Shown here: positions 1 to 59,071 of the stretch, piece after piece | How the letters are laid out: every line of letters starts with the position of its first letter | How positions within the stretch are numbered: position 1 is the stretch's first letter | NCBI GenBank assembly: GCA_903831865.1 | Contig: CAIKZH010000014.1 | Span: 1 to 59,071 of the forward strand | Direction of reading: 5' to 3' | Length of the DNA stretch: 59,071 nucleotides | Source of the DNA: an uncultured Coriobacteriia bacterium | Lineage (GTDB): Bacteria > Actinomycetota > Coriobacteriia > Anaerosomatales > PALSA-660 | Translations under genes and position numbers: made by a program | The notes under the pieces: generated by a model | What the model saw: the letters and a program-made list of their open reading frames with translations, nothing else | Told to the model about the DNA's origin: nothing | Database searches by the model: none

Positions 1-1
1 C

Positions 2-457
2 CGCATCTCCGGCCGCGAGATCGCGGGCAAGACCGGTACCGCGCAGAACTACCAGGACGCCTGGTTCTGCGGCTACACGCCGCAGATGTCGACCGCCGTG
101 TGGATGGGCTACCTCAAGGGCGCCATCCCGATGACCGACGTCCATGGGCAGCGTGCCTTCGGCGGCACCTTCTGCGCACCGATCTGGCATGACTTCATGT
201 CCGCGGCGCTTGCTCGCATGCGCTCCGCCCGGTTCGCGCGGGCGGGCTCGCCCAGCTACACGTGGAACCAGAGCTGGTCGCCGCCCGCGAATCAGGCGGT
301 GGCGCCGGTCAAATCCGCAAGCACCCACAAGAGCTCGAAGGTCGCGCCCAAGCGAGTCGTGAAGCCCAAGAAGCCCAAGAAGAAGAAGACGGGCACCGGC
401 TCAGGCGGCACCGGTGGCGGCACGGGAGGCGGGGGCACCACCACCTCCACGCCGTAG
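2..457 (+). CDS. Class A penicillin-binding protein, C-terminal end (5' part lies outside the window)
   Basis: The frame is open from the window edge. Translation RISGREIAGKTGTAQNYQDAWFCGYTPQMSTAVWMGY carries the KTG(T) transpeptidase box. The protein ends in a Lys/Pro/Gly-rich tail. Confidence 0.75.
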   Translation, partial: RISGREIAGKTGTAQNYQDAWFCGYTPQMSTAVWMGYLKGAIPMTDVHGQRAFGGTFCAPIWHDFMSAALARMRSARFARAGSPSYTWNQSWSPPANQAVAPVKSASTHKSSKVAPKRVVKPKKPKKKKTGTGSGGTGGGTGGGGTTTSTP

Positions 458-556
458 CGAGCCCCCGGCGCGCACGGGTCTCGCCGAGCACAGGCCCGCG
501 CGCTCGAGGCCTGGACTCCGGTCAGCGAGCGCGCGCTCTTGCCCGTGTGCTGCTGC

Positions 557-817
557 CTACTGCGGCGGTTGGACGTTCGAGGCGGGCGGCGCGACGGCCG
601 CCGGCGACTCCGATCTCACCGCAAGGGTCCCCACGCGACCGTGCGTGGTGATCCCCGCCTTGTCGAGCGCACGCAGCACGCCATTGGTGACCGCGTGCCG
701 CATGACCGTGTACCAGATCCATAGTCCGATGGCGAGTATCACGAGGTAGACGACGAATGCGACGACCCCCAGTACGATGCCGCCCCCAAAGCCACCGGCC
801 CCGATCGGCAGGCGCAT
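557..817 (-). CDS. Small membrane protein, hypothetical
   Basis: Internal ATG of track ORF 557..913, preceded by AAGGAGGGGG. One clear hydrophobic helix (IVLGVVAFVVYLVILAIGLWIWY). Confidence 0.45.
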   Translation of the reverse strand: MRLPIGAGGFGGGIVLGVVAFVVYLVILAIGLWIWYTVMRHAVTNGVLRALDKAGITTHGRVGTLAVRSESPAAVAPPASNVQPPQ

Positions 818-944
818 GACGACCCCCTCCTTCGCGTGAGTCCCTACGGCCAGGATGCGCCCCGACTCTCGACGGGCGCTCCTTGGTCGATTCCCGGAAC
901 CGGGCCCGCGCAAGCCGCATGCGCGACGCCGCCCACCGCACCTG

Positions 945-1352
945 CTACTTCAGCTGGTGTGTGTCATACGACCACGTGCCGGCACTCTGGTCGCCGTCGA
1001 CGAGGCCAGCGAGGGTCATGTGGTAGAGGTTGGCGCCAGGAGCGCCGGTGGGGCACTTCGGGATGGACCTGACGAAGGTCGGGATGAGGAACGAGCCCCA
1101 GCCGTTGGCCGTCGTGGTGTCCACATTCGACGCCACGATCCCCGCGGTGGTCGTGCCGCTGCAGAGACCCGCCTGCACCGCTCCGTTGAGCGTGCGCTGG
1201 TTGGCCTGGCAGGTCTTCGCCTGGGCGTTCGCGCTGGAGTCGACGAACACCGGGATGGCGATCGACACGAGGACGCCGATGATCAGGACGACCACCATCA
1301 GCTCGACGAGCGTGAATCCTTCGTCGCCACGGGAGACGCGCACGACTCTCAC
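945..1352 (-). CDS. Type IV pilin / pseudopilin-like protein with prepilin N-terminal methylation motif
   Basis: GFTLVELMVVVLIIGVLVSIAIP directly follows a short basic leader, which is the classical prepilin cleavage/methylation signature. Confidence 0.8.
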   Translation of the reverse strand: MRVVRVSRGDEGFTLVELMVVVLIIGVLVSIAIPVFVDSSANAQAKTCQANQRTLNGAVQAGLCSGTTTAGIVASNVDTTTANGWGSFLIPTFVRSIPKCPTGAPGANLYHMTLAGLVDGDQSAGTWSYDTHQLK

Positions 1353-1509
1353 TCCTCATTCGGACCTGCGAGATCCCCTTCCCCACAGGCGTTGAGCCAT
1401 CAAGCGTCCTGTCGGCAGGCGTTTGGGCGCACTTGAGCAAACTCAACACGAACTCAACATTGCATCCTGTCTCGCGGAGCGCTCCTGCTCCGACCCGAGT
1501 GGCTCGCGG

Positions 1510-1959
1510 CTAGTAGTCCTTCACGTTGCCGCTGAACACGTCGTTGGGGTACTTCGGGTCTCGCACCTGCGCCGCGCCGTCGGTTCCTACGCGTCCGAGC
1601 ATGTAGACCGTCCCGTCGGACTGCGTGTACCGCACGATGTTGCTACCGGTCCAGTCCAACCCCGCGGGGAGCACGGTACCCGTGGCGCTCGTGGTCACGA
1701 CGGTGTTGTCGTCAGGTTGGGTGTAGCGCGTGTACGGGATGTAGTAGCCGCCCTTGACGTACGAGCCCTCCCACCCGTCGGCCGAGAACCTCCAGATCCC
1801 GTCGAACGTGGGGGAGTACCACTCGCCCTGGATCGATCTGTGTACCGCGGGTCGTGCCGCTGGCCGTGCCGACACCGTCGTGGTCCCGCAGCCAGCGAGG
1901 ACCGCGGCCGACAAGGCGACCGCCACGAGAAGCGCCCATGTCCCTGACTTCGCGCTCAT
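1510..1959 (-). CDS. Lipoprotein, hypothetical
   Basis: Signal peptide ending in the lipobox LAGC (ALLVAVALSAAVLAGCG). G/C-rich third codon positions. Confidence 0.6.
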   Translation of the reverse strand: MSAKSGTWALLVAVALSAAVLAGCGTTTVSARPAARPAVHRSIQGEWYSPTFDGIWRFSADGWEGSYVKGGYYIPYTRYTQPDDNTVVTTSATGTVLPAGLDWTGSNIVRYTQSDGTVYMLGRVGTDGAAQVRDPKYPNDVFSGNVKDY

Positions 1960-2223
1960 AATGCCCCTCCTTCAGGAAGTTCGGTTCGATCGCCCGGTCG
2001 CGTGTGGAACACACGCTTCGATGCTATTTCCGCACTGAGAGCGAGTCGAAACGGCCGCGCCTGACTCGCGCCCGTCGAGTGGGCGCTGGTTCGGAACGGC
2101 GCGAGGCGAGTCCGCGCGGGGCTGCCGCCCGACGTGGAAGGCCCGGGCCGGCAGCGGTAGGATGACAGCCGTCCTTCACTGCCCGCCTGCCGTCATCGCG
2201 TCGGCGAAGATCGGGGGCCTGCG

Positions 2224-3525
2224 ATGGGATCCGGATCACGGAGCGTTCTCCTTCAGGCCGCCGTGCGCGCCAGGCGACGAGCTCTTCATCGGCTCATCGC
2301 CGTCATGTCGCTCGCACTGATCGCCTCGGTCATCCTGCTCCTGCCGGGTGTGGCCGCCGCCATGGACACCACGACTCAGGTGGGTGTGATCGACTCTGAC
2401 ATCGCTGTGGGCGCGGTGAACTACCTGGGCCACTCCATCTCCGGAGGCACCGCCCAACCGATATACGCCGCTCGCATCCTGTCCGCAGATTTCGCGAACG
2501 TCACGTACGTGGGGGACGCCCAGCTTCAGGACCCCGCCGCCTTGGCGCACTACGACGTGCTGGTGGCTCCGCGCGTTCTGGCCCTGACTTCCCCCGAGCG
2601 CATCGCGCTGCGCCAGTACGTGGCGGCGGGCGGAGGTCTCGTCGAGATGTTCGGCATGGGCAGATGGGACTACAGCGCCAGTCGGACCCCGTATCCCTAC
2701 ATGCGGCTGATCGACACATGGAAGTTCCCGAGGCCCGCCTCCTACTCGCTCGCATGGGAGTGGGGAGAGGTATCCGAGGTCTACCAGGTCAGCTTCGTGA
2801 ACGATCCGCTGACCTACGGCGGCTACTCGATCGTCCCGACGGCCGGAGTGACGCATCCGATCCTGCAACAGACGGAGGCGGACATCGGCGGCCCGGTGCG
2901 GCTCGACGTGTCCAGAGACGACTACAACGAACTCGTCAGCCTGATGCCTCGCAATCACACGGTGACCCCGTTGCTCTACTACTCCGGAGCGCTCACGAAT
3001 GTGAAGGCGACGCCGGCCGACGGCACTGTGGCCGGCTGGGCCACCCAGTACTATGCCGGTCGCAGCGTCTGCTACGGCTTTCAGCTGCTGGAGCTCGCGC
3101 GGGCCGGCAACCTCACGGCGAAACGTCTGATCGTCGACTCCACGGCCTGGGCTGCCGGGGCCACGGGGACAGCAGCCCCGGTGGGGAAGAGCGTCGCTCT
3201 CAGCGGCGGGACGTCATACACGAGCGGACGGTTCTCCGCGAAGAACCACGTCGCCAACACTGGTCCGCTGCAGCTCTGGGGAACGCTGAGGGTCGACTAC
3301 TACGACGGCACGGGTCGTCGCTATCGCGGCGGCTCCGTCGTGCTGGGACTGCCGACCACAGGGGTCTACACGTTGAGCGGCGCCGCGATGGTCCTTCCGG
3401 CCGGCCGATGCAGGGCGAAGCTGACGTACACCTATTGGGACTACGACAAGGGCGGCCTCACAACCGCCGTGCGCTGGTTCACGCGGACCATCGTCCCGGT
3501 CAAGGTCAAGCTGCCTCTGATCTAG
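2224..3525 (+). CDS. Secreted/membrane-anchored hypothetical protein (possibly ThuA/GATase1-like fold)
   Basis: 433-aa ORF with an N-terminal TM/signal segment (LIAVMSLALIASVILLLPGVAAA). The YDVLV...YVAAGGGLV pattern weakly resembles ThuA-like domains. No confident family call. Confidence 0.5.
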   Translation: MGSGSRSVLLQAAVRARRRALHRLIAVMSLALIASVILLLPGVAAAMDTTTQVGVIDSDIAVGAVNYLGHSISGGTAQPIYAARILSADFANVTYVGDAQLQDPAALAHYDVLVAPRVLALTSPERIALRQYVAAGGGLVEMFGMGRWDYSASRTPYPYMRLIDTWKFPRPASYSLAWEWGEVSEVYQVSFVNDPLTYGGYSIVPTAGVTHPILQQTEADIGGPVRLDVSRDDYNELVSLMPRNHTVTPLLYYSGALTNVKATPADGTVAGWATQYYAGRSVCYGFQLLELARAGNLTAKRLIVDSTAWAAGATGTAAPVGKSVALSGGTSYTSGRFSAKNHVANTGPLQLWGTLRVDYYDGTGRRYRGGSVVLGLPTTGVYTLSGAAMVLPAGRCRAKLTYTYWDYDKGGLTTAVRWFTRTIVPVKVKLPLI

Positions 3526-3618
3526 AGGGGGAGACATCTGTTCGGGCGTCCGGCGATGCGCTCGCTTCGCGTGTCTCCCGCACTCGCGTCTCGGTAGATA
3601 GGCGGGTATACACCCCCC

Positions 3619-4059
3619 ATGACCTCTTCCGCCGAAAGCCCGCGCTCCACTCGCCGCGCCCTGCGCCTCCTCCTGGTCATCGCGGTTGTGGCCGGTGTGG
3701 CGGCGGGAGCTGCTCACCTGTTCGCGCTGTGGGAGTTCGACCGCGCGACCAGGCCGGGACCGGTCACTTCGCGGCTCGCCGCGGCTCGCGTCGCACTGGC
3801 CATCGAGCCGTGGAACCGGGGATTCGCGGTCAGGGTCGTGACGCTGCGAGCGCTGCAGCTCTTCCAGGATGCCGAGGTAGACCCCGCGTACTTCCTGCTG
3901 CTCCCATCCACGCAGGTCGTGAGCGGGGATCCGTTCCTCAAGCAGGTCTATCAGCAGGTCCTGGCGGTGAAGCGGGTCACCGACTCGCGCAAGGCCCACG
4001 TGCAACACGGTCACGAGACCTCGACGGGAGCACTACCGTTGGGCGGGTACCAGCCCTAG
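3619..4059 (+). CDS. Membrane-anchored hypothetical protein
   Basis: 146-aa ORF with an N-terminal TM helix (LRLLLVIAVVAGVAAGAAHLF). No recognisable motif. Confidence 0.45.
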   Translation: MTSSAESPRSTRRALRLLLVIAVVAGVAAGAAHLFALWEFDRATRPGPVTSRLAAARVALAIEPWNRGFAVRVVTLRALQLFQDAEVDPAYFLLLPSTQVVSGDPFLKQVYQQVLAVKRVTDSRKAHVQHGHETSTGALPLGGYQP

Positions 4060-4112
4060 CCGGATCGCGCGCGGTCGCTACTGCACTCGCGGATGGTGAG
4101 GAGGACAAGGAC

Positions 4113-5225
4113 GTGGTCCGAGCGGCGCATCTTCAACGCGTACTGGCGCTGTCGTCGACTGCCCTGCTCATCGCTCTCGGGTGGATGGCGTGTTCCAGGC
4201 CGGCCTTGGCGGTCGGCGCCGCTCCCGTTGGGGCCGCGTGGGCCCAGCAGGGCTCGCCGTTCCGGGTGGACGACCTCTTCTCGGTCGCCGCCGCCGGCCC
4301 TGCTCGCGCCTGGGCGGTGGGCCACCGCGGCACGATCCTGTCCACGGACGACGGCGGCGCGAGTTGGACTGTCCGGGTCTCGGGCACGTCGAGGAATCTG
4401 CGCTCGATCGCTTTCACGGATCCCGAACGTGGATATGCCGTGGGCGACGGCGGGACCATCCTGCGGACGGCGGACGGGGGCGCACACTGGAATGCTGCGG
4501 TCTCGGGCACCGGCAAGTCGCTGAAATCCGTCACCTTCGTCGGTGCCGCGGACGCGTGGACGGTCGGCGACGCCGGCACCGTGCTGCGGAGCATCGACGG
4601 GGGGACCACGTGGGCGAAGCAGGTGTCAGGCACCGCACAGGCGCTGCACTCCGTGGCCTTCGCCGATGCCGCACACGGCTGGGCGGTGGGCGACTTCGGG
4701 ACCGTCCTTCACACCGTGGACGGCGGCGCGCACTGGATTCCCCAGATCGCCGGCGCGGACTACAGCCTCTTCTCCATCTCGTGCGCGGACGCGACTCACG
4801 CATGGGCGGTCGGCGAGGCGGGCGAGGTGCTCGCGACCGCAGATGGCGGTGCGCACTGGACCACCGAGGTCTCGGGCACGCAGCGGGACCTGTACGCCGT
4901 GGCGTTCGCCGATCGGTCGCACGGTCTGGCGTCGGGTGCGCAGGGCACGGCTATGTCGACCGCAGATGGGGGCCGGCGTTGGAACCGCCTGCCGACCGTG
5001 GACGACAGCTGGCTGTTCGCGATCGCTCTCACGGGCCCCTCGAGGGGCTGGGTGGTGGGAGACGCCGGGACGATCGTCTCCTATGGCGCTGCAGGGCCGT
5101 GGAGCGCGGACGGTGCGTCCACCCGCCTCTTGCTGATCGGGATCGCGCTCGTCGTGCTGGTCGCGGCAGTGCTCCTTGTTGTCATGAGACGCTGGCGGGG
5201 ACGGGCGAGCGGGCCCGCGGCTTGA
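4113..5225 (+). CDS. BNR/Asp-box beta-propeller protein (Ycf48/HCF136-like) with signal peptide and C-terminal TM anchor
   Basis: GTG 4113 lies after GGAGGA (4100-4105). It contains a run of repeats of the form T(I/V)L.T.DGG..W...VSGT...L..(V/I)AF. The C-terminal helix is LLLIGIALVVLVAAVLLVVM. The upstream part of track ORF 2664..5225 overlaps other genes and is not coding. Confidence 0.75.
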   Translation: MVRAAHLQRVLALSSTALLIALGWMACSRPALAVGAAPVGAAWAQQGSPFRVDDLFSVAAAGPARAWAVGHRGTILSTDDGGASWTVRVSGTSRNLRSIAFTDPERGYAVGDGGTILRTADGGAHWNAAVSGTGKSLKSVTFVGAADAWTVGDAGTVLRSIDGGTTWAKQVSGTAQALHSVAFADAAHGWAVGDFGTVLHTVDGGAHWIPQIAGADYSLFSISCADATHAWAVGEAGEVLATADGGAHWTTEVSGTQRDLYAVAFADRSHGLASGAQGTAMSTADGGRRWNRLPTVDDSWLFAIALTGPSRGWVVGDAGTIVSYGAAGPWSADGASTRLLLIGIALVVLVAAVLLVVMRRWRGRASGPAA

Positions 5226-5326
5226 GCGGCCGCCTGTCGGTCGCGCGCCGGCATGCCGCACCCGAGAGGCGTGTTGCCTTAGAATCGCTCAGGACGGGCC
5301 GATGCCCGGGGACGAAAGGAGAAGCT

Positions 5327-6301
5327 GTGCGAGTGGCTCTGAGACGGGCGGGGGACCGCCTTGTGCTGTCCGCCGGTCTGCTCGCTCAGGCAGCCGCGCG
5401 CCTCCTTGGTCCCAAGGTCCTCATGCCTTGGGGCGACTACCACGGCTACCGGCGCGGCGGTGCGGCCCCGTACCGGTGGACCGCGCGGTTCGTGCCGGCC
5501 CGGGTGCGGTCTTCGAGACCGACCACTGCTGGCCACGCGGTGGGAGGGTCGCCGGTGACGAGCATAGTCCTCGTCACCTACAACCGGCTGAGCATGCTCC
5601 GGCGCTGCGTCGCGTCAGTGCTCGCCAACTCCGGCGACGTGGACTTCGAACTCATCGTCTGGGACAACGCGTCCACGGACGGCACCCGGGAGTACCTGGA
5701 CTTCGTTGCCGCACGCGACGGGCGCGTGCGGGTGGTCCGCAGCCCCGAGAACGTCGGCCTGAACGGCGTGGCGGCCGCGGTGCGACTCGCCCGGGGGACC
5801 TACATCGTGGAGATGGACGACGACGTGGTCGAGGTGCCGTCGGGCTGGCTCGCCGAGATGATGCGCAGCTTCGATCAGGTCCCGCAGGCGGGCTATCTCG
5901 CCGCGGACGAGGTGCACAGCCCGACAACGAGCGGTGCGAGGTCGGCCTTCGACCACTGTTGGACGATCGACTACGGAGACGGCGTGATCATCGACGTCGG
6001 CTGGACAGGCGGCTGGTGCACGATCACGTCGCGGGCCGTCATCGATCTCGTCGGCAACTTCATGGAAGCGCCCGGTCGCATCTTCTACGCGGAGGACTGG
6101 GACTTCGTCCTGCGGTGCCTGCGCAAGCGCCTCGTGGTCGGCGTCATCCCCGGCGTCAAGGTGTATCACGCGACGGGCGTCGCCGAGAACGCCGCGGCGG
6201 GCTGCCTGGACGTGTGCGTGCTGAAGTACTCGGACGGACCGGAGTACCGTCGATTCCTCGAGTCCGCCCAGAGCGCGCTGCAGGAGGGGCTCGCCGACTG
6301 A
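5327..6301 (+). CDS. Family 2 glycosyltransferase
   Basis: IVLVTYNRLSMLRRCVASVL...ELIVWDNASTDGT...EMDDDV are GT2 (GT-A) signatures. The start is uncertain: GTG 5327 after AAAGGAG, with alternatives ATG 5423 and GTG 5555. Confidence 0.8.
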   Translation: MRVALRRAGDRLVLSAGLLAQAAARLLGPKVLMPWGDYHGYRRGGAAPYRWTARFVPARVRSSRPTTAGHAVGGSPVTSIVLVTYNRLSMLRRCVASVLANSGDVDFELIVWDNASTDGTREYLDFVAARDGRVRVVRSPENVGLNGVAAAVRLARGTYIVEMDDDVVEVPSGWLAEMMRSFDQVPQAGYLAADEVHSPTTSGARSAFDHCWTIDYGDGVIIDVGWTGGWCTITSRAVIDLVGNFMEAPGRIFYAEDWDFVLRCLRKRLVVGVIPGVKVYHATGVAENAAAGCLDVCVLKYSDGPEYRRFLESAQSALQEGLAD

Positions 6302-6322
6302 GGTCCGCCCCTCCTCCCTGTC

Positions 6323-7576
6323 CTAGGGCTGAGGGGGTGCGGCCTCCGGCGACCGCTGCGGTGCCGGCGCGAGCTCGGGCACAGGTGTCGCGGGCGCGGG
6401 CGGGGCGGACGTCCTCTGAGCCCGCATCCCTGCCCACGACGTGATGACGAGTCCGCCAAGGCCGAACAGTGTCGCCACGAACCCGGCAAGCCACCCGACG
6501 AGCGGCACGAGTCCGACGATCCAGATCGCCGCCAGTCCGAAGATCATCAGCCAGATCGGGTGGGCGGGCCTCCGTGCCCTGCCTATGGTCACCGTCCCGA
6601 ACGCGAGCGCCCCGACTATCGACGCGACGATGAGCGCGACGCCGTAGAGCATGAGCAGGATGAAGGCGATCCACCACCCGCCGACGAGCAGTCCGAGCAG
6701 GAAGATGACGAATGCGATGGCGGGCACCACCGCGACCGTGAGGCATCCGAAGCCCAGGCTCGGCCACGGCCTGATCACCACGGCGTCGACCGACTTCTTC
6801 ATGGACGCCGGAATCGCGAGGAGCAGCACGAGCCCGAAGAGCACCATCCCGACGAGCCCCTGCACCCACGCGACGACGAGCCAGAACACGCCGAGCGCAC
6901 CGGCGGAGCCGGCAGCGGCGGCCCGGCCCGAGCTGGCCTTGGGCAGCGCGTGGCCCGTGATCGTTCCGGCCACCGTGCCCGCCACCTGCGGCTTCGCGTT
7001 GCTGTAGTAGTCGAGCGCGCCTTCTATCCTCCCCGTGGGAAGCACTTTGATGCTCGAGCCCTGCACGCGCGCGTTGCCGCCGACGGTCCCGCCCAGCGAC
7101 ACGGTCGAGCCAGCGACGTCGAGGTTACGGCCGACGGCTCCGAGCACAGTGATGTCGCTCGCGCCGATCGCCAGGTCCCTGCCGACGGCGCCCTGGCTCA
7201 GGAGGCTCACGGACGAGCCGGCCAGAAGCGCGTCTCCCTCCGTCTTCCCGCTCACCTGGACGGTCTGGCCGGCCGCGCGCACCGACCCGGCGATCGGACC
7301 GGACACGATCACCGTCTGGCCGGCGGCGAACACGCCGCCGGAGACGTGCCCCGTGATGCTGACACTCTGGCCGGCCGCGATCACGTCCCCGTTGACCGTG
7401 CCCTCGATAGAGACGTTGGACCCGAACGCGTAGAGGTCGTCGTTGATGGTCTCGTCGGGGCGGACCGTGACTGTCTGACCCTGCCGCAGCACCATCGCGT
7501 GCGCCGCGACCGGCGTTGCGAAGATCGCCGCGCATGCTGCGACGGCCACGACGAGCAACAACTTCCGTGTACGCAT
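6323..7576 (-). CDS. Bactofilin-like beta-helix repeat protein with signal peptide and polytopic C-terminal membrane domain
   Basis: It starts MRTRKLLLVVAVAACAAIFATPVAAHA. Repeats follow of the type G.V.GDV.AAGQSV.I.G.V.G (polymer-forming cytoskeletal/bactofilin-like). About 5 TM helices and a Pro-rich tail complete the protein. Confidence 0.65.
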   Translation of the reverse strand: MRTRKLLLVVAVAACAAIFATPVAAHAMVLRQGQTVTVRPDETINDDLYAFGSNVSIEGTVNGDVIAAGQSVSITGHVSGGVFAAGQTVIVSGPIAGSVRAAGQTVQVSGKTEGDALLAGSSVSLLSQGAVGRDLAIGASDITVLGAVGRNLDVAGSTVSLGGTVGGNARVQGSSIKVLPTGRIEGALDYYSNAKPQVAGTVAGTITGHALPKASSGRAAAAGSAGALGVFWLVVAWVQGLVGMVLFGLVLLLAIPASMKKSVDAVVIRPWPSLGFGCLTVAVVPAIAFVIFLLGLLVGGWWIAFILLMLYGVALIVASIVGALAFGTVTIGRARRPAHPIWLMIFGLAAIWIVGLVPLVGWLAGFVATLFGLGGLVITSWAGMRAQRTSAPPAPATPVPELAPAPQRSPEAAPPQP

Positions 7577-7738
7577 GATGTCCCCCTGAGACCCGGTTCT
7601 CGATGCGCCAGCCGGCGTACGATGGCTTCGGCGGGCGGCCGTACCAGTTCCTACCCCCCGGCAGGTCCCGGGTACTACGACAGACACCGCCGCGACGGTG
7701 GTTATCGCGGCGGTGTCATCGGAACAGTCCAGTGCGAG

Positions 7739-8422
7739 CTACACGGCGTCGGGGCGCACACCGAAGGTCGCGCGCAGCTGCTTCTCGCCGCCGAGTTCGG
7801 AGAGGATGAGGACCTCGTCACCCGCGGACAGGACGGTCTCGCCGCGCGGGACGGTGATCTCGCCCTTCGAGATGATCGCCATGATGTGCGCAGTCTTGGG
7901 CAAGTCGAGGGCGGCGATCGTGCGACCCACCGCCTTCGCGTCGACCGGCAGCGTGAGCTCGTCGATGACCATGTTCTCGGCCGACAGCCTCATGAGTGTG
8001 ATGACGTCCCCGAGGCTGACCTCGTTATCGATGAGGCTGTAGATGATGTTCGCGGTGGATACGGCGACGTCGACGCCCCAATCCTTGGTGAACAGCCACT
8101 CGTTCTTGGGGTGGTTCGTGCGCGCGAACACCATGGGCACCGAATGCGTGGTCTTCGCCAGGAAGCTCACGACCAGGTTGTCCTCGTCGTCGCCGGTCAG
8201 GGCCGCCACGAGGTCGGTCTGACCCGCGGCCGCCCGGTCGAGCACGCTCGGCTCGCATCCGTCGCCGCGCACGACACGGACGTCGGGCATCTTGGCCGCG
8301 ACGTACTCGGCGCGGTCCAGCCGCACCTCCACCATGGTCACCTTGTGGTCGGCGCGCAGCTTCTCAGCGAGGTAGACGCCTGATTTGCCTGCTCCGACGA
8401 TCAGTACGTTCATCGTCGCCAC
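7739..8422 (-). CDS. trkA: Trk/Ktr potassium uptake NAD-binding subunit
   Basis: NVLIVGAGKSGVYLAEKL Rossmann motif, TrkA-N plus TrkA-C layout. Abuts the paralog upstream. Confidence 0.85.
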   Translation of the reverse strand: MATMNVLIVGAGKSGVYLAEKLRADHKVTMVEVRLDRAEYVAAKMPDVRVVRGDGCEPSVLDRAAAGQTDLVAALTGDDEDNLVVSFLAKTTHSVPMVFARTNHPKNEWLFTKDWGVDVAVSTANIIYSLIDNEVSLGDVITLMRLSAENMVIDELTLPVDAKAVGRTIAALDLPKTAHIMAIISKGEITVPRGETVLSAGDEVLILSELGGEKQLRATFGVRPDAV

Positions 8423-9088
8423 CTATTCCTTGAACCCGAGCAGGCGCTCGAGCTTCTCGGCGCTCTCGCGCAGCACGTTGATGTAGAGGGTGTCGTCTTT
8501 CTCGAACGTCGTGCCCGGCTCCGGGAGGATCCCCTTGCCGTGGCGCAGGATCGTGCCCACCGCGATCTCTCCCGGGACCGCCAGGTCTGCGATCCGGTGA
8601 CCGATGAGACCGGCGGGCAGGGGCACCTCCATCATCTCGACGTCCGCATCGCCGTACTGGTACTCGCTGTGCAGATCCGCGTGCGTGACCATGTCGAGCA
8701 GCCGGGTGCTCGTCCAGGTGACCGACGCGATGGTCGAGATACCCAGGCCGCGATAGATCTCGGCGCGACGAGGGTCGTAGATGCGGGCGATGACCTGAGG
8801 GACGCGGTAGTGCTCCTTGGCGGTGCGCGCCGCCACGATGTTGCTGTTGTCGCCCGAGGTGACCGCGGCGAAGCAGTCGGCGTCGCGGATGCCCGCGTCC
8901 TCGAGCACGTCACGGTCGAAGACCGTGCCGATGAACTTCTGGCCCATGATCTCCTCGGACGGGTCGCAATCGAACACGAGCGGGTCCTGGTCGATCACGG
9001 ACACGGTGTGCCCTTCGAACTCCAGCATCCGGGCGAGATAGCGGCCTACACGGCCGTATCCGCCGATGACCACGTGCAACCGGTGCAT
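8423..9088 (-). CDS. trkA: Trk/Ktr potassium uptake NAD-binding subunit (second paralog)
   Basis: VVIGGYGRVGRYLARML Rossmann motif, TrkA-N/TrkA-C layout. Its stop is immediately adjacent to the start of the next gene. Confidence 0.85.
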   Translation of the reverse strand: MHRLHVVIGGYGRVGRYLARMLEFEGHTVSVIDQDPLVFDCDPSEEIMGQKFIGTVFDRDVLEDAGIRDADCFAAVTSGDNSNIVAARTAKEHYRVPQVIARIYDPRRAEIYRGLGISTIASVTWTSTRLLDMVTHADLHSEYQYGDADVEMMEVPLPAGLIGHRIADLAVPGEIAVGTILRHGKGILPEPGTTFEKDDTLYINVLRESAEKLERLLGFKE

Positions 9089-9105
9089 CGCGCGTCACCT
9101 CGCTT

Positions 9106-11985
9106 TCATGAGAGGTCGGAGGCCGCTTGGGGCGCCTTGTCGATCTTGCCTATCTTGAGGTCCGGCTTGTGCCATGTCATGCGCAGGAAGAACTTGCGTA
9201 TCTCGTCGGCTATGAGGAGGACCGGCGTGAACAGTGCCATGACCGCCCACTCCTGCCATGTCAGCGCCGCCGTGCTGAACACCCTCTGAAGCACAGGTAT
9301 GTACATCAGAGCCGCAAGGCCCAGCAGCTCTCCGCCGACGCCCCACAGCCGCAGCTTGTTGGAGAAGAACCCGACCGCGAGGATCGACTGGCGGTGGGTC
9401 CGCATCGCGAAGCCGTTGCCGACCTGCGCCATGACGATACCAGTGAGCGTCATCGTCGTGGCGATCATGTAGATACCGGTGGCCGGTGCCGAACCGAGCG
9501 GGGCGTGCCCGAGCGCCGCCATCGCGGCCCAGTTCCCGAAATGCCAGCCGTGCTCCACGTACGTGTAGAAGAAGCCGAAGAGGCCGATCGCGGCCGCGAG
9601 GGGACCCAGGAACATGTACGCCTTGATGACCATGCCGAAGGTCAGGATCGGCTCCCCGGGACGCTTCGGCGGGCGCCGCATGACGCCCGGCTCCGGCTGC
9701 TCGAGTCCGAGAGCCAGCGCGGGGACCTGATCGGTCAGGAGGTCGATGGTGAGTATCTGCAGCAGCGTGAGCGGCAGTGGGATGCCGAGGAAGATCATGG
9801 CGAGGAACGGGAACATCTCGGCTACGTTGGAGACTTGGAAGTAGGTCAGGAAGCGCCGGATGTTGTCGAAGATCGCACGCCCTTCCTCCACCGCGGCGAC
9901 GATGCTCGCGAAGTTGTCGTCGGTGAGGATCATGTCGGCGGCCTCGCGGGCCACATCGGTGCCTGCCTTGCCCATCGCGATGCCGATGTCCGCGGCCTTC
10001 AGGGCAGGGGCGTCGTTGACGCCATCGCCAGTCATCGCGACGACCTCGCCCATCGACTGCAGCGCCTGTGCGATTCGCATCTTGTGCTCGGGCACGACGC
10101 GGGCGAAGACGACCTCGCCGGTCAGCGCTTCCTTGAGGGCGAAGTCGGCCATGCCCTCAAGGTCATTGCCGGTGATGACGCGGGCCTCCTCGCCGTGGCA
10201 GATGCCGATCTTGCGGGCGATGGCCTCCGCGGTCAGTCCGTAGTCGCCGGTGATCATGACAACGCGGATTCCCGCCGTGTGGCACTCCGCGACCGCGGCG
10301 GTGACCTCCGGACGGGGCGGGTCCTGCATGGCCTCGAGACCGAGCAGCGTGAGGCCGGTCTCGACGGCCGACATCTCCGCGGCGTCTTCGCGAGAATCGA
10401 CATGACGCTGCGCGACGGCGATGACGCGAAGCGCCTGACTCGCCAGGCCGTCGTTCGCCTCGAATGCGGCGCGGCGGTCGCCTTCCGTGATCGGCCGCAC
10501 GCCGGCGCCGTCGCGCACATGCGTGCACAGGTCGATCGTCTCTTTCGGCGCGCCCTTGACGTAGGCGATGAGCTCGCCGGCGACGTCGCATACCACCGTC
10601 ATGCGCTTGCGCGAGGAATCGAAGGGATGTTCGAACCTGCGGGGGCGCTCCTCTTCAAGCGCCTCGATGTCGAAGCCGTCCTTGGCCGCCGCGACCAGCA
10701 TGGCGGCCTCGGTCGGGTCGCCGAGGATCGTCCACAGTCCGCTCTCCTCCTCGGGAGCACGAAGGCGGGCGTTGTTGCACAGCACTGCGGCGGCCAGGCA
10801 CTCCGACAGGCGGGTCTTGTCCTGCCCGGCCACCGGCTTGCCGTGCGCCGAGAACGAGCCGACGGGCGCATACCCGACGCCGTCGACCTCGATCGCGAGC
10901 CCGGGCAGCCACACCTCGCGCACCGTCATCTGGTTCGCAGTGAGGGTGCCGGTCTTGTCGGTGCAGATGACGGTGGTGGAGCCCAGTGTCTCGACGCTCG
11001 ACAGCTTCTTGACCAGCACATTGCGCTTGGCCATCCGCTGCGCGGCCACGGAGAGGGCCATCGTCAGGGTGGGCAGCAGTCCTTCGGGGACGTTGGCCAC
11101 GATGATGCCGATGGCGAACACCGCCGCCGCGAGCCAGTCCATGCCGACGAAGACCTTGCCCAGGATGAAGAAGAACACCCCGAGTACCACCGCGATGAGC
11201 GAGATGAGCTTCGATAGCCGCTCGATGTTCTTCTGCAGCGGTGAGAGCCGGTCGGCGACGCTCTGAGTGAGTCCCGCGATCTTGCCGAACTCCGTGCTCA
11301 TGCCCGTGGCGTACACGACCGCGCGGCCCTGCCCCAGGACCGCGGTGCTGCCGGTGAAGATGAAGCTCTCGACGTCGGTGATCGACGGGGGGTCCGTGCA
11401 GAGCACGTCCGCGCGTCTCATCACGGGGTCGACCTCGCCGGTGAGCGCGGAGTTGTCGACGCGCAGGTCGGCTGCGTAGACGAGTCGGGCGTCGGCGGAG
11501 ATCAGGTCGCCCTCTTCGACGACGAGCAGATCGCCCGGCACCAGGGTCTTCGCCTCGATCTCCTGCATCTGACCGTCGCGGACGACCTTGGCCTTGGGCG
11601 GCAGCATGTTCCGAAGCGCTTCGATGGCCTTCTCGGCGCGGAACTCCTGCACGAAGGCGAAGACCGCGTTGAGCAGGATGACCAGGATGATGGCGAATCC
11701 CAGCGCGGCCTGGTCCGAGGCGAACGAGAGGGCCGAGGCGACCCAGAGAAGGATCGCGAACATGTTGACGAGGTGCGCGCCGAACCGCCGCCACATCGGG
11801 ATCGGCTTCTTGGCGGTGAGGACATTGTCCCCGAAGGCCTCGAGCCGCCTGGCGGCCTCGTCGGCGCTCAGGCCCTTCCGCGAGCTCTGCAGCAGTCCGT
11901 ACGCCGCCTCAGGCGCGACGCCACAAAGATCGGAGGGGCCTGCCATAGCTTCTTCGGGCTCGTCCATAGGTCCTCGTCCCGGCAC
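9106..11985 (-). CDS. Cation-transporting P-type ATPase, type II (Ca2+/Mg2+-like)
   Basis: ICTDKTGTLT phosphorylation site, TGDGVNDAPALK hinge, NVPEGLLPT in TM4, about 10 TM segments. The start could be the internal MDEPEE. Confidence 0.9.
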   Translation of the reverse strand: MPGRGPMDEPEEAMAGPSDLCGVAPEAAYGLLQSSRKGLSADEAARRLEAFGDNVLTAKKPIPMWRRFGAHLVNMFAILLWVASALSFASDQAALGFAIILVILLNAVFAFVQEFRAEKAIEALRNMLPPKAKVVRDGQMQEIEAKTLVPGDLLVVEEGDLISADARLVYAADLRVDNSALTGEVDPVMRRADVLCTDPPSITDVESFIFTGSTAVLGQGRAVVYATGMSTEFGKIAGLTQSVADRLSPLQKNIERLSKLISLIAVVLGVFFFILGKVFVGMDWLAAAVFAIGIIVANVPEGLLPTLTMALSVAAQRMAKRNVLVKKLSSVETLGSTTVICTDKTGTLTANQMTVREVWLPGLAIEVDGVGYAPVGSFSAHGKPVAGQDKTRLSECLAAAVLCNNARLRAPEEESGLWTILGDPTEAAMLVAAAKDGFDIEALEEERPRRFEHPFDSSRKRMTVVCDVAGELIAYVKGAPKETIDLCTHVRDGAGVRPITEGDRRAAFEANDGLASQALRVIAVAQRHVDSREDAAEMSAVETGLTLLGLEAMQDPPRPEVTAAVAECHTAGIRVVMITGDYGLTAEAIARKIGICHGEEARVITGNDLEGMADFALKEALTGEVVFARVVPEHKMRIAQALQSMGEVVAMTGDGVNDAPALKAADIGIAMGKAGTDVAREAADMILTDDNFASIVAAVEEGRAIFDNIRRFLTYFQVSNVAEMFPFLAMIFLGIPLPLTLLQILTIDLLTDQVPALALGLEQPEPGVMRRPPKRPGEPILTFGMVIKAYMFLGPLAAAIGLFGFFYTYVEHGWHFGNWAAMAALGHAPLGSAPATGIYMIATTMTLTGIVMAQVGNGFAMRTHRQSILAVGFFSNKLRLWGVGGELLGLAALMYIPVLQRVFSTAALTWQEWAVMALFTPVLLIADEIRKFFLRMTWHKPDLKIGKIDKAPQAASDLS

Positions 11986-12114
11986 AGGCCCCGCGCGGTG
12001 CTCAGGGCGACGCCACTACATGAGAGGGAAGGCTACTCCTTAGGCGCTGACGCCGTCGAGAGGAATCCGCCGACCGCGCCCGTTCGCGTCGTGCCCTCTG
12101 GCCGCTCGGCGCCG

Positions 12115-12684
12115 CTACCGCAGCGGGCCTACGCGACTCAGAGGCCAGTAGATGAAGAAGCCCTGACCACGGATGGTGGAGATCGGGACGGGCCCGAACC
12201 AGCGGCTGTCCTCGCTCGAGGTCCGGTTATCTCCCATCATCCACACGTAGCCGGCCGGTATCTTCACAGGCAGCTTCAGTGGGCCGGGGTAGTCGGGCTC
12301 GCCGTGCGTGTACGGCTCTACGAGGGCCTTGCCATCGACCCAGACCCTGCCGTCACGCACGTCCACCGTCTGCCCGCCCACTGCGATGACGCGCTTGATG
12401 AGAGTGGGGACTGTCTTGGTCGGATCGTCGAAGACGGCGATGTCGCCGCGCTCGGGCTGCCTCAGCCGGTAGATGACCTTGTTCGCCAGCAGGTGGTCGC
12501 CGAGTTGGATCGTCGGCAGCATGGAGCCCGTGGGCACCTCATACGGCTCGACCACGTAGGTGCGGAGAGCGAACGCGATGACGACTGCCACCGCCAGCGT
12601 CACGACGAACTCCAGAAGCTGACCTGCTGCGCTCCCGCGGTCCTTGACGCCGGCCTTCTGCGGGGTGCGATCGTAGTCGTTCAT
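12115..12684 (-). CDS. lepB: Signal peptidase I
   Basis: SPase I boxes GSMLPT (Ser), KRVIAVGGQ (Lys) and GDNRTSSEDSR, with an N-terminal TM helix. Confidence 0.9.
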   Translation of the reverse strand: MNDYDRTPQKAGVKDRGSAAGQLLEFVVTLAVAVVIAFALRTYVVEPYEVPTGSMLPTIQLGDHLLANKVIYRLRQPERGDIAVFDDPTKTVPTLIKRVIAVGGQTVDVRDGRVWVDGKALVEPYTHGEPDYPGPLKLPVKIPAGYVWMMGDNRTSSEDSRWFGPVPISTIRGQGFFIYWPLSRVGPLR

Positions 12685-12908
12685 GGTCCTCCGTAACCGG
12701 TGGCCTCGTCATGATCAGACGCTCGAGCATGGTAGCAGCACGTGTCACGCCGGTTCGCGACGAGTGATGGGGTCGGGCGCCGTTGCGAGACATCGGCGAC
12801 GGCCCAATTCGGGTCCGGAGCGTTCCTTGTGGTTCCTCCCCGCCTGATCGGGAAATATGCTCAGCAGTCACTCAGGCAGGTGTCGCCACGGGGGAGGGCT
12901 CACATCTC

Positions 12909-13436
12909 ATGTCGCAGACTCGGTCCCGCTCGACGATGACAGCACGCCGCACCAGCACGCTGGTGGCGATCGGCGCGGTGCTGCTGGCCACGATGGTGGC
13001 GGGATGCACCATGGCATCGAGCCAGAGAATGCGGACGGTCGGTTCGACCCGGCCCGCCGCGATGTCCGGCTCCACCGGGCGCGTGGTGCCCGCGTCCAAC
13101 GTGCAGACGTGCCTCACGTGTGACCAGGGCAAGATGCCGGCGACGGTCGAGGGCCACGCGACGCTGGAGAACGGTGTGCAGGTCCTGAGTATCGCGATCC
13201 GGGGCGGCACCTACGTACCCAACACGTTCGCGGTGAAGGCCGGCGTGCCGGTCAAGGTCGTGTTCGCGGGGAGGGCGAAGGGATGCCTGGCGAAGCCGAC
13301 GTTCAAGTCACTCGGCAAGCAGGTGGACCTCACGGCCACTGACACGGGGTCGGTCGTGCTCGGCCCGCTCGCACCGGGCACGTACAAGTTCACGTGCGCC
13401 ATGGGCATGAACGGCGGGACCATCACCGCGAACTAG
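12909..13436 (+). CDS. Cupredoxin-like lipoprotein (putative copper-binding)
   Basis: ATG 12909 lies after GGGGGAGGG. Signal peptide with lipobox (LLATMVAGC). C-terminal PGTYKFTCAMGMNGG motif as in cupredoxin_1-type domains found next to Cu ATPases. Confidence 0.7.
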   Translation: MSQTRSRSTMTARRTSTLVAIGAVLLATMVAGCTMASSQRMRTVGSTRPAAMSGSTGRVVPASNVQTCLTCDQGKMPATVEGHATLENGVQVLSIAIRGGTYVPNTFAVKAGVPVKVVFAGRAKGCLAKPTFKSLGKQVDLTATDTGSVVLGPLAPGTYKFTCAMGMNGGTITAN

Positions 13437-13632
13437 AGGCGAGGGCGGGCGCGGCTCGCATCGCGGGGCGCCCACGCGTCAAGGCCCTTTCGCCCTCGGG
13501 CCCGACTGGCGCGGGCCTTGCAATCATAGGTGGCGCGGGGTAGGGCGAGTGACCGGGCGAGGATCCCCGTCGCCGCATCGTGGAATGTACGCGCCCGCTG
13601 CACGAGCTGCGAACGTCAGAAGGGCCCGCTGG

Positions 13633-14727
13633 ATGGACCTGTTCCTCTCGATGCTCGTCCTCGGGGTGGTCACGAGCCTTCACTGCGTCGCAATGTGCGG
13701 CGGCCTTGTGGTCACGTATGCCGTCCAGGGAACAGGCGACGGACCGGTGCTCAGTCGCCTCGCGCCGCACTCGGCCTACCAGGGCGCGAAGATAGCCAGC
13801 TACGCGGTGGTTGCGCTGGTGCTTGGCGGGGTGGTGGCGCTGCTCGGCCATGCGGTCAACATCACAGGCTTCCGCGACTGGCTCATGATCCTGGCGGGAC
13901 CGTATATGGTGCTGCTCGGCCTGAGCATGACCGGCAAGTTCCCGGTGCTGCGCCGTCTCTCGCCCAAGCCGCCCGAGTTCCTGATCGAGGCACTGTCGCG
14001 CAACCGGCGCGACGCGAAAACGAAGGCGGCCGAGGGCCGGACGTCTCTCGCTGCGCCGGCCGCCTTCGGCGCCCTCACCGGCCTGATGCCATGCGCGCCG
14101 CTGATCGCGGCGCAGGCCGCCGCGATCTCGAGCGGCTCGCCGCTCACCGCGGCCTTCGCGATGGTCGGGTTCGGGCTGGGGACAGCCCCGCTGATGATGG
14201 TGTTCGGTCTCGGTTCGTCCCTGCTGTCGAGCGCCTTCCAGAAGAGGCTGCAGATCGTGGCCGCCCTCGCAGTGATCGTCTTCGGGCTGATCATCTTCAA
14301 CCGGGGTCTCGAACTCGTCGGCTCCCCGGCGAGCTTCGACTCGATCGCAGCGGCGGTCACGGGTTCGCGGTCAGGGCAGCAGTCGGCCGGCTCGTCGGGC
14401 GGGTTCAAGGTGGCCGCCGACGGCGTGGTGGAGGTACCGATCACGATCCGTGACACGGCCTACATCCCTCGCAGCGTCGTGATCCCGGCCGACCGACGCG
14501 TCCGGCTGGTCGTCGACCGCCAGGAGGATGCTGCGTGCTCGTCGCAGCTTGCGATCCCCGCGGCGAGCAACCTGCTCGTGGACCTGAAGGCGAACGGAGT
14601 GACCCGCGTAGACGTGCCGCCGATGAAGGCGGGCACCTACACGCTGACCTGCGGCATGGGCATGATGTCCGGCCGCATCGTGGCCGTCGCCGAAGGTGAC
14701 TCGAAGGCGGGCGCGAAGGGGCCGTGA
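13633..14727 (+). CDS. DsbD_2/TauE-like membrane protein fused to a C-terminal cupredoxin-like domain
   Basis: TM region with SLHCVAMCGG and GLMPCAPL motifs (DsbD_2-type). C-terminal AGTYTLTCGMGMMSG is paralogous to the upstream lipoprotein. The track ORF begins at 13549, so the start is uncertain (13549, 13585 or 13633). Confidence 0.7.
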   Translation: MDLFLSMLVLGVVTSLHCVAMCGGLVVTYAVQGTGDGPVLSRLAPHSAYQGAKIASYAVVALVLGGVVALLGHAVNITGFRDWLMILAGPYMVLLGLSMTGKFPVLRRLSPKPPEFLIEALSRNRRDAKTKAAEGRTSLAAPAAFGALTGLMPCAPLIAAQAAAISSGSPLTAAFAMVGFGLGTAPLMMVFGLGSSLLSSAFQKRLQIVAALAVIVFGLIIFNRGLELVGSPASFDSIAAAVTGSRSGQQSAGSSGGFKVAADGVVEVPITIRDTAYIPRSVVIPADRRVRLVVDRQEDAACSSQLAIPAASNLLVDLKANGVTRVDVPPMKAGTYTLTCGMGMMSGRIVAVAEGDSKAGAKGP

Positions 14728-14849
14728 CGCGCTTCCGGCCCTGCGTGCGACGTGGGGCGATGCTGTCGCAGCTCCACTGATTGCGCGATACTTCCCCGCG
14801 GGCGTGTGGTGACGCCACGGCCGATGCTTCGAACGAGGAGTGCTGTGAC

Positions 14850-17474
14850 ATGCAGGAAAGCGTGAGCACACCCCCGACGGATGGCGACGGTCCTGATCCT
14901 CGAGACGCCTCCTTCGCGGTCACTGGCATGACCTGCGCCTCGTGCGCAGCAGTCATCGAGAAGGTCGTCTCCAGGCTGCCCGGCGTCGAGTCGGCAGCCG
15001 TGAACCTCGCCACCGAGAAGATGGCGGTGCGCTACGACGCGTCTTCGATCGACGTGGTCTCCATTGTCGCGGCGGTGGACAAAGCCGGCTACGGCGCTCT
15101 CCCGCTGGAAGGTGCGAGTGCGCCCTCGGCAGGCGGGGAGGGCACGACCTCTGGTGTAGCGGAGGACTCGGCCAAGGTCACACTCGGCGTCATCGGGATG
15201 ACCTGCTCCTCGTGTGCGACCGTGATCGAGAAGACCCTCGTGAAGGTCGCTGGCGTGCGCTCGGCAGCGGTGAACCTCGCGGCCGAGACGGCCGCGATCT
15301 CCTTCGACCCGGCTGTCGTCGGCATCGACTCGCTGATCGCCGCGGTCAAGGACGCGGGCTACGACGCGGTGATGCGCGTTGAGACGGGCACGGCGGCTGA
15401 CGAGGGCGGCCAGGACCTGCAGCGTGAAGCTCAGGCGGCGCACGCGCGCAGTCAGCGCAACCTGTTCCTGTTCGCGCTCGTGTTCTCGCTGCCGCTCGCA
15501 GTGATGATGCTGCCCGGTGCGATGGACGGGATCTCGAGCGTGGTCGCCATGTGGCTCAGGAACACCGTCGGCGGCATGTGGGAGCCGATGATGGTGGGAA
15601 AGTACCTGGGGTTCCTGCTCGCCACGCCCGTCCAGGTGGTGTGCGGCGCCCAGTTCTATCGCGGCTTCTGGCACGCGTTGAAGCGCCGCACCGGCAACAT
15701 GGACACGCTGATCGCGATCGGGACTTCCTCGGCGTACCTCTACTCGCTGGCGGCGACCTTCATCCCTGCCCTGCAGGCCGAACCGGTCTTCTTCGAGACC
15801 TCGGCATTCCTCCTGACCTTCGTGATCCTGGGCAAGCTGCTCGAGGCGAGAGCGAAGGGCCGCACCGGCGACGCCATCAAGAAGCTGATGGGACTGGCCG
15901 CGAAGACGGCGAGGGTCGTGCGCGGCGGAGTCGAGACCGACGTCGCGGTGCAACAGGTCGTGGCCGGCGACGTCGTCGTGGTGCGTCCGGGCGAGAAGGT
16001 CCCTGTGGACGGTCTCGTCATCGAGGGCCGCAGCAGCATCGACGAGTCGATGCTCACCGGAGAATCGATCCCGGTGGAGAAGAACGTCGGCGACTCCGTC
16101 ATCGGCGCCACGATGAACAAGCTCGGCGCCTTCCACTTCCGCGCCACCAAGGTCGGCCGCGACACCGCTCTCGCCCAGATCGTGAGGCTCGTCGAGGATG
16201 CGCAGGGCTCCAAGGCGCCGGTGCAGCGGTTCGCCGACCGCATCTCCGCGGTGTTCGTACCCGCCGTGGTGGGAGCCGCCGTGCTCACATTCCTGGTGTG
16301 GCTCCTGGTCGTGCCGCACTTCATGCCGCCGTCGTTCTACGTAGCCGCCGCGCCGTTCGTGAAGGCGCTGCTCGCGGGGACCGCGGTGGTGGTCATCGCC
16401 TGCCCATGCGCGTTGGGACTCGCAACGCCGACAGCGATCATGGTCGGCACAGGCAAGGGCGCCGAGAACGGCATCCTCATCAAGAGCGGGGAAGCGCTCG
16501 AGACCGCCTACAAGATCCAGGCGGTCGTCTTTGACAAGACCGGGACACTGACGCATGGCGCGCCGGTGGTCACCGATGTCGAGTCCTTCGCGGAAGGTGG
16601 CGACGAGGAGTCATTGCGCCTCGCGGCCTCTCTTGAGAAGAGCAGCGAGCATCCACTTGCCGAGGCGATCGTCAGCCACGCCGCCGAGAAGGGCGTGGCG
16701 CTCGCCGACGTCTCCGAGTTCAACGCGGTGCCGGGGCACGGCGTCGAGGGCGTGGTCGACGGGCATCGGGTGGCGCTCGGCAACAGAGCTCTCATGGCCC
16801 GCGAGGGCGTGGACGTGAGCGCGCATGCGCACGACATCGAGTCGCTCGAGTCCGAGGGCAAGACCGTCATGCTCACTGCCGTCGACGGGCGGCTTGCCGC
16901 ACTGATCGCGGTGGCCGACACGCTCAAGGACAACTCGAGGCAGGCGGTCGAACGCCTGGGCAAGATGGGCGTCGCCGTCTACATGCTCACTGGAGACAAC
17001 CGCCGTACCGCGCAGGCGATCGCGCAGCAGGCCGGCATCGATCCCGACCACGTCCTGGCCGAGGTGCTTCCCGAGCACAAGGCCGAGGAGGTCGGGCGCC
17101 TGCAGAGCAGGGGACTCGTGGTCGCGATGGTCGGCGACGGCATCAACGACACGCCGGCGCTCGCGAAGGCTGACGTGGGTATCGCGATGGGGGCCGGCAC
17201 GGACGTCGCGATGGAGACGGGCGGCATCGTGCTCATCAAGAACGACCTGCGCGACGCCGTGACTGCCATCGAGCTCTCTCGCGCGACGATGCGCAAGATC
17301 CACCAGAACTTCTTCTGGGCGCTGGGCTACAACACGCTGGGCATCCCCATCGCCGCCCTCGGCCTGCTGCGTCCGGAACTCGCCGGCGCCGCGATGGCGC
17401 TCTCAAGCGTAAGTGTCGTTTCCAGCTCCCTGCTGCTGCGGCGGTTCCGGCCAAGCTTCGCCAAGGCGACGTAG
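14850..17474 (+). CDS. copA: Copper-translocating P1B-type ATPase with two N-terminal HMA domains
   Basis: [13 protein letters not shown] and [13 protein letters not shown] (HMA x2), CPC in TM6 ([11 protein letters not shown]), [21 protein letters not shown] 14850 lies after GAGGAG. Confidence 0.92.
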
Positions 17475-17516
17475 GCGGAGGCTCGCGGGTCACGGAGGCG
17501 CCGGCCCACCTCGTTC

Positions 17517-17894
17517 TTAGGCGCGCTCCACCTCGGTCACGACGGTCGTCTTGATCTCGCGCACCAGGTTCTCGAGGGCGGGGATCACGACTGGCCGGAT
17601 CGTGCCCGCCACGAGCACGTACATGATGTCGTCCCCGACCACCAGCTCGCCCTCGTTCACCCACGCGTAGATCGCCTCGACGCCTTCGGTCCCGCTCGCA
17701 TCGCGAACGATCTCATCCAGTCGTGCGTGGTCGACCTCCAGCCTCATGCCGCTCACGATCGCGCCCGCGCGCGAGGTCCCGCGGACCACACCGTTGTGCA
17801 CCAGCATCATGCCGAGGCGATCGGGAGACGTCTCTCGTTTCGCCCTCGCGATCCAGGCCGCCACGTCGACTGAGTCGCACACCTCATAGCCCAT
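17517..17894 (-). CDS. MoaE-fold-like small protein (weak call) / hypothetical
   Basis: The GMMLVHNGVVRG...LEV...IYAWVNEGELVVGDDIMYVLVAG...REIK layout resembles molybdopterin synthase large subunit topology. Pattern-level only. Confidence 0.4.
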   Translation of the reverse strand: MGYEVCDSVDVAAWIARAKRETSPDRLGMMLVHNGVVRGTSRAGAIVSGMRLEVDHARLDEIVRDASGTEGVEAIYAWVNEGELVVGDDIMYVLVAGTIRPVVIPALENLVREIKTTVVTEVERA

Positions 17895-18022
17895 GTCCCA
17901 CGTCTCCCCTCGATGGCTGCCCGGGTGGGGCAGGGTCCCTCGGACAGCATCCTAGCGGAGAGTCGTGACACCGGCGTGTGGCGCCTCCCCGTCCGGCGCT
18001 CAGCCCTGCTCCGGCATGCCCC

Positions 18023-18055
18023 TTGCACTAGTCCATGCGCATATGCGAATATACT
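18023..18055 (+). promoter_or_regulatory. Candidate promoter/operator upstream of the first arsR-family gene
   Basis: An AT-rich island, unusual for this window, contains TTGCAC (18023-18028), the 10-bp perfect palindrome CGCATATGCG (18038-18047) and TATACT (18050-18055). The 21-nt hexamer spacing is not ideal. Confidence 0.3.
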
Positions 18056-18091
18056 TGCGACGAGGGGGATACGCCCCACGGGAGGTGCCCG

Positions 18092-18409
18092 ATGGACCCG
18101 GACTTCTACTGCATGCACTCCGCGCTGTGCAAGACGCTGGCGAACGAGAAGCGCCAGATGATCCTGGACGCGCTGCGCTGTGGCGAGTCGAGCGTGACCG
18201 ACCTCGTGGAGCGCACCGGCATCTCCCAGCCCAACATCTCGCAGCACCTCTCTCTGATGCGCGCGAACGGGGTCGTGCGGTCGCGACGCGACGGCACGCG
18301 CGTGCTCTACGAGATCAGCAACCCCAAGCTCATCCAGGCGTTCGACCTCATCACCGAGGTCATGCGGGAAACGATCGAGGAACGCTCGCGTGGCGCGAGG
18401 AGCGCCTGA
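18092..18409 (+). CDS. ArsR/SmtB-family metalloregulator
   Basis: Winged-HTH core LANEKRQMILDALRCGESSVTDLVERTGISQPNISQHLSLMRANGVV. ATG 18092 lies after GGGAGG; the track ORF begins at 18035. Confidence 0.85.
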   Translation: MDPDFYCMHSALCKTLANEKRQMILDALRCGESSVTDLVERTGISQPNISQHLSLMRANGVVRSRRDGTRVLYEISNPKLIQAFDLITEVMRETIEERSRGARSA

Positions 18410-18438
18410 GCTCGGTAGCGACAAGGAGGAAGAAGCCA

Positions 18439-18975
18439 GTGACACCGGATGTTGCACAGGCGATGGAACAGGTGAACGCGGTCGCGTCAGCGCCCGACGA
18501 CCGCCGCAAGAAGATCTCGATGGTGGTCATGAGCGGCGACATGGACAAGCTCTTCGGTGCCTTCATCATCGGCACCGGCGCGGCGGCCATGGGCATGGAA
18601 GTGACCATGTTCTTCACGTTCTGGGGGCTGCGCGCGCTCAAGCGCGCGGATGCGAAGACCGGGACGACCTTCTTCGGCAAGATGATGGGTCTGATGTACG
18701 GCGGCGGCATCGAGAAGGCCAGCCCGTCCAAGTTCTCCTTCGGCGGCATGGGCCGCTGGATGTTCGGCAAGATGATGGGGGCGCACAACGTGGCCACACT
18801 TCCACAGTTGCGTGACCTCGCCATCGACCTGGGCATCAACATGTACGGCTGCCAGATGTCCATGGACGTCATGGAGATCCCGCAGGAATCGTTCGTCAAG
18901 GGCGTCAAGGACCCGGTGGGCGTCGGCTTCTTCATCGCCGAGGCGCAGGAGTCCCAGGTCACCCTTTTCATCTAG
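18439..18975 (+). CDS. DsrE2-type (DsrE/DsrF-like, DrsE_2) protein
   Basis: GTG 18439 lies after AAGGAGGAAG. ISMVVMSGDMDKLFGAFIIGTGAAAMGMEVTMFFTFWGL...GCQMSMDVM are typical of DsrE2-like proteins found beside TusA. Confidence 0.75.
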   Translation: MTPDVAQAMEQVNAVASAPDDRRKKISMVVMSGDMDKLFGAFIIGTGAAAMGMEVTMFFTFWGLRALKRADAKTGTTFFGKMMGLMYGGGIEKASPSKFSFGGMGRWMFGKMMGAHNVATLPQLRDLAIDLGINMYGCQMSMDVMEIPQESFVKGVKDPVGVGFFIAEAQESQVTLFI

Positions 18976-19016
18976 CCGTCGGACGGCGCCGCCGCCCACC
19001 ACCCGAGAGAGAGGCT

Positions 19017-19262
19017 TTGACGATGAGCGACACGAAACCCGATCTGGAGCTCGACCTGCGCGGTCTGCTGTGCCCGATGCCGATGGTCAAGGTGTCACAG
19101 AACATCAGCAAGGTGCCCGTCGGCGGCACGGTGCGAGCCGTCGCGACCGACGCGGGCTCCATGGCCGATATCCCCGCGTGGGCGAAGTCGACCGGCAACG
19201 AGGTCGTGCAGGCGGAGAAGGTCGGCAGCGAGTACGTGTTCCTCGTCAAGCGTGTGAAGTAG
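19017..19262 (+). CDS. tusA: TusA/SirA-family sulfur carrier protein
   Basis: LDLRGLLCPMPMVKV carries the conserved CP-x-P cysteine motif. The size is about 80 aa. Confidence 0.85.
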   Translation: MTMSDTKPDLELDLRGLLCPMPMVKVSQNISKVPVGGTVRAVATDAGSMADIPAWAKSTGNEVVQAEKVGSEYVFLVKRVK

Positions 19263-19272
19263 AGGACGGGAC

Positions 19273-19995
19273 ATGGACCTGTTCTCCTTCCTGGTCTCCG
19301 GGATCGGCGTCTACGTGGCGCTTGTCGTGTTCACCCTGGGCATGGCGTGGCGCGTATGGCAGTGGATGCGGACGCCGAAGTCGCCCGTCCGCCTCGGCCT
19401 CTTCCCCAAGCCGAAGAGCGGGCTGGGGAGGTTCGGCAAGCTGCTGAAAGACACCTTCATCGCCCCGCAATCGGTCGAGCAGGCCGCGCCTCTCATGGCG
19501 GCCGCCTACGCGTTCCATCTCGCGGCGCTCGGCGCCTTCGTCGGGCACCTGCGTCTCGTCCACGAGTTCACGCCGCTCGTGAGCATCCTCGGTGTGGAAG
19601 GCATGAACACGTTCGCCGCCTGGTCGGGCGGGATCGCGGGCGTGGTCATGCTCCTGGCGATCCTCTTCTGGATCGGACGGCGCACCTCCGGGGCCTACAA
19701 GAACCTCTCGACGCCGGAGGACTTCCTACTGCTTGGGCTGCTCCTTGGCGTCGTGCTGCTCGGTGACCATCTGCGGTTCGTGGGGGGACTCCACGCGGCG
19801 ACCTACGAGGCATGGTTCGCGAGCCTGGTGGCGTTGCGGCCTGCGTTCCCGCCGGCGCTCGCGGCCTCGGCCACGAGATGGGCGCTCGACTGGCACATGC
19901 TGTTCGTGGACGCGTTCCTGATCTACTTCCCGTTCAGCAAGCTCACCCACGCGATCGGCGCGTTCACGGGCAACCTCGTGCGGAGCTCTGACTGA
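19273..19995 (+). CDS. NarI/DsrM/HdrE-like membrane di-heme cytochrome b subunit
   Basis: About 5-6 TM helices with conserved His (FHLAALGAFVGHLRLV, LGDHLRF, FSKLTHAIG), as in the nitrate reductase gamma-like family. Its stop is 1 nt before the next start. Confidence 0.75.
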   Translation: MDLFSFLVSGIGVYVALVVFTLGMAWRVWQWMRTPKSPVRLGLFPKPKSGLGRFGKLLKDTFIAPQSVEQAAPLMAAAYAFHLAALGAFVGHLRLVHEFTPLVSILGVEGMNTFAAWSGGIAGVVMLLAILFWIGRRTSGAYKNLSTPEDFLLLGLLLGVVLLGDHLRFVGGLHAATYEAWFASLVALRPAFPPALAASATRWALDWHMLFVDAFLIYFPFSKLTHAIGAFTGNLVRSSD

Positions 19996-19996
19996 T

Positions 19997-21310
19997 ATGG
20001 AGAAGCAGGAGTTGGAAACCATCATCGGCACCCTCGGCAAGAGGATGAACCGGCAGCTCAAGGAGTACCTGGACGTCTGCGTGCGCTGCGCGATCTGCAA
20101 GGACGCGTGCCACCAGTACGTGGCCACCCAGGACATGACCTACCTGCCGGCTCACCGGGCGGAGCTGGTGCGCGCGGTCTATCGCAAGTACTTCACGAAG
20201 GCGGGCCAGTTCATGCCGGCGGTCTACGAGGCCCGCGACCCCGACGAGCACCTGCTCGACGACCTCTACAGGTCGACCTACGCCTGCACGGGCTGTCGCC
20301 GGTGCATGTACTACTGCCCGTTCTCGATCGACACGCAGTGGGTGATCTCCGCGGCGAAGGCCATGCTCATCGCAGCTGGTCGCGGCAACGAGATGCTCGG
20401 CCAGCTCGCGGACGCGGCTCTGTTCAAGGGCGACAACATCGAGATGTTCCGAGACAACCTGGTCGAGGGCTTCCGGGAGATCGAGACCCAGGTGCGGGAC
20501 ATCACGAAGAACCCGGAGGCTGAGATCCCGGTGGACCGCCAGGGCGCCGACATGCTGTACGTCGCGCTCGCTGGTTCGCATTCGATCCTGCCGGCGGCGA
20601 TCATCTTCAACGAGGCGAAGGCGAGCTGGACGCTCTCCATGTTCGAGGCGGCCAACTACGGCTTCTTCTTCGGGGACCCCGACAAGGCCAGGCTCATCGC
20701 CAAGCGCTTCATGGACGAAGCCAAACGCCTCGGCGTGAAGGAGGTCGTGATCACCGAGTGCGGCCACGCCTACCGCGTCGCTGAGCTGTTCTACGAGGCA
20801 TGGGCGAAGGAGAGGATGCCGTTCAAGGTCGTGCATATCCTCGAAGTCATCGATCGCTACGTGAAGGAAGGGCGCATCAAGGTCGACCCACGCGGCATCA
20901 GGGAGAAGGTCACCTACCACGACCCCTGCCAGATCGGCCGCAACGGCGGCATCTACGAGCAGCCGCGGGACATCGTGAAGGCCATCGCTCCGGACTTCGT
21001 CGACATGACGCCCAATCGCGAGAAGCAGTGGTGCTGCGGCGGTGGCGGTGGGATCGTCGCGATGGAGGAGTTCAACGAGGTGCGCCTCAAGAGCGGCGAC
21101 ATGAAAGTCGAGCAGATCAAGGCCACAGGCGCGAGCGTGCTCGCGTGCCCGTGCGAGAACTGTCGCCTGCAGATAGGCGAGCTCAACGAGGTCCACGACC
21201 TCGGATTGCGAGTGGTTCCGGTCATGGACCTTGTGGTCGAGGCGATGGGCTTCGGGCACGCGGCCGGCACCACCGGCGACGAGCGCGACGCCGCCGAGGC
21301 GGTCGTCTGA
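19997..21310 (+). CDS. HdrD/DsrK-like Fe-S oxidoreductase (2x[4Fe-4S] plus CCG domains)
   Basis: CVRCAICKDAC and CTGCRRCMYYCP cluster motifs. CCG-domain pattern YHDPC...WCCGGGGG...CPCENC. Confidence 0.85.
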   Translation: MEKQELETIIGTLGKRMNRQLKEYLDVCVRCAICKDACHQYVATQDMTYLPAHRAELVRAVYRKYFTKAGQFMPAVYEARDPDEHLLDDLYRSTYACTGCRRCMYYCPFSIDTQWVISAAKAMLIAAGRGNEMLGQLADAALFKGDNIEMFRDNLVEGFREIETQVRDITKNPEAEIPVDRQGADMLYVALAGSHSILPAAIIFNEAKASWTLSMFEAANYGFFFGDPDKARLIAKRFMDEAKRLGVKEVVITECGHAYRVAELFYEAWAKERMPFKVVHILEVIDRYVKEGRIKVDPRGIREKVTYHDPCQIGRNGGIYEQPRDIVKAIAPDFVDMTPNREKQWCCGGGGGIVAMEEFNEVRLKSGDMKVEQIKATGASVLACPCENCRLQIGELNEVHDLGLRVVPVMDLVVEAMGFGHAAGTTGDERDAAEAVV

Positions 21311-21319
21311 AGGTCGGTG

Positions 21320-21351
21320 GTGAGTGCCGGTCCGTCGGGGCCGGCACTCAC
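21320..21351 (+). terminator. GC-rich hairpin downstream of the HdrD/DsrK-like gene
   Basis: GTGAGTGCCGG (21320-21330) is the perfect reverse complement of CCGGCACTCAC (21341-21351), 10 nt after the stop. No U-tract follows. Confidence 0.5.
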
Positions 21352-21397
21352 ATCTCCGGTTGACGGATGTCTGCGCCCGCGGTACCGTGAGGCCACA

Positions 21398-21421
21398 GTA
21401 GTTCGATGGTTGTCGATATAG
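21398..21421 (+). promoter_or_regulatory. Operator-like imperfect inverted repeat, copy 1 (GTAGTTCGA-N6-TCGATATAG)
   Basis: A 24-nt site ending 4 nt before the ATG of the second arsR-family gene. 19 of 24 positions are identical to copy 2 at 21834-21857. Confidence 0.5.
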
Positions 21422-21425
21422 TTGG

Positions 21426-21791
21426 ATGCGAAAGGTGCTGTTGCAAGTGGCTTCACGGCTCGCTCACGGGACCCGGACCGCCGCGCGAACCGCGTCGGGT
21501 TCGAGGCTCGACGCCGCGCTCAAGGCGCTCGCGTGCGAGCAGAGGCGCGAGATCATCCGATTGCTCAGTGAGTGCACTCCCGACTTCGACAAGACCTGCT
21601 GCGATGCGGAGGAGTTGTGCGCGTGCAAGCTGGTCGAGCGGCTCGGCCTGGCGCAATCGACAGTCTCTCATCACATGTCGGTCCTGCAGCGTGCCGGACT
21701 TGTGGGTGCACGCAAGGATGGACTTTGGGTGCACTACACGCTCCGCCGCGATGTGCTGCGGGACGTGGCTGAGGCGCTCAAGCACCTGTAG
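21426..21791 (+). CDS. ArsR/SmtB-family metalloregulator (second copy)
   Basis: LACEQRREIIRLL...CACKLVERLGLAQSTVSHHMSVLQRAGLV winged-HTH, plus a Cys-rich stretch (CCDAEELCAC). The start may be a downstream GTG (21447) because the operator-like site abuts the ATG. Confidence 0.85.
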   Translation: MRKVLLQVASRLAHGTRTAARTASGSRLDAALKALACEQRREIIRLLSECTPDFDKTCCDAEELCACKLVERLGLAQSTVSHHMSVLQRAGLVGARKDGLWVHYTLRRDVLRDVAEALKHL

Positions 21792-21833
21792 GCGGTCGGC
21801 GCGGCTTCGCGAGGGCCGCTTCTTTCAGCATCG

Positions 21834-21857
21834 CTAGTTCGACGACTATCGATATAG
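21834..21857 (+). promoter_or_regulatory. Operator-like imperfect inverted repeat, copy 2 (CTAGTTCGA-N6-TCGATATAG)
   Basis: The half-sites match 7 of 9 positions as an inverted repeat. It lies 24 nt upstream of the Trx-like gene start, followed by GGAGGA. Confidence 0.5.
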
Positions 21858-21880
21858 GCGTCACGAGATGGAGGAAGCAG

Positions 21881-22123
21881 ATGGTCATCAAGGTGCTCGG
21901 ATCGGGATGCGCGAACTGTCAGAAGCTTGAGGCCCTGGCGGCAAAGGTGGTGTCTGACCTTGGCCTCGACGCCGACGTCGTCAAGGTCACCGACATCGGC
22001 CAGATCATGGCGTACGGCGTGATGTCGACTCCGGCTCTCGTGATCGACGAGGAGCTCAAGGTCGCTGGCCGTGTCCCGACCTACGACGAGGTCGTTGCAC
22101 TGCTGCAGCGGTCCGCCCACTAG
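21881..22123 (+). CDS. Small thioredoxin-fold protein (redox-active disulfide protein 2 / Thioredoxin_3-like)
   Basis: MVIKVLGSGCANCQKLE... has a CxxC directly after beta1. About 80 aa. This type is typically found beside PF03773-type permeases. Confidence 0.85.
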   Translation: MVIKVLGSGCANCQKLEALAAKVVSDLGLDADVVKVTDIGQIMAYGVMSTPALVIDEELKVAGRVPTYDEVVALLQRSAH

Positions 22124-22151
22124 CAGTCAGGTCGCCGACTGGAGGCGTTCG

Positions 22152-23129
22152 ATGGACCCGTTCTACCCCCTGCAGCTGCTCGCGAACTGGATCACCTACA
22201 ACGTGCTCGGGCTTTCTGCGACGAGCAAGCTCGGTGCTTCGCTGGACTTCTTCCTCTTCGACGTGCCGAAGGTGCTGATCCTCCTCGCCGTCGTGATCTT
22301 CTTCGTCGCAGTCATCCGGTCGTTCTTCCCCCCGGAGAAGACGAAGAAGCTCCTGTCGCACTCCCGGCTCTACGGGGGCAACATCGCGGCGGCGCTGCTT
22401 GGCATCGTGACGCCGTTCTGCTCCTGCTCCGCCGTCCCTCTCTTCATCGGTTTCGTCGAGAGCGGCGTACCCCTGGGCGTGACGTTCTCATTCCTTGTGG
22501 CCAGTCCGATGATCAACGAGGTGGCGGTGATCCTGCTGCTCGGGCTGTTCGGGTGGCAGATCGCCGCACTCTACGTGGTCTCCGGTCTCCTGATCGCGAT
22601 CACGAGCGGGATCATCATCGGGAAGCTCGGGCTCGAGAGCTGGGTCGAGGACTACGTCTACGAGATCCGCATGGGCGAGGCGGGCAAGCTGCCCGAACAG
22701 ACGTGGCGAGAGCGCCTCGCCTACGCTTTGGGCTACGTGAAGGAGATCGTCGGCAAGGTGTGGCCGTATGTCGTGGTCGGCATCGGCATCGGCGCCGTCA
22801 TGCACGGCTACGTGCCGAACGACTTCCTCGTGAAGTACGCGGGTCCGGGAAACCCCTTGGCTGTGCCGCTGGCGGTGCTCATCGGCGTGCCGCTGTACAG
22901 CAATGCGGCCGGGGTCGTGCCGATCGTGGGCGTGCTGATCGCGAAGGGCGTCTCCGTGGGCACGGCGCTCGCCTTCATGATGGCCGTGGTCGGTCTGTCC
23001 CTTCCCGAGGCGATCATCCTTCGCAAGGTGCTCAAGCCCAAGCTCATCGCCCTGTACTTCGGGATCAACGCGGTCGGCATCGTCGCGATCGGCTACCTGT
23101 TCAACCTGGTCATCCCGCTCGCGAGATAG
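22152..23129 (+). CDS. PF03773-type (ArsP/YraQ-like) permease
   Basis: ATG 22152 lies after GGAGG. Polytopic protein with the TPFCSCSAVPLFIGF motif characteristic of this permease family. Confidence 0.8.
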   Translation: MDPFYPLQLLANWITYNVLGLSATSKLGASLDFFLFDVPKVLILLAVVIFFVAVIRSFFPPEKTKKLLSHSRLYGGNIAAALLGIVTPFCSCSAVPLFIGFVESGVPLGVTFSFLVASPMINEVAVILLLGLFGWQIAALYVVSGLLIAITSGIIIGKLGLESWVEDYVYEIRMGEAGKLPEQTWRERLAYALGYVKEIVGKVWPYVVVGIGIGAVMHGYVPNDFLVKYAGPGNPLAVPLAVLIGVPLYSNAAGVVPIVGVLIAKGVSVGTALAFMMAVVGLSLPEAIILRKVLKPKLIALYFGINAVGIVAIGYLFNLVIPLAR

Positions 23130-23143
23130 GACGGTCGAAGGAG

Positions 23144-23626
23144 ATGCAGGTGTCGGATTGGATCATGGTGGGCCTCGGCGTCGCGGCGCTCGGGCTGTCG
23201 TTTGCCAAGGATCGCGGCAAGACCCGTACGGCCGTGCGCGTAGGGCTCAAGCAGTTCGTGGCGATGCTGCCGTTCTTCATCGCGGTGTTCGGTGTCATCG
23301 GCCTGCTCGAGGTGCTGCTCGCCCCTCATCAGGTGCAGTCGTTACTCGGCCCGCAGCAAGGAGTGCTTGCGCCTATCTACGCGGCCCTGTTCGGGGGGCT
23401 TGCAACGGGCCCGCCTGCAGCGGTGTTCCCGCTCGGGAGGTACTTGCTCGGCCAACACGCGAGCATCGCGGCGGTCGCGACCCTGCTGATCGCCTGGGTG
23501 GCCGTGGGGACCGTGTCGCTGCCCGCAGAGGTGCGCTTCTTCGGAGCCAGATTCGCGATCTCACGCTGGGCGCTCACGATGATCGTTTCCGTGGCACTTG
23601 GACTCCTGATGGGGTGGATCCTGTGA
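23144..23626 (+). CDS. Small integral membrane protein, permease-like (paralog A)
   Basis: ATG 23144 lies after GAAGGAG. About 160 aa and 4-5 TM. It shares the pattern G.P..VFPL...LL......A.......W......P.E.R.FG..F with the next gene. Confidence 0.6.
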   Translation: MQVSDWIMVGLGVAALGLSFAKDRGKTRTAVRVGLKQFVAMLPFFIAVFGVIGLLEVLLAPHQVQSLLGPQQGVLAPIYAALFGGLATGPPAAVFPLGRYLLGQHASIAAVATLLIAWVAVGTVSLPAEVRFFGARFAISRWALTMIVSVALGLLMGWIL

Positions 23627-24228
23627 AGCAGCTGATCAAGTGGTCCAGGGCCAACTGGCTCGTGTGGGTGATCGTCATCGCCTATCTCTTGCTGGCAGTG
23701 ACCCGAACACACGTGGCGTCGACGGCTGCGCTCGTCGCGCTGACGACGTTCCGGGATCTCATCGTGACGCTCGTGGTGGTGTTCCTCATCGTCGGGCTGT
23801 TCCAGGTGTGGGTCAGCGAGGACTTCATCGTCCGGCATCTCGGCCAGGATTCGGGGCTCAAGGGGCTGGCGCTCGGCGCGGGGATCGGCACCGTCATCCA
23901 CGGACCGCTCGTGGGCGTGTTCCCGCTGCTCAAGACGCTGCTTGGAAAGGGAGCTCGACTGGGCGTGGTCATCGCCATCGTGTCGACCTGGGCGATCAAG
24001 CTGCCTATGATCCCGCTGGAGATCCGGCTGTTCGGCTGGAAGTTCACGCTTCTGCGCGAGGGTCTGCTGTTCGCATCGGCGTTCATCATGGCGCCTGTGA
24101 TGGAGCTCGCGCTGGGCAAGGACTGGGCACTTCCGAAGGCGGTGGACGCCGTCGAGCCTCTCGCCACTGCCCCCGCCGCGACGGTGCAGTGCACCGAGCC
24201 GCCTGAAGCCGCCGGGGACTGCGCGTGA
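23623..24228 (+). CDS. Small integral membrane protein, permease-like (paralog B)
   Basis: GTG 23623 overlaps the upstream stop (GTGA). About 200 aa. HGPLVGVFPLLKTLLGKGARLGVVIAIVSTWAIKLPMIPLEIRLFGWKF is paralogous to the preceding protein. Confidence 0.6.
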   Translation: MKQLIKWSRANWLVWVIVIAYLLLAVTRTHVASTAALVALTTFRDLIVTLVVVFLIVGLFQVWVSEDFIVRHLGQDSGLKGLALGAGIGTVIHGPLVGVFPLLKTLLGKGARLGVVIAIVSTWAIKLPMIPLEIRLFGWKFTLLREGLLFASAFIMAPVMELALGKDWALPKAVDAVEPLATAPAATVQCTEPPEAAGDCA

Positions 24229-24299
24229 CACCGCCGGCGGCTCGTGGGGCCGGCAAGGAAGAGGAGAACACCGAGCGGCAGGAGAGGACGGGCACGGCC

Positions 24300-24674
24300 A
24301 TGCGGATCAAGGTGATCGAGGGCGGCTGCGGTTGAGGGGGGCCGGTCGTCCCGAGCGGTCCGCTCGGGTCTGCGTCCGAGGGATCGGGCGAGTCGCTTGC
24401 CGACCGTCTGCGGCGATACCTGCACGGTCGCTTCGGGGACGGATTCTCCGTGGAAGCCTCGGACCTGACCTCGCTTTCGCCGGAGGATCGCGGGCCCGTT
24501 CTCGATGCCGTCTGCGAAGGCGCTGAGTTCCCGATGGTGCTTGTCGAGGGCCGGCTCGTTTGCACAGAAGGCACTGACGCCGTCCGCGTAATGGAGGCGG
24601 TCGATCTCGCCCTGGGCCAGCAGCGAGAGGCGTGGTGTCACCCGCAACCGACCACCTGCGCACCGGAAGACTGA
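24300..24674 (+). CDS. ArsD/thioredoxin-fold protein with an in-frame UGA (candidate selenocysteine at codon 12). The conservative alternative is CDS 24450..24674
   Basis: ATG 24300 opens MRIKVIEGGCG, followed by TGA at 24333-24335. The same frame stays open into track ORF 24450..24674. A hairpin sits 14 nt after the TGA. The distal part (FSVEASDLTSLSPEDRGPVLDAVCEGAEFPMVLVEGRLVCTEG) has an ArsD/Trx-like layout. Confidence 0.5.
24350..24368 (+). promoter_or_regulatory. SECIS-like RNA hairpin
   Basis: CCCGAGCG (24350-24357) pairs perfectly with CGCUCGGG (24361-24368). The apical loop is GUC, or GGUCC if the closing pair opens. The loop G is 23 nt after the UGA. Confidence 0.45.
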
Positions 24675-24766
24675 CCGCTCGGCGGGCGATGTCGCCCACT
24701 AGCTGCATCTCGCATATAGTGTTGGCAGCATCTACGTGCGGTCGTCATCTCGAGGAGACCTCCACC

Positions 24767-25195
24767 ATGGTTCCAGAAGAGCAGGAGACGTGCTGCCGAG
24801 GCGCCGGCGCCATGCACGGACCGGAGCGCCCATGCTGCCGCCGCGCGGGAGGCGGTGGCGGCGGCGCCCTGGTCGAGCCCGCGGCCCTCGCCGCGCTGCT
24901 CAATCGCGGTGCGCACGGCTACGACGTGCGTCGTGCGATCAGTGAACTGACCGGTGGCGAGCTGGAGGTCGACGCCGGGGGGTTGTACCGAGTGCTGAGG
25001 CGCCTCGAGGCCGAGGGCTTCGTCGTGTCGGCTTGGAGCGAGGGAGATTCCGGCCCGCAGCGCAGGGACTACGAGATCACGTCTGAAGGCAGGGAGCTCG
25101 CGGAGGACTGGCTCTCGCACTTGCGGGAGCGGCAGCGAGTGGCGGGCCTGCTGGCGGATGTCCTGTCCGCGGCCCTCGCGCCGAGCAAGGTCTAG
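24767..25195 (+). CDS. PadR-family transcriptional regulator with Cys/Gly-rich N-terminal extension
   Basis: ATG 24767 lies after GAGGAG. The HGYDVRRAISELTGGELEVDAGGLYRVLRRLEAEGFV winged helix is preceded by ETCCRGAGAMHGPERPCCRRAGGGGGG. Confidence 0.85.
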   Translation: MVPEEQETCCRGAGAMHGPERPCCRRAGGGGGGALVEPAALAALLNRGAHGYDVRRAISELTGGELEVDAGGLYRVLRRLEAEGFVVSAWSEGDSGPQRRDYEITSEGRELAEDWLSHLRERQRVAGLLADVLSAALAPSKV

Positions 25196-25216
25196 GACTC
25201 GAGAGGAGAAGACACG

Positions 25217-25270
25217 ATGCCCAGATATAACGGAACGGGTCCCAGTCTCGGGCGCGGGTGCGCGAGATGA
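25217..25270 (+). CDS. 17-codon mini-ORF (MPRYNGTGPSLGRGCAR), translationally coupled to the NifX-like gene
   Basis: ATG 25217 lies 6 nt after GAGAGGAGAAG. Its TGA (25268-25270) overlaps the ATG at 25267 of the next gene as ATGA. The N-terminal MPR-x-N-G-TGP pattern resembles (from memory) DUF5320 small proteins. Confidence 0.35.
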   Translation: MPRYNGTGPSLGRGCAR

Positions 25271-25629
25271 CGATCGCAGTGTCCTCGCTCGGGCCGACAC
25301 TCGACGATCGGGTGGACGAGAGGTTTGGCCGCGCCGCCTACCTGCTGATCGTCGACGAGGGCACGCTTGATGTCCACGCGGTCGACAACAGCGCGAATCG
25401 AGATGCGCTGCAGGGGTCGGGTCTCGGCGCGGCCGAGATCACGAGCGAACACGGAGCCACCGCCGTGATCACCGGCCACCTCGGCCCAAAGGCTTTCAGC
25501 GCCCTGCAGCGCTGCGGCATCAGCGGCTACGACGGCACCGGGATGACGGTGCGCGAGGCCGTGGAGAAACAGAGAACGGGCCAGCTCGTCCGGCTTGCCG
25601 AAGGCGAGTCACACGCTGGTATGGACTGA
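25267..25629 (+). CDS. NifX/NifB-C-terminal-like (dinitrogenase FeMo-cofactor-binding domain family) protein 1
   Basis: MTIAVSS...RFGRAAYLLIVD...AVITGHLGPKAFSALQRCGISGY fits the Nitro_FeMo-Co domain pattern. The track ORF begins at GTG 25258. Confidence 0.8.
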   Translation: MTIAVSSLGPTLDDRVDERFGRAAYLLIVDEGTLDVHAVDNSANRDALQGSGLGAAEITSEHGATAVITGHLGPKAFSALQRCGISGYDGTGMTVREAVEKQRTGQLVRLAEGESHAGMD

Positions 25630-25655
25630 CCGGAGCAGCAAGGCGATGGGAGCCA

Positions 25656-26036
25656 ATGATGCCTGACAGCATGGTGCTGGCGGTGCCCTCGATGGGCGAA
25701 GGCGGACTCGAAGCGGAGCGGTCGGCGCACTTCGGTCACTGCGACTGTTTCACGCTCGTCGACGTGGCCGATGGTGAGATCGGGGCGGTACGGGTCGTGG
25801 CGAATCCTCCGCACGAGGAAGGTGGGTGTTTGCGGCCGGTCAACCTGCTCGCGTCACATGGCGTGAACGCCCTGATCGCCGCCGGGATGGGCGCGCGGCC
25901 CCTGGCCGGATTCAACGACGCCGGCATCACGGTCTACTTCGAGACCGAGACGCCGGGCATCGGCGACGCGGTGCGGCGTGTGCTCGCCGGCTCCGTGGAG
26001 AAGATGGACGCCCGGCACGTCTGCGGCGGCCACTAG
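25656..26036 (+). CDS. NifX/NifB-C-terminal-like protein 2
   Basis: MVLAVPS...HFGHCDCFTLVDV...GVNALIAAGMGARPLAGFNDAGITVY follows the same domain pattern. Confidence 0.8.
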   Translation: MMPDSMVLAVPSMGEGGLEAERSAHFGHCDCFTLVDVADGEIGAVRVVANPPHEEGGCLRPVNLLASHGVNALIAAGMGARPLAGFNDAGITVYFETETPGIGDAVRRVLAGSVEKMDARHVCGGH

Positions 26037-26038
26037 GC

Positions 26039-26956
26039 GTGTCCGCCGAGTCGCAGAAGGGCGACGGCTCGCCCTTCACGTTGGCCGTCGCCTCGGGCAA
26101 GGGCGGCACCGGCAAGACGCTCGTGGCAACCAACATGGCCGCCTTGTCGTCAGCGGCCGGTCTGAGGGTCGTGCTCGTCGACTGCGACGTGGAGGCGCCC
26201 AACGACCACCTGTTCCTGCGCCGGGCCGAGGAGTCGGCATCGGCCGTAGACGTGCTCGTCGCCGACGTTGACGCGTCGCAGTGCGTCGCGTGCGGTGCGT
26301 GCCGGGACGCGTGCGCGTTCGGCGCGATACGCATCCTCGGCGACTCGGCGGTGGTCTTCGACGACCTGTGCCACGGATGCGGGCTCTGCACCGACGTGTG
26401 CCCGTCCGGCGTGATCACCGAGGTGCCCCGACGGGTGGGCGAGGTCGTCACGGGACTCACGGCAGAAGCGGGCGCGCTCATGCTCGTGACGGGCAGGCTC
26501 GACGTCGGGCAGGTGAAGTCCCCTTCGGTGATCCGGGCCACTCGGGCCGCGGCTGCCGCCTGTGCTGCCGACCTCGTGGTACTCGACGCCCCACCGGGCG
26601 TCGCCTGTTCTGCGGTCGCCGCGGTGCGCGGTGCCGACGCGCTGCTGCTGGTCGCCGAGCCGACGGTCTTCGGGCTCCACGACCTGGAACTCAGTCTTCG
26701 ATTGGGCGGCGAGCTACGGCTGCCGATGGGCGTCGTCGTCAATCGGTCGCCGGCGACAGGTGGCGAGGCGGTCGACCAGCTGTGCGAGAGGCGGGGCGTC
26801 CCGGTGCTCGCGCACATCCCCTTCGACAGGCGCATCGCCGAGACCTACGCACGCGGGGAGCTGGTCGCGCACGCCTTGCCCGATGTCGGTGCGCTGATCG
26901 CATCGCTTCCTGGCGCCATGCGCCTGGCGGCTTCGCCGTCGGCGGCGCCGCGATGA
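26039..26956 (+). CDS. MinD/ParA-superfamily P-loop ATPase with inserted 2x[4Fe-4S] ferredoxin domain (COG1149-type), copy 1
   Basis: GTG 26039 lies 2 nt after the upstream stop. Walker A ASGKGGTGKT. CVACGACRDAC and CHGCGLCTDVCP are inserted after the P-loop. Confidence 0.85.
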   Translation: MSAESQKGDGSPFTLAVASGKGGTGKTLVATNMAALSSAAGLRVVLVDCDVEAPNDHLFLRRAEESASAVDVLVADVDASQCVACGACRDACAFGAIRILGDSAVVFDDLCHGCGLCTDVCPSGVITEVPRRVGEVVTGLTAEAGALMLVTGRLDVGQVKSPSVIRATRAAAAACAADLVVLDAPPGVACSAVAAVRGADALLLVAEPTVFGLHDLELSLRLGGELRLPMGVVVNRSPATGGEAVDQLCERRGVPVLAHIPFDRRIAETYARGELVAHALPDVGALIASLPGAMRLAASPSAAPR

Positions 26957-27885
26957 AGAGCATCGTCGTCGCGTCAGGCAAGGGTGGCACGGGCAAGACC
27001 ACCGTCTCCGCCCTGTTCGCACGTCTGGCTTCGGAGCGCACGAAGGTCGTTGTCGTCGATGCGGACGTGGAGGCGTCGAACCTGCCGCTGGCCCTGCGCG
27101 CGACCGACGCGACATGCGCAGCCTTTGCGGGGGGCGCACGCGCGGCGATCGACGCCGCGAGATGCACGGGGTGCCGGATGTGCATGCAGGTGTGCCGCTT
27201 CCAGGCGATCTCCCCCGGCACCGAGTGCGTGTGCGTCGTGGACCGGTTCGCGTGCGAGGGTTGCGGGAGCTGCGCCACATGGTGTCCGAACGGCGCAGTG
27301 CGGATGGCACCGTCCACCGCGGGTGAGGCGTGCCTCGGCAGCGGCGCGACCGGCCCGATCGCGTACGGTCGGCTCGAGCCCGGCGAGGACCTCTCCGGCC
27401 GCCTCGTCACCGAGGTCAGACGTCTTGGGGCGGAGGAGGCAGAGCGGCAAGGCGCCGACATGCTGCTGATAGACGGACCTCCGGGGATAGGGTGTCCGCT
27501 CATCGCGGCGGTCGCGAGCACCGACCTGGTCGTCGCGGTCGCCGAGCCTTCCGTCTCGGGCGCCCATGACCTGGGCCGGCTGGCCGGCGTGGCCACGCGG
27601 CTCGGACTCCCCATGCGCGTCATGCTCAACAAGGCCGACCTCTCCTCGGTCGGGGCATCGCAGGTGCGCGATCTGTGCGCGTCGAGGGGCCTCCCGCTGC
27701 TCGTGGAGGTGCCGTTCGACACGGCCATCGCTGATGTGAACAGCGCGGGCGCCGCGGAGGCGCCGGCCTTGGCCGCAGAAGCCGGCCCGGGCGTGCGGGC
27801 AGTGAGGTCGGCGTGGCAAGCGCTGGAGCGAGAACTGGGTCTTGAGGAATGGGCCGCTGGAGTCCAACAGCAGCCGATCGAGTAG
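26953..27885 (+). CDS. MinD/ParA-superfamily P-loop ATPase with inserted ferredoxin domain, copy 2
   Basis: ATG 26953 overlaps the upstream stop (ATGA). ASGKGGTGKT; CTGCRMCMQVC and CEGCGSCATWCP. Confidence 0.85.
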   Translation: MKSIVVASGKGGTGKTTVSALFARLASERTKVVVVDADVEASNLPLALRATDATCAAFAGGARAAIDAARCTGCRMCMQVCRFQAISPGTECVCVVDRFACEGCGSCATWCPNGAVRMAPSTAGEACLGSGATGPIAYGRLEPGEDLSGRLVTEVRRLGAEEAERQGADMLLIDGPPGIGCPLIAAVASTDLVVAVAEPSVSGAHDLGRLAGVATRLGLPMRVMLNKADLSSVGASQVRDLCASRGLPLLVEVPFDTAIADVNSAGAAEAPALAAEAGPGVRAVRSAWQALERELGLEEWAAGVQQQPIE

Positions 27886-27898
27886 GAAGAGGCACGCC

Positions 27899-28645
27899 AT
27901 GCACATCATCGCGGTCATGAGCGGGAAGGGCGGCGTGGGCAAGTCCTTCGTCGCCACGGGGCTTGCGGCGGCTTTGCAGCGCCGCACGGGCCGCACGGCC
28001 GTGCTCGACGCGGACATCACCGGGGCGTCGGTCCCGCACATGCTCGGCGTGCCCAAGAGCGGGCGCGTCGATGCGGAGGGCAGGCTTCTTCCCGGAATGA
28101 GCCCCGACGGCATACGGGTGTCGTCGATGAGCCTGATGCTGCCTGCTGACGAAGAGACACTCATCTGGCGCGGCCCGCTGATCTCCAAGGCGATAGACGA
28201 GTTGTTCACCCTGACCGATTGGGGCGACGCCGAGTACCTCGTGGTGGACATGCCCCCGGGAACCTCGGACGCCGCGCTCACTGTGTTGGACAAGCTCAAG
28301 CCGGAGGGTGTCGTGATCGTGACGACTCCGCAGGACATGGTCACGAAGATCGCCCACCGTTCTCATCACATGGTGCGGGAGATGGGCGGCAACGTGATCG
28401 GGCTCGTAATGAACATGGCGTTCGTCCGTTGTCCCAAGTGCGGCGAGCAGATCGACACCTTCGGGTCCGTTCGAAGCGATGCGGACGCAGAGCTTCCTGT
28501 CCTGGCGACACTCCCTCTCGTCATGGAGTGGGCGGCGCTCGCCGACAGCGGCCAGGCGGCGAAGATCGCCACCGACGAGTTCGACGCTCTTGCGGAAGCG
28601 GTGCTTGCCGGTCTCAAGGTCGCGGGGACGGCATCCGCGAGCTAG
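27899..28645 (+). CDS. Mrp/NBP35/ApbC-family Fe-S cluster carrier ATPase
   Basis: ATG 27899 lies after GGAAGAGG. Deviant Walker A SGKGGVGKS, DMPPGTSD switch, CPKCG (CxxC) motif. Confidence 0.85.
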   Translation: MHIIAVMSGKGGVGKSFVATGLAAALQRRTGRTAVLDADITGASVPHMLGVPKSGRVDAEGRLLPGMSPDGIRVSSMSLMLPADEETLIWRGPLISKAIDELFTLTDWGDAEYLVVDMPPGTSDAALTVLDKLKPEGVVIVTTPQDMVTKIAHRSHHMVREMGGNVIGLVMNMAFVRCPKCGEQIDTFGSVRSDADAELPVLATLPLVMEWAALADSGQAAKIATDEFDALAEAVLAGLKVAGTASAS

Positions 28646-28683
28646 CCTGGAGCGATCAGCCGGAAAGCACGAACGGAGCTCCC

Positions 28684-30123
28684 GTGACCACGGATACCAC
28701 ACGCTACCCAGCTGCGCTCGACGCCTTCCTCTCGGCATCGAGTGCCTACAGGGCCACGGCTGCGATCGACGCCCTACGCGCGCAGGACTACTCGCGTCTC
28801 GATCGTGCCGGACACGTCTACCTCGACTACACGGGCTCGGGTCTCTACGCCGAGTCGCAGCTTCGGCGGCATCAGGCGTTGCTCACTGACGGAGTCTTCG
28901 GGAATCCGCACTCGAAGAACCCGACGTCGCTCGCGAGCACGGCCATGGTCGAGGCTGCGCGCGCCGCGGTGCTCGAGTTCTTCCGGGCGTCCGCCGACGA
29001 GTACGAGGTGATCTTCACCGCCAACGCCAGCGCCGCGCTCAAGCTCGTGGGCGAGTCGTACACGTTCGCCGCGGGCTCAAGGTTCCTGCTGACCTACGAC
29101 AACCACAACTCGGTCAACGGGATCCGGGAGTTCGCACGAGCGAGGGGCGCGACCGTGACGTACCTGCCTGTGGGTGCGTCGGCACTGCGCGTGGACCCCG
29201 AGATGGTGCGCGCGGAACTCGCAAGTCCCCTGTCAGGCGCCTCCAACCTGTTCGCATACCCGGCTCAGTCGAACTTCTCGGGGGTGCAGCACCCGCTTGC
29301 GTGGATCGACGAAGCGCACGAGCGTGGATGGGATGTCATCCTCGACGCTGCAGCGTTCGCGCCCACGAACCGCCTCGATCTGTCCGTCGTGAAGCCCGAC
29401 TTCGTTCCCCTGTCCTTCTACAAGATGTTCGGGTACCCCACCGGGGTCGGGGCGCTCCTGGCACGGCGCAGTGCGCTGGCCAAGCTCGCGCGTCCCTGGT
29501 TCGCGGGCGGGACGATCACGATCGCATCCGTTCAGGGCGAGGGCTGGCATCGACTGGCACCGGGCGCCCCCGGCTTCGAGGACGGGACGGCTGACTTCCT
29601 CGGCCTGCCGGCCGTCACTATCGGGCTCGAGCACCTGAGCGCCGTGGGGATCGACGTCGTTCATGAGCGCGTCACCGCACTCGCGGGCTGGCTCCTCGAG
29701 CGGGCGCGCGACCTGACCCATGGGAACGGCGCGCCCATGGTCCGCGTCTTTGGCCCGCAGGACATGACTGCGCGCGGGGCGACCATCGCGTTCCACCTGC
29801 TTGATCCCGCAGGAGAGACGTTCGACGTTCATCGCATGGAGTTGCTCGCCGGCGAGCGGGGGATATCTCTTCGAACCGGGTGCTTCTGCAACCCCGGAGA
29901 CGGGGTGGTCGCCCATCGGATCACAGCCGACGACATGGCGGCGTGCTTCGTCGAGCAGCGCGCGGTCACCTTCGAGGAGTGCGACGCGCTGATCCGCACG
30001 GCCACCGGGAAGATGCCCAACACCATGCGTGTGTCGTTGGGGCTCGTCTCGGACTTCGCGGATGTCTTTCGGTTCGTCGAGTTCGTCGAGCGATACAGAG
30101 ACGTCAGCGCTCGCGAGATCTGA
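28684..30123 (+). CDS. Class V PLP-dependent enzyme of the molybdenum-cofactor-sulfurase (MOCOS N-terminal, NifS-like) type
   Basis: YLDYTGSGLYAESQL...GNPHS...IFTANASAALKLVGE, PLP-Lys context SFYKMFGYPTGVGALL, active-site Cys context RTGCFCNPG. No MOSC domain follows. Confidence 0.8.
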   Translation: MTTDTTRYPAALDAFLSASSAYRATAAIDALRAQDYSRLDRAGHVYLDYTGSGLYAESQLRRHQALLTDGVFGNPHSKNPTSLASTAMVEAARAAVLEFFRASADEYEVIFTANASAALKLVGESYTFAAGSRFLLTYDNHNSVNGIREFARARGATVTYLPVGASALRVDPEMVRAELASPLSGASNLFAYPAQSNFSGVQHPLAWIDEAHERGWDVILDAAAFAPTNRLDLSVVKPDFVPLSFYKMFGYPTGVGALLARRSALAKLARPWFAGGTITIASVQGEGWHRLAPGAPGFEDGTADFLGLPAVTIGLEHLSAVGIDVVHERVTALAGWLLERARDLTHGNGAPMVRVFGPQDMTARGATIAFHLLDPAGETFDVHRMELLAGERGISLRTGCFCNPGDGVVAHRITADDMAACFVEQRAVTFEECDALIRTATGKMPNTMRVSLGLVSDFADVFRFVEFVERYRDVSAREI

Positions 30124-30549
30124 CGCGTCCGCACGCTGGCCGCGGGCCGCGTCCTTCCGAGCCGGTTCATGCGAGCAGAAGGACGGGCGGGACGGCTCAC
30201 GGCCGACATCGTCGTGGAAGAGGGCAAGCGCCTGCGCCATCAGCCGCACGGGGAGGGAACGTGCAGATCGACTGGAACCAGGCATGGAAGGACGCACGGC
30301 AGGGCAGGGGTCCGGGTCACGAGAGGGACAAGGCCTGCTGAGACAAGCGGGCGCCATCGTTTGCGAAGCACTTGGCAGCGATGCGTGGAGGACGGCGTCA
30401 CGAACGTCACTCCCGTGCAGCTCGGCTGGGCGCTCTCATCGCGGCATGTCGCGCGATGGGCCGTCATGTCGCGGAGCGTCCCGAGTGGCCACGTCGTGAC
30501 CTGGGAGCCGGCGCTTCCCGGGGCTGCGGAGGCAGTCACCGGACCCGCG

Positions 30550-30915
30550 TCAGTACCGCAGGAAGTTCTCGCACTCCAGCATCGACTGGACGACCTGGCC
30601 GGCGCCGCCGATGAAGCACCCATCCAGCAGCTGGTCTTCGGCGATGCCGCGAGTCGTCATGCAGGGCGAGCACACCATGATGCGATGACCGGCCGCCAGC
30701 ACTGCCGCCATCAGGTCTGCGACCGGGGCCAGCCCGTCGGCGGCAGCCGCCTCGGCCCCGCCGGGCAGGGCGAGTCGTACGCCCTCGCCTTGAAGGATCA
30801 GCACCGGCTCCACGTCCATCGCCATGGCTCCGTTGGCCAGCATGAAGGGGATGGTCGCCAGTTCGGGATCGTCCTGCGCATGTGTGACCACGAAGCCCAC
30901 CTTCTTGCGAGTCAC
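30550..30915 (-). CDS. DsrE/DsrF-family (COG2044-like) small sulfur-relay/redox protein
   Basis: GTG 30915 lies 6 nt after AAAGGAG. KVGFVVTHAQDDPELATIPFMLANGAMAMD...IMVCSPCM fits the DsrE-like fold pattern. Confidence 0.7.
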   Translation of the reverse strand: MTRKKVGFVVTHAQDDPELATIPFMLANGAMAMDVEPVLILQGEGVRLALPGGAEAAAADGLAPVADLMAAVLAAGHRIMVCSPCMTTRGIAEDQLLDGCFIGGAGQVVQSMLECENFLRY

Positions 30916-31092
30916 GAGGGGCTCCTTTCTGCGCTGTCGGCGCGGGTCAAGCACGGCTCGAAAGGAAAGCCCCCGGGGCGGTGCACCGTTCCGGGGGCAG
31001 GGCACGCGGAAGAGGGGGGTGCTCCGCATGCACCCAGTCAGTACCCAACTCTCGCGCGTCTTCTCGTCGGAATCACGAGTGTCACTCGGCCT

Positions 31093-31605
31093 TCACGACC
31101 CCGCGACCGGGCTGGGGCCTTCCTGCGCCCTGAGGAGTCCCAGGACGGCGTCCAGCTTCCCGGAGTCGCCATCGGTCAGCAGCGTCAGTATCCTGTCGAG
31201 CTTCTCGTCCTCGATCCTCGAGAGCTGACGCTGCACGTTCTCGATGTCCGTCTTCGAGTCGACATTGGTCTTGAAGTCCGCATTCGCCTGGAAGCGGTCG
31301 CGCTCGGCGGACCGGTTCTGACTCATCATGATGATCGGCGCCGCGTAGGCGGCCTGCGTGGAGAAGAGCAGGTTGAGCAGGATGAACGGATACGGGTCCC
31401 ACCGGTGCGAGACCACCTCGACGACGTTCAGGATCATCCAGGCCACCACGAAGAGCGACTGCACGATGATGAACGTCCAGGAGCCCATGCCGGTGGCGAC
31501 CGCGTCGGCCACCCGCTGCCCGATGGTCATGTGGTCCCGGTGCGCGGCGCTCCAGTCCTTGTCGTGATGCCACGTTTCCACCTGGACTGACTTCTTCTTT
31601 GGCAT
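31093..31605 (-). CDS. DUF1003-family membrane protein
   Basis: ATG 31605 lies after GGAGGAG. GSWTFIIVQSLFVVAWMILN...WDPYPFILLNLLFSTQAAYAAPIIMMSQNR is the typical DUF1003 core. Confidence 0.75.
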   Translation of the reverse strand: MPKKKSVQVETWHHDKDWSAAHRDHMTIGQRVADAVATGMGSWTFIIVQSLFVVAWMILNVVEVVSHRWDPYPFILLNLLFSTQAAYAAPIIMMSQNRSAERDRFQANADFKTNVDSKTDIENVQRQLSRIEDEKLDRILTLLTDGDSGKLDAVLGLLRAQEGPSPVAGS

Positions 31606-31739
31606 GCGGCGAACTCCTCCCGGCTCGGCTTCGGACCAGTGTACGTCGGCGATCCGACCCTCGCGCGACGGGGCCCCGGAGCGCGGCAAGGGCGCCTCCA
31701 TCCGCGTGGGTGGGGGCGCCCTTCGCTACCGACATGAAT

Positions 31740-32027
31740 CTAGGAGACGCGATAGGTCTCGCAGTCTGCGTGTTCCGCGTGACCGCCGATCGTGATGCCC
31801 GGTGCCGTGCAGTGGAGCTGCGCGTTCAGGCTGCAGTCGCTCACGTTGCAGCGACCGACGTGCGACTCGTCGTGGCCGGCCGCTCGGCGCCCCGACGTCG
31901 TGAACGTGTCGCACTGAGGGTGCGGCCCGCCGACCTGTATGCCGGGCGCGGCGCACACCTCCTGGGCGTTGTAGCAGCACTCCTCGACCTTGCAGGTGAC
32001 CACTGCGGCATCCTGCGAACTCTCCAT
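31740..32027 (-). CDS. DUF1540-domain protein (two Cys-rich repeats)
   Basis: Two copies of the C.V..C.YN....C.A..I.VGG pattern (VTCKVEECCYNAQEVCAAPGIQVGG and GRCNVSDCSLNAQLHCTAPGITIGG). The upstream part of track ORF 31740..32585 is Arg-rich noise. Confidence 0.7.
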   Translation of the reverse strand: MESSQDAAVVTCKVEECCYNAQEVCAAPGIQVGGPHPQCDTFTTSGRRAAGHDESHVGRCNVSDCSLNAQLHCTAPGITIGGHAEHADCETYRVS

Positions 32028-32086
32028 GCTTGCCCACCTCCCTTCGTCATACGCCTCGCGTCGGTTGTTTCCCGCCAGCGAGCTCA

Positions 32087-33103
32087 TCAAGACGGTGTGA
32101 CGGCGCCGCCCCACGTGCCGACGACGACGCCGTCCTCGATCACCGCTCGAAGAAGCACTCCGCCGTTCGGGGTGACGGCGCCTTCCGCGCCCGGGCCAAG
32201 AGCAAACCTTCTGTCCGCGTAGCCCATCAGGTAGTTGTCCCAGCTCGGCAGGTCGATCCTCTCGCCCGAAGGCCGGCTCGGCGCGCACGTCAGCGCCCTG
32301 GAGCCGCGAAGCGCCCGCAGGTCGTCCGCACGGCCGTCCACCCTCACGGCCTCGGTCTGATCTTCGATCGCTGCGAACGCCGCCCGCGCCTCTCGGGCGG
32401 GAAGGCCGGACCAGAAGGCGAAGTCCGCCGGGCCCGCCGGTCCGAACGCCGCGAGGTAGCGGCGCCCCAGCCGGGTGGCGGATGCCTGCCGCTGTCGCTC
32501 CTCGGCCGCCATGTCGACTCCGATGCCGAGCCATTCCCGGAGCGGCGCGTAGGTGCGCCTCGCGCCTCGTCGCGGACCCAGACACAGCGCGCCCCGGGCC
32601 GCGGCCAGACCGATGAAGTGGATGGGTTGCTGACCCGCGGTGTCAGGAAGCACTCCCAGCCGGACGAGGGCCTCGGCGATCTCCGCCTTCCTCAACGGGC
32701 CCGCGGTGAGTGCGCCGGCGATCGCGGCCGTTCCGCGTTCGATGTCGGCATCCGACACATCCAGCTGGCGCAATCGCCACACGATGCGCTTCTCGTTCAG
32801 CGGTCCCAGCAGGCCTATCAGCCAAGGGAGGTCCTCGGCGGCCACAAGGTGGAGCGTGCCCCGCATGAGCCAGGTGATCGCGATCTCTCGACCCTCGACC
32901 AGGTCTCGCTCCACCTGCTCGGCCAGAAGTCCCGGGCGGCGGACACACACGCCGGCGAGCGCGGAACCGTGGTCCTGGGCCTGCACGCCGCACACGTCGG
33001 TCACCACCTGTGATGCGCTGGCTCCGTCGTCGGCGCACGCCGCCACCAAACGCTGAGACGCGAGGCGCGCGAGCCTCAGCTCGACTTCAGTCATCATGGT
33101 CAC
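32087..33103 (-). CDS. Winged-helix AlkZ/YcaQ-like (DUF1006) DNA glycosylase family protein
   Basis: About 338 aa. GVQAQD near the N-terminus matches the Q-phi-Q type motif reported for this family (from memory). Overall pattern WLMRGTLHLV...L..W. Confidence 0.6.
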   Translation of the reverse strand: MTMMTEVELRLARLASQRLVAACADDGASASQVVTDVCGVQAQDHGSALAGVCVRRPGLLAEQVERDLVEGREIAITWLMRGTLHLVAAEDLPWLIGLLGPLNEKRIVWRLRQLDVSDADIERGTAAIAGALTAGPLRKAEIAEALVRLGVLPDTAGQQPIHFIGLAAARGALCLGPRRGARRTYAPLREWLGIGVDMAAEERQRQASATRLGRRYLAAFGPAGPADFAFWSGLPAREARAAFAAIEDQTEAVRVDGRADDLRALRGSRALTCAPSRPSGERIDLPSWDNYLMGYADRRFALGPGAEGAVTPNGGVLLRAVIEDGVVVGTWGGAVTPS

Positions 33104-33189
33104 GAGGACTGGCTCCTCCGATCAAGGCCAATGGCTCGACAGGGAACGTTCCCCATGAAGGTCGTATCGCGCTTGCGAGAGGAGAGACG

Positions 33190-33762
33190 ATGAAGAGGTC
33201 CCTGGGTGCGAAGACGGTACTGTATCCGGCTCCCGTGCTGGTCGTCGGGACGTATGACAGCGAGGGTCGGGCGAACATCATGACCGCTGCCTGGGGAGGG
33301 ATCGCCTGCTCGAAGCCGCCATGTGTCTCGATCTCACTCCGGGCCGCCACCGCGTCCCACGGCAACATCATGGAACGCAAGGCATTCACCATCAGCCTGC
33401 CCGGCGAGGACAACGCGGCACAGGCGGACTACGCCGGCATCGTCTCAGGCCGCGACCATGACAAGTTCGAGGTCCTCGGCCTCTCTGCCGCCAGGAGCGA
33501 CCTCGTCGACGCCCCGTACGTCGCCGAGTTCCCGCTCGTGCTGGAGTGCAGCGTGGTGGGCGTCCACGAGCTCGGCCTTCACACGCAGTTCATCGGGGAG
33601 ATCGCGGACGTGAAAGCGGACGAGAGCGTGCTGGACGCCGAAGGGCACATCGACCTGGCACTCCTGCGGCCGATCCTGTTCGCGACGGACCCGGGTGCGT
33701 ACTACGGGGTCGGGTCCCTCGTGGGCAAGGCGTTCTCGATGGGCAAGGGCGCCGCGGGGTGA
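33190..33762 (+). CDS. Flavin reductase-like FMN-binding split-barrel protein
   Basis: ATG 33190 lies after GAGAGGAGAG. PAPVLVVGTYDSEGRANIMTAAWGG is typical of the flavin reductase family. Confidence 0.75.
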   Translation: MKRSLGAKTVLYPAPVLVVGTYDSEGRANIMTAAWGGIACSKPPCVSISLRAATASHGNIMERKAFTISLPGEDNAAQADYAGIVSGRDHDKFEVLGLSAARSDLVDAPYVAEFPLVLECSVVGVHELGLHTQFIGEIADVKADESVLDAEGHIDLALLRPILFATDPGAYYGVGSLVGKAFSMGKGAAG

Positions 33763-33838
33763 CCGAAGGGTATGCCTTCGCGACTGGGAATGAACACGTG
33801 GCACGAAGTCCCCGCGCGACACGGATCTGGAGGCGCTC

Positions 33839-34258
33839 ATGACCACCGCAGGAGCCAAGGGCTCAGGCACGAAAGAGGACCCCTGGGAGCTCAAGACTCC
33901 GAGCGGTTCGTCTGACTATCAGATGTACCGCGACGAGGTCGCCGATCCGGCTGTCATCGTCTGCACTGTGGGCAAGACCGTGCTCACCTACCGGCTGCGG
34001 GCCATCGAGGACCTGCACGCGATGCTGAAGGAGCGCGGCGACTGGGTGCCGCTCGGCAGCGCGGACGAGCAGAAGCCGGCCGCGGATGGCACGGTCGAGG
34101 CGTGGGGGCGCTCGCCGGACAATCCCGTCGGCGGCTGGTACGGGCTGAAGAAGGGGCTGCGCGGTCGCTTCGGCATGTACATGCCGCCGCTTCTCGAAGC
34201 CCTCGGTCTCGCCGAGGTCGAGCACAACGCCCGGAACAACCGGATGCGGGCCCTGTAG
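33839..34258 (+). CDS. Conserved hypothetical protein
   Basis: 139-aa ORF with coding-like G/C-rich third codon positions. No motif that I can name with confidence. Confidence 0.5.
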   Translation: MTTAGAKGSGTKEDPWELKTPSGSSDYQMYRDEVADPAVIVCTVGKTVLTYRLRAIEDLHAMLKERGDWVPLGSADEQKPAADGTVEAWGRSPDNPVGGWYGLKKGLRGRFGMYMPPLLEALGLAEVEHNARNNRMRAL

Positions 34259-34281
34259 CCCGCGACCCTAGGAGAGACAAG

Positions 34282-34437
34282 ATGAAGCTGCCGAAGAACC
34301 TGGGCATGGTGCTGCTGGCGATCTGGCTCATCCTGGAAGGACTGTTGAAGGTGGTGACCGTACCGATCCCGGCGATCGGCATCATCTCGGCGGTTCTCGC
34401 CATCGCCGCCGGCGTCCTCATCCTGATGGGGCGGTAG
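34282..34437 (+). CDS. Small two-TM membrane protein
   Basis: ATG 34282 lies after TAGGAGAG. The 51-aa product is MKLPKNLGMVLLAIWLILEGLLKV...AVLAIAAGVLILMGR. Confidence 0.5.
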   Translation: MKLPKNLGMVLLAIWLILEGLLKVVTVPIPAIGIISAVLAIAAGVLILMGR

Positions 34438-34457
34438 ACGACCGGCTCCCTGTTCGC

Positions 34458-34775
34458 TCAGCTTGCGTGTCGGCTGCGGTACGCGCGGCCGCTTCCGCCG
34501 TGCGTGCTGAGATCGATGAGCAGGGCGACGACGAGGACGATCCACTTCAGGGTCGTGAGCCCGCCCGGAGCCACGAAGACGTAGGCGACCGTGGTCCATG
34601 GAAGGAAGACGAAGCCGGCGAGCGGCCAGACCCACATCGGGGCCGTCACGCCGCCCACGGTCGCGGTCCATCGGGCGAAGGCGCCCAGTACGCGCGACGG
34701 ATCAGCCAGCCACCACACGAACAGCGCGAGCCGTGGCGCGCCCCCAAGCAGGATCACCCCAAGACAGCAGCCCAT
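34458..34775 (-). CDS. Membrane protein, hypothetical
   Basis: 105-aa ORF with 3 hydrophobic segments. Confidence 0.45.
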   Translation of the reverse strand: MGCCLGVILLGGAPRLALFVWWLADPSRVLGAFARWTATVGGVTAPMWVWPLAGFVFLPWTTVAYVFVAPGGLTTLKWIVLVVALLIDLSTHGGSGRAYRSRHAS

Positions 34776-34944
34776 CCCCGACCCCTCCCGTGCGTCTCAC
34801 TTCGCGATGCAGACGATGTTCGCGTTCCAAAGTACGCCAGGCGCCCGGTCCCGCGCGAGTGCGGCGTGTCGTGGCTGTCGAGTATGGTGGGTGTCGCGCC
34901 CCCGACGCCGGGGGCGGTCGCGACGACATCGGATCGAGGGACGA

Positions 34945-36774
34945 GTGACAGCTGACCCGACATCGGCAGACGCTCCCGCCGTGCTCGACCCCCTCGAACA
35001 GACCCTTCGCAGCGTCTTCGGCATCCACGAGTTCCGCCCCCACCAGCGGGTGATCATCGAGCACGTGATCGCAGGCGGCGACGCGTTCGTCCTGATGCCG
35101 ACTGGTGGGGGGAAGTCGCTGTGCTTCCAGCTGCCGGCTCTCCACCGGGCCGGTACCGCGATCGTCGTCTCACCGCTCATCTCGCTGATGAAGGACCAGG
35201 TCGACGCGCTGCAGGCCAACGGCGTCGCGGCGGCGTGTCTGAACTCCTCGCTCTCATCCAGCGACGCCTCGGAAGTCCTGCGGGAGCTGCGGGCGGGGCG
35301 CCTCCGCATGCTGTATGTCGCGCCCGAGCGCCTCGTGATGGCGGGCTTCCTCGCGACGCTTCGGACGGTGCACGTCTCCCTCTTCGCGATCGACGAGGCG
35401 CACTGCGTCAGCCAGTGGGGCCACGACTTCAGGCCGGAGTACGTCCAGCTGGGGGAGTTGCGCGGCCTCTTCCCGGGTATCCCGCTCGTGGCCCTCACGG
35501 CGACGGCCGACGACCAGACTCGCGAGGACGTGCGCCGACGGCTGCACATCGAGACCGCGCCGGTCTTCTCCGCCGGGTTCGACCGGCCCAACATCCGCTA
35601 CACCGTGGCGGAGAAGCGCTCCGCACCTCAGCAGCTCGAGCGGTTCATCGCTCAGCACCCCACCGACTCGGGGATCGTCTACTGCCTGAGTCGCAAGAGG
35701 GTGGAGCAGGTGGCCGAGCGCCTGCGGAAAGCGGGCGTCAGGGCGGCCGCGTATCACGCCGGCATGCCGTCAGCCGAGCGCTCGCGTGTGCAGGACGCGT
35801 TCGCGCGGGACGAGGTCCATGTGGTCGTGGCGACGGTGGCGTTCGGCATGGGGATCGACAAGCCCGATGTGCGGTTCGTGGTGCACTACGACATGCCCAA
35901 GAACATCGAGGGCTACTACCAGGAGACGGGCCGCGCCGGGCGGGACGGTCTGCCGGCCGAGGCCCTGCTGCTGTTCGGCATGCAGGACGCGGTGGTCGCG
36001 CGAGGTCTGATCGAGATGGGCGGGAACCCCGATCAGGTGCGTGTGGAGCTGCACAAGCTCTCTGCGATGACCGACTTCGCCGAGGCGACCACATGCAGGA
36101 GGCGGGTGCTGCTCGGCTATCTTGGCGAGCAGCTGGAGCGCGACTGCGGCAACTGCGACGTGTGCCTCGATCCGCCGGAGCTCTACGACGCCACCGTCGA
36201 CGCACAGAAGGTGCTCTCAACGGTGTATCGGACAGGGGAGAGGTTCGGGGTCGGGCACGTCATCGACGTGCTCGTCGGCGCGACCACCGAGAAGATGGCC
36301 AGTCGCGGCCATGATGCCCTGAGCGTCTTCGGCGTCGGGGCCGACCGGTCGCGCGACGAGTGGACGAGCGTCGTGAGGCAGTTGGTGCATCGCGGCTACC
36401 TGCATCAGGACATCGCGGAGTACTCGGCGTTGAAGCTCCGGCCCAGCGCGAGCGGCGTCCTGCGCGGCGAGGTCGAGGTGAGTCTCGCGAGGCCGCGCGC
36501 TCGAGTGCGGGCGGAGAAGCGGCCGGCCCGCTCGGTGGCGCTGACGGGTTCGGCGGTGGACGCCGACCTGTTCGAGCAGCTGCGCGAGTTGCGCCGGGGG
36601 ATCGCCACGGAGCAGGGGGTGCCGGCCTACGTGGTGTTCACCGACCGGGCGCTCGCCGACATGGCCGCCCGCCGGCCGAGGACACTGGTCGAGTTCCTGC
36701 AGGTCCACGGAGTCGGGGAGGCCAAGCTGGAGCGGTACGGCGACGTGTTCCTGGAGGCGATCGCGGCCGGTTAG
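34945..36774 (+). CDS. recQ: ATP-dependent DNA helicase RecQ
   Basis: FRPHQRVIIEHV, Walker A MPTGGGKSLCFQLPA, DEAH box (FAIDEAHCVSQWGHDFRPEY), RQC Zn-finger cysteines (CRRRVLLGYLGE...CGNCDVC) and a C-terminal HRDC. The start is uncertain (GTG 34945). Confidence 0.9.
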   Translation: MTADPTSADAPAVLDPLEQTLRSVFGIHEFRPHQRVIIEHVIAGGDAFVLMPTGGGKSLCFQLPALHRAGTAIVVSPLISLMKDQVDALQANGVAAACLNSSLSSSDASEVLRELRAGRLRMLYVAPERLVMAGFLATLRTVHVSLFAIDEAHCVSQWGHDFRPEYVQLGELRGLFPGIPLVALTATADDQTREDVRRRLHIETAPVFSAGFDRPNIRYTVAEKRSAPQQLERFIAQHPTDSGIVYCLSRKRVEQVAERLRKAGVRAAAYHAGMPSAERSRVQDAFARDEVHVVVATVAFGMGIDKPDVRFVVHYDMPKNIEGYYQETGRAGRDGLPAEALLLFGMQDAVVARGLIEMGGNPDQVRVELHKLSAMTDFAEATTCRRRVLLGYLGEQLERDCGNCDVCLDPPELYDATVDAQKVLSTVYRTGERFGVGHVIDVLVGATTEKMASRGHDALSVFGVGADRSRDEWTSVVRQLVHRGYLHQDIAEYSALKLRPSASGVLRGEVEVSLARPRARVRAEKRPARSVALTGSAVDADLFEQLRELRRGIATEQGVPAYVVFTDRALADMAARRPRTLVEFLQVHGVGEAKLERYGDVFLEAIAAG

Positions 36775-36890
36775 ATGCGTCATCGCGCGCCCGCTCAGCG
36801 CGCGGAGCTACTATCGCCAGCCGTTTGTGGCGATAACTCGCGTATGGGCCATCTCGCTATCCGGGGAGAACACGTGGCAGTGCATGGCTC

Positions 36891-38228
36891 GTGCGTGGAA
36901 GCAGCATCCCCGTGACGTCGCGTCTTCATCCGAGGTCCACGGCCACCGCCGCGGTCCGTCGTCGGATCGCCGTCCTGACCCTGCTGGTTCTCGCTTTCAC
37001 GCTGCTCGGCGCCGCGGGCGCGCTCGCGATCACACGCGACACGGTTCTGGCGCGGGCGCAGACGTGGGTCGACAGCCCGGTGCCCTACAGCCAGGCCAGA
37101 TACCATGGCGGCTACCGCACCGACTGCTCCGGCTATGTCTCCATGTGCTGGGGGACCGGGGTCTCGTGGTCCACGCGGACCTTCTCTCACGTCGGACATC
37201 GCACCAGCGCCGCCTATCTCAAGCCCGGCGACGCGATGCTGAAGGCCGGCACCCACATCCGGCTCTTCTACGGTTGGGCGGACGCTGCGCACACGACCTA
37301 TGTGTCATACGAGCAGACCGGGCCGCATACGAAGTCGAGCGTGCGGTACATGGCCAACGACCTTGCCAGCGGCTATGTTCCCTTCCGCTACAACGCCATC
37401 CAGGACAGTCCGCCGTCGCGCAACGCCCTCCTGAACGGCTCGTTCAACGTGTGGTCGTACGGGGACCCGGTGTGGTGGTCGGTAGGCGGATCCGGTCCGA
37501 TGACCGCCGTGACGCAGCGCACCGATCTTGCGAAGGCGGGCAGGTTCTCGCTGGAGCTGGACAACACTGCCGCCGATCCCTCGCGCTTCGCGGAGATCGA
37601 GCAGACCGCGGCTGTCTCACCTGACGCGATCTACACGCTGTACGCGTGGGCGAGGACCGCCGGCGATCCCCGCGGCGTTCAGGTACGCCTGCGCTATCTG
37701 GACGCTTCAGGAGGATCGCTCGTCGACACGACGACTACGGGGGACATCTGGGGCGTCGGCAACACCCGCTTCACCCAGATGTCGCTGCGCGCAGGCGCGC
37801 CGACGGGCACCGTGACAGCGGCGGTGGAGTTGCGTGTGGCGGGCGGCGTCGACGCGTCAGGCACGCCGGGGAACTCGGCGGTGTTCGACGAGATCTCCCT
37901 CGTGCGGCCGCAGGCCACGATCACCATCCACACGGACGGCACGACTGCGCGTTCCGAAAGTGTTCCTGCCTTGAGCGGCTCAGTCACCCCGACGAGCGCC
38001 GTGGGCGCGGAGATCGTCGTGTACGTGAAGAAGCCGGGATCCAGTCGCTGGAGCTACTCGTCGAACCGCACGGTCTACGCCTCCGGCGACACAGCAGCGT
38101 GGCAGTACAAGTACCGCTTCAAGCCGGGGATGGCCAAGGGCGTCTACGGCTTCAAGGCCGAGGTGCCGGCGCTGGGCGGGTACCTGGGTGCGATGTCGCC
38201 GACGACGGTGAGCGTGCGGCTGAGGTAG
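36891..38228 (+). CDS. Secreted NlpC/P60-like (C40) cell-wall hydrolase with carbohydrate-binding-like and Ig-like C-terminal domains
   Basis: Signal/TM segment, then GGYRTDCSGYVSMCW (catalytic Cys context). A CBM-like middle region follows. The C-terminal ~100-aa domain is shared with two other proteins in the window. Confidence 0.7.
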   Translation: MRGSSIPVTSRLHPRSTATAAVRRRIAVLTLLVLAFTLLGAAGALAITRDTVLARAQTWVDSPVPYSQARYHGGYRTDCSGYVSMCWGTGVSWSTRTFSHVGHRTSAAYLKPGDAMLKAGTHIRLFYGWADAAHTTYVSYEQTGPHTKSSVRYMANDLASGYVPFRYNAIQDSPPSRNALLNGSFNVWSYGDPVWWSVGGSGPMTAVTQRTDLAKAGRFSLELDNTAADPSRFAEIEQTAAVSPDAIYTLYAWARTAGDPRGVQVRLRYLDASGGSLVDTTTTGDIWGVGNTRFTQMSLRAGAPTGTVTAAVELRVAGGVDASGTPGNSAVFDEISLVRPQATITIHTDGTTARSESVPALSGSVTPTSAVGAEIVVYVKKPGSSRWSYSSNRTVYASGDTAAWQYKYRFKPGMAKGVYGFKAEVPALGGYLGAMSPTTVSVRLR

Positions 38229-40842
38229 CCGGCCCCAGGTACTCTTCGAGGGGCAGTGGCCGGCCGATCTCGTAGCCCTGGGCGAAGTCGACTCCCTCCC
38301 GCCTGACCACGTCCAGCAGTGTGGCGCTCTCCACATACTCGGCGACGGTGCGGATGCCGAGCCCCTTGCACATCTCGACGATGGCGCGGACGAAGTGCAG
38401 GTCGGGCGAGCCTCCGCTGAGGCCTCTCACCAATGCGCCGTCGATCTTCAGGTAGTCGACCGCGAGGTGCTTCAGGTAGTAGAAGGACGAAGTGCCGGAG
38501 CCGAAGTCGTCGAGCGCGAACCTGCAGCCGATCTCTCTCAGCGCATCGATGAACTCCTGCGCCCTCTGGATGTCCGCTATGGCGGTGGTCTCGGTGATCT
38601 CGATCACGAGATCGGACGGCCTGACCTCGAGTCGCTGGAACTCATCGCGCATGATCTGCAGGAGGTCAGGATCGGAGAACGCGGCGCCGGACAGGTTGAT
38701 CGCGAAGAACGTGTGGCGGCCAGCCGCCTGTTCCTCGGAGAGCATGCCGATGGCGCGACGAGCCACCCAGCGGTCGATGTCCCGGATCATGCCCAGTCGC
38801 TCGGCGGTTGGGATGAAGACGGTCGGCATGATGGTCTCGCCGTCCTCGTCGATCATCCGGACCAGGAGCTCGTAGGAGCGGACCTTGTCGTCACTCAGGT
38901 CCAGAACCGGCTGCGCGTAGAGCCGGAAGCGGTTGTCGTGCAGGGCGCTCACGATGCGCTCCGAGGTCGCGATCTGCTCGGTCATCCGGCTCTGCCACTG
39001 CTCGTCATGCGTGTAGGCGACGAATCGGTTGCCCCCCGTGGTCTTGGCCTCATACATGGCGAGGTCGGCGCGCGCCATCAACTGGTCGCAGTCCGTGCCG
39101 TGCTCGGGGAACCTGACCAGCCCGACGCTCGCGCTCACGCGAACCTTGTGCCCGGCGATCGCGAACGGGGCGCCTCCAAGCGCGAAGAGCAGCCTGGTGG
39201 CCGTCGCCCTCGCGTCGTGCTCATCGACGTGCGGCACCAGGATCCCGAATTCGTCACCGCCGAGCCTCGCCACGGTGCAGTAGTCCCGCGTGCTCGTGCG
39301 AAGCTGCTGGGCGAAGGCGCGCAGGATGTCGTCGCCCGCCGCATGGCCCAGGCAGTCGTTCAGGTCTTTGAAGTGGTCGAGATCGAACCACAGCAGCGCG
39401 CCCGTCCCGCCCAGCCGCCTGAGCTTGGAGAGCTCGCGTCCAAGCTCGGCCTCGAACTGTCGACGGTTCGCGAGGCCGGTGAGCGCGTCGTGAGACGCCA
39501 GGTAAGTGAGATCGGTCTGGGAGCGGTCCAGTTCCAGCTGCATCGAAAGCAGCGGAGCCAAGCCATCAGCCAGCGCCATCGACGTCCTGTCCAGCTTCCT
39601 TGATGAGGTGAAGAAGAACTCCAACATGCCGGCAGGTGTGCCGCCGATGCGCAACGGGACGAGGATCGCGGCCTGCAGCGGGCAGTGTTCGTTGGGGCAG
39701 CCGATCTCGCTCCGATGGCGAAGGATCTTGCGGGTGTTGGTAGCCAGCGCCTCCTGCGTGGCCGTCATCACGATCGGTCCGCCGACCTTGTGGTGGTCGC
39801 CGCCGAGGCCCGCATAGCCCAGTACTCGTGTGGCGTCGGTGATGACGACGGTGTCCGCCGGGCTGTGTTGAAGGACGAGCTGCGCGACCATTCCGGCGGC
39901 CCCGGGCGTCAGGCCCTCATGAAGGTTGTCCATGGCCTCTCGCGCGATGTCCAGGATCATCTTCGACTGCTGTGCGCGCAGATGATCGGGGAGAACGATG
40001 GTGTCCAGCGTGAGGCCGAGTCCGACCACGAGAAGCAGCCCGAACGCGCCGAGACCGATGCCCGCGCTGAGGACGGTCGCGCGCGTCATGTCGAACGCCG
40101 CTCGCGGCTGCGTGACCTCGGCGACGAGCGCCGGGGAGCCGTCCAGCCCCTTGACGACACCGTATCCGGTGACGGTGGCCGTCGCCGCGGCCGATGGCGG
40201 GGTCGGCCCTGACCCGGCAGGCCGAACGTTCAGCGGCAGGGTCACGAGCTTCCGGAGCGCGGTCAGGCGATCCCCGGTGAGGGAATACCCGGTCACGAAG
40301 TAGCCGTCGTAGGGGGCGGTCCCCCTGGTCGACGATACCGGCTGCACCGCGATGAGGAGTGGGCCCCCCGGCAGGCTCGCCGCCGCGGCCTCGGCAACAG
40401 TCGGATCGGTCAGCCCCAGCCGCGCCAACTCCGGTGTGAGGTAGCGAGCGAGGCCTGAAGGCAGAGCTGTGGTGCGCTTGGTGCCCGGATCTATCGCCCT
40501 CGAGGCGACTATCCTGCCGCTCTTGTCAGTGAAAGCCATGAAGTCGACGTGGAGCGAGGACAGGGTCTCCGGGGACAGGTTGGTCTGCAGGAACGCTGCG
40601 TTGCGGTCGCGCATGAAGGCGTAGGAGTCGTCCCATAACGCCCAGTCCGCGGTGACGAGAGTGAGCTGTTGCGCGCTCTCCTCGATCTGGGACACGGCAC
40701 GGCTGGCGCCCGCTTGCGCCGTTCGTTGGTCGATCTGATTGGAGACCCGGTCACCGAGAAGGATGCCGGCGGTCTGCAGCACCGCCCAAAGGACAAGGGC
40801 GGCGCCAAGCAGAAGCAACACGGTCCGGCCCCGGACTCCCAC
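38152..40842 (-). CDS. Membrane sensor diguanylate cyclase/phosphodiesterase (extracytoplasmic CHASE4-like sensor, GAF-like, GGDEF, EAL)
   Basis: GTG 40842 lies after GGGAGAAG. WALWDDSYAF sits in a loop between two TM helices. RLGGDEFGIL (GGDEF). YELLVRM...EITETTAI...DDFGSG (EAL). Confidence 0.85.
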   Translation of the reverse strand: MGVRGRTVLLLLGAALVLWAVLQTAGILLGDRVSNQIDQRTAQAGASRAVSQIEESAQQLTLVTADWALWDDSYAFMRDRNAAFLQTNLSPETLSSLHVDFMAFTDKSGRIVASRAIDPGTKRTTALPSGLARYLTPELARLGLTDPTVAEAAAASLPGGPLLIAVQPVSSTRGTAPYDGYFVTGYSLTGDRLTALRKLVTLPLNVRPAGSGPTPPSAAATATVTGYGVVKGLDGSPALVAEVTQPRAAFDMTRATVLSAGIGLGAFGLLLVVGLGLTLDTIVLPDHLRAQQSKMILDIAREAMDNLHEGLTPGAAGMVAQLVLQHSPADTVVITDATRVLGYAGLGGDHHKVGGPIVMTATQEALATNTRKILRHRSEIGCPNEHCPLQAAILVPLRIGGTPAGMLEFFFTSSRKLDRTSMALADGLAPLLSMQLELDRSQTDLTYLASHDALTGLANRRQFEAELGRELSKLRRLGGTGALLWFDLDHFKDLNDCLGHAAGDDILRAFAQQLRTSTRDYCTVARLGGDEFGILVPHVDEHDARATATRLLFALGGAPFAIAGHKVRVSASVGLVRFPEHGTDCDQLMARADLAMYEAKTTGGNRFVAYTHDEQWQSRMTEQIATSERIVSALHDNRFRLYAQPVLDLSDDKVRSYELLVRMIDEDGETIMPTVFIPTAERLGMIRDIDRWVARRAIGMLSEEQAAGRHTFFAINLSGAAFSDPDLLQIMRDEFQRLEVRPSDLVIEITETTAIADIQRAQEFIDALREIGCRFALDDFGSGTSSFYYLKHLAVDYLKIDGALVRGLSGGSPDLHFVRAIVEMCKGLGIRTVAEYVESATLLDVVRREGVDFAQGYEIGRPLPLEEYLGPATSAARSPSSATSHPGTRPAPAPRP

Positions 40843-41135
40843 GACTTCTCCCTACGCCATTCGCACGCGACAGGGGAAGCGACGCAAGCGGGGTGCCGTT
40901 GCGCGGGCGTCGACAGGAGCGCCCGCCGAGCGGCCGGTCGGGGTTGCGACGAAGTCGACCGCCGGGTGGCAGGCCTACCGACCGTCCGGCATCCGGCTCT
41001 CATGTGTCGCAGACGGCTCGCCGAAGATGTAGCTGCAGGGAGTCGCTTCCAGCTCCTGTGACAAGAGCAAACCCGTCGCGAGGCGGGGACGCAAAGCCGT
41101 GGATCTCCCCCGGGGAGACTGCCTGGTTGCCGAAA

Positions 41136-43493
41136 GTGAGCGAGACATTGAGAAGGTTGCTGCGCCTTGTCATGGTGGTGCCGCTTGCGCTGGCATCGCT
41201 TGCTCTCCCCGCCTCGGCGGCAACGGCCGCCGCTCCGGCGCCCCCAGTCTCCGCACCCGCGGCGGCAGGTGTGATCGCCAAGCCCAGGCCCGGCGTTTCT
41301 ATAGGTGCCGCTGCCTTCGCGGCGGGGCAGCGCGGTGAACCGCTCGCCGACATGACGGTTGTGACCTATCCGACGCCGGCGGGGGATACGGCGCAGTCCT
41401 ATGCCGCAGCGCTCCAGTCCACCGGCCGCTTCGAGTACGTGAGTCCGAACTACGTGCGCACCCTCTCCGACTACGCGGCGACGCCCGACGACCCCGACTT
41501 CAACGACCCCACCTCGTTCATGACCGCGAGCAGCCCTGGCGTCGATCATGCGAAGTCCTGGGCTCTTCGCGGCGCCGGGTCCGCCGACTTCGACCGGGTG
41601 TGGCCGGACCTTGCCGTCAACGGACAGGCATACCATGCCCGAGTGACCGGCGATGCGGTCCCCGTTGCGGTCTTGGACACCGGCTTCTACCTCGATCAGA
41701 ACGATCGGGGCCACATCGTCGCCAAGAAGGACTGCTTCGCCACGTTCTCCAGCGCGACGGGTGTCATGACGACCGATTCGGATGTGACGCCGGTGTCCTC
41801 CTCGGCACCACTGGCCAGCCCGACCATTGCGGCTCACGGGACCATGACCGCGAGCGAGATCGCAGAGGCCGGCGACAACGGGGTCGGGTCCCTGGGAGCC
41901 AGCTACGACGGGACCGTGTGGGTCTACAAGGTCCAAGGCATCTGGGCCGACGGCGACGGCACAGGGGCGTACCCTGCCGGCTGCGCGGTGATCCTCGACT
42001 CCGCGATCATCGATGCGATACGCACCGCGACCGACGACGGTGCGAAGGTCATCAGCATGAGTCTCGGCGGGGCGGACTACGACCCCGCCATGCAGGACGC
42101 CATCGAATACGCTGCCGCCAAGGGTGTGGTCGTGGTGGCAGCCGCGGGCAACACGGGCGGCGCCGGCGTCCAGTACCCGGCGGCATACGATCACGTCATC
42201 GGTGTGGGCTCGTACTCGCTCGCCGGTGGGCCGCCCGCGGCGACCGCGGTACGGTCGCCATTCGGCGCCTGCGGCGCCGGCCTCGACATCCTGGCTCCCG
42301 GTGACTACATCTGGGGCCCTGACCAGCCTGGCTACACGGGGGCCAATTCGACTGTCCCCGGATACTGCTGGTGGCAGGGCACGAGCATGTCCGCACCGTT
42401 CGTAGCCGCGGCCGCGAGCCTCCTTCTACGATTCGAGCCGTCGCTGTCACCCGCCCAGGTGGAGACAGTTCTCGAGTCGTCGGCAACGAGCATGGGGGCG
42501 GCGGGCTACAGCACCGACTGCGGCTGGGGACGGCTGAACATGCGGGCGGCCTACGAGAAGCTGATCGCGACCCATCCCGTGCTCGCGGCGCCGACTCTCA
42601 GCGGCATCAGCGCCGGCCTTACCTACACGATCCGCGACTTCAACCTTGCATGGTCGCCGGTCGCAGGCGAGGGTGTCTCATACGTCGTGTCCGGCGACTG
42701 GAGTGCCGCCCCTCTGTACTCGGGGAGCGACACCGCGGTGGTCCTGAGCGGTGTGCCCGACGGTGTCCACACGGTCAGCGTGACTCCGCGGAGCCCCACG
42801 GACTGGTCCGACGCAACGAGCATCAGCTCGGTCACCTTCGGGGTCAACGCGTCGCCTCTGGCGCAGTCGGCGACGGTCCTGTCTCTGGGTGCGTCAGTCG
42901 CTGCGGTCGCGAGCGGACAGCAGCTGACGCTCGGCGGGACGCTGTCGGCGGGCGATGGGGAGGCGGTCAGCGATGGCGTGGTGACCCTCAGCCGCAGCTA
43001 CGACGGCGGGTCGACGTGGCAGCAGATCGGGACCGCCGTGACGGATCCCACCGGCGGGTGGTCACTCATGGATACGCCCGATCGGGACTGCAGCTACCTA
43101 GCGGAGTACACGGGGGACTCGCTGCGCACGTCGAGCGCGTCGGCACAGGTCTCGGTGACGGTAGCCCGAAGGGCATCGCCGGTCGCGTCGATCACGATCG
43201 GCACCGGTCGGCAGGCGGCACACAGGGGGCAGGCGGTCGCGCTCTTCGGTCATGCCGCGCCCGACGAGGCGACGGGCTTGACGATCACCGTCTATGTGAG
43301 GAAGCCGGGGAGGAAGTACTGGACGTACTCGTCGAGCCGCGTCGTATACGCATCGAACGGCAGGGCGGCGTGGCAGTACGTGTACCGCTTCAAACCCAAA
43401 GCCGCGAAGGGCAGGTACGAGTTCCGCGCCGTCTATGCCGACGGGGCGACTCGCGCCACACTGTCGCGGGCCGTCGGCGTGAGGGTCAAGTAG
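41136..43493 (+). CDS. Secreted subtilisin-like (S8) serine protease with Ig-like C-terminal domains
   Basis: Signal peptide (LVMVVPLALASLALPASA). Catalytic triad contexts VAVLDTGF, HGTMTASEI, GTSMSAPFVAAAASL. The start is uncertain (GTG 41136 or ATG 41172). Confidence 0.85.
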   Translation: MSETLRRLLRLVMVVPLALASLALPASAATAAAPAPPVSAPAAAGVIAKPRPGVSIGAAAFAAGQRGEPLADMTVVTYPTPAGDTAQSYAAALQSTGRFEYVSPNYVRTLSDYAATPDDPDFNDPTSFMTASSPGVDHAKSWALRGAGSADFDRVWPDLAVNGQAYHARVTGDAVPVAVLDTGFYLDQNDRGHIVAKKDCFATFSSATGVMTTDSDVTPVSSSAPLASPTIAAHGTMTASEIAEAGDNGVGSLGASYDGTVWVYKVQGIWADGDGTGAYPAGCAVILDSAIIDAIRTATDDGAKVISMSLGGADYDPAMQDAIEYAAAKGVVVVAAAGNTGGAGVQYPAAYDHVIGVGSYSLAGGPPAATAVRSPFGACGAGLDILAPGDYIWGPDQPGYTGANSTVPGYCWWQGTSMSAPFVAAAASLLLRFEPSLSPAQVETVLESSATSMGAAGYSTDCGWGRLNMRAAYEKLIATHPVLAAPTLSGISAGLTYTIRDFNLAWSPVAGEGVSYVVSGDWSAAPLYSGSDTAVVLSGVPDGVHTVSVTPRSPTDWSDATSISSVTFGVNASPLAQSATVLSLGASVAAVASGQQLTLGGTLSAGDGEAVSDGVVTLSRSYDGGSTWQQIGTAVTDPTGGWSLMDTPDRDCSYLAEYTGDSLRTSSASAQVSVTVARRASPVASITIGTGRQAAHRGQAVALFGHAAPDEATGLTITVYVRKPGRKYWTYSSSRVVYASNGRAAWQYVYRFKPKAAKGRYEFRAVYADGATRATLSRAVGVRVK

Positions 43494-43714
43494 ATCTTCG
43501 AGACCCCGGTCGCACTGCGTCTACCGAGCGCTGCCGTGCCCGGCCTTGGACTCGGCATTCTCGCTGAACGTGAGACGCTCCTTGTCGAGCGCGCGCCACA
43601 CCCCTGGGGTCTCGAGCACCAGAACCATCACGGCGCGGCCCCCCAGAAGGTGCGGCTGCATCCGCGGCCACGCAGTTCCGGGCTGCGTCGCAGTCCTTCT
43701 CTCGCGCCCAGGCG

Positions 43715-45334
43715 ATGCTTGGTCCCGAGTGGCTCGGCAGCGCCGTGAGTGCGATCCCGCTTGCGGGACCCCAGGAGGACGCCGCCCGCTCTCTGGTGGC
43801 GATCGGGCTCGACGGTTCGAGGGCCGGAACGGAGCTGGCCGCGCTCCATGTGTCGCAACCGGCCCGCGGCGCTGCGGCGTCCAAGCCCGCTTCAGCGCTG
43901 GTTGCCGCGAGTCCGCACATCGACGCGGCGCTCTCCTCGCTGAGCGACGCTGCGGGCCGAGTCTCTGGCCTCAAGGAAGGCGGCCTGCTTCCGCCGCTCG
44001 CCGAGGCGGTTCGTTCAGTGAAGACGGCCCTGCGTGATGAGGCCCCGTTCCTTGGCAGGGCTCGTGCCCTGGTGTCGCTTGAGCGGTATCTGCGCTCGTC
44101 TGAGCATCGTGTCCTGCTCGTCTCTCAGGACAGTGCGGAGCTGATGCCCACCGGCGGCTTCGCCGGCAGCTACGGGATCCTCGACATCGGCCCTGCCGGT
44201 GTCAGGCTCGAGGCCTACAAGGACGTCTACACGATCCCCGATCCTCCGGGTCGCGTTCCACCGCCTCCCGGCGTCGTCATGACCACCGACTTCCGCTTCC
44301 GTGACGCGAACTGGTGGATCGACTTCCCGACGAGCGCGCGCACCATGCTCAGGTTCTGGCGCACGTCCGGCGAGCCTCCTGTGGAGGGGATCGTCGCCAT
44401 CGACGTCGTCACCGTGAGAGACCTGCTCGCGGTGTTCGGACCCGTCCGCGTGCCCAGCTACTCGGAGACCTTCACGTCGCAGAACCTGCTGGACCGCCTG
44501 CTCTACCTGGTAGAGGTGAAGGGGAGCGCGTCCGGCAATCGCAAGGGAGTGCTCACGGCGCTTGCCGGCGTTCTGGAGCAGCGGGTGCTGAACGCGGGGC
44601 CTGAAGCTCTCTCGCGGTCGGCCTTGGCGCTGGCGCGATCCGCGGACGCGAAGCACGTGCAACTGTACTTCCCGGATGCCAAGGCTCAAACGGCGGTCAC
44701 CGCTCTGGGATGGTCGGGCGCGCTGGCGTCGCCGGCCGGGACCACCGACCTTCTCGCGGTCTCCAACGCGATGTACTTGGGCGGCAAGGTCAACGGCGCG
44801 ATGCGCAAGACCAGCGACTATCGGGTCGCGCTTCAACCCGATGGCTCCGCCGACACGACGCTCGTCCTGGACTACTCCAACACGGCGCCTTTCGCGCTTG
44901 CGCGCTCCCAGTTCAGCATCTTCGGGGACTACCTTCGGGTGTACCGGGCTGCGGGCACGCTCATCTCAAAGGACGTGGCTCATCCTGCCAGGTCCAGAAC
45001 GCTCGATCTAGGACTGCCCGCGGCGGTCCGAACGTTCACGGTGCGCCGGGGTCAGACCCATCGCGTGACGGTGGTCAGTCGGGTCCCGGGCGCTTGGTCG
45101 AGCCGGCCCGCGGCTCCGCACTATCGCCTGTTCATCGTCCGGCAGGCCGACCTTCAAGACGTCCCCACTACCATCACAGTCACTCCGCCGAAGGGCTGGC
45201 GCATCTCGGGCGCGAGCGCATGGCTGGCCGCCTCGAAGGAGCCTTTGCGTACGTCGCTGGGCGAGGGGCAGGCCGAGCTGGCCCTGCCTCTCTCCGGTGA
45301 CATGGTGTTCGACGTGAGGCTGGCGCGGCGGTAA
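43715..45334 (+). CDS. DUF4012-domain protein
   Basis: VLLVSQDSAELMPTGGFAGSYGILDI matches the DUF4012 core (..aElr.tGGf.GsyG). No N-terminal TM is visible in this ORF. Confidence 0.7.
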   Translation: MLGPEWLGSAVSAIPLAGPQEDAARSLVAIGLDGSRAGTELAALHVSQPARGAAASKPASALVAASPHIDAALSSLSDAAGRVSGLKEGGLLPPLAEAVRSVKTALRDEAPFLGRARALVSLERYLRSSEHRVLLVSQDSAELMPTGGFAGSYGILDIGPAGVRLEAYKDVYTIPDPPGRVPPPPGVVMTTDFRFRDANWWIDFPTSARTMLRFWRTSGEPPVEGIVAIDVVTVRDLLAVFGPVRVPSYSETFTSQNLLDRLLYLVEVKGSASGNRKGVLTALAGVLEQRVLNAGPEALSRSALALARSADAKHVQLYFPDAKAQTAVTALGWSGALASPAGTTDLLAVSNAMYLGGKVNGAMRKTSDYRVALQPDGSADTTLVLDYSNTAPFALARSQFSIFGDYLRVYRAAGTLISKDVAHPARSRTLDLGLPAAVRTFTVRRGQTHRVTVVSRVPGAWSSRPAAPHYRLFIVRQADLQDVPTTITVTPPKGWRISGASAWLAASKEPLRTSLGEGQAELALPLSGDMVFDVRLARR

Positions 45335-45427
45335 GGACTGCTCGCCCCCGCCCGATACCGCCCGGCGCCGACCGGCGCGGTCAGTGTGCGTGACTGCTAG
45401 CATTGACGCTCCACGAGGAGGTCCCAC

Positions 45428-46225
45428 TTGGCAGGGCACGACTCCATGGCCATCGTCGCAGCCTATGCGGAACTGGAGCTTGCTCCCGGCGCGACTCCGG
45501 AGCAGGTCAAGGAGCAGTACCGCCTTCTCAGCGTGGCCTGGCACCCCGACAAGTGGCCGGCGGGACGCTCTCGCGCTCGTGCTGAAGAGAAGATGAAGAG
45601 GGTCAACAACGCCAACGACGCCCTGCTGAGACATCTGAGGGACCACGCGGAGGTAGAGCGCGAGCCTTCGCGTCGGGAACGGGAGTATCGGCAGAAGCTG
45701 GCCGGTATCGAGGAGAGGCTCGCTGCGGACGTCAAGGCCGCCTGCGACGCGATCGTGGAGCAACGCCGCCCGCTGCTTGAGGCCACTGATTCCGCCCGGC
45801 GAGTCCTCGCTGATCAGTCGCGGGCATGCGTCGCGGACATTCGGGCGCATCAGCACAGCGCGCTCCATGGCCATGAGCGTTCGATTCGCGCGAAGGCCCT
45901 CAGCGACGTGGCGGCCGCCCGCAGTCAGGTCCGCCGCAGTCGCGACGACCGGGAGGTGGTAGAGGCCGTGGTAGGCGCAGTGCACTCAGCACGCGCGGAC
46001 CTCCGCTCACGGCGGGACCGTCTTGCCTCCGAGTCAGACCGCCGGATCGAGGAGGCCGCGGAGCACCGGGCCGTGATCTACCGAGAGCTGGATACCAAGC
46101 GTCAGGCGCTGGTGGACCAGGTCGAACGCGAGATCGACCGCGCAGCCGCTGCGCTCGTCAGGGAGGCCGACGCCGCACGTAGGCGCCTGCTTCGCGAGTG
46201 CGGGATACCTGACGATGCGGCCTGA
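45428..46225 (+). CDS. J-domain protein with long coiled-coil C-terminus
   Basis: TTG 45428 lies after GAGGAGG. AYAELELAPGATPEQVKEQYRLLSVAWHPDKW contains the HPD motif. The rest is Arg/Glu/Ala-rich helical sequence. Confidence 0.75.
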   Translation: MAGHDSMAIVAAYAELELAPGATPEQVKEQYRLLSVAWHPDKWPAGRSRARAEEKMKRVNNANDALLRHLRDHAEVEREPSRREREYRQKLAGIEERLAADVKAACDAIVEQRRPLLEATDSARRVLADQSRACVADIRAHQHSALHGHERSIRAKALSDVAAARSQVRRSRDDREVVEAVVGAVHSARADLRSRRDRLASESDRRIEEAAEHRAVIYRELDTKRQALVDQVEREIDRAAAALVREADAARRRLLRECGIPDDAA

Positions 46226-47300
46226 TCTCCCCTGCCACGACTCGCTGGGGCCGCTTCTTCAGGAGCTGGGGGGCGATGATCGGTCGACCCTCGAAGACCT
46301 CGATCGCCTGTTCGTCGAGCGCGCGCTGTCGATGGGTGACGTCCCAGAGGGCTCGCTGGAGCGTCTGGTAACCGCCTACTCCACGGTTGCAGATCGTCGC
46401 GCTCGAGTTGCGTGGATCCGCGCGGCAAAGCGGCAGGCGTTCCTCAAGAGAGCCCGATCGGCCTTCCCGAGAGCGGCCGTCGTCCTGTCGGTGGCCCTGG
46501 GTGTCGCCCTTGTGACAGGCCTCGCCGTCTTGGCAGGGCACTTGAGTCCTGCCTCGAGAGGCGTGGCCCGGTCTGGGGGCGCCTCCGCGTCCGTGGCCGG
46601 CGGCAGTTCAGCCGCGACTCAGACCCCCAGCCCGGGTGCCCTGCTCAAGGGGGACAGCACGGTGACCTCGGTCGTGTCCTCCGGGCCGTCGGCGTCGGTC
46701 CAGGTGCCGGACCTGGCGGGCATGAGCGAGTCTGCCGCCGCAGCCGAACTCTCGTCCGCGGGCCTGGTGGTCGGTACGGTTGCGAAGCGCTACGACGTGG
46801 CTCCCAGTGGCGCAGTGCTTGAGAGCAGTCCCTCGGCCGGAGCGAGCGCAGACGCGGGCGGAAGGGTCGATCTCACCATCTCGTCCGGACCCCAGCAAGT
46901 GGCGGCGGCCAAGCCGGTGGTCGCGAAGGTCGTAACGAAGACAGCGGTGACTCCGGGTGCCGGCGGCTCGCTGAGCGCGGCGTTCGAGGTGGTGCCGGCG
47001 TCCTTCGACAGCAGTAGTCAGATGTACGACAACACGCTGGGTGCGCACATCCTCTGCACATCAAAGGCGACTGGTGCTCGCAAGGGACTCAAGATCACCT
47101 GGCACGCCGAGTCGTCACGCTACGACTCACCCCTGTATAACGGAGTCGGCTCGACGTTCCGGTTCGTGATCCCAAGCTACCGGCCCTACGCCATATACAC
47201 CATCACGATGACCGCCACCGATTCCTCACGGCAGGCCGCCGAGGCCATGGTGAGCATCGACGTCGACTGGACCGGCAAGTCCATCGAGGTCAGCCACTAG
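46215..47300 (+). CDS. Single-pass membrane protein with extracellular PASTA domain
   Basis: Overlaps the J-domain gene by 11 nt. TM helix AAVVLSVALGVALVTGLAVLAG. VQVPDLAGMSESAAAAELSSAGLVVGTV...GGRVDLTISSG is a PASTA pattern. No kinase or PBP domain. Confidence 0.7.
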   Translation: MRPDLPCHDSLGPLLQELGGDDRSTLEDLDRLFVERALSMGDVPEGSLERLVTAYSTVADRRARVAWIRAAKRQAFLKRARSAFPRAAVVLSVALGVALVTGLAVLAGHLSPASRGVARSGGASASVAGGSSAATQTPSPGALLKGDSTVTSVVSSGPSASVQVPDLAGMSESAAAAELSSAGLVVGTVAKRYDVAPSGAVLESSPSAGASADAGGRVDLTISSGPQQVAAAKPVVAKVVTKTAVTPGAGGSLSAAFEVVPASFDSSSQMYDNTLGAHILCTSKATGARKGLKITWHAESSRYDSPLYNGVGSTFRFVIPSYRPYAIYTITMTATDSSRQAAEAMVSIDVDWTGKSIEVSH

Positions 47301-47335
47301 CAGGCAGTGAAGGCAGGCGTGCTGCAGGGCGTCTC

Positions 47336-47743
47336 TCAGGCCGCCATGTACAGCGCGTTGAAGGCCTTGGCCACCGCGGGATTCCGCTTGATCCGGTCGT
47401 TCCATTCCTTGGCGGCTGCCTCCCACGCGTCGGGCTGGATGCCCTTGGTCAGGGCGATGGCCGGCGCCTGCGTGATGTCGTAGTTGAAGGCCGCCAGGCC
47501 CTTGGAGACCTCGGCGAACAGCTGCAGGCTTACGCCCACCACCGGCTCCATGTCGGCGTTGCCGACCGGAGCGGTGGCTGCGGCCGTCGCGGCGTTGATG
47601 TTGGCCTGCGCCTGAGCCATCGCCGCCTGCTGGTTCGCGGCCATCTGCTCGGCGTTGACCTTCATCTGCTGGGCCTGATCGATCATGTCCGGTGCGGCTG
47701 CCACTGTCTCCTTCAGGTCTTTCAGCTGCTTGAAGAATCCCAT
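47336..47743 (-). CDS. Hypothetical soluble protein
   Basis: 135-aa ORF with a Gln/Ala-rich helical N-terminus and coding-like codon bias. Confidence 0.5.
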   Translation of the reverse strand: MGFFKQLKDLKETVAAAPDMIDQAQQMKVNAEQMAANQQAAMAQAQANINAATAAATAPVGNADMEPVVGVSLQLFAEVSKGLAAFNYDITQAPAIALTKGIQPDAWEAAAKEWNDRIKRNPAVAKAFNALYMAA

Positions 47744-47880
47744 GATGTCTCCTTCGGTGGCGGGCGCCGCATGGCGGCGCGACTCTGTCTGCCTCTGGGG
47801 ACTTACTACCCAGTGACCACCCGACCCTAGAGGGCCCGCTCCACCCCCGCTCCTCCCGGTGAACCTGACGCCAGCCGGGT

Positions 47881-50361
47881 ATGCTAGTGGAGCACTCCCG
47901 ACGACCTGCCCTGGAGGTGGGTCCAGTGGTCGAGCTGCACGTCATCTTTGTGGTCCTCTACGGCGGCATCGCCGTCCTCACCGCGGTTGCCCTGCTGCTC
48001 GTGTGGACACGCCGAGCCGCCCGGGGCGCCGTGCCGCTCGCGACATTCATGATCGGCGTGGTCATTTGGTCGGCCGCGGACGCCGTGATGTGGTCGGTGC
48101 CCACCCGTGCGCAGCAGATCTTCTGGGAGAGGATGACGTCCCTCGGGAGCTGGATAGTCCCCGTCGCCTTCCTCGTGCTTGCCTTCGACGTGGCCGGGAT
48201 GAAGCGGTGGCGAACGCCGGGCCGCATCGTAGCGATAGCGGTCGCTTCGTTCGCGCTCAACAACCTCGAGTGGTTGAACCCCGCCCACCTCTACGACGCC
48301 GCTTTCGTCCCGCACAAGGTCGGCTCCTACACCCACTACGCGCTCGTCCCCGGTCCGCTGTATTGGCTCTTCATCGTGTTCGCGTATGCGCTGGCCGTCT
48401 GCGCGCTCGTCATCCTGCTCCGGGAGTACCTTCGGTCCTCCGGAGCGAGCCGGAGCCGGATCGCGGTCCTCTTCATCGGCGGGCTGGCTCCATTCGTCGC
48501 CAGTGTCGCCGGCCTGCTCAACCTCGCGCCCTTCGCCGACCTGGACATGGCACCGCTCGCGTTCTTCGTCACAGGAGCCCTGTGGCTGACGGCGATCCTG
48601 CAGGGCACGCTGCTCGAGATCCTCCCGCTGGCGCGCGGAGTACTCGTGGAGCAGATGCCCGACGGGGTCATCGTCATAGACGCCGAAGGCCGGGTAGTCG
48701 ATGCGAACCCGGCCGCGCTCTCGATGCTGGGCACGACTTCGGCAAGGGTGGTCGACTGGCCAGCGGAGGTCGTCCTTGCGCGCATCGAGGGTGCGGCAGG
48801 GTTGCTGCACGGCAGAGGCTCGGCCAGAGCGGTGCTGCCTGTTGCGTTGGCGGGTGAAACTCGCCACATGGAGCTTGGCGTCACTCCGCTCGCGGTCGGA
48901 CTCGGCGACTCGTCGGCGCAACTGGTGACGCTTCGCGACGTGACGCGGCAACAGCTGGCGCAGGAGGAGTCCGCGCGGCTCGCCGCGATCGTCACGTCGT
49001 CGCAGGACGCGGTGTTCACCAACGATCTCGACAGCAGCGTGACGAGCTGGAACGCCGCGGCCGAGGCGCTGTTCGGCTATTCGGCGCAGGAGATCGTGGG
49101 CGCCGACCTCTCGGTCCTGCTGGGGCCCGGTCTGGCGCGCGGGTCGAGCCGGATGTTCGAGCGTCTGCGCCGGGGGGAGTCCATCTTGGGTCGCGAGTCC
49201 TTCTTCCGCCGTAAGGACGGGAGCCTCGTGGAGCTGGCGGTCACCCTGTCCCCCATCCTGAACGAGCGCGGCGATACGGTGGCGGTCTCCTTCATCGGCC
49301 ACGACATCACGCAGCGAAGGCGCACGGAGAGGGAGAGGCGCGCATCAGAGGAGATCTTCACAGCGGCCTTCAAGGCGTCACCGGACCTGATCAGCATCAC
49401 CCGGATGAGCGACGGCAAGATCCTGGAGGTCAACGCGGGCTACGAGCAGCTGCTGGGATACTCACGCGAGGAGTCCGTGGGCAAGACCACCGCGGAGCTC
49501 TCCATCTGGACTCACCCCGCCGATCGCGACCTTCTCCTCGCAGGCCTGTGGGAGGACGGCGAGGTGCACGCGTTCGAGACGGCGCTGCGGCGCAAGGACG
49601 GATCGGTCGTCTCAGTCCTGGATTCAGCTCGGACGTTCGACCTGCGAGGGGAGACGTGCCTGCTCTCCGTGGCGCAGGACATGACGGAGCTCATCGAGCG
49701 GCGCGAGATGCTCGTCGCCAGCGAGGCGAGCCTTCGCGAGAGTAAGGAGAGTCTCGAGAAGATGGTCTATGCCGTCGCAGAAGCGATGGGGAAGGTCGTC
49801 GAGGTCCGCGACCCGTACACGGAGGGACATGAGGTACGGGTCGCGAGACTCGCGAAGCAGATCGCCCAGGAGATGCAGCTGCCCGCCAGCGACGTCGAGG
49901 CGATCGAGATGGCCGGGCTCGTGCATGACATCGGCAAGCTGTCCGTGCCCGCGGAGATCCTGACCAAGCCGGGTCGCCTGTCTGAGATCGAGTACCGCCT
50001 GATCAAGGAACACCCCCAGGCCGGCTACGAGATCCTGAAGGACATCGAGTTCCCCTGGCCGCTGGCCGAGATGGTGCTTTCGCACCATGAGCGCCGGGAC
50101 GGCTCCGGCTATCCGCGCGGTCTTCGCGGGGATGAGATCATCGGTGGCGCGCGCGTGCTCGCGGTCGCGGACGTCGTCGAGGCGATGGCGTCACACCGGC
50201 CATACCGGCCTGCTCTGGGCCTCGACGCCGCCGTCGCCGAACTGACGCAGAATGTGGACAAGTACGATCCCGGTGCGGTCCGCGCCTGCATCGCCCTCTA
50301 CGAGTCCGGTCGTATCGAGCTGGAGGACTCGCTGGGCACGGCGCGGCGACCTCTGGCATAG
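47881..50361 (+). CDS. Membrane sensor HD-GYP c-di-GMP phosphodiesterase (7TM N-terminal domain, PAS x2-3, HD-GYP)
   Basis: About 7 N-terminal TM helices, followed by PAS-like blocks (e.g. DAVFTNDLDSSVTSWNAAAEALFGY). HDIGKLSVP...HHERRDGSGYPRGL is the HD-GYP signature. Confidence 0.85.
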   Translation: MLVEHSRRPALEVGPVVELHVIFVVLYGGIAVLTAVALLLVWTRRAARGAVPLATFMIGVVIWSAADAVMWSVPTRAQQIFWERMTSLGSWIVPVAFLVLAFDVAGMKRWRTPGRIVAIAVASFALNNLEWLNPAHLYDAAFVPHKVGSYTHYALVPGPLYWLFIVFAYALAVCALVILLREYLRSSGASRSRIAVLFIGGLAPFVASVAGLLNLAPFADLDMAPLAFFVTGALWLTAILQGTLLEILPLARGVLVEQMPDGVIVIDAEGRVVDANPAALSMLGTTSARVVDWPAEVVLARIEGAAGLLHGRGSARAVLPVALAGETRHMELGVTPLAVGLGDSSAQLVTLRDVTRQQLAQEESARLAAIVTSSQDAVFTNDLDSSVTSWNAAAEALFGYSAQEIVGADLSVLLGPGLARGSSRMFERLRRGESILGRESFFRRKDGSLVELAVTLSPILNERGDTVAVSFIGHDITQRRRTERERRASEEIFTAAFKASPDLISITRMSDGKILEVNAGYEQLLGYSREESVGKTTAELSIWTHPADRDLLLAGLWEDGEVHAFETALRRKDGSVVSVLDSARTFDLRGETCLLSVAQDMTELIERREMLVASEASLRESKESLEKMVYAVAEAMGKVVEVRDPYTEGHEVRVARLAKQIAQEMQLPASDVEAIEMAGLVHDIGKLSVPAEILTKPGRLSEIEYRLIKEHPQAGYEILKDIEFPWPLAEMVLSHHERRDGSGYPRGLRGDEIIGGARVLAVADVVEAMASHRPYRPALGLDAAVAELTQNVDKYDPGAVRACIALYESGRIELEDSLGTARRPLA

Positions 50362-50465
50362 CCGGTGTTCCGACCGCTCGTCAGGTGCCGTAAGGGATTC
50401 CGAACCCTGCTCGTCCGCTCCATCTATGCTGTCGCAGTACGCCTACCTACGGAGCGGGAGCGCTC

Positions 50466-51206
50466 ATGAGGATCCTCGTCTCGATCGACGACACGGACGA
50501 CGCTGACAGCAAGGGCACGGGGGAGATCGCCGAGATGCTCGCCGCCGGGCTCGCCGGCCAGGGGCTGGCGAGCGTGGGCAGGGTCACCAGGCATCAGCTG
50601 CTCATCCATCCCGACATCGCCTATACCTCGCACAACTCGTCGATGTGCTTCGAGGCCGACATCGCGGAGAGCGCGCTTGAAGAGGTCATCGCCGCCTGTG
50701 CCGAGCGTCTCAAAGCAGAGAGCGTCGAGAGCTCCGACCCGGGGCTGGCGGTGGTCGCTGTCGATCGCCTTGTGGATCCGGCGCGGCTCGTGGACTACGG
50801 CCGCAGCGCCAAGCAGCGGGTGATCTCGAAGGACGAGGCGTACGGCCTTGCCGGGGAGCTGGGCGTGCATCTGTCGGAGCACGGCGGGACCGGCATCGGC
50901 GTGATCGGCGCGCTCGCGGGCGCAGGCCTGAAGCTGAGCGGCAACGACGGCCGGTTCAAGGGCAAGTTCAACCTCGCCGGTGACGAGCGGGGGATCGGGA
51001 CGGTTGCGCAGATCAAGCGCCAGGGCGTGGACTCCGTGCGCACCCTCGATGGCCACACCCTTGGCGAAGACGAGTGCGTCCGGCTCGGCGACGAGTGCAA
51101 GCTGGTGCTGTGCGACGGCGTCGCCGTACTGATGGTCCAGCCGAGCGACGAGGGACCCGGCTCGCCGTGGTCACTGGTGGACCGTCGCGCGCTGAAGTCG
51201 TTCTAG
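50466..51206 (+). CDS. TiaS N-terminal (TCKD/DUF1743-like) domain protein, function unknown
   Basis: MRILVSIDDTDDADSKGTGEIA...RVTRHQLLIHPDIAYTSHNSSMCF parallels the G-IDDTDS...LVRLNPNIP.KTRGNGA opening of archaeal tRNA-agmatidine synthetase TiaS (recalled pattern). Confidence 0.45.
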   Translation: MRILVSIDDTDDADSKGTGEIAEMLAAGLAGQGLASVGRVTRHQLLIHPDIAYTSHNSSMCFEADIAESALEEVIAACAERLKAESVESSDPGLAVVAVDRLVDPARLVDYGRSAKQRVISKDEAYGLAGELGVHLSEHGGTGIGVIGALAGAGLKLSGNDGRFKGKFNLAGDERGIGTVAQIKRQGVDSVRTLDGHTLGEDECVRLGDECKLVLCDGVAVLMVQPSDEGPGSPWSLVDRRALKSF

Positions 51207-51212
51207 AGCGCG

Positions 51213-51440
51213 ATGACGCCGGTTGTGGGCGCGGGCTCAGGCGCGGTCTTCGTCGGGAGCGTCGACAGCGAAGGTGACCTGGAGGTCGCTGCCGCTATCG
51301 CGCTGACGTGCACCGGCTTCACGCGCGACGACGATGACGAATGCTACGTCGACGGCGACGTGCCCACCTGCTTCAACTGTCGAGCCCGTCGGTGGATCAC
51401 CGGTGGCTTCACCTGCATGAAGGGTCTCCTGCGCGGCTGA
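51213..51440 (+). CDS. Small Cys-rich (putative zinc-ribbon-like) protein
   Basis: 75-aa ORF with strong G/C third-position bias. Cysteines are spaced C-x11-C-x10-CxxC-x11-C (LTCTGF...ECYVDGDVPTCFNCRARRWITGGFTC). Confidence 0.45.
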   Translation: MTPVVGAGSGAVFVGSVDSEGDLEVAAAIALTCTGFTRDDDDECYVDGDVPTCFNCRARRWITGGFTCMKGLLRG

Positions 51441-51550
51441 CGCGGCTCGATCTTCCTGCTCGCGCGTGTCCTCTTGCTCCCACTCGGGCATAAAGCCGTC
51501 CCGAGACGCCTGACTCACTCCGGGTCACAGAAGCGTCACTTCTGAAGTGG

Positions 51551-52747
51551 GTGGGAAGGCGGGCTTCGGTGCGCGGTCGCTACCAACGCCGACGCAAGTG
51601 GGGAGTCGTCGTGGCTGCGTGCGCGGCCATCGCCGCCGTGCTCGTTCTCGGGTCGTTCGCGCGCGGCGCGCTTCCGTCCTCCGGGACAGCGATGCCGAGC
51701 CCTTCCTCCGTGTCGTCGCTGCCACGGGCTGGCAAGATGGAGCCGCCCCTGAGCGGCGCCTACCTGGGCGTCTTCGACCCGCCAGCTCCGTGGGACCCGA
51801 ACGCGGTCGATACGTTCACCTCGCTCTCGGGCAAGGGTGTCGCCATCGTGATGTGGTACCAGCCGTGGGCGGGGGGGCTCTCGGACTTCAGCCCCAAGGC
51901 GTGTGCCGCACTGATGAGCCGCGGGATCGTCCCGATGATCACGTGGGAGCCGTGGGCTCCGGGGCCGCACGAGAAGGCCCTGAAGGACCCGACGAAGCAG
52001 CCTGCCTTCGGGCTCTCCACGATCGTCTCGGGAAGATACGACGGCCACATACGCGAGTGGGCCGACCAGATCCGCTCGTTGGGCGGTCCCGTGATGCTCC
52101 GGCCGATGCAGGAGATGAACGGCGACTGGTACCCGTGGGCGGGCACGGTGAACGGCAACACCCCGGCGCTCTACGCGCAGGCGTGGCGCCACATTCACGA
52201 CATCTTCGATCGGGAAGGTGCGACCAACGTCACGTGGGTGTGGAGCGTCAACCACGGCAGCTATCCAGACACCGCCGACAACTCGTATGCCGCCTACTGG
52301 CCGGGGGACCGCTACGTCGATTGGGTGGCCGTGAGCGGGTTCAACTTCGGGGCCGCGGATCCTCGCACCCGATGGGTCACGTTCCAGTCCTGGTTCGGAC
52401 GGGCGTTGGCCTACCTGCGGACCCTGCACAAGCCTGTGTGTATCGCCGAGTTCGGAAGCGTCGAGCAGGGCGGGGACAAGGCCGTCTGGCTGGGCGAGAC
52501 GTACCGCCAGATCCGGCAGAGCTATCCCTTCGTGCAGGCTGTCGTCTACTACGACACCATCGACCAACTGCCGTCCTCCACCCAGGACTGGCGGATCGAC
52601 TCGTCCGCCGCCAGCCTGACCGCCTTTAGGCAGGCGGTCGCCCCCGCGTACTTCGTCGGCCGCGCGCCGGAGGCTCTGTCCGCATGGGAGAGCCGCCTGA
52701 ACGCGAGCCAGAGGGCGTACTTGGCGGGGCTGGTAGCTCGGCGCTGA
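51551..52747 (+). CDS. Secreted glycoside hydrolase family 26-like (beta-mannanase-type)
   Basis: N-terminal TM/signal segment. RPMQEMNGDWYPWAG resembles the GH26 HE-x-NG-x-WFWWG block. WVWSVNH and VSGFNFG blocks are also present. Confidence 0.7.
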   Translation: MGRRASVRGRYQRRRKWGVVVAACAAIAAVLVLGSFARGALPSSGTAMPSPSSVSSLPRAGKMEPPLSGAYLGVFDPPAPWDPNAVDTFTSLSGKGVAIVMWYQPWAGGLSDFSPKACAALMSRGIVPMITWEPWAPGPHEKALKDPTKQPAFGLSTIVSGRYDGHIREWADQIRSLGGPVMLRPMQEMNGDWYPWAGTVNGNTPALYAQAWRHIHDIFDREGATNVTWVWSVNHGSYPDTADNSYAAYWPGDRYVDWVAVSGFNFGAADPRTRWVTFQSWFGRALAYLRTLHKPVCIAEFGSVEQGGDKAVWLGETYRQIRQSYPFVQAVVYYDTIDQLPSSTQDWRIDSSAASLTAFRQAVAPAYFVGRAPEALSAWESRLNASQRAYLAGLVARR

Positions 52748-52902
52748 GGGAACGCACTGGTCCGTTCGTCGCGCGGCGCTCCTGGGATTCGCCTCACGCC
52801 TGTTTGAGTTCCCGCCAAGCATGGAAACCACTTCCTCGACCTGTTCGGACCGGTCATCGCGACCGGGCGGGTGTTCCTGTGCACGAGGGATCGGGAGGGC
52901 AA

Positions 52903-55900
52903 ATGATGTTCAAGGCATGCAAGATCTGGCTCTCGGCGGCGCTGCTGATGGTCCTCATGTTCTTCGGGGCGAGCGTCGCGGTGGCCGCTGTCACAAGCAT
53001 CAGTCCGACCTCTGCTAACGAGGGAGGAGCGAGCTTCACGCTCACGGTCAACGGCTCCAGCTTCACCAGCACGTCGCAAGTCGCCTGGACGCCCACCGGG
53101 GGCACCGCTACCCAGCTGTCGAGGCTCTCCCAGTCGACGTCGAGGTTGACTGCCACTGTGCCCGCCTCGCTCATCGCCGAGGAGGGCACGGCCGGGGTCA
53201 CAGTGACTGGACCTGGTGCGGGCGGTCCCCTGACGTTCACCGTCAACGATGTGCAACTGACCGGCCTGGTCGACGCCAACCTTCCGGCGACCGGGGTCGA
53301 GGGCACTGTCATCGGCCCTATCACCTCCATCGCCATCTTCACCGATCCGGGGGGCGTGGGGTCCGAACCGCTGACCGACTTCACAGCGACGGTCAACTGG
53401 GGTGACTCGACCACCTCATCCGGGACTGTGGTCTCGTTGGGCGGCGGAAGCTACCGCGTCGACGCGCCAGCCCATACCTATGTCGACGAGGGCATCTTCA
53501 CAGAGAACGTGACCCTCAAGCATGACGCCCTGGCGGCGGTCACCACCCCAGGCCAGATCATCACGGTGGCCGATGCCGACGTCGTCACGGCGAACTCCGG
53601 CGTCTCGATCACGCCCACGGAAGGCACCGCGTACTCCGGCCCCATCGCGACCTTCAACGACACCTACTTGGGCGCGACAGCCAGTGACTTCAAGCTCACA
53701 AGCATCAACTGGGGCGACGGCACTACCGACACGAACGGCACGGTGGGCTTCACCAGCGGCCTGATCACCGTCAACGGCACCCACACGTACACAGATGAGG
53801 GTCCAGCGACGACCGTGAGGGCCTCGACCACCACCACGGTTCCCGCCAGCGGTACCTACACGATCCCGGTGATAAACAGCGGCACCGCCAACTTCCCCTC
53901 CGCGGGGACCATCACGGTCATCACGAGCAGCGGTCCAGCGACCGTGACCTATACCGGTAAGACCACAGGGACCAATGCGACCACCTTCACGGGATGTTCC
54001 GGCGGCACCGCGGGCAGCACGATCTCTGGCGGGACCGTGATCTCGCAGCAAGGCTATGTGGTTGTCGTCACGCTGGCGCCGGCTGACCTGCAAGACACGT
54101 GGGCGCCAGTGACGGCCTCTAGCACGGCCGCCGTGGCGGACGCGGACGTCTTGACGCTGAAACTGTATCCTGCGGGCCCTATCGGCTGGTCCGAAGGCAA
54201 GGCGCCCTCCTCCAACCCCTCTGCGAGCTTCACTGATAGCTACACAGGCGCCAGCGGCGCCGACTTCTCAGCCACCATCGACTGGGGAGACGGTAGTCCG
54301 CTCACGACGTCCTCGTCGGTCTCTGGCTCGGCGGGCTCCTACACCATCAACTGGCCGGGCTTCCACACCTACGCGCACGCCGGTCTCTACACCTACACGG
54401 TCCGCGTCTACGAGGACAACGTGGGCGGCGCGCTCCTGGCGACCGGGACGAACACTGTCACCGTGGGCGATGCACCCTCTGTCGGGTACTACCAGACGAA
54501 CACCACCATCGCGTCAACCTCCAATGGAGCCGTCCTGCCAACGGCGACGATCAACGTTGCGTACGGGTTCAACTTCCCGACCTCGGGGTCACTCGTGGTC
54601 GTCTCGAGCAACGGACCTCAGGTTGTGGACTACACAGGCAGGACAGGTAGCACCTTCACCGGATGCACCGGAGGAACGGGCAAGCTCTCGACCGGAGGCG
54701 CGGTCACGGCCACGTTCAAGACCATCGAGGGGAGTTCGAGCGGCACGGTAACGGTCGGGCACTGGGTCGAGGGCGACAGCAACACATACCTCCCCAACGC
54801 CGCGGGTGACTGGACGGCGACGATCCACTGGGGTGACAACACCACGAGCACCGGCACGGTGACCCAGGTCCCCGGCACGACCACGCCCCCTCAGTTCTAC
54901 GTGAGCGGCAGCCACACCTACGCGGAGGAGGGCACCTACTCGGTTTCCTACGATGCGGTCGACTACGCGGGACTCACTCTCCTCAGCTCCACGACCATCA
55001 ACCAAGCACTGACGGCAACGGTGGCCGACCTGCAGCTCACCAGCCTGGCAAGCGCCAACCTGCCGGCCAGCGGAGTCGAGGGCAGCGCCATCGGACCGGT
55101 CACTTCCATCGCCACCTTCAGTGATCCCGCTGGTCCCGAGCTCATCGGCGACTACGCCGCCACCGTGAACTGGGGCGACTCAACCACCTCGGCCGGCACC
55201 ATCGTGTCGCTCGGCGGCGGCAACTACGAGGTCGACGCTCCTGACCACACCTACGCCGAAGAGGGCACCTACACCGTCAACGTGACCCTCACGCACGACC
55301 TGCTCGCACCGCTCACCACACCCAGCCAGACCATCGTGGTGACCGACGCGCAGCTCACGAGTCTGGCAAGCGCCAACCTGCCGGCTACGGGCGTCGAGGG
55401 CAGCCCGATCGGGGCGGTCACATCCATCGCCACCTTCAGCGACCCTGCGGGCATCGGTCTCGAGACGCTCGCCGACTACTCGGCGACGGTCAACTGGGGC
55501 GACGCCAGCACCTCGGCGGCCACCGTCGTGTCGCTCGGCGGCGGCAACTACGAGGTCGACGCTCCTGACCACACCTACGCCGAAGAGGGCACCTACACCG
55601 TCAACGTGACCCTCACTCACGACCTGCTCGCACCGCTCACCACTCCCGACCAGACGATCGCGGTGGCTGATCCGGCGGTGTCGCTCACCGGCGTGGCTCC
55701 TCTCACGACGGCCTACGGCACGGCGCTTGGGACGCACGACCTGGCCGCGTTCATCGACCCTGCAGGGCCGGAAGCCAATGACGGCACGCACTACTCCGCG
55801 GCGATCGACTGGGGCGGGAGCTTCGGCGTCAGCCTCGGGTCGATCTCCTTCTCAGCCGGCACCTTCACCGTCAGCGGAGCGATTCCGTACACCGATCCCG

Positions 55901-56322
55901 GCAGCTACACCCCGACCGTCACCGTGACCCATGAGAACAGCCAGATCCAGGTCGTGACAGACGCTGTGACGGTCAATCCGATCATCGTGCCGACTGCAGG
56001 CCCCGGCGGCTCGATCTCGCCGAACACGACACAGACGGTGGTCTACGGCTCCGATTCGGCGACCTTCACGATCACTCCGAACACCGGCTATCGCATCGCC
56101 GATGTGCTGGTGGACGGCGTGAGCCATGGCCCGATCACGAGTTACAAGTTCACCGGTGTCACCGCGAACCACACGATCGCCGCCAACTTCGCGATCAACA
56201 CCTACACGCTGTCCTACTCCGCCGCCACCGGCGGCTCGATCGCCGGCTCCTCGACCCAGGTCGTGAACTACAACGCCTCCGGCACCACGGTCACAGCCAC
56301 ACCCTCGACCGGCTCTTCGTGA
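52903..56322 (+). CDS. Giant secreted surface protein, part 1 (IPT/TIG-like, 7 PKD-like modules, first InlB-B-type repeats). It ends at a frameshift-generated TGA
   Basis: ATG 52903 lies after GGGAGGG. Signal peptide (LLMVLMFFGASVAVAAV). Seven modules carry (N/D/H)WGD...H.Y..EG.Y. The reading frame ends inside a repeat where 4 nt are missing relative to the next copy. Confidence 0.8.
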   Translation: MMFKACKIWLSAALLMVLMFFGASVAVAAVTSISPTSANEGGASFTLTVNGSSFTSTSQVAWTPTGGTATQLSRLSQSTSRLTATVPASLIAEEGTAGVTVTGPGAGGPLTFTVNDVQLTGLVDANLPATGVEGTVIGPITSIAIFTDPGGVGSEPLTDFTATVNWGDSTTSSGTVVSLGGGSYRVDAPAHTYVDEGIFTENVTLKHDALAAVTTPGQIITVADADVVTANSGVSITPTEGTAYSGPIATFNDTYLGATASDFKLTSINWGDGTTDTNGTVGFTSGLITVNGTHTYTDEGPATTVRASTTTTVPASGTYTIPVINSGTANFPSAGTITVITSSGPATVTYTGKTTGTNATTFTGCSGGTAGSTISGGTVISQQGYVVVVTLAPADLQDTWAPVTASSTAAVADADVLTLKLYPAGPIGWSEGKAPSSNPSASFTDSYTGASGADFSATIDWGDGSPLTTSSSVSGSAGSYTINWPGFHTYAHAGLYTYTVRVYEDNVGGALLATGTNTVTVGDAPSVGYYQTNTTIASTSNGAVLPTATINVAYGFNFPTSGSLVVVSSNGPQVVDYTGRTGSTFTGCTGGTGKLSTGGAVTATFKTIEGSSSGTVTVGHWVEGDSNTYLPNAAGDWTATIHWGDNTTSTGTVTQVPGTTTPPQFYVSGSHTYAEEGTYSVSYDAVDYAGLTLLSSTTINQALTATVADLQLTSLASANLPASGVEGSAIGPVTSIATFSDPAGPELIGDYAATVNWGDSTTSAGTIVSLGGGNYEVDAPDHTYAEEGTYTVNVTLTHDLLAPLTTPSQTIVVTDAQLTSLASANLPATGVEGSPIGAVTSIATFSDPAGIGLETLADYSATVNWGDASTSAATVVSLGGGNYEVDAPDHTYAEEGTYTVNVTLTHDLLAPLTTPDQTIAVADPAVSLTGVAPLTTAYGTALGTHDLAAFIDPAGPEANDGTHYSAAIDWGGSFGVSLGSISFSAGTFTVSGAIPYTDPGSYTPTVTVTHENSQIQVVTDAVTVNPIIVPTAGPGGSISPNTTQTVVYGSDSATFTITPNTGYRIADVLVDGVSHGPITSYKFTGVTANHTIAANFAINTYTLSYSAATGGSIAGSSTQVVNYNASGTTVTATPSTGSS
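55030..55671 (+). repeat. Intragenic tandem duplication, 2 copies (318 and 324 nt) of a PKD-like module
   Basis: Copy A spans 55030-55347 and copy B 55348-55671. Long stretches are identical (e.g. GGCGGCGGCAACTACGAGGTCGACGCTCCTGACCACACCTACGCCGAAGAGGGCACCTACACCGTCAACGTGACCCTCAC). A 6-nt indel accounts for the length difference. Confidence 0.85.
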
Positions 56323-57735
56323 GCTGGTCCGACGGCGTGCTCACCGCCTCGCGCCAGGACACCAACGTGACGGCGAACCTCTCGGTGACCGCGAACTTCG
56401 CCATCAACACCTACACGCTGTCCTACTCCGCCGCCACCGGCGGCTCGATCGTCGGCTCGTCGACCCAAGTCGTCAGCTACGGCTCCAGCGGCACCACGGT
56501 CACGGCCACGCCGTCCACCGGCTACCACTTCGTGAGCTGGTCCGACGGCGTGGCCACGGCCTCGCGCCAGGACACCAACGTGACGGCGAACCTCTCCGTG
56601 ACCGCGAACTTCGCCATCAACACCTACGCGGTCACCGCGAGTGCCGGTGCCAACGGTTCCGCTTCGCCGGCGAGCCAGGTCGTGACCTACGGCGCCAACG
56701 CGACGGTCACGGTCACCCCGGCCGTCGGCTATCACATCGCCACGATCACTGTGGACGGAAGCCCGGTCGCGGCGAATAGCCCGGTCCTCTTCACCAACGT
56801 GACAGCCGGCCACGTTGTGGCGGCCACCTTCGCCGTCAACACGTTTGCGATCACGCCGACTTCTGGGGCGGGCGGATCCGTCACTCCGTCGACGGTCCAG
56901 ACCGTGCCCTATGGCGGTAGCGCGACGTTCCAGATCACGCCGAACGCGGGGTTCAGGATCGGGACAGTGGTGATCGACGGAACGAACATCGGCACCCCGA
57001 CCAGCTACACGTTCGCCAACGTGAGTGCCACTCATACGATCTCGGCGACATTCGTCCAGGCCTTCACGATCACTGTGAGCTCCGGTGCGAACGGCACGAT
57101 CTCGCCAGGCACTCAGACGTTGGACGTCGGGAGTCAGATGGCCTTCGCCGTCGTCCCGAACGCCGGCTACCACATCGCCACGCTCACGGTGGATTCTGTC
57201 TCGATCGCTCCCACCGGCACTGTGGTGTTCAACAACCTCAGCGCGAACCACACGCTGTCGGCCACGTTCGCGCCGGACGTCATCAGCGTGACGACCACCT
57301 ACACGATCACCGCTGCGGCGGGCGCCAACGGAGTCGTTTCGCCGCTGTCTCAGACGGTGAACTCCGGCGACAACGCGACCGTGACGGTCACTCCGAACAC
57401 GGGCTATCACATCGCAGCGATCCTCGTCGACGGTTCGCCCACGACGGCGGTCAGCCCCGTGGTCCTCACGAACGTGACGGCGCCGCACACGGTGTCCGCG
57501 ACGTTCGCCATCAACACCTATTCGCTGGCTCCGACAGCGGGTCCCAACGGCACGATATCGCCCTCGACGACCCAGACGGTGGACTACGGAGCCACCGCGA
57601 CCTTCACGATCACTCCGAACGTGGGCTACCACATCGCGACGGTCACCGTCGACGGATCGCCGGTCGCGGCCACGAGTCCGATGGTGCTCAGCAACGTGAC
57701 GGCGGACCATACGGTCGTGGTCACGTTCTCTGCGA
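55975..57735 (+). repeat. Array of about 8 InlB-B-repeat-type coding modules (about 70-80 aa each). Copies 56194-56402 and 56403-56615 are nearly identical
   Basis: Recurrent pattern N(T)Y.(L/V/I)....G.GGS(I/V).(P/G)S..Q.V.YG...T.T.TP..GY.I....VDG. The period of the two best copies is 213 nt (209 nt in the copy carrying the deletion). Confidence 0.8.
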
Positions 57736-58061
57736 CGCCCAAGGTCAACACGACGGTCACCATCCAGTCAGACAGCTACAGCGTCGCATTCCCGCACACC
57801 TTCATCCTGACCGGGCTGCTTACGCCCGGAGCGTACCTCGACCCCGTTGTCGTCGAGGTCCAGAAGCCGAACCAGTCTCCGTCCGTTCCGTGGAGTTACT
57901 CGTCGAACCGCCTGTGCTACGAGACCGTGGGCGGTTCAGGGCATTGGTGGTACCGCTACGCGCCTCTCCTGCGCGGCACATACCACTTCCGCGCACGGTT
58001 CCTGGGTGACGCCACTCGCAACCCCAGCGTCTCCTCTGTGATCGCAGTGGTCGTGCACTAG
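56319..58061 (+). CDS. Giant secreted surface protein, part 2 (continuation in the -1 frame: InlB-B-type repeats plus the shared C-terminal domain)
   Basis: The track ORF begins at GTG 56319, but the sequence FVSWSDGV... continues the interrupted repeat. There is no signal peptide or RBS of its own. Confidence 0.7.
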   Translation: MSWSDGVLTASRQDTNVTANLSVTANFAINTYTLSYSAATGGSIVGSSTQVVSYGSSGTTVTATPSTGYHFVSWSDGVATASRQDTNVTANLSVTANFAINTYAVTASAGANGSASPASQVVTYGANATVTVTPAVGYHIATITVDGSPVAANSPVLFTNVTAGHVVAATFAVNTFAITPTSGAGGSVTPSTVQTVPYGGSATFQITPNAGFRIGTVVIDGTNIGTPTSYTFANVSATHTISATFVQAFTITVSSGANGTISPGTQTLDVGSQMAFAVVPNAGYHIATLTVDSVSIAPTGTVVFNNLSANHTLSATFAPDVISVTTTYTITAAAGANGVVSPLSQTVNSGDNATVTVTPNTGYHIAAILVDGSPTTAVSPVVLTNVTAPHTVSATFAINTYSLAPTAGPNGTISPSTTQTVDYGATATFTITPNVGYHIATVTVDGSPVAATSPMVLSNVTADHTVVVTFSATPKVNTTVTIQSDSYSVAFPHTFILTGLLTPGAYLDPVVVEVQKPNQSPSVPWSYSSNRLCYETVGGSGHWWYRYAPLLRGTYHFRARFLGDATRNPSVSSVIAVVVH

Positions 58062-58092
58062 CTGCAGAGGCATCAGAGAAGTCACTGCCCAC

Positions 58093-58131
58093 GCGGAGGG
58101 CCCCGGACCTGTCAGGTCCGGGGCCCTCCGC
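58093..58131. terminator. Strong hairpin between convergent genes (likely bidirectional terminator)
   Basis: GCGGAGGGCCCCGGACC (58093-58109), loop TGTCA, GGTCCGGGGCCCTCCGC (58115-58131). This is a perfect 17-bp stem, 32 nt after the stop of the giant protein. Confidence 0.7.
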
Positions 58132-58247
58132 AGGTCGTGCCATGAGAGTGCCGCGCGAGCAGGGGCGGAGTACGGCGGCGAGATTCAGTCGGTCCTGACC
58201 GGTCTGGTCCCACAGGTCCGGATCGCAAGGCCGCGGGAGTGGATTGT

Positions 58248-59071
58248 TCAGCCGCGGAACGCTCCGGTGAGAGACGTCACCCGGTAGCCGCGCGCGTGCA
58301 GCACTTCGAGGATGTGAGGGAGCGCCCGGACCGAGGCCGGGTTCGTCTCGTGGAGCACGATGATCGCGCCGGGATGTGCGTGCTCCAGGACCTTGGCCGC
58401 GATCATCGTCGGCGTGAAGGCAGCCACGGTGTCCTCGCCCGGATCGTCCCAGTAGACGTAGCGGGTGTGCAGGGCCTTGATGGCGTCGAGGCCCGTCTGA
58501 TCGAGCCAGCCGCCTTCCGGCCGCACCCACACGGGCCTGACGCCCACCTCTGACGCGAAGACGTCCTGCGTGCGGGAGATCTGCGCCTCGTCCCACACGA
58601 GCCCGTGGCCGATCAGCGACACGTGGCGGCACGTGTGGTTCCCGATCTCGGAGCCCTGGTCGAGTATCGCCTGCAGCTTCGCCTTCTTGCCCTGGGCCCG
58701 CACTCCGATGCAGAAGAACGTCGCGTGTGCGTCGTAGCGTGCCAGCACCTGCAGGACGGCGGTGGTGTTCTTCGACGGGCCGTCGTCGAAGGTGAGCGCG
58801 ATCTGGCGCGTGCCCGTGGGGACCGACTCGATCCCCTGCGACAGGACCCATGTTGGCGGAGCCAGTCGTGCGGCCTTGCGCGCGAGCAGAGACGACTCCC
58901 TCGCTGCCTCGTCGGCGGTCGCCTCGCGAGCCGCGACCGGCTTCGGCGCGACGGCGGGAGCCGGCGGCTTCGGCGTGGTGGTCGCCGCGCGGCTCACCTG
59001 CGCCACGGCCGTGAGCGACGCCTGCGCGGCGACCGCGGGGGCTATCGCGCACGCCGCGAGGACCCCCGCCG
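58248..59071 (-). CDS. Polysaccharide deacetylase (NodB-homology, CE4), N-terminus runs off the window
   Basis: IALTFDDGP, EIGNHTCRH and ATFFCIG are NodB motifs. The frame stays open upstream of the track start (59006) to the window edge and reads like a signal peptide (GVLAACAIAPAVAAQASLTA). Confidence 0.8.
   Translation of the reverse strand, partial: AGVLAACAIAPAVAAQASLTAVAQVSRAATTTPKPPAPAVAPKPVAAREATADEAARESSLLARKAARLAPPTWVLSQGIESVPTGTRQIALTFDDGPSKNTTAVLQVLARYDAHATFFCIGVRAQGKKAKLQAILDQGSEIGNHTCRHVSLIGHGLVWDEAQISRTQDVFASEVGVRPVWVRPEGGWLDQTGLDAIKALHTRYVYWDDPGEDTVAAFTPTMIAAKVLEHAHPGAIIVLHETNPASVRALPHILEVLHARGYRVTSLTGAFRG

Follow-up and report, generated by a model that had tools for sequence, protein, structure and literature searches.

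Five adjacent genes in a 59,071-nt stretch of DNA from an uncultured Coriobacteriia bacterium (order Anaerosomatales; the whole stretch is referred to below as the window) encode an ArsR-family regulator, two sulfur-carrier candidates, a di-haem cytochrome b, and a DsrK-like iron-sulfur protein. We rate the chances as about even that these genes constitute an inducible operon for a relative of DsrMK, the core of the sulfate-respiration complex, that would work without DsrC and reduce sulfane sulfur bound to carrier proteins. On a more tentative reading, the cassette may stand for an unnamed and widespread class of membrane-bound carrier-protein persulfide/trisulfide reductases, in which the part of 'protein heterodisulfide' would pass from the DsrC trisulfide to an intermolecular TusA-S(n)-DsrE2 species. 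Most likely, the cassette serves to dispose of intracellular sulfane sulfur or to turn it over; it probably does not act as a self-sufficient system for sulfur respiration. A published description of the cassette was not found in the literature.

All five genes are encoded on the + strand and form one co-directional unit. They comprise (i) an ArsR/SmtB-family repressor gene (18092–18409; 105 aa from the ATG at 18092, with an alternative start at ATG 18035; HTH_5, 1.5e-11); (ii) a gene for a DsrE2-type sulfur-carrier candidate of the DrsE_2 family (18460–18975; PF13686, 2e-43, 148.5 bits), for which a GTG at 18439, with AAGGAGG ahead of it, is a possible RBS-backed start; (iii) a TusA sulfur-carrier gene (from 19017 or 19023 to 19262; PF01206, 2.5e-20; CPMP motif); (iv) a gene for a NarI/DsrM/HdrE-type membrane di-haem cytochrome b (19273–19995; PF02665, 6.6e-15); and (v) a gene for a putative DsrK-like cytoplasmic Fe-S catalytic subunit (19997–21310; CCG, 5.9e-17; Fer4_8, 2e-09). 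The intergenic spacers measure, in this order, ~29–50, 41–47, 10, and 1 nt. A G+C-rich hairpin (21316–21354, + strand; −37.4 kcal/mol, z = −5.05) follows 6 nt past the last stop codon, and none of 200 shuffled sequences folded equally well. It is likely a terminator without U-tract; having no T run, it is missing from the list of the consensus terminator scan. Profile matches, coordinates, and folding thus agree with the first-pass annotation, which had described five co-directional genes with short spacers and a closing hairpin. Metatranscriptome contigs from four wetland libraries (90–99% identity) covered all five genes and bridged every gene junction; these contigs stem from relatives and are unstranded, and some may derive from carried-over DNA.

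The DsrK-like protein contains two CxxCxxCxxxC ([4Fe-4S]) motifs, a TECGH cysteine, and one complete CCG. Its invariant cysteines are found at positions 28/31/34/38, 97/100/103/107, 255, and 311/346/347/386/389, with the CCG pattern reading C311-x34-CC-x38-CxxC and residue 255 being the cysteine of T-E-C255-G-H. The protein hence displays the feature set of DsrK, i.e. two ferredoxin-type [4Fe-4S] motifs, a single complete CCG, and the (G/T)ECGH cysteine, the latter two being tied to trisulfide reduction (PMC10861901). Among the curated models, DsrK (NF045796) gave the best score with 299.8 bits (cut-off 400), followed by TmcB (233) and HmcF (222), while bona fide DsrK representatives score 418–701 bits on the DsrK model. 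In a phylogeny of 62 rows (IQ-TREE), the cassette DsrK-like proteins formed one clade (100/99), which was sister (93/86) to the clade of all proteins above the DsrK cut-off. Both clades together were sister to HmcF/TmcB-like proteins, and TfrB/HdrD-like representatives fell outside the 59-row group holding all DsrK-, Hmc/Tmc-, and cassette-type proteins. The protein, first annotated as HdrD/DsrK-like, is therefore placed in a clade of its own beside DsrK, with Hmc/Tmc-like proteins next out and HdrD-like proteins outside. Its identity as a true DsrK was rejected based on its score (299.8 versus 400 bits), its position outside the DsrK clade, and the absence of DsrC and DsrAB from the genome.

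Neither DsrC (PF04358) nor the sulfite reductase domain (NIR_SIR, PF01077) had a match in the whole genome, which is about 96.5% complete. Genome-wide, AprA gave nothing above noise, and neither ATP sulfurylase (Sat) nor hdrABC was found. The absence of dsrAB, dsrC, apr, sat, and hdrABC, previously noted for the window, hence extends to the whole genome, where the search for dsrC or dsrAB returned neither. With DsrC and the sulfite reductase domain both missing from the genome, DsrC is excluded as the substrate in this organism. Apart from the cassette protein, a single strong CCG protein is encoded, an HdrB/C-like fusion whose gene neighbours those for glutamate synthase.

The linkage between the carriers and the membrane pair was strict. 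In all 21 genome loci with a DsrK-like protein at least 41% identical and with readable upstream DNA, dsrE2, tusA, and the narI-like gene were located directly upstream (in permuted order in one of them). Among 55 loci at or below 37% identity, not one showed this arrangement; one of them had dsrE2-tusA 2 kb away on the opposite strand. The five-gene unit recurs with unrelated flanks in other Anaerosomatales, and its four-gene core was detected together with a MarR regulator in a Gram-negative MAG (44% identity). Overall, the cassette is spread over five or more phyla and many anaerobes, and the neighbourhood of dsrE2-tusA with the narI-like/hdrD-like pair is kept in every readable relative. 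Within the order Anaerosomatales, only about half of the members carry it. Of 22 cassette genomes, 11 encode DsrC; the 11 without it include all five from Actinomycetota. A MoaE-like gene is divergent from the cassette at this locus; the flanks, MoaE included, vary among the relatives' cassette loci examined. A DsrE-like gene had also been noted nearby and was confirmed (30550–31029, − strand; PF02635, 66.7 bits). The idea of a sulfur-rich region did not hold as a statement about the neighbourhood, as the flanks of relatives differ.

Both putative carriers show conserved cysteines. The DrsE_2 protein passes the PF13686 family match and scores 78.7 bits on the DsrE2 equivalog NF047629 (cut-off 210); its Cys130 is invariant in 25 of 25 cassette copies and aligns with a cysteine of the solved DsrE-like proteins 2qs7 and 3pnx. 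TusA passes PF01206 (72.5 bits; cut-off 28.6) and fails the model for the E. coli-type TusA equivalog (42.5 versus 78 bits). The active-site Cys17 in its CPxP motif is invariant, and so are D43, G45, D49, and W53. For both families, the cassette copy is the sole gene in the genome; being the only TusA, the cassette protein may also serve biosynthesis.

Docking of the DsrK-like protein with TusA resulted in a score of 0.67 (the model's own confidence), with 0.01 for the best of three controls. Of 80 solved complexes, 58 attained the docking mark, compared with 2 of 110 mismatched pairs; this calibration holds only roughly, since alignments made for this analysis were used. The docking runs shared at least 81% of their contacts, with a partner pLDDT of at least 85. 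As no TusA-CCG complex has been solved, the model is unlikely to have reproduced a known structure. The modelled interface comprises residues 16–18 (including Cys17) and 43–57 of TusA, as well as residues 133–161, 191–195, 217–221, 355, and 357 of the DsrK-like protein. The L-A-G-x-H195 loop (His195 in 25 of 25) and K144 are part of this interface; they are conserved in the cassette clade and differ in DsrK. Averaged conservation was no higher at the interface (0.68) than over the remainder of the protein (0.69). The first-pass annotation had proposed TusA or DsrE2 persulfide, rather than DsrC, as the possible substrate of a reductase or oxidase. The missing Dsr genes, the strict linkage, and the position of Cys17 in the docked model argue for TusA/DsrE2 as the partner of the membrane pair.

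The NarI-like protein passes PF02665 and scores 62.7 bits on the DsrM equivalog model (cut-off 300). Four histidines (H82, H92, H208, and H226) are invariant in 24 of 24 copies, corresponding to the number required for two bis-His haems b. The cassette copy is the genome's sole gene of the NarI-like family. The complex had initially been proposed to be quinone-linked, which for this genome is only a possibility: neither MqnA nor MenA was found, and the mqn block is missing at the site syntenic with a sister genome that has it. A UbiX-UbiA-UbiD cluster is kept, though, and a NuoH-like gene is present as well. MqnA or MenA was found in most other cassette genomes of the order, with no association between the cassette and menaquinone genes (57/72 versus 58/74). 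Quinones were not detectable in either cultured relative, Anaerosoma tenue or Parvivirga hydrogeniphila (PMC9686372). Moreover, persulfide reduction by menaquinol is not obviously downhill, a doubt that has also been voiced for DsrMK (PMC10861901).

In the mechanism that we propose, the local repressor would switch the operon on, and the di-haem cytochrome b would take electrons from a membrane carrier, which may be menaquinol where the cell has it. Within the DsrK-like subunit, the two [4Fe-4S] clusters would relay the electrons to the TECGH cysteine and the sole noncubane CCG cluster, and TusA would dock there with its persulfide-carrying Cys17. Cys130 of DsrE2 could either load TusA or form an intermolecular per-/trisulfide with it, and this TusA-DsrE2 species would take the place that the two-cysteine arm of DsrC has at DsrK. 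The bound zero-valent sulfur would finally be reduced and freed as sulfide, with regeneration of the carriers.

Enzymes of the DsrMK/HdrDE type are the meeting point of cytoplasmic sulfur chemistry and the membrane. To our knowledge, their only known substrates are DsrC and CoM-S-S-CoB. If the proposed function is correct, the sister clade tied to TusA and DsrE2 would represent a third substrate class for these enzymes. A membrane-wired route from zero-valent sulfur to sulfide would then exist in Anaerosomatales, Spirochaetota, Anaerolineae, Eisenbacteria, and others lacking the Dsr pathway. The cassette occurs in many abundant anaerobes of peat, lakes, and the subsurface without Dsr, for which it would account for the fate of protein-bound sulfane sulfur. 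It would also bear on the assembly of the Dsr pathway, as the cassette might be a pre-DsrC state from which DsrMK evolved.

Several known systems resemble the cassette in part. DsrMK, the core of DsrMK(JOP), the menaquinol (menadiol):DsrC-trisulfide oxidoreductase of sulfate/sulfite reducers (PMC10861901), likewise combines a di-haem NarI-type cytochrome b with a cytoplasmic subunit showing two [4Fe-4S] motifs, one CCG, and the (G/T)ECGH cysteine. In contrast to the true dsrMK loci sampled here, the cassette always lies beside tusA and dsrE2. At the modelled partner site, DsrK has acidic residues where the cassette clade has its specific L-A-G-x-H loop. With HdrDE (methanophenazine:CoM-S-S-CoB heterodisulfide reductase) and HmcEF/TmcBC, the cassette shares the two-subunit arrangement of a membrane b-cytochrome and a CCG protein, for which thiol/disulfide chemistry at the noncubane cluster would be a common feature. 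However, HdrD has two noncubane clusters, whereas the cassette protein has one CCG motif, and periplasmic cytochrome c partners are not encoded in the cassette. Adjacent genes for TusA and a cysteine-conserving DsrE2-type protein, here a putative sulfur relay, are also found in the YTD cluster of sulfur disproportionators (yedE-tusA-dsrE2-chp2-chp1; PMC9751629) and in the rhd-tusA-dsrE2 and dsrE3A-dsrE2B-tusA clusters of sulfur oxidisers (PMC4175335, PMC3397948). In these clusters, the relay is instead paired with a YedE transporter and hypothetical proteins, with rhodanese, or with sHdr, and none has been described with a DsrM/DsrK-like pair. A gene for a YeeE/YedE sulfur importer was not found in this genome.

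The cassette is present in both cultured Anaerosomatales, namely Anaerosoma tenue M08DHB (MCK8114535-37) and Parvivirga hydrogeniphila Es71-Z0120 (MCL4078740); its occurrence in two cultured, deposited strains is new here. A. tenue uses S0 and thiosulfate as respiratory acceptors, with either H2 or formate as donor. P. hydrogeniphila reduces no sulfate, sulfite, thiosulfate, or sulfur among the compounds tested (PMC9686372) and has the full cassette, so that the cassette alone is insufficient for sulfur respiration. Since the two strains differ in their sulfur physiology, the hypothesis is directly testable.

An energy-conserving terminal reductase is an unlikely alternative, albeit one to which the physiology of A. 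tenue lends some weight. A membrane hydrogenase and a carrier would convey electrons from H2 or formate to the DsrM-/DsrK-like pair and on to TusA-bound sulfur, and the cassette would form the cytoplasmic end of sulfur/thiosulfate respiration, analogous to DsrMK in Gram-positive sulfite reducers. The cassette protein is indeed the closest sister of DsrK, and the describers of A. tenue, which carries the cassette, saw no convincing thiosulfate reductase except an FdnGHI-like enzyme and noted an 'unresolved electron acceptor' for its group 1i hydrogenase (PMC9686372). Such a role is difficult to reconcile with the phenotype of P. hydrogeniphila, the restriction to about half of the order, and the lack of a YeeE/YedE importer, and a repressor of its own, drawn from different families (ArsR, MarR), suits a stress-related or inducible role better than core respiration. 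We find it distinctly improbable that the complex works in the oxidative direction, i.e. that carrier thiols or persulfides are oxidised, e.g. forming a TusA-S(n)-DsrE2 bridge, with electrons entering the membrane pool as thought for DsrMKJOP in sulfur oxidisers. Although DsrMK-type enzymes are established to run both ways in nature, and sulfur oxidisers are the best-known source of TusA and DsrE proteins (PMC3397948), an enzyme for the product is missing (DsrAB, sHdr-type HdrABC, Apr, Sat, and a Soe-type partner were not found), and the hosts are strict anaerobes of peat, lakes, and the subsurface with no evident high-potential acceptor.

The presence of DsrC in half of the cassette genomes would fit an ordinary additional DsrMK serving DsrC. 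Alternatively, a general low-molecular-weight disulfide reductase could draw on (G/T)ECGH and CCG chemistry, which is generic to disulfide reduction. In both cases TusA and DsrE2 would feed sulfur elsewhere, e.g. into tRNA thiolation or the molybdenum cofactor, for which the single-copy TusA, divergent from a MoaE-like gene, might speak. Both appear very improbable to us, given that DsrC is missing from this and ten other cassette genomes, that every readable locus of the clade is linked to dsrE2-tusA and such linkage is absent outside it, as would not be expected of chance neighbours, and that the flanks, including MoaE, are unconserved. The slimmest chance is given to selenium handling, in which the carriers would bind selenium as selenopersulfide or selenotrisulfide, and the complex would reduce it to selenide for selenophosphate synthesis. 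TusA scores nearly as high on the YedF 'selenium metabolism' model as on the TusA model (40 versus 42.5 bits; neither reaches the cut-off), and selenocysteine is used by this genome. SelD, mostly a selenoprotein, was detected in 19 of the 22 cassette genomes; this co-occurrence has no control, as SelD is common in these anaerobic lineages with or without the cassette. Furthermore, one Actinomycetota cassette genome (G004) gave no SelD match, selD, selA, and yedE were adjacent in none of the loci examined, and trace assimilation needs no membrane module of respiratory type.

The product of the ArsR gene matches NF033788 with 83.5 bits (cut-off 55). An AT-rich inverted repeat was found 40–60 nt 5′ of arsR in eight of eight ArsR-type cassette loci, within surrounding DNA of ~67% G+C. 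At this locus, it is a perfect 10-bp palindrome, CGCATATGCG (18038–18047, no strand assigned), ~45–55 nt 5′ of the arsR start, and constitutes a candidate ArsR operator. Control of the operon by ArsR, as named in the first-pass annotation, is a possibility to which only these conserved palindromes point; the SqrR/BigR cysteine pair is absent. A persulfide sensor of the SqrR/BigR type, defined by two sensing cysteines (C41/C107 of SqrR) and a BigR score above cut-off, was not supported: Cys41 of SqrR aligns with Asp26, the C-terminal cysteine is absent, and the BigR model gave 58.5 bits where 155 are required. SqrR is nevertheless the best solved relative of this ArsR (2.1e-12) and belongs to the same family, and the ArsR gene here likewise heads a sulfur-related operon with a palindrome upstream. 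Instead of the sensing pair, the cassette ArsR has a conserved N-terminal C7-x-H9-x3-C13 motif, with C13 and H9 present in eight of eight proteins and C7 in six of eight.

A compact unit occupies positions 18092-21310 of the + strand of the window, whose G+C content is about 67%. Its five genes run in one direction with spacers of 1 to about 50 nt and encode (i) an ArsR-family regulator, the first gene of the unit (18092-18409); (ii) a DrsE_2-family protein (18460-18975; PF13686, 2e-43); (iii) TusA (19017 or 19023 to 19262; PF01206, 2.5e-20); (iv) a NarI-family membrane protein (19273-19995; PF02665, 6.6e-15); and (v) a DsrK-like protein of 437 aa with two CxxCxxCxxxC motifs and a CCG domain (19997-21310; 5.9e-17). 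A hairpin follows at 21316-21354 (-37.4 kcal/mol, z = -5.05). Gene calls, domain matches, and folding thus confirmed as written the co-directional unit with short spacers and a terminal hairpin described in the first-pass annotation. The hairpin was missing from the listing of a terminator scan, since it has no T run, and no sigma-70-like promoter was detected upstream of arsR in a promoter scan; both scans are uninformative for high-G+C Actinomycetota. Metagenomes from fresh water, lakes, and peat gave matches to cassette DNA. In four wetland metatranscriptome libraries, contigs covered all five genes at 90-99% identity and bridged the junctions arsR/dsrE2, dsrE2/tusA, tusA/narI-like, and narI-like/dsrK-like. 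This fits a single transcript in close relatives, the contigs being strandless and DNA carry-over possible; no meaning was attached to gaps in their cover within single runs.

Curated models ranked the DsrK-like protein closest to DsrK (299.8 bits, cut-off 400), followed by TmcB (233) and HmcF (222). When 1.84 billion representatives were searched exhaustively, 6197 relatives were returned, among which identity dropped abruptly from 57% and 44% to about 35%. For a tree of 62 rows (IQ-TREE), representatives were labelled by curated models, four lying above the DsrK cut-off (418-701 bits) and the rest being DsrK-like or HmcF/TmcB-like. The cassette proteins formed a single clade (support 100/99), sister (93/86) to the clade with all true DsrK; both together were sister to the HmcF/TmcB-like clade. 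The placement proposed for this protein, initially described as HdrD-like, therefore yielded a clade of its own beside DsrK, with TfrB/HdrD-like proteins further out. By score, tree, and partner, the protein is not a member of DsrK. It carries the full DsrK tool kit of two ferredoxin-type clusters, one complete CCG motif, and a (G/T)ECGH cysteine (PMC10861901), here with CCG cysteines C311/C346/C347/C386/C389 and T-E-C255-G-H. These cysteines are invariant across 22 cassette copies, and the NarI-like protein has four invariant histidines (H82, H92, H208, and H226), as would be expected for two haems b. On the basis of these residues, the pair is predicted to work in the manner of DsrMK. No solved DsrK or HdrD chain matched the DsrK-like protein at E < 1e-5; the sole match among solved structures was 9ojn, an 'iron-sulfur-binding reductase' of 1042 aa, and was confined to its CCG part.

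Sulfur-oxidising Pseudomonadota (Lamprocystis purpurea, Thiothrix, Sedimenticola, and Woeseiaceae; loci L042, L046, L048, L050, L057, L065, L074, L075, and L079, HdrD-like matches near 6001) contribute a separate clade (100/99) of DsrK/HmcF-like proteins, which belongs to neither the DsrK nor the Hmc/Tmc-like clade; its representative scored equally low on all three curated models. One member of the cassette clade is a natural NarI-like/DsrK-like fusion of 661 aa (locus L012, 7001-8986) with no recognisable tusA or dsrE2 nearby; it lies between small Pfam-less ORFs upstream and a gene for a small multihaem-like protein downstream.

The five-gene unit was found again in other Anaerosomatales with unrelated flanks, and a four-gene core with a MarR regulator in a Gram-negative MAG (44% identity). 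For a wider survey of linkage, one genome per species was scanned, 80 loci were kept, and the window's proteins were sought at these by tblastn. The dsrE2-tusA linkage expected in the first-pass annotation held at all 21 readable clade loci (DsrK-like protein at least 41% identical, upstream DNA present), with dsrE2, tusA, and the narI-like gene directly upstream and the gene order permuted at one locus, whereas carriers were adjacent at none of the 55 loci with identity of 37% or less. Four more members of the clade, outside the 21, lie on truncated contigs. Hosts of linked loci comprise Actinomycetota, Desulfobacterales and other 'delta' MAGs, a Solidesulfovibrio magneticus MAG, Spirochaetota, Anaerolineae, Eisenbacteria, and a Pseudomonadota MAG. 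DsrC is encoded in 11 of the 22 cassette genomes; the 11 without it include all five Actinomycetota. The carrier cysteines, TusA Cys17 and DsrE2 Cys130, are invariant, and the latter matches in alignment the cysteine of 2qs7 and 3pnx, two DsrE-like proteins of solved structure. SelD scored above cut-off in 19 of the 22 cassette genomes (G000-G021), in almost every case as a selenocysteine SelD whose gene contains an in-frame TGA; this co-occurrence may simply mirror anaerobic lineages.

Docking of TusA on the DsrK-like protein, each entered as a 22-row alignment, gave a score of 0.67, which is the model's own confidence, against 0.01 for the best of three controls. Of 80 solved complexes, 58 reach the mark applied, as do 2 of 110 mismatched pairs. 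Contact agreement between runs was at least 81% and partner pLDDT at least 85. Because no solved TusA-CCG complex was found, it is unlikely that the pass merely reproduces a known structure. The confident modelled interface comprises TusA residues 16-18, including Cys17, and 43-57, and residues 133-161, 191-195, 217-221, 355, and 357 of the DsrK-like protein, the last two just past the CCGGGGG stretch. Conservation of the interface was not above that of the rest of the protein (0.68 vs 0.69). The interface loop L191-A-G-x-H195 (His195 in 25 of 25) and K144 (24 of 25) are conserved in the cassette clade, whereas in DsrK and Hmc/Tmc-like proteins these positions are occupied by acidic or other residues.

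That canonical partners elsewhere in the genome account for the pair, an explanation raised in the first-pass annotation, drew no support from the assembly (2.16 Mb, 192 contigs, 96.5% complete; the window is contig C14), since whole-genome searches revealed no DsrC, NIR_SIR sulfite reductase domain, or ATP sulfurylase, nothing above noise for AprA, and no hdrABC. TusA, DrsE_2, and NarI-family genes each occur once, in the cassette. Close homologues carry names of Coriobacteriia or Anaerosomatales. As a candidate for hdrABC, the only two-CCG protein was rejected: it is an HdrB/C-like fusion (contig C39; L008:6861-8183, neighbours 3801-13225) whose gene is followed at once by glutamate synthase genes in split form (GATase_2, Glu_synthase, and GXGXG) and glnA, and preceded by genes for a PdtaS-type kinase and an ANTAR response regulator. 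As a CCG protein, the fusion may feed electrons into a glutamate synthase of archaeal type. A third CCG match, on contig C29, was weak.

Among known systems, HmcEF/TmcBC and HdrDE are, after DsrMK, the next nearest to the NarI-like/DsrK-like pair. Among TusA-DsrE2 units, the YTD cluster (PMC9751629) comes closest, along with the clusters rhd-tusA-dsrE2 and dsrE3A-dsrE2B-tusA (PMC3397948, PMC4175335); none of these, unlike the cassette, has been described with a DsrMK-like pair. Full-text literature searches yielded no published description of the cassette, which represents the DsrMK/HdrDE architecture and chemistry with a new obligatory pair of protein partners.

Exact-sequence look-ups identified two cultured hosts, Anaerosoma tenue M08DHB (G029; TusA MCK8114535, NarI-like MCK8114536, and DsrK-like MCK8114537) and Parvivirga hydrogeniphila Es71-Z0120 (G037; DsrK-like MCL4078740), both with all five genes. 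Sulfur respiration was described for A. tenue, with S0 and thiosulfate as acceptors. P. hydrogeniphila reduced no tested sulfur compound, and quinones were detected in neither strain; the description of the isolates does not mention the cassette genes (PMC9686372). Because P. hydrogeniphila has the complete cassette yet reduces none of the sulfur compounds tested, the cassette is insufficient for sulfur respiration, and its reading therefore moves towards a role in which sulfane sulfur inside the cell is turned over or disposed of. The two strains provide material for direct tests.

A link to menaquinone was followed across the order. The genome of the window lacks MqnA/D and MenA. In a sister genome (L093:1828-11245), a block comprises MqnA, two MqnC/E-type radical-SAM genes, and genes for a deaminase and a nucleosidase, as well as Tim44-like and SPFH genes. 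Since the orthologues of its flanking genes are adjacent on one contig of our genome (C13, about 24900-26600; L095:7230-8507) and tblastn with the MqnA, MqnC/E-type, deaminase, and nucleosidase genes gave no match anywhere in our genome, the absence is genuine and no assembly gap. A gene for a 425-aa Pyr_redox_2 flavoprotein stands at the site. The genome retains a UbiX-UbiA-UbiD cluster (late menaquinone-like steps; contig C16), and a NuoH-like gene is present. In the order, the cassette occurs in 72 of 146 species genomes, among them 53 of the 98 rated high-quality, and in 37 of 76 genera; MqnA is missing from 30 of the 72. The general claim that the cassette persists without menaquinone synthesis fell once MenA was counted: because genera without MqnA have MenA above cut-off, one marker or the other is found in 57 of 72 cassette-positive and 58 of 74 cassette-negative genomes, and over the 146 genomes the cassette is not associated with either gene. 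Only the genome of the window and a few congeners lack both, and these keep UbiX-UbiA-UbiD. In another congener (G121:C79:37712-45394), one contig carries both the cassette and, about 5.6 kb away, a MenA gene that scores above cut-off.

For ArsR, the nearest solved structure is the persulfide sensor SqrR. Sensing of the SqrR/BigR type was ruled out by the cysteine positions: the SqrR pair is missing. The protein also falls below the BigR model threshold, and an N-terminal C-x-H-x3-C motif, unlike that pair, is conserved. At every locus of the ArsR type, an AT-rich palindrome lies 40-60 nt ahead of arsR, on its upstream side (CGCATATGCG, 18038-18047, in the window). We infer both repression by ArsR and its signal.

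No evidence was obtained for the wider region as one sulfur-trafficking unit, as had been suggested: the DsrE-family gene is real (30550-31029, - strand; PF02635, 66.7 bits), but the flanks of the cassette vary between relatives. This gene adjoins one for a DUF1003 membrane protein (the two within 30550-31701, - strand), in a position unrelated to the cassette. Immediately downstream of the cassette (21426-23129), a second arsR gene, a Thioredoxin_3 'redox-active disulfide protein' gene (21881-22123), and an ArsP_1 permease gene (22146-23129) form a separate small unit of thiol/metalloid type. Divergent from arsR, a MoaE-like gene (17517-17894, - strand) is a neighbour not conserved in relatives. 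Possibly, TusA has a second, biosynthetic role in molybdenum cofactor synthesis, because the cassette copy is the sole TusA of this genome.

Follow-up and report, generated by a model that had tools for sequence, protein, structure and literature searches.

Among described selenoprotein genes, the closest counterpart to the locus reported here is Escherichia coli fdhF, in which the UGA is followed by 18 nt and then by a GGUC loop, an arrangement that was verified in 5,419 genomes and agrees with the loop and spacing cited in the first-pass annotation of this DNA. At the protein level, one parallel is ArsD (PF06953), which has a three-Cys As(III) site (C12, C13 and C18) after strand beta1. Structural work on SelB describes a stem of 6–8 bp with a conserved loop G ~20 nt past the UGA, and the published bSECIS model has a loop of 3–9 nt whose first two positions include a G, a stem of 4–16 bp, a distance of 16–37 nt from the UGA and an MFE of -7.5 kcal/mol or lower (PMC13188914). 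Brachyspira Sec.1 and Sec.2 are clear PF13192 members that carry Sec in a short N-terminal extension and have Cys homologues (PMC5330540). According to the authors of deep-Sep, selenoproteins that have no Cys homologues are discarded by pipelines, and GrdA was the sole protein previously believed to be of this sort.

The DNA analysed here, referred to as the window, is a 59,071-nucleotide stretch from an uncultured Coriobacteriia bacterium. Its gene at 24300-24674 is predicted to encode a 124-residue selenoprotein with Sec inserted at UGA 24333, and on the sequence comparisons described below we put the probability of this reading at roughly 0.85. The features of the gene are as follows.

24281..24288, + strand: Shine-Dalgarno-like GGAGAGGA, 11 nt ahead of ATG 24300, by direct reading
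24300..24674, + strand: candidate selenoprotein CDS, 124 codons including UGA as proposed Sec (codon 12), plus stop; a single in-frame TGA, frame otherwise open
24300..24332, + strand: N-terminal segment MRIKVIEGGCG, hydrophobic and beta-strand-like, then partner Cys C10
24333..24335, + strand: in-frame UGA, proposed Sec codon U12; TGA in the same alignment column in 17 of 17 distinct loci
24349..24387, + strand: 39-nt block comprising the hairpin and its 3' flank, 100% identical to L004, a 65%-identical homologue (alignment A1, columns 121–159)
24350..24368, + strand: SECIS-like hairpin whose 8-bp stem CCCGAGCG/CGCUCGGG closes a GUC loop (GGUCC if the stem is taken as 7 bp)
24450..24674, + strand: truncated 74-aa ORF with a GTG start, reported by gene callers and nested in the full frame

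The core claim of the first-pass annotation, that recoding of UGA 24333 as Sec gives a 124-aa protein bearing a C-G-U motif, is supported by the comparative data. Its coordinates for GGAGAGGA, the ATG, the TGA, the stop and the nested GTG 24450 ORF were all correct on re-reading, as was its description of a perfect 8-bp hairpin beginning 14 nt past the TGA. Past the TGA at 24333-24335, the frame runs on through 112 codons before it reaches the TGA stop at 24672-24674, and the 74-aa ORF within it is an annotation artefact caused by the UGA. A GTG at 24225, suggested as an alternative start, does lie in frame and overlap the upstream stop; it appears an unlikely start codon because conservation is poor 5' of the ATG, where the alignment with L004 also has non-triplet indels. 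A GAGAGGA/GAGAGAAGGGA motif occupies the equivalent pre-ATG position in both L004 and L043. The argument from G/C-rich third positions carries little weight: GC3 over 24336-24449 is 0.79, where the two alternative frames have 0.76 and 0.61 and typical genes 0.83–0.92. Many Pfam-supported genes within the window use TGA as their normal stop, and thus the genetic code is not reassigned.

The decisive support for Sec recoding is comparative, not intrinsic. Homologous loci were read at the DNA level in three close lineages (the window with L001-3, L004, and L043-46), in the more distant loci L047, L048, L050, L051, L053, L054, L055, L059, L061 and L062, and in the MAG loci L063-L067. An in-frame TGA stands at one aligned position in every one of the 17 distinct loci, whose proteins share ~30–97% identity, and the full-length architecture is kept in 12 distinct relatives and five MAG loci. 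Alignment A4, a more diverse set than the subgroup 2 alignment A5 that served as the profile for the genome scan, has no variation in the U column. Surrounding the TGA is a shared motif consisting of a hydrophobic strand, C-x-U and G/S-G, with coding conservation on both flanks, and all members contain C-x-U or C-U. The N-terminal segment has equivalents such as M(Y)VKVVDSGSC, IIRVVDLDDCS, VVKLVTEACG and LLIVDDLACG, with codons that vary synonymously among relatives (Arg, for example, as AGG, AGA or CGC). Past the UGA, protein sequence is conserved in frame in L004 and L043 (GGPxxPSGPLGSAS..LAxRLxRxxHxRxGD). The first-pass annotation had allowed for homologues that begin at the equivalent of GTG 24450, and for either Cys or UGA at the aligned position; all homologues instead keep the N-terminal strand, the Cys, the in-frame TGA and the conserved in-frame sequence after it, and the position is UGA wherever DNA was read.

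Database proteins of this family are, without exception, 65–112 aa long and truncated by gene callers, and their called starts (M, L or V, 18–117 nt past the TGA) are non-homologous to one another, as would be predicted if gene callers take a Sec codon for a stop. Searches of database proteins found no full-length Cys form, and a few members without traced DNA, P0006 and P0015 among them, might genuinely lack the Sec module. In one reading of alignment A3, the UGA stood opposite the Cys of a conserved 'ACGMPV' and the hairpin segment looked like an extra stretch that Cys forms did not share; these supposed Cys forms were dropped since the DNA of the relatives concerned has its own upstream TGA, which marks them as truncated Sec forms. 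The family comes from uncultured Actinomycetota, in MAGs mostly labelled Coriobacteriia. The read-through protein has no match in Pfam or NCBIfam; none of 12 family members matches Pfam at E up to 10, and no model of NCBIfam, home to the majority of catalogued selenoprotein families, matches any of the 12 even at E = 10. A PDB profile search returned nothing significant, and a profile search of genome and metagenome contigs with alignment A2, made of two sequences, gave no relatives.

In the hairpin, the pairing of CCCGAGCG (24350-24357) with CGCTCGGG (24361-24368) is perfect and encloses the loop GUC. With an 8-bp stem, a GUC or GGUCC loop, 21–22 nt between UGA and loop (the first G of GGUC lies 21 nt past the UGA) and an energy of -13.9 kcal/mol, it fits the published bSECIS constraints. 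Its folding energy is not significant against shuffles (z = +0.55 and -0.63) in DNA of 67.6% G+C. Perfect 8-bp hairpins with a G-led loop at SECIS distance follow only four of the 1,517 TGA triplets in the window, and TGA 24333 is the one among these four that lies in a coherent reading frame. Within the 39-nt block, all 12 codons that are amino-acid-identical to L004 are also codon-identical, compared with 56% elsewhere in the gene (P ~9e-4). The block also takes in a possible second small hairpin, at ~24373-24388.

Conservation of the hairpin in UGA-containing orthologues, which the first-pass annotation had made a test of its reading, is borne out by its identity in L004 and L043 and by covariation in a loop-anchored alignment with subgroup 2. 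The hairpin is invariant within the window's own subgroup, which therefore offers no covariation. Subgroup 2 has another stem sequence with the same GGUC(U) loop, 27 nt past the UGA, and one pair of this stem is seen as G-C, G.U or A-U. The A-U pair, in L054, involves two nonsynonymous changes (D to N and S to F) in a protein that is otherwise identical; pairing is thus kept through nonsynonymous compensatory changes, which preserve the RNA at a cost to the peptide. When the window type is anchored to subgroup 2 by the loop, a choice of ours on which the covariation result rests, 95.8% of cells are paired, versus 43% or less in slid registers, and three of the eight pairs have changed on both sides among nine distinct sequences. 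Subgroup 3 is less uniform: a CCCGAG/CUCGGG stem is retained in L055 and L059, whose loops are not GGUC, and the hairpin is absent from L062, where the peptide PESWLGS is kept. The segment encoding the window hairpin is a low-complexity Gly/Ser/Pro linker with no subgroup 2 counterpart in the protein alignment, as expected of a spacer carrying a SECIS. The exact 19-mer occurs 38 times in metagenome contigs, always as an unrelated chance palindrome, and the hairpin is accordingly no repeated mobile element. It was also rejected as a terminator, since a scan of 23900-25000 contained no terminator-like site.

The in-frame UGA is conserved, coding conservation extends over both of its flanks, and the hairpin is constrained and covaries at the nucleotide level; other explanations of the locus have to be weighed against these observations. 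All gene callers annotate the gene and its relatives as truncated, and the window shows no Sec machinery, as might be expected of a pseudogene or truncated gene in which the TGA is a nonsense mutation or true stop and the sole product, if any, is the 74 aa from GTG 24450. A nonsense mutation would not, however, persist at the same aligned codon of 17 distinct loci over such divergence, nor would this explanation account for protein conservation in frame both before the TGA and from the TGA to the called start, or for called starts that are non-homologous and vary in residue and distance; the comparative data effectively refute it. Short leader ORFs with hairpins 3' of them exist in bacteria, and the locus could similarly comprise two cistrons, with an 11-codon leader peptide ending at the UGA, a hairpin that regulates by attenuation, ribosome pausing or translational coupling, and a separate downstream protein. 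Although nucleotide-level constraint on the hairpin and its 3' flank would also suit such a regulatory RNA, the 38 codons from the UGA to GTG 24450 keep their protein sequence, in frame, in L004 and L043, and no conserved start codon or Shine-Dalgarno sequence lies past the hairpin, where the called starts of relatives differ. The supposed leader, moreover, is in every case a strand-like segment closed by C-x-UGA, in the pattern of a redox motif, and the terminator scan was negative, making two cistrons highly improbable.

The UGA might also be read through without Sec, either by a hairpin-stimulated near-cognate Trp, Cys or Arg tRNA or by Cys inserted via the Sec pathway under selenium shortage. 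Precedents exist both for read-through stimulated by a hairpin and for Cys misincorporated at Sec codons, and neither the 59-kb window nor the homologous loci contain selA, selB, selD or tRNA-Sec; a dedicated tRNA-Sec search of the window and 18 loci found none, and a search of the window and loci for a second selenoprotein gene (TGA plus hairpin, or TGA plus GGUC loop) recovered family genes only. However, the distance, stem length and GGUC loop of the hairpin match a SelB-type SECIS as in fdhF, the recoded position falls within a C-x-U redox-type motif, and an ordinary residue would predict a sense codon in some of the 17 lineages, none of which has one, so that read-through without Sec seems improbable. 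Finally, conservation of the hairpin might only reflect the peptide PSGPLGS, with any recoding of the UGA independent of the RNA structure. Retention of the peptide PE(S/A)WLGS in subgroup 3 while L062 loses the pairing would agree with this, as would the chance occurrences of the 19-mer in unrelated contigs. Against it stand the frozen synonymous sites of the 39-nt block, the compensatory changes in subgroup 2, made at the peptide's cost, and the low-complexity nature of the linker, which subgroup 2 does without; an incidental hairpin is accordingly given very little credence.

If UGA 24333 does specify Sec, translation would begin at ATG 24300, and at the UGA the hairpin at 24350-24368 would recruit SelB with Sec-tRNA(Sec), leading to Sec insertion with no termination; we infer this recoding step from the well-established bacterial mechanism. 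The product would have a Cys-Gly-Sec centre straight after its N-terminal beta-strand, followed by a Gly/Ser/Pro-rich linker that may be present largely to encode the SECIS. The remainder is predicted to follow the order alpha1-beta2-alpha2-[invariant Pro]-beta3-Gly-beta4-alpha3, which fits a thioredoxin-like fold. The family label given in the first-pass annotation is not supported by sequence, given the lack of a Pfam match to ArsD or Thioredoxin_3 and hhalign probabilities of 3.5% over 20 columns for the family versus ArsD (an approximate sequence of the plasmid R773 protein) and of 1.4% versus the window's own neighbouring Trx_3 protein, with strand beta1 alone aligned. An AF2 model of residues 13-124 (pLDDT 74.8, strand beta1 lying outside the model) has helices and a beta-hairpin in thioredoxin-like order, and a fold search with the same residues gave glutaredoxins and GST-N as best matches, which are weak and not significant (E ~1, TM ~0.35). 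P78 and G84 are invariant in the family and C88 is near-invariant; by their sequence positions, these residues appear to match the cis-Pro/beta3-turn-beta4 signature of thioredoxin-fold proteins. A thioredoxin-like fold for the family is plausible but unproven.

The candidate gene lies between two groups of genes on the same strand, all assigned by Pfam.

21426-21791, + strand: ArsR-family regulator
21881-22123, + strand: Thioredoxin_3 protein
to 23129, + strand: ArsP_1 permease
23158-24228, + strand: split ArsP_1-type permease
24767-25195, + strand: PadR regulator
25258-25629 and 25656-26036, + strand: two NifX-like genes with Nitro_FeMo-Co domains

The upstream block (21426..24228) is probably the functional neighbourhood of the candidate selenoprotein gene. 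An ArsP_1 gene adjoins the family gene in L004, L043/45, L055, L059/60 and L061, the last also with ArsR and Trx_3, and a NifX-like gene adjoins it in L004, L043, L050, L059/60 and L062. In the window, the block at 24767..26036 ends with the NifX-like genes, after which come MinD/Fe-S ATPases. With lower confidence, the C-x-U pair, possibly together with the near-invariant Cys of the 'GRLVC(T/A/S)G' strand, may form either a redox centre of the selenosulfide type or a site that binds a soft metal(loid). Its partner would be the neighbouring ArsR-regulated Trx_3/ArsP_1 permease module, which it would serve in the manner of a small thiol-based chaperone or oxidoreductase. A bolder proposal, which we consider doubtful, is that this is an obligate-Sec family without a Cys form in ~15 billion predicted proteins, confined to anaerobic high-G+C Actinomycetota, in which C-x-U and the strand-beta4 Cys bind an (organo)metalloid and hand it to the ArsP_1-type permease. 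Were this so, the protein would be a selenium-based functional analogue of ArsD, and the family would be invisible to selenoprotein pipelines that require Cys homologues.

The comparisons point to an uncatalogued bacterial selenoprotein family, every copy of which that was traced to DNA has the UGA, and the window's gene almost certainly reads it as Sec. This family, which hails from poorly studied uncultured Actinomycetota, is distinct from Pfam and NCBIfam models and from the three groups compared directly (Brachyspira Sec.1/Sec.2, DG and DF), and is set apart from the rest of the 2026 catalogue of 119 families by motif and domain. It also exposes a systematic annotation error: all of its database entries, including one named 'hypothetical protein' at NCBI, are N-terminally truncated and lack the putative active site. 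Because no Cys homologue was found and pipelines filter out selenoproteins of this kind, the family falls into a blind spot of the methods now in use. Its repeated association with ArsR, Trx_3, ArsP_1 permease and NifX-like genes provides a testable lead on the function of a widespread permease/thioredoxin module.

Several known systems resemble parts of this one. Like the deep-Sep families DG and DF and the families of Haft's selenoprotein models in NCBIfam, it comprises small bacterial proteins found by an in-frame TGA and a SECIS. The local 'G-U-G-G-P' motif of the 'hypothetical protein DG' (NF049953) is identical to that of the window, and in 'DF' (NF049942) the U likewise comes straight after an N-terminal strand. 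However, hhalign probabilities of 0.3% with DG and 0.1% with DF indicate no homology, and both of those families have Cys homologues and come from Desulfobacterota. The resemblance to Brachyspira Sec.1 and Sec.2, described in 2017 (PMC5330540), lies in small size, a motif (CxU or UxC) close to the N-terminus, annotation that truncated or missed both, and the theme of a Thioredoxin_3 gene in an operon-like cluster, as found here at 21881-22123 and in L061. Unlike them, the present family has no PF13192 match (the 1.4% hhalign probability given above), places its Sec straight after strand beta1 and has no Cys form among the proteins searched.

The resemblance to ArsD is one of pattern: ArsD is also small, with a hydrophobic N-terminal strand followed by a soft-ligand pair, C12-C13 in ArsD and C-x-U or C-U in the family. 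As in ArsD, many family members have a further Cys, from a few to ~35 residues later; it is present in subgroups 2 and 3 (ACGMPV and GGGSC) and absent from the window's protein, which thus differs from ArsD in missing the third Cys as well as in having no significant sequence similarity to it. The 'P-hhhh-x-G-x-hh-x-x-G' beta3-beta4 segment aligns with GLPLLLLDGETVMAG of ArsD, and ArsR-family and ArsP_1-type genes adjoin the candidate gene. No clear arsA lies beside it, the downstream MinD/ParA-type Fe-S ATPase having a 'faint' Pfam match to ArsA_ATPase, and a literature search found no paper connecting ArsD with selenocysteine. Compared with fdhF, the candidate gene encodes an unrelated protein, and its stem is of another sequence and lacks the bulged U. 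In both, an in-frame UGA is followed by a hairpin within the coding region, with a 6–8 bp stem that fits the bSECIS consensus and a GGUC-type loop whose G lies 18 nt from the UGA in fdhF, 21 nt in the window and 27 nt in subgroup 2.

Comparative evidence lends good support to the core claim of the first-pass annotation, that the gene at 24300-24674 (+) encodes a selenoprotein by UGA recoding, and we regard this reading as highly probable (about 0.85). The SD-like sequence, ATG, TGA, open frame, ORF and hairpin on which that claim was built were all correctly placed, as confirmed by re-reading:

24281-24288, +: SD-like GGAGAGGA, read directly
24300, +: ATG start codon, opening MRIKVIEGGCG, then TGA
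24333-24335, +: in-frame TGA, read directly
from the TGA to 24672-24674, +: open frame of 112 codons to the stop, read directly
24350-24357 / 24361-24368, +: hairpin stem CCCGAGCG / CGCTCGGG, perfect pairing, loop GUC
24450, +: GTG start of the annotated ORF, contained in the same frame

An alternative GTG start at 24225 is unlikely, since conservation upstream of the ATG is poor and non-triplet indels separate the window from the homologous locus L004. The further argument from third-position composition proved weak, GC3 being 0.79 between the TGA and the GTG of the annotated ORF and 0.76 in one other frame. Many Pfam-supported genes in the window use TGA as their ordinary stop, and thus the genetic code has not been reassigned.

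Neither Pfam nor NCBIfam contains a match to the read-through protein. Two relatives, of 74 and 69 aa, came from a word-indexed search of 5.8 billion proteins; with the post-UGA part as query, HMMER run exhaustively on 1.84 billion representatives gave 17 of 65–112 aa. Two profile searches yielded further relatives, likewise of 65–112 aa and all unnamed or 'hypothetical', and a genome scan contributed five more loci from MAGs. All 17 distinct loci whose DNA was read have an in-frame TGA ahead of the called start, and before that TGA a start codon followed by a short, conserved peptide. Where the first-pass annotation had left Cys or UGA as the alternatives for the aligned position in homologues, UGA occupies it in 17 of 17. 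In a full-length alignment of 12 members (A4), the U column is invariant, and the partner Cys precedes U by two residues, except in L004 and L043, where it precedes U by one. The alignment resolves three subgroups and one singleton.

Motifs around U in the subgroups of the family
Subgroup 1 (window/L001-3, L004, L043-46): M[RY][IV]KV[IV][ED]xG(CG or SC)-U-GGP
Subgroup 2 (L047, L048, L050, L051, L053, L054, L063-67): IIRVVDxD[DE]CS-U-SGGxDP[YH]SDGL...ACGMPV
Subgroup 3 (L055-58, L059/60, L062): VV[KR]LVTE[AT]CG-U-G
Singleton (L061): LLIVDDLACG-U-GGTT

The N-terminal peptides vary synonymously (AGG, AGA and CGC for one Arg, for example), which indicates selection at the protein level, and the called starts, 18 to 117 nt past the TGA, are mutually non-homologous. 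A nonsense mutation is excluded by the presence of the TGA in 17 of 17 loci together with the conserved peptides and the non-homologous starts. It is also very unlikely that the region after the UGA is a separate downstream cistron, because its called starts share no homology and the peptide ahead of the TGA is conserved as protein. Recoding of the UGA is the preferred reading. An initial alignment (A3) had equated the UGA with the Cys of 'ACGMPV' in Cys-containing relatives and was rejected when their DNA showed an upstream TGA of its own; these supposed Cys relatives are read from their DNA as truncated Sec forms, with ACGMPV contributing an additional Cys. None of the searches turned up a full-length Cys form, among them one whose full-length profile had C in place of U.

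Named carriers comprise three Coriobacteriia-labelled MAGs, two 'Eubacteriales' and Actinobacteria bacterium HGW-Actinobacteria-7. The two MAGs labelled 'uncultured Eubacteriales bacterium' (L064, L066) are binchicken co-assemblies of 66–69% G+C, and the family proteins of L064 and L048 are almost the same; the label probably represents a placeholder or mis-assignment, and an Actinomycetota origin is more plausible. The family gene at 8199-8574 of L067 (MAG CAWDNM010000005.1) keeps the N-terminus, TGA and hairpin, and its frame degenerates ~50 codons later, through either a frameshift or assembly error or a pseudogene copy.

The hairpin in the window begins 14 nt past the TGA, and its folding energy is no better than that of shuffled sequences (z = +0.55 and -0.63) in this 67.6% G+C DNA. 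Of the 1,517 TGA triplets in the window, only 4 have a perfect 8-bp hairpin at SECIS distance whose loop is G-led, and 24333 alone among them sits in a coherent reading frame. Whereas the window and L004 share 76% DNA identity over the gene, they are 100% identical throughout 24349-24387, a 39-nt block that takes in the hairpin with its 3' flank; codons for identical amino acids are themselves identical in 12 of 12 cases within the block and in 30 of 54 (56%) outside it (P ~9e-4). The 19-nt hairpin is also unchanged in L043, so that the proposed element is conserved in UGA-containing orthologues. Chance copies of the same 19-mer are present in 38 metagenome contigs that are unrelated, and thus it is no mobile repeat and its sequence alone is not special. 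A scan of 23900-25000 revealed no terminator-like site. A second small hairpin (GUCCGA-GGGA-UCGGGC, ~24373-24388, +) lies just 3' of the first within the 39-nt block and may belong to an extended SECIS; its U.G pair in the window is U-A in L004.

Subgroup 2 carries a hairpin of different sequence, (N)ACUCGGAC-GGUCU-GUYCGAGU(N), 27 nt past the UGA, which shares the codon register, the GGU of its GGUC(U) loop being read as a Gly codon. Its sixth pair is G-C, G.U or A-U. L053 (5938-6000) and L054 (5291-5353) form a clean natural compensatory pair: GAC to AAC and TCC to TTC convert a G-C pair to A-U in L054. Both changes are nonsynonymous (D to N, S to F), and the downstream product P0022 is otherwise the same in L053; pairing has thus been kept at the expense of the peptide. 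When nine distinct sequences of subgroups 1 and 2 were aligned on their common GGUC loop, an anchoring of our choice (A6), 95.8% of cells were paired, both sides changed in three of eight pairs, and the covariation score was reached by only 1 of 500 shuffles; slid registers were 9–43% paired. Weaker points of the hairpin argument are that subgroup 3 loops are not GGUC-type and that L062 keeps the peptide PESWLGS with pairing absent.

The first-pass annotation had proposed an ArsD/thioredoxin-fold protein, a label that is not established. Sequence comparison of every kind used failed to connect the family with known proteins: the 12 members match nothing in Pfam or NCBIfam at E up to 10, a PDB profile search returned nothing significant, and hhalign gave probabilities of 3.5% against ArsD (beta3-beta4 segment alone aligned) and 1.4% against the neighbouring Trx_3 protein (beta1 alone). 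An AlphaFold model of residues 13–124, which leaves out the N-terminal strand, has a pLDDT of 74.8 and the order helix, helix, beta-hairpin, helix expected for a thioredoxin-like fold; its best structural matches, glutaredoxins and GST N-domains, are not significant (E ~1, TM ~0.35). Pro before beta3 and Gly between beta3 and beta4 are invariant, and the Cys in 'GRLVC(T/A/S)G' nearly so; together they would fit the cis-Pro/beta3-turn-beta4 signature seen in Grx-like and ArsD-like proteins. Model and signature make it fairly likely that the fold is thioredoxin-like and that a C-x-U centre follows beta1, whereas membership of ArsD or Thioredoxin_3 is not supported.

Genes flanking the candidate in the window
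Upstream: ArsR-family regulator, Thioredoxin_3 protein, ArsP_1 permease, split ArsP_1-type permease
Downstream: PadR regulator, two NifX-like, two MinD-type Fe-S ATPases, Mrp-type ATPase, aminotransferase class V

An ArsP_1 permease adjoins the family gene in L004, L043/45, L055, L059/60 and L061, accompanied in L061 by ArsR and Trx_3, and a NifX-like gene does so in L004, L043, L050, L059/60 and L062; most subgroup 2 genes have other contexts. This suggests a role with a thiol/metalloid-handling permease module. In L001, gene calling divides the split permease (23158-24228, +) into two genes that overlap (158 + 201 aa), an arrangement also present in L045, L055 and L058, so the split is conserved and not a sequencing error. 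The gap before PadR holds a ~37-nt element, CTAGCTGCATCTCGCATATAGTGTTGGCAGCATCTAC (24699-24735, +), with a repeated motif GC(T/A)GCATCT; it is almost identical in the divergent L004, where the surrounding intergenic DNA differs, and is probably an operator/promoter of the PadR-NifX-MinD operon. The cluster at 25258-30123 (+) encodes two NifX-like (Nitro_FeMo-Co) proteins, two MinD/ParA ATPases with 4Fe-4S, a Mrp/ParA-type ATPase and a 479-aa aminotransferase class V (cysteine desulfurase or selenocysteine-lyase-like), in the same order in L001, L004 and L043; a class V enzyme adjoining a selenoprotein gene may merit attention. Upstream of the ArsR/Trx_3/ArsP_1 module, and also in L001/L043, lies a sulfur-relay-like cluster (17956-21310, +) of HTH regulator, DsrE_2, TusA, DsrM-like Nitrate_red_gam and HdrD-like CCG Fe-S oxidoreductase, the last with Cys (WCCGGGGG) at a position that is Sec in some organisms. 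Elsewhere, Rfam RF01051 (59.8 bits, E = 3e-9) identifies a c-di-GMP-I riboswitch aptamer at 41056-41134 (+), in whose region there are also signalling genes of GGDEF-EAL and HD-GYP type (38155-40851, 47869-50358), and two tandem TrkA-N/TrkA-C genes (7739-9094, -) share one frame with only a TAG stop between them, being adjacent paralogues and not one read-through gene as far as checked.

Neither selA, selB, selD or tRNA-Sec nor a second selenoprotein gene was found within the window or the homologous loci read. From the candidate gene and its relatives alone we infer that the organism makes Sec. Cultured Coriobacteriia are known Sec users.

The window hairpin falls within published bSECIS constraints (PMC13188914): its stem has 8 bp, its loop opens with G and then U, 21–22 nt separate UGA from loop, and the energy is -13.9 kcal/mol. 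It agrees with the SelB crystal-structure description of a 6–8 bp stem and a conserved loop G ~20 nt past the UGA (PMC4605307). The GGUC loop that the first-pass annotation gave for E. coli fdhF at a similar distance was borne out in 5,419 genomes, where UGA is followed after 18 nt by a GGUC loop closed by GCA/UGC.

The kind of gene is known and the family is new, which is of relevance to selenoproteome and annotation work. In a review from 2026, 119 selenoprotein families of prokaryotes are catalogued, most of them under NCBIfam or Pfam identifiers, and none of the models of these catalogued families matches the candidate family. The nearest entries were compared directly. The Brachyspira Trx_3 selenoproteins Sec.1 and Sec.2 belong to PF13192 proper, carry Sec in an N-terminal extension and have Cys homologues (PMC5330540). 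Among deep-Sep families, 'DG' has in common with the candidate only a local G-U-G-G-P motif and 'DF' only a U directly after a strand, and neither is homologous. According to the deep-Sep authors, their pipeline drops candidates without Cys homologues, which only GrdA had been believed to lack; such filtering would explain why the present family was overlooked.

What the first reader, a model, noticed from the sequence alone, without database searches (positions are those of the whole stretch)
24767..30123. Uncharacterised metallocluster-type module: PadR, mini-ORF, 2x NifX-like, 2x MinD-type ATPase with ferredoxin inserts, Mrp/NBP35 and a MOCOS-type desulfurase-like PLP enzyme
Seen in sequence:
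- Eight co-directional reading frames are packed with 2-60 nt gaps or ATGA/GTGA overlaps (25267, 26039, 26953).
- Two proteins have the NifX/NifB-C-terminal cofactor-binding fold.
- Two SIMIBI P-loop ATPases each carry two CxxCxxC(xxx)C ferredoxin motifs inserted after the Walker A.
- One Mrp/NBP35 scaffold carries CPKCG.
- One NifS-like enzyme has the MOCOS-type RTGCFCNPG active-site context but no MOSC domain.
Established knowledge:
- NifX-like domains bind FeMo-co-type precursors.
- Mrp/NBP35 proteins carry transient Fe-S clusters.
- Class V PLP enzymes generate persulfide sulfur.
- As far as I know, the COG1149-type MinD-ferredoxin fusions have no assigned function, although they recur beside NifX-like genes in anaerobes that do not fix nitrogen.
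Inference: the locus encodes a sulfur donor, ATP-driven Fe-S scaffolds and cofactor carriers. No nitrogenase, hydrogenase or CODH client is in the window. This fits a self-contained assembly or trafficking system for an unknown complex metallocluster or metal(loid)-sulfur species, under PadR and upstream ArsR control.
Basis: partly seen in the sequence, partly recalled or inferred. Interest (0 to 1): 0.85.

Follow-up and report, generated by a model that had tools for sequence, protein, structure and literature searches.

The report
Actinobacterial orange-protein (ORP) type operon
This is an actinobacterial version of the already described but functionally unsolved "orange protein" (ORP) iron-sulfur/ATPase gene cluster of anaerobes, here run by a different regulator and with a Moco-sulfurase-like sulfur enzyme attached only in its closest relatives.

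Summary
The sequence features are real. Pfam confirms PadR, two Nitro_FeMo-Co proteins, two MinD-type ATPases each with two 4Fe-4S motifs, an Mrp/NBP35 protein and a class V PLP enzyme.

The module is not an uncharacterised kind. It is the orp (orange protein complex) cluster known from Desulfovibrio.
- NifX-like 1 best matches the D. gigas orange protein structure 2WFB (E 8e-25).
- NifX-like 2 and the Mrp best match the two halves of MrpORP.
- The ATPase pair corresponds to Orp3/Orp4.

Across 80 species-level loci the core is strongly syntenic: NifX-like upstream in 59/67, a second ATPase in 50/51, Mrp in 28/51 and DUF5320 in 51/80.

The class V enzyme is MOCOS-type: 37% identity and an identical IRTGCFCNPG motif against a full-length Aminotran_5+MOSC protein. 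It lies beside MinD-ferredoxin genes in 0/80 loci. Its orthologues at 65-79% identity sit in unrelated contexts. Only three close lineages share the adjacency.

The mini-ORF is an in-frame deletion remnant of a 68-aa DUF5320 gene. ArsR control is unsupported and no client enzyme recurs.

Lineage-specific features are a PadR with a conserved Cys-Cys dyad, a split MrpORP and a recurrent MoaE-like neighbour.

Verdict: new variant of a known kind, moderate-to-low interest.

The parts
24700..24740 (+). Conserved promoter/operator block upstream of padR. It has a -10-like TATAGT at 24715-24720 and three half-sites of the CTACA / TGTAG-N7-CTACA type.
   Evidence: Alignment of the padR upstream regions of the window, L005, L095, L092, L093 and L094. 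In the window each half-site carries one mismatch: CTAGC, TGTTG and CTACG. The sigma-70 scan found nothing by its own criteria.
24767..25195 (+). PadR-family regulator with an N-terminal extension that carries Cys-Cys dyads (ETCC...RPCCRR) and a Gly-rich linker.
   Evidence: Pfam PF03551, 64 bits. The R-P/R-C-C dyad is conserved in 9 of 11 aligned sequences (the window plus 8 homologues); L019 keeps one Cys and L018 none. A PadR gene lies directly upstream of the NifX-like genes in L005/L006, L012-L019 and L092-L095.
25217..25270 (+). Mini-ORF of 17 aa. It is the remnant of a DUF5320 gene after an in-frame internal deletion of about 51 codons. Its stop overlaps the next start (ATGA).
   Evidence: The orthologous slot holds a 68-aa protein in L095 and L005. 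The window ORF matches its first 10 and last 7 residues. The L095 protein hits PF17253 at 31.7 bits, and L093 carries a precomputed PF17253 hit.
25267..25629 (+). Orange-protein (Orp8)-like single-domain Nitro_FeMo-Co protein. It has no conserved cysteine.
   Evidence: PF02579, 67 bits. The best solved structure is 2WFB, D. gigas ORP: E 8.1e-25, 90 bits over 109 residues, about 47% identity by my count. Its single Cys is conserved in 0 of 67 homologues.
25656..26036 (+). Second Nitro_FeMo-Co protein. It resembles the C-terminal Di-Nase domain of MrpORP, with SAHFGHCDC, NPPH and HVCGGH motifs.
   Evidence: PF02579, 71 bits. NCBIfam MrpORP model positions 275-363, 55 bits. C29, C58 and C123 are conserved in 11 of 11 close homologues. 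The motifs compare with CXHFGHCE, TPPPH and CDH in PMC6345978.
26039..26956 (+). MinD-type deviant-Walker-A ATPase with an inserted 2x[4Fe-4S] ferredoxin domain (Orp3/Orp4-like), paralogue 1.
   Evidence: Pfam CbiA/ParA plus Fer4. All 8 ferredoxin Cys and C190 (in PPGxxC) are present in 80 of 80 homologues; C49 is present in 76 of 80. The AlphaFold model has pLDDT 90.8, and its nearest solved folds are MinD, FleN, HypB and NifH.
26953..27885 (+). MinD-type ATPase with an inserted 2x[4Fe-4S] ferredoxin domain, paralogue 2.
   Evidence: Pfam. It is 38% identical to paralogue 1. All 8 ferredoxin Cys and C181 are present in 73 of 73 homologues. A second paralogue lies within 4.5 kb in 50 of 51 loci.
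27899..28645 (+). Stand-alone Mrp/NBP35 P-loop protein with GKGGVGKS and CPKCG. It has no Di-Nase domain and no N-terminal Cys extension.
   Evidence: PF10609, 242 bits. The best NCBIfam family is MrpORP at 228.6 bits, below the 450 cut-off and matching model positions 6-237 only; ApbC scores 164. An Mrp gene is present in 28 of 51 loci.
28684..30123 (+). MOCOS-type class V PLP cysteine-desulfurase-like enzyme without a MOSC domain. It is a lineage-specific addition to the cluster.
   Evidence: PF00266, 131 bits, and nothing else. It is 37% identical over 468 aa, E 8e-91, to P0357, which has Aminotran_5+MOSC_N+MOSC, with identical IRTGCFCNPG and SFYKMFGYPTG motifs. SufS structures score only about 85 bits. 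It is adjacent to the cluster only in the window, L005/L006 and L095.

Best explanation
The region is an orp-type (orange protein complex) operon of an uncultured, probably anaerobic member of the Actinomycetota.

Proposed working, by homology with the Desulfovibrio system:
- The two paralogous MinD-type ATPases each hold two [4Fe-4S] clusters in their ferredoxin insert. They form an ATP-dependent (hetero)dimer.
- That dimer associates with the small orange-protein-like subunit, which holds a metal-sulfide species non-covalently.
- The Mrp dimer assembles a bridging [4Fe-4S] cluster on its CxxC motif and loads the ATPases.
- The second Nitro_FeMo-Co protein is the detached counterpart of the MrpORP C-terminal domain. 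It probably binds its own Fe-S cluster through three conserved Cys plus His.
- PadR replaces the sigma-54 activator OrpR. It probably represses from the conserved TGTAG-N7-CTACA operator that overlaps the -10 element. Its conserved Cys-Cys dyad is a candidate redox or metal sensor.
- In this sub-lineage only, a MOCOS-type desulfurase gene was added 38 nt downstream of mrp. It probably supplies persulfide sulfur to the operon's own Fe-S (or metal-sulfide) loading step.

Status of each step:
- Shown here: the families, the synteny and the distribution of each gene.
- Shown in Desulfovibrio (literature): the complex, the MrpORP-to-Orp3/4 cluster transfer and expression only at low redox potential.
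- Inferred: every biochemical step in this organism, the PadR sensing and the role of the desulfurase.

The end function of ORP complexes is still unknown.
For: - Family hits for all seven proteins.
- NifX-like 1 matches the D. gigas orange protein 2WFB at E 8e-25.
- MrpORP is the best NCBIfam family for both the Mrp (228.6 bits) and NifX-like 2 (55 bits, C-terminal domain).
- The two ATPases are 38% identical to each other, comparable with Orp3/Orp4 in the literature.
- Synteny over 80 species of many phyla: NifX-like upstream in 59/67, a second ATPase in 50/51, Mrp in 28/51 and DUF5320 in 51/80.
- Absolute conservation of the 8 ferredoxin Cys plus one extra Cys after Walker B in both paralogues.
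- A conserved padR promoter/operator block and a conserved PadR Cys-Cys dyad.
- Tight junctions and no internal terminator.
- Literature: Orp3-Orp4-Orp8 co-purify, and MrpORP transfers Fe-S to them in vitro (PMC6345978). The orp operons are expressed only at low redox potential, and the role is 'still unclear' (PMC8359166).
Against: - No Desulfovibrio Orp3, Orp4 or Orp9 sequence could be compared directly. The link rests on 2WFB, the NCBIfam MrpORP model and published descriptions.
- MrpORP is split here and scores below its curated cut-off.
- The regulator is of a different family.
- The DUF5320 partner, present in 51/80 loci, is destroyed in this genome, and the operator half-sites are each mismatched. 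The operon may therefore be regulated or composed atypically.
- The desulfurase adjacency is young and narrow, so its functional coupling is only an inference from a conserved 37-38 nt spacing in three lineages.
Confidence: 0.72

Rival explanations
1. The eight genes form a self-contained, dedicated assembly or trafficking line for an unknown complex metallocluster or metal(loid)-sulfur species. The line runs from sulfur donor to scaffold ATPases to carriers, under PadR and ArsR control.
For: - All the component families are ones used in cluster assembly.
- The class V enzyme is separated from mrp by the same 37-38 nt in the window, L005 and L095.
- Sulfur-relay genes (TusA, DsrE2, DsrE, DsrM/K-like) and a MoaE-like gene co-localise with the cluster, in different orders, in the window, L005 and L092.
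Against: - There is no class V gene near the ATPases in 80 species.
- Orthologues of the class V gene at 65-79% identity lie in unrelated neighbourhoods.
- ArsR belongs to a separate operon whose position relative to the cluster varies.
- No client enzyme recurs in the 80 loci.
- One component, the mini-ORF, is a deletion remnant.
Confidence: 0.15
2. The class V gene is functionally unrelated to the cluster. It would be a housekeeping MOCOS-like sulfurase or selenocysteine lyase, for example for xanthine-dehydrogenase-family molybdoenzymes or for S/Se handling, that happens to lie downstream in one genus-level clade.
For: - The protein is highly conserved (65% identity or more in over 100 clusters) across Coriobacteriia, Anaerosomatales, Acidimicrobiales and others.
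- Its neighbourhoods vary in the loci examined.
- JGI names many homologues 'molybdenum cofactor sulfurtransferase'.
- Relatives are fused to TPMT-like or UbiE-like methyltransferases, an MFS transporter or a MOSC domain, never to Orp-type domains.
Against: - It has the same orientation, a 38 nt gap and no terminator between it and mrp.
- The adjacency and the spacing persist in three lineages whose ATPase is only 78-80% identical to the window's.
Confidence: 0.35
3. The module is an IssA-like iron-sulfur storage system, holding thioferrate-type material, rather than an ORP-type complex.
For: - IssA carries the same IPR003731/Nitro_FeMo-Co domain and binds an anionic Fe-S polymer with a cationic Gly/aromatic-rich tail (PMC5524996).
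- DUF5320 proteins next to these clusters are Gly/Arg/aromatic-rich.
Against: - Neither NifX-like protein here has a cationic tail.
- The DUF5320 gene is internally deleted in this genome.
- NifX-like 1 is far closer to the orange protein than to MTH1175-type proteins: 90 against 53 bits.
Confidence: 0.05

Closest known systems
ORP (orange protein) complex and orp operons of Desulfovibrio vulgaris Hildenborough, DVU2103-DVU2109 (Fievet 2011; PMC6345978; PMC8359166)
   Same: - An orange-protein-type single-domain Nitro_FeMo-Co protein.
- Two paralogous MinD-type ATPases, each with two 4Fe-4S ferredoxin motifs.
- An Mrp/NBP35 P-loop protein with CxxC.
- A Di-Nase domain with an HFGHC motif.
- The same gene neighbourhood, found in many anaerobes.
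   Different: - One co-directional operon instead of two divergent ones.
- A PadR regulator with a Cys-Cys dyad instead of the sigma-54 activator OrpR.
- MrpORP split into two genes, with no N-terminal Cys motif.
- The small DUF5320-type partner reduced to a 17-aa remnant.
- A MOCOS-type desulfurase appended.
- The host is a high-GC actinobacterium, not a sulfate reducer.
MOCOS / ABA3 molybdenum cofactor sulfurase, NifS-like domain
   Same: It aligns end to end (37% identity, E 8e-91) with the N-terminal domain of a protein that has Aminotran_5+MOSC_N+MOSC. The catalytic-Cys context IRTGCFCNPG and the PLP-Lys context SFYKMFGYPTG are identical.
   Different: It has no MOSC_N or MOSC Moco-binding domain, so any acceptor must be a separate protein. 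No xanthine-dehydrogenase-family gene is in the window.
SufS / CsdA type II cysteine desulfurases
   Same: It has the class V fold. The PLP lysine and the catalytic cysteine align with SufS.
   Different: It scores only about 85 bits against SufS structures and 127.6 bits against the SufS NCBIfam model, whose cut-off is 475. No SufE, SufU or SufBCD genes are adjacent.
NifX / NafY / NifB-C FeMo-co carriers and IssA
   Same: They share the Nitro_FeMo-Co (IPR003731) domain.
   Different: There are no nif genes in the window or in the 80 loci. There is no radical-SAM fusion and no cationic IssA tail.

Membership tests
ORP (orange protein) complex / orp gene cluster | Single-domain Nitro_FeMo-Co protein orthologous to the orange protein (Orp8), binding its cluster without Cys ligands | tested here: met
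   The best solved structure is 2WFB (D. gigas ORP) at E 8.1e-25 over the full length. The next hit, MTH1175, is at 2.6e-13. No conserved Cys: 0 of 67 homologues.
ORP (orange protein) complex / orp gene cluster | Two paralogous MinD-type ATPases, each with two [4Fe-4S] ferredoxin motifs (Orp3/Orp4) | tested here: met
   Pfam CbiA/ParA plus Fer4 in both proteins. They are 38% identical to each other. All 8 Cys are invariant in 80 and 73 homologues respectively. The description of Orp3/Orp4 comes from PMC6345978. No direct sequence comparison with DVU2103 or DVU2104 was possible.
ORP (orange protein) complex / orp gene cluster | MrpORP: an Mrp/NBP35 P-loop domain fused to a Di-Nase domain | tested here: not met
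   The Mrp is 248 aa with the P-loop domain only. It scores 228.6 bits against NF041136, whose cut-off is 450. The Di-Nase-like domain is a separate gene, NifX-like 2, at 55 bits on model positions 275-363. The two halves are present but not fused.
ORP (orange protein) complex / orp gene cluster | Sigma-54 promoters and the cognate activator OrpR | tested here: not met
   The regulator here is a PadR. Sigma-54 activator genes occur in 19 of the 80 related loci, and PadR genes in 11 of the 60 with enough upstream sequence.
ORP (orange protein) complex / orp gene cluster | Physical complex of the Orp proteins, and a Mo-Cu-S cluster on the orange protein | not testable with these tools
   This needs pull-downs and metal analysis.
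MOCOS / Moco sulfurase | NifS-like class V domain with the PLP lysine and a catalytic Cys in the GCFCNPG context | tested here: met
   BLASTP against P0357 (Aminotran_5+MOSC_N+MOSC): 37% identity over 468 aa, E 8e-91, with identical motifs.
MOCOS / Moco sulfurase | C-terminal MOSC_N plus MOSC Moco-binding domain | tested here: not met
   The protein is 479 aa and carries PF00266 only.
SufS / IscS / NifS cysteine desulfurases (NCBIfam equivalogs) | Score above the curated family cut-off | tested here: not met
   SufS subfamily 127.6 against 475; IscS 48 against 548; NifS 43 against 531.
Nitrogenase cofactor carriers (NifX / NafY) | Nitro_FeMo-Co domain in a nif gene context | tested here: not met
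   The domain is present. The window holds no nif genes, and none is among the recurrent neighbour families of the 80 loci.
DUF5320 (PF17253), for the mini-ORF | N-terminal MPRGDGTGP...G-GP-M-[ST]-G-x-G-R-G-x-C core | tested here: not met
   The mini-ORF keeps only MPRYNGTGP and the last 7 residues. The GxGPMSGxGRGxC core is deleted. The full-length orthologue in L095 hits PF17253 at 31.7 bits. At 17 aa the mini-ORF is too short for the scan tool.
IssA thioferrate storage protein | Nitro_FeMo-Co domain followed by a cationic Gly/aromatic-rich tail | tested here: not met
   Both NifX-like proteins end within about 15 residues of the domain and have no such tail. The definition is from PMC5524996.

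The most novel reading that the evidence does not exclude
In this actinobacterial lineage the ORP module may handle a molybdenum (or tungsten) sulfide species rather than only Fe-S clusters.

Three observations point this way:
- The orange-protein-like subunit belongs to the only family known to carry a [S2MoS2CuS2MoS2] cluster.
- A divergent MoaE-like gene sits directly beside the PadR-orp cluster in four lineages (L013, L092, L093, L094) and within 7 kb in two more (the window and L005).
- The closest relatives have recruited a Moco-sulfurase-type desulfurase that lacks its own Moco-binding domain.

The NifX-like proteins would then act as the detached acceptor or carrier for sulfuration. 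That would give the long-debated Mo-S cluster of the orange protein a physiological meaning.
Probability: 0.1. Interest if true: 0.7.

Novelty: new variant of a known kind. Interest (0 to 1): 0.33.

Why it matters
ORP-type clusters are very widespread in anaerobes. After 15 years their cellular role is still called unclear.

This variant adds comparative handles that could be tested:
- a PadR-type regulator with a conserved Cys-Cys dyad and a recognisable operator, in place of the Fe-S sensing activator OrpR;
- a naturally split MrpORP;
- an invariant extra cysteine after Walker B in both ATPase paralogues;
- DUF5320 as a frequent partner (51/80 loci);
- lineage-specific links to a MoaE-like protein, a MOCOS-type desulfurase and TusA/DsrE2 sulfur-relay genes.

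None of this changes what kind of system it is. The window by itself does not reveal the function.

Tried and rejected
- **Fievet 2011 (PMC3133258).** This is the primary description of orp conservation. It is not held, so Orp5 and Orp7 could not be matched to genes here.
- **Literature on DUF5320, COG1149 and 'inserted ferredoxin domain'.** The search returned only unrelated uses of the terms. Two other 'orange protein' hits were a gel stain and a bare citation.
- **Sigma-70 promoter scan of 24000-31200.** It found nothing. The promoter/operator was found only by aligning upstream regions. An inverted-repeat search in the window missed it because the half-sites are mismatched.
- **Fold search with the confident ATPase model.** It returned only generic MinD, FleN, HypB, BchL and NifH folds. 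No solved structure includes the ferredoxin insert, so no extra mechanistic detail came from it.
- **PDB sequence search with the MoaE-like protein.** No hit. NCBIfam gave only a 20-bit match to molybdopterin synthase.
- **Candidate selenoprotein upstream.** There is no Pfam family and no Rfam SECIS match. The hairpin is no more stable than shuffled sequence, z = -0.59. The homologue search found only two truncated gene calls.
- **Rejected: an arsenic or metalloid detoxification island.** The ArsR and ArsP_1 names are generic family labels. There is no ArsA, ArsB, ArsC or ArsD hit, and those genes accompany only 2-3 of the 39 related loci with full flanks.
- **Rejected: a nitrogenase-like or CODH maturation context.** No such genes were found in the window or among the recurrent neighbour families of the 80 loci.

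Full report
**1. Observation**

The window is high-GC, 64-72% per 2-kb block. Reading the ORFs and junctions gives eight co-directional frames on the + strand:
- PadR, 24767-25195
- a 17-codon mini-ORF, 25217-25270, with a good Shine-Dalgarno
- two NifX-like genes, 25267-25629 and 25656-26036
- two MinD-type ATPase genes, 26039-26956 and 26953-27885
- an Mrp gene, 27899-28645
- a class V PLP enzyme gene, 28684-30123 (GTG start)

The gaps are 21, 26, 2, 13 and 38 nt, and there are two ATGA overlaps. The site at 26039 is a GTG start 2 nt after a TAG stop, not an overlap.

No terminator-like site lies on the + strand inside the cluster.

**2. What it is**

NCBIfam gave the decisive lead. The best family for the Mrp is MrpORP, the 'iron-sulfur cluster carrier protein MrpORP'. 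It scores 228.6 bits on model positions 6-237, against 164 bits for ApbC. The second NifX-like protein matches the C-terminal domain of the same model, positions 275-363, at 55 bits.

[quoted passage not shown] The published picture is as follows:
- Orp3 and Orp4 are paralogous ATPases, each with two [4Fe-4S] ferredoxin motifs.
- Orp8 is the orange protein, a single Di-Nase (Nitro_FeMo-Co) domain that carries a non-covalent Mo-Cu-S cluster.
- Orp9 is an Mrp domain fused to a Di-Nase domain.
- Orp3, Orp4 and Orp8 co-purify.
- MrpORP transfers Fe-S clusters to them in vitro (PMC6345978).
- The operons are switched on only at low redox potential by the sigma-54 activator OrpR, and the role of the proteins is 'still unclear' (PMC8359166).

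The window matches this picture gene for gene:
- NifX-like 1 best matches the D. gigas orange protein structure 2WFB. E is 8.1e-25 over the whole length, about 47% identity by my count of the match line. The next hit, MTH1175, is at 2.6e-13.
- The two ATPases are 38% identical to each other.
- NifX-like 2 carries SAHFGHCDC, NPPH and a C-terminal HVCGGH. These resemble the CXHFGHCE, TPPPH and CDH motifs described for the MrpORP Di-Nase domain. Its three cysteines are conserved in 11 of 11 close homologues.

The module is therefore an orp-type cluster with MrpORP split into two genes.

**3. Conservation of the core**

An alignment of 24 ATPase homologues (A1) retrieved 80 loci, one per species. 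They come from Actinomycetota, Planctomycetota, Bacillota, Acidobacteriota, Syntrophia, Chloroflexota, Bathyarchaeia and others. I scored all their ORFs with the window's proteins:

| Feature near the ATPase | Loci with the feature |
|---|---|
| NifX-like gene just upstream | 59 of 67 with enough flank |
| Second MinD-ferredoxin gene within 4.5 kb | 50 of 51 |
| Second gene directly adjacent | 49 of 71 |
| Mrp | 28 of 51 |
| PadR | 11 of 60 |
| DUF5320-like gene, same strand | 51 of 80 |

Other recurrent neighbour families were identified by clustering. Pfam was run on representatives of some of them.

| Neighbour family | Loci | How named |
|---|---|---|
| ARMT1-like (DUF89) | 31 | Pfam |
| Radical SAM | 24 | Pfam |
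| Sigma-54 activator | 19 | read from the representative sequence |
| Methyltransferase | 17 | read from the representative sequence |
| FmdB-type zinc ribbon | 14 | read from the representative sequence |
| DUF134 | 11 | Pfam |

No nitrogenase, CODH, hydrogenase or other single client enzyme recurs.

In both ATPase paralogues the eight ferredoxin cysteines are invariant. So is one further cysteine just after Walker B, in the motif PPGxxC: C190 in 80 of 80 homologues and C181 in 73 of 73. That residue is a candidate inter-subunit ligand. This is an inference.

The AlphaFold model of ATPase 1 is confident, pLDDT 90.8. It matches only generic MinD, FleN, HypB, BchL and NifH folds. No solved structure includes the ferredoxin insert.

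**4. The class V enzyme**

It is MOCOS-type. An exhaustive search of 1.84 billion representative proteins found 1452 relatives at E of 1e-30 or better. One of them, P0357, has the full Aminotran_5+MOSC_N+MOSC architecture. It aligns end to end with the window protein at 37% identity, E 8e-91, with identical IRTGCFCNPG and SFYKMFGYPTG motifs. SufS structures score only about 85 bits.

It is not a conserved member of the module:
- No class V gene of any type lies within 10 kb of the ATPase in the 80 loci.
- Orthologues at 65-79% identity sit in unrelated, mutually different neighbourhoods. This holds for L001, L002/L003, L004, L007 and L009.
- The adjacency exists in the window, in L005/L006 (class V 87% identical, ATPase 80%) and in L095 (ATPase 78%). 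The gap after mrp is the same 37-38 nt in all three.
- L092 (ATPase 74%) has Mrp but no class V gene. L093 and L094 (68-69%) have neither.

The desulfurase is a recent addition in one narrow clade. Relatives elsewhere are fused to TPMT-like or UbiE-like methyltransferases, an MFS transporter, PIG-L or phosphatase domains.

**5. The mini-ORF**

The same slot between padR and the first NifX-like gene holds a longer gene in the relatives. In L095 and L005 it encodes a 68-aa protein. L013, L017, L019, L093 and L094 carry similar ones. The L095 protein hits DUF5320 (PF17253) at 31.7 bits.

The window's 17 residues equal the first 10 and the last 7 residues of that protein. At the DNA level the junction lies between two GGTCYC repeats. 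The mini-ORF is therefore an in-frame deletion remnant that has lost the conserved GxGPMSGxGRGxC core. It keeps the ATGA coupling to the next gene.

**6. Regulation**

The PadR homologues of this clade share an N-terminal extension with an R-P/R-C-C dyad, conserved in 9 of 11 aligned sequences, followed by a glycine-rich linker.

Aligning the upstream regions of six lineages reveals a conserved block. It has a -10-like TATAGT overlapped by half-sites of the form CTACA ... TGTAG-N7-CTACA. In the window (24700-24740) each half-site has one mismatch.

An autoregulated PadR operon is the simplest reading. Sensing through the cysteines is an inference. It is attractive because OrpR senses redox potential through an Fe-S cluster.

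The ArsR gene (18035-18409) heads a separate operon encoding DsrE2, TusA and DsrM/DsrK-like proteins. In L005 and L092 that operon lies downstream of the cluster. Nothing supports ArsR control of the cluster.

**7. Wider context**

A divergent MoaE-like gene (PF02391, 41 bits) lies directly beside padR in L013, L092, L093 and L094. It lies within 7 kb in the window (17517-17894) and in L005.

Four modules co-localise in the window and L092, in different orders: the MoaE-like gene, the ArsR-DsrE2-TusA-DsrM/K-like operon, the thioredoxin-like/ArsP_1 permease pair and the orp-type cluster. L005 also has three of them; only a permease fragment is seen in its near-identical contig L006. Among the 39 broadly sampled loci with full flanks these partners are rare, 0-3 loci each.

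This suggests a lineage-specific link to sulfur relay and perhaps to molybdenum chemistry. That is the basis of the low-probability novel reading.

**8. Verdict**

The finding is real, and its family calls are right. It belongs to a described kind, the ORP system, whose end function remains open.

What is new here:
- a PadR-regulated actinobacterial variant with a split MrpORP;
- a decayed DUF5320 partner;
- a clade-restricted MOCOS-type desulfurase.

Interest is moderate to low.

Noticed in passing
window 24300-24674 (+), in-frame TGA at 24333-24335: Candidate small selenoprotein directly upstream of padR. The ORF reads MRIKVIEGGCG-TGA-GGPVVPSGPLGSAS...FPMVLVEGRLV. The in-frame TGA, the flanking codons and a CCGAGCG-GTC-CGCTCGG hairpin about 20 nt downstream are conserved in L005 and L095. 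The layout resembles a thioredoxin-fold protein with a C-x-U or C-U motif. There is no Pfam family, no Rfam SECIS match and no significant fold stability. Gene callers start after the TGA.
   Followed up: partly
window 17517-17894 (-); L013 5311-5700; L092 7805-8182; L093 8107-8469; L094 1927-2325; L005 8642-9019: A small divergent MoaE-like gene (PF02391, 41 bits) recurs directly beside, or within 7 kb of, the PadR-orp cluster in six actinobacterial lineages. It accompanies only 1 of 39 broadly sampled loci. It has no PDB sequence match.
   Followed up: partly
window 18035-21310 (+): An ArsR - DsrE2 (PF13686) - TusA - DsrM-like (NarI family) - DsrK-like (CCG domain; NCBIfam DsrK 300 bits, below its cut-off) operon. 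The same five genes lie near the orp-type cluster in L005 and L092, on the other side of it.
   Followed up: partly
window 24700-24740 (+): A promoter/operator block conserved across six lineages upstream of padR, with TATAGT and CTACA/TGTAG-N7-CTACA half-sites. In the window every half-site has one mismatch to the consensus.
   Followed up: partly
window 26606-26608 (C190 of ATPase 1) and 27493-27495 (C181 of ATPase 2): One extra cysteine, in the motif PPGxxC just after Walker B, is invariant in both MinD-ferredoxin paralogues across all 80 and 73 homologues. ATPase 1 also keeps C49 in 76 of 80 and C249 in 75 of 80. It may be an inter-subunit metal or cluster ligand.
   Followed up: no
window 41056-41134 (+): A c-di-GMP-I riboswitch aptamer (Rfam RF01051, 59.8 bits, E 3e-9). 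It overlaps the 5' part of the long ORF that carries a subtilase (Peptidase_S8) domain, so that gene probably starts downstream of it.
   Followed up: no
P0243, P0316, P0320, P0246 (relatives of the class V enzyme): Stand-alone MOCOS-type class V domains are fused in other organisms to TPMT-like or UbiE-like methyltransferases, an MFS transporter, or PIG-L plus cNMP-binding domains. The methyltransferase fusions hint at sulfur or selenium methylation chemistry for part of this family.
   Followed up: no
L020-L091 (for example L023 9268-9928, L072 2146-3548, L065 7906-8472): DUF5320 proteins next to orp-type clusters come in several forms. Some have Gly/Arg/aromatic-rich tails reminiscent of the IssA tail. 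Some have a C-terminal CxCxxC...CxxC ribbon. Some are fused to DUF134. [quoted passage not shown] This was not tested.
   Followed up: no
window 12783-17474 (+): A copper-type cluster lies just upstream of the MoaE-like gene: two cupredoxin-like proteins, one fused to DsbD_2, and a P-type ATPase with two HMA domains.
   Followed up: no
window 21881-24228 (+): An MTH895/ArsE-family thioredoxin-like protein, a full ArsP_1 permease and two half-size ArsP_1-like membrane proteins precede the selenoprotein candidate. The last half-permease is also found upstream of the same gene in L095 and L006.
   Followed up: no
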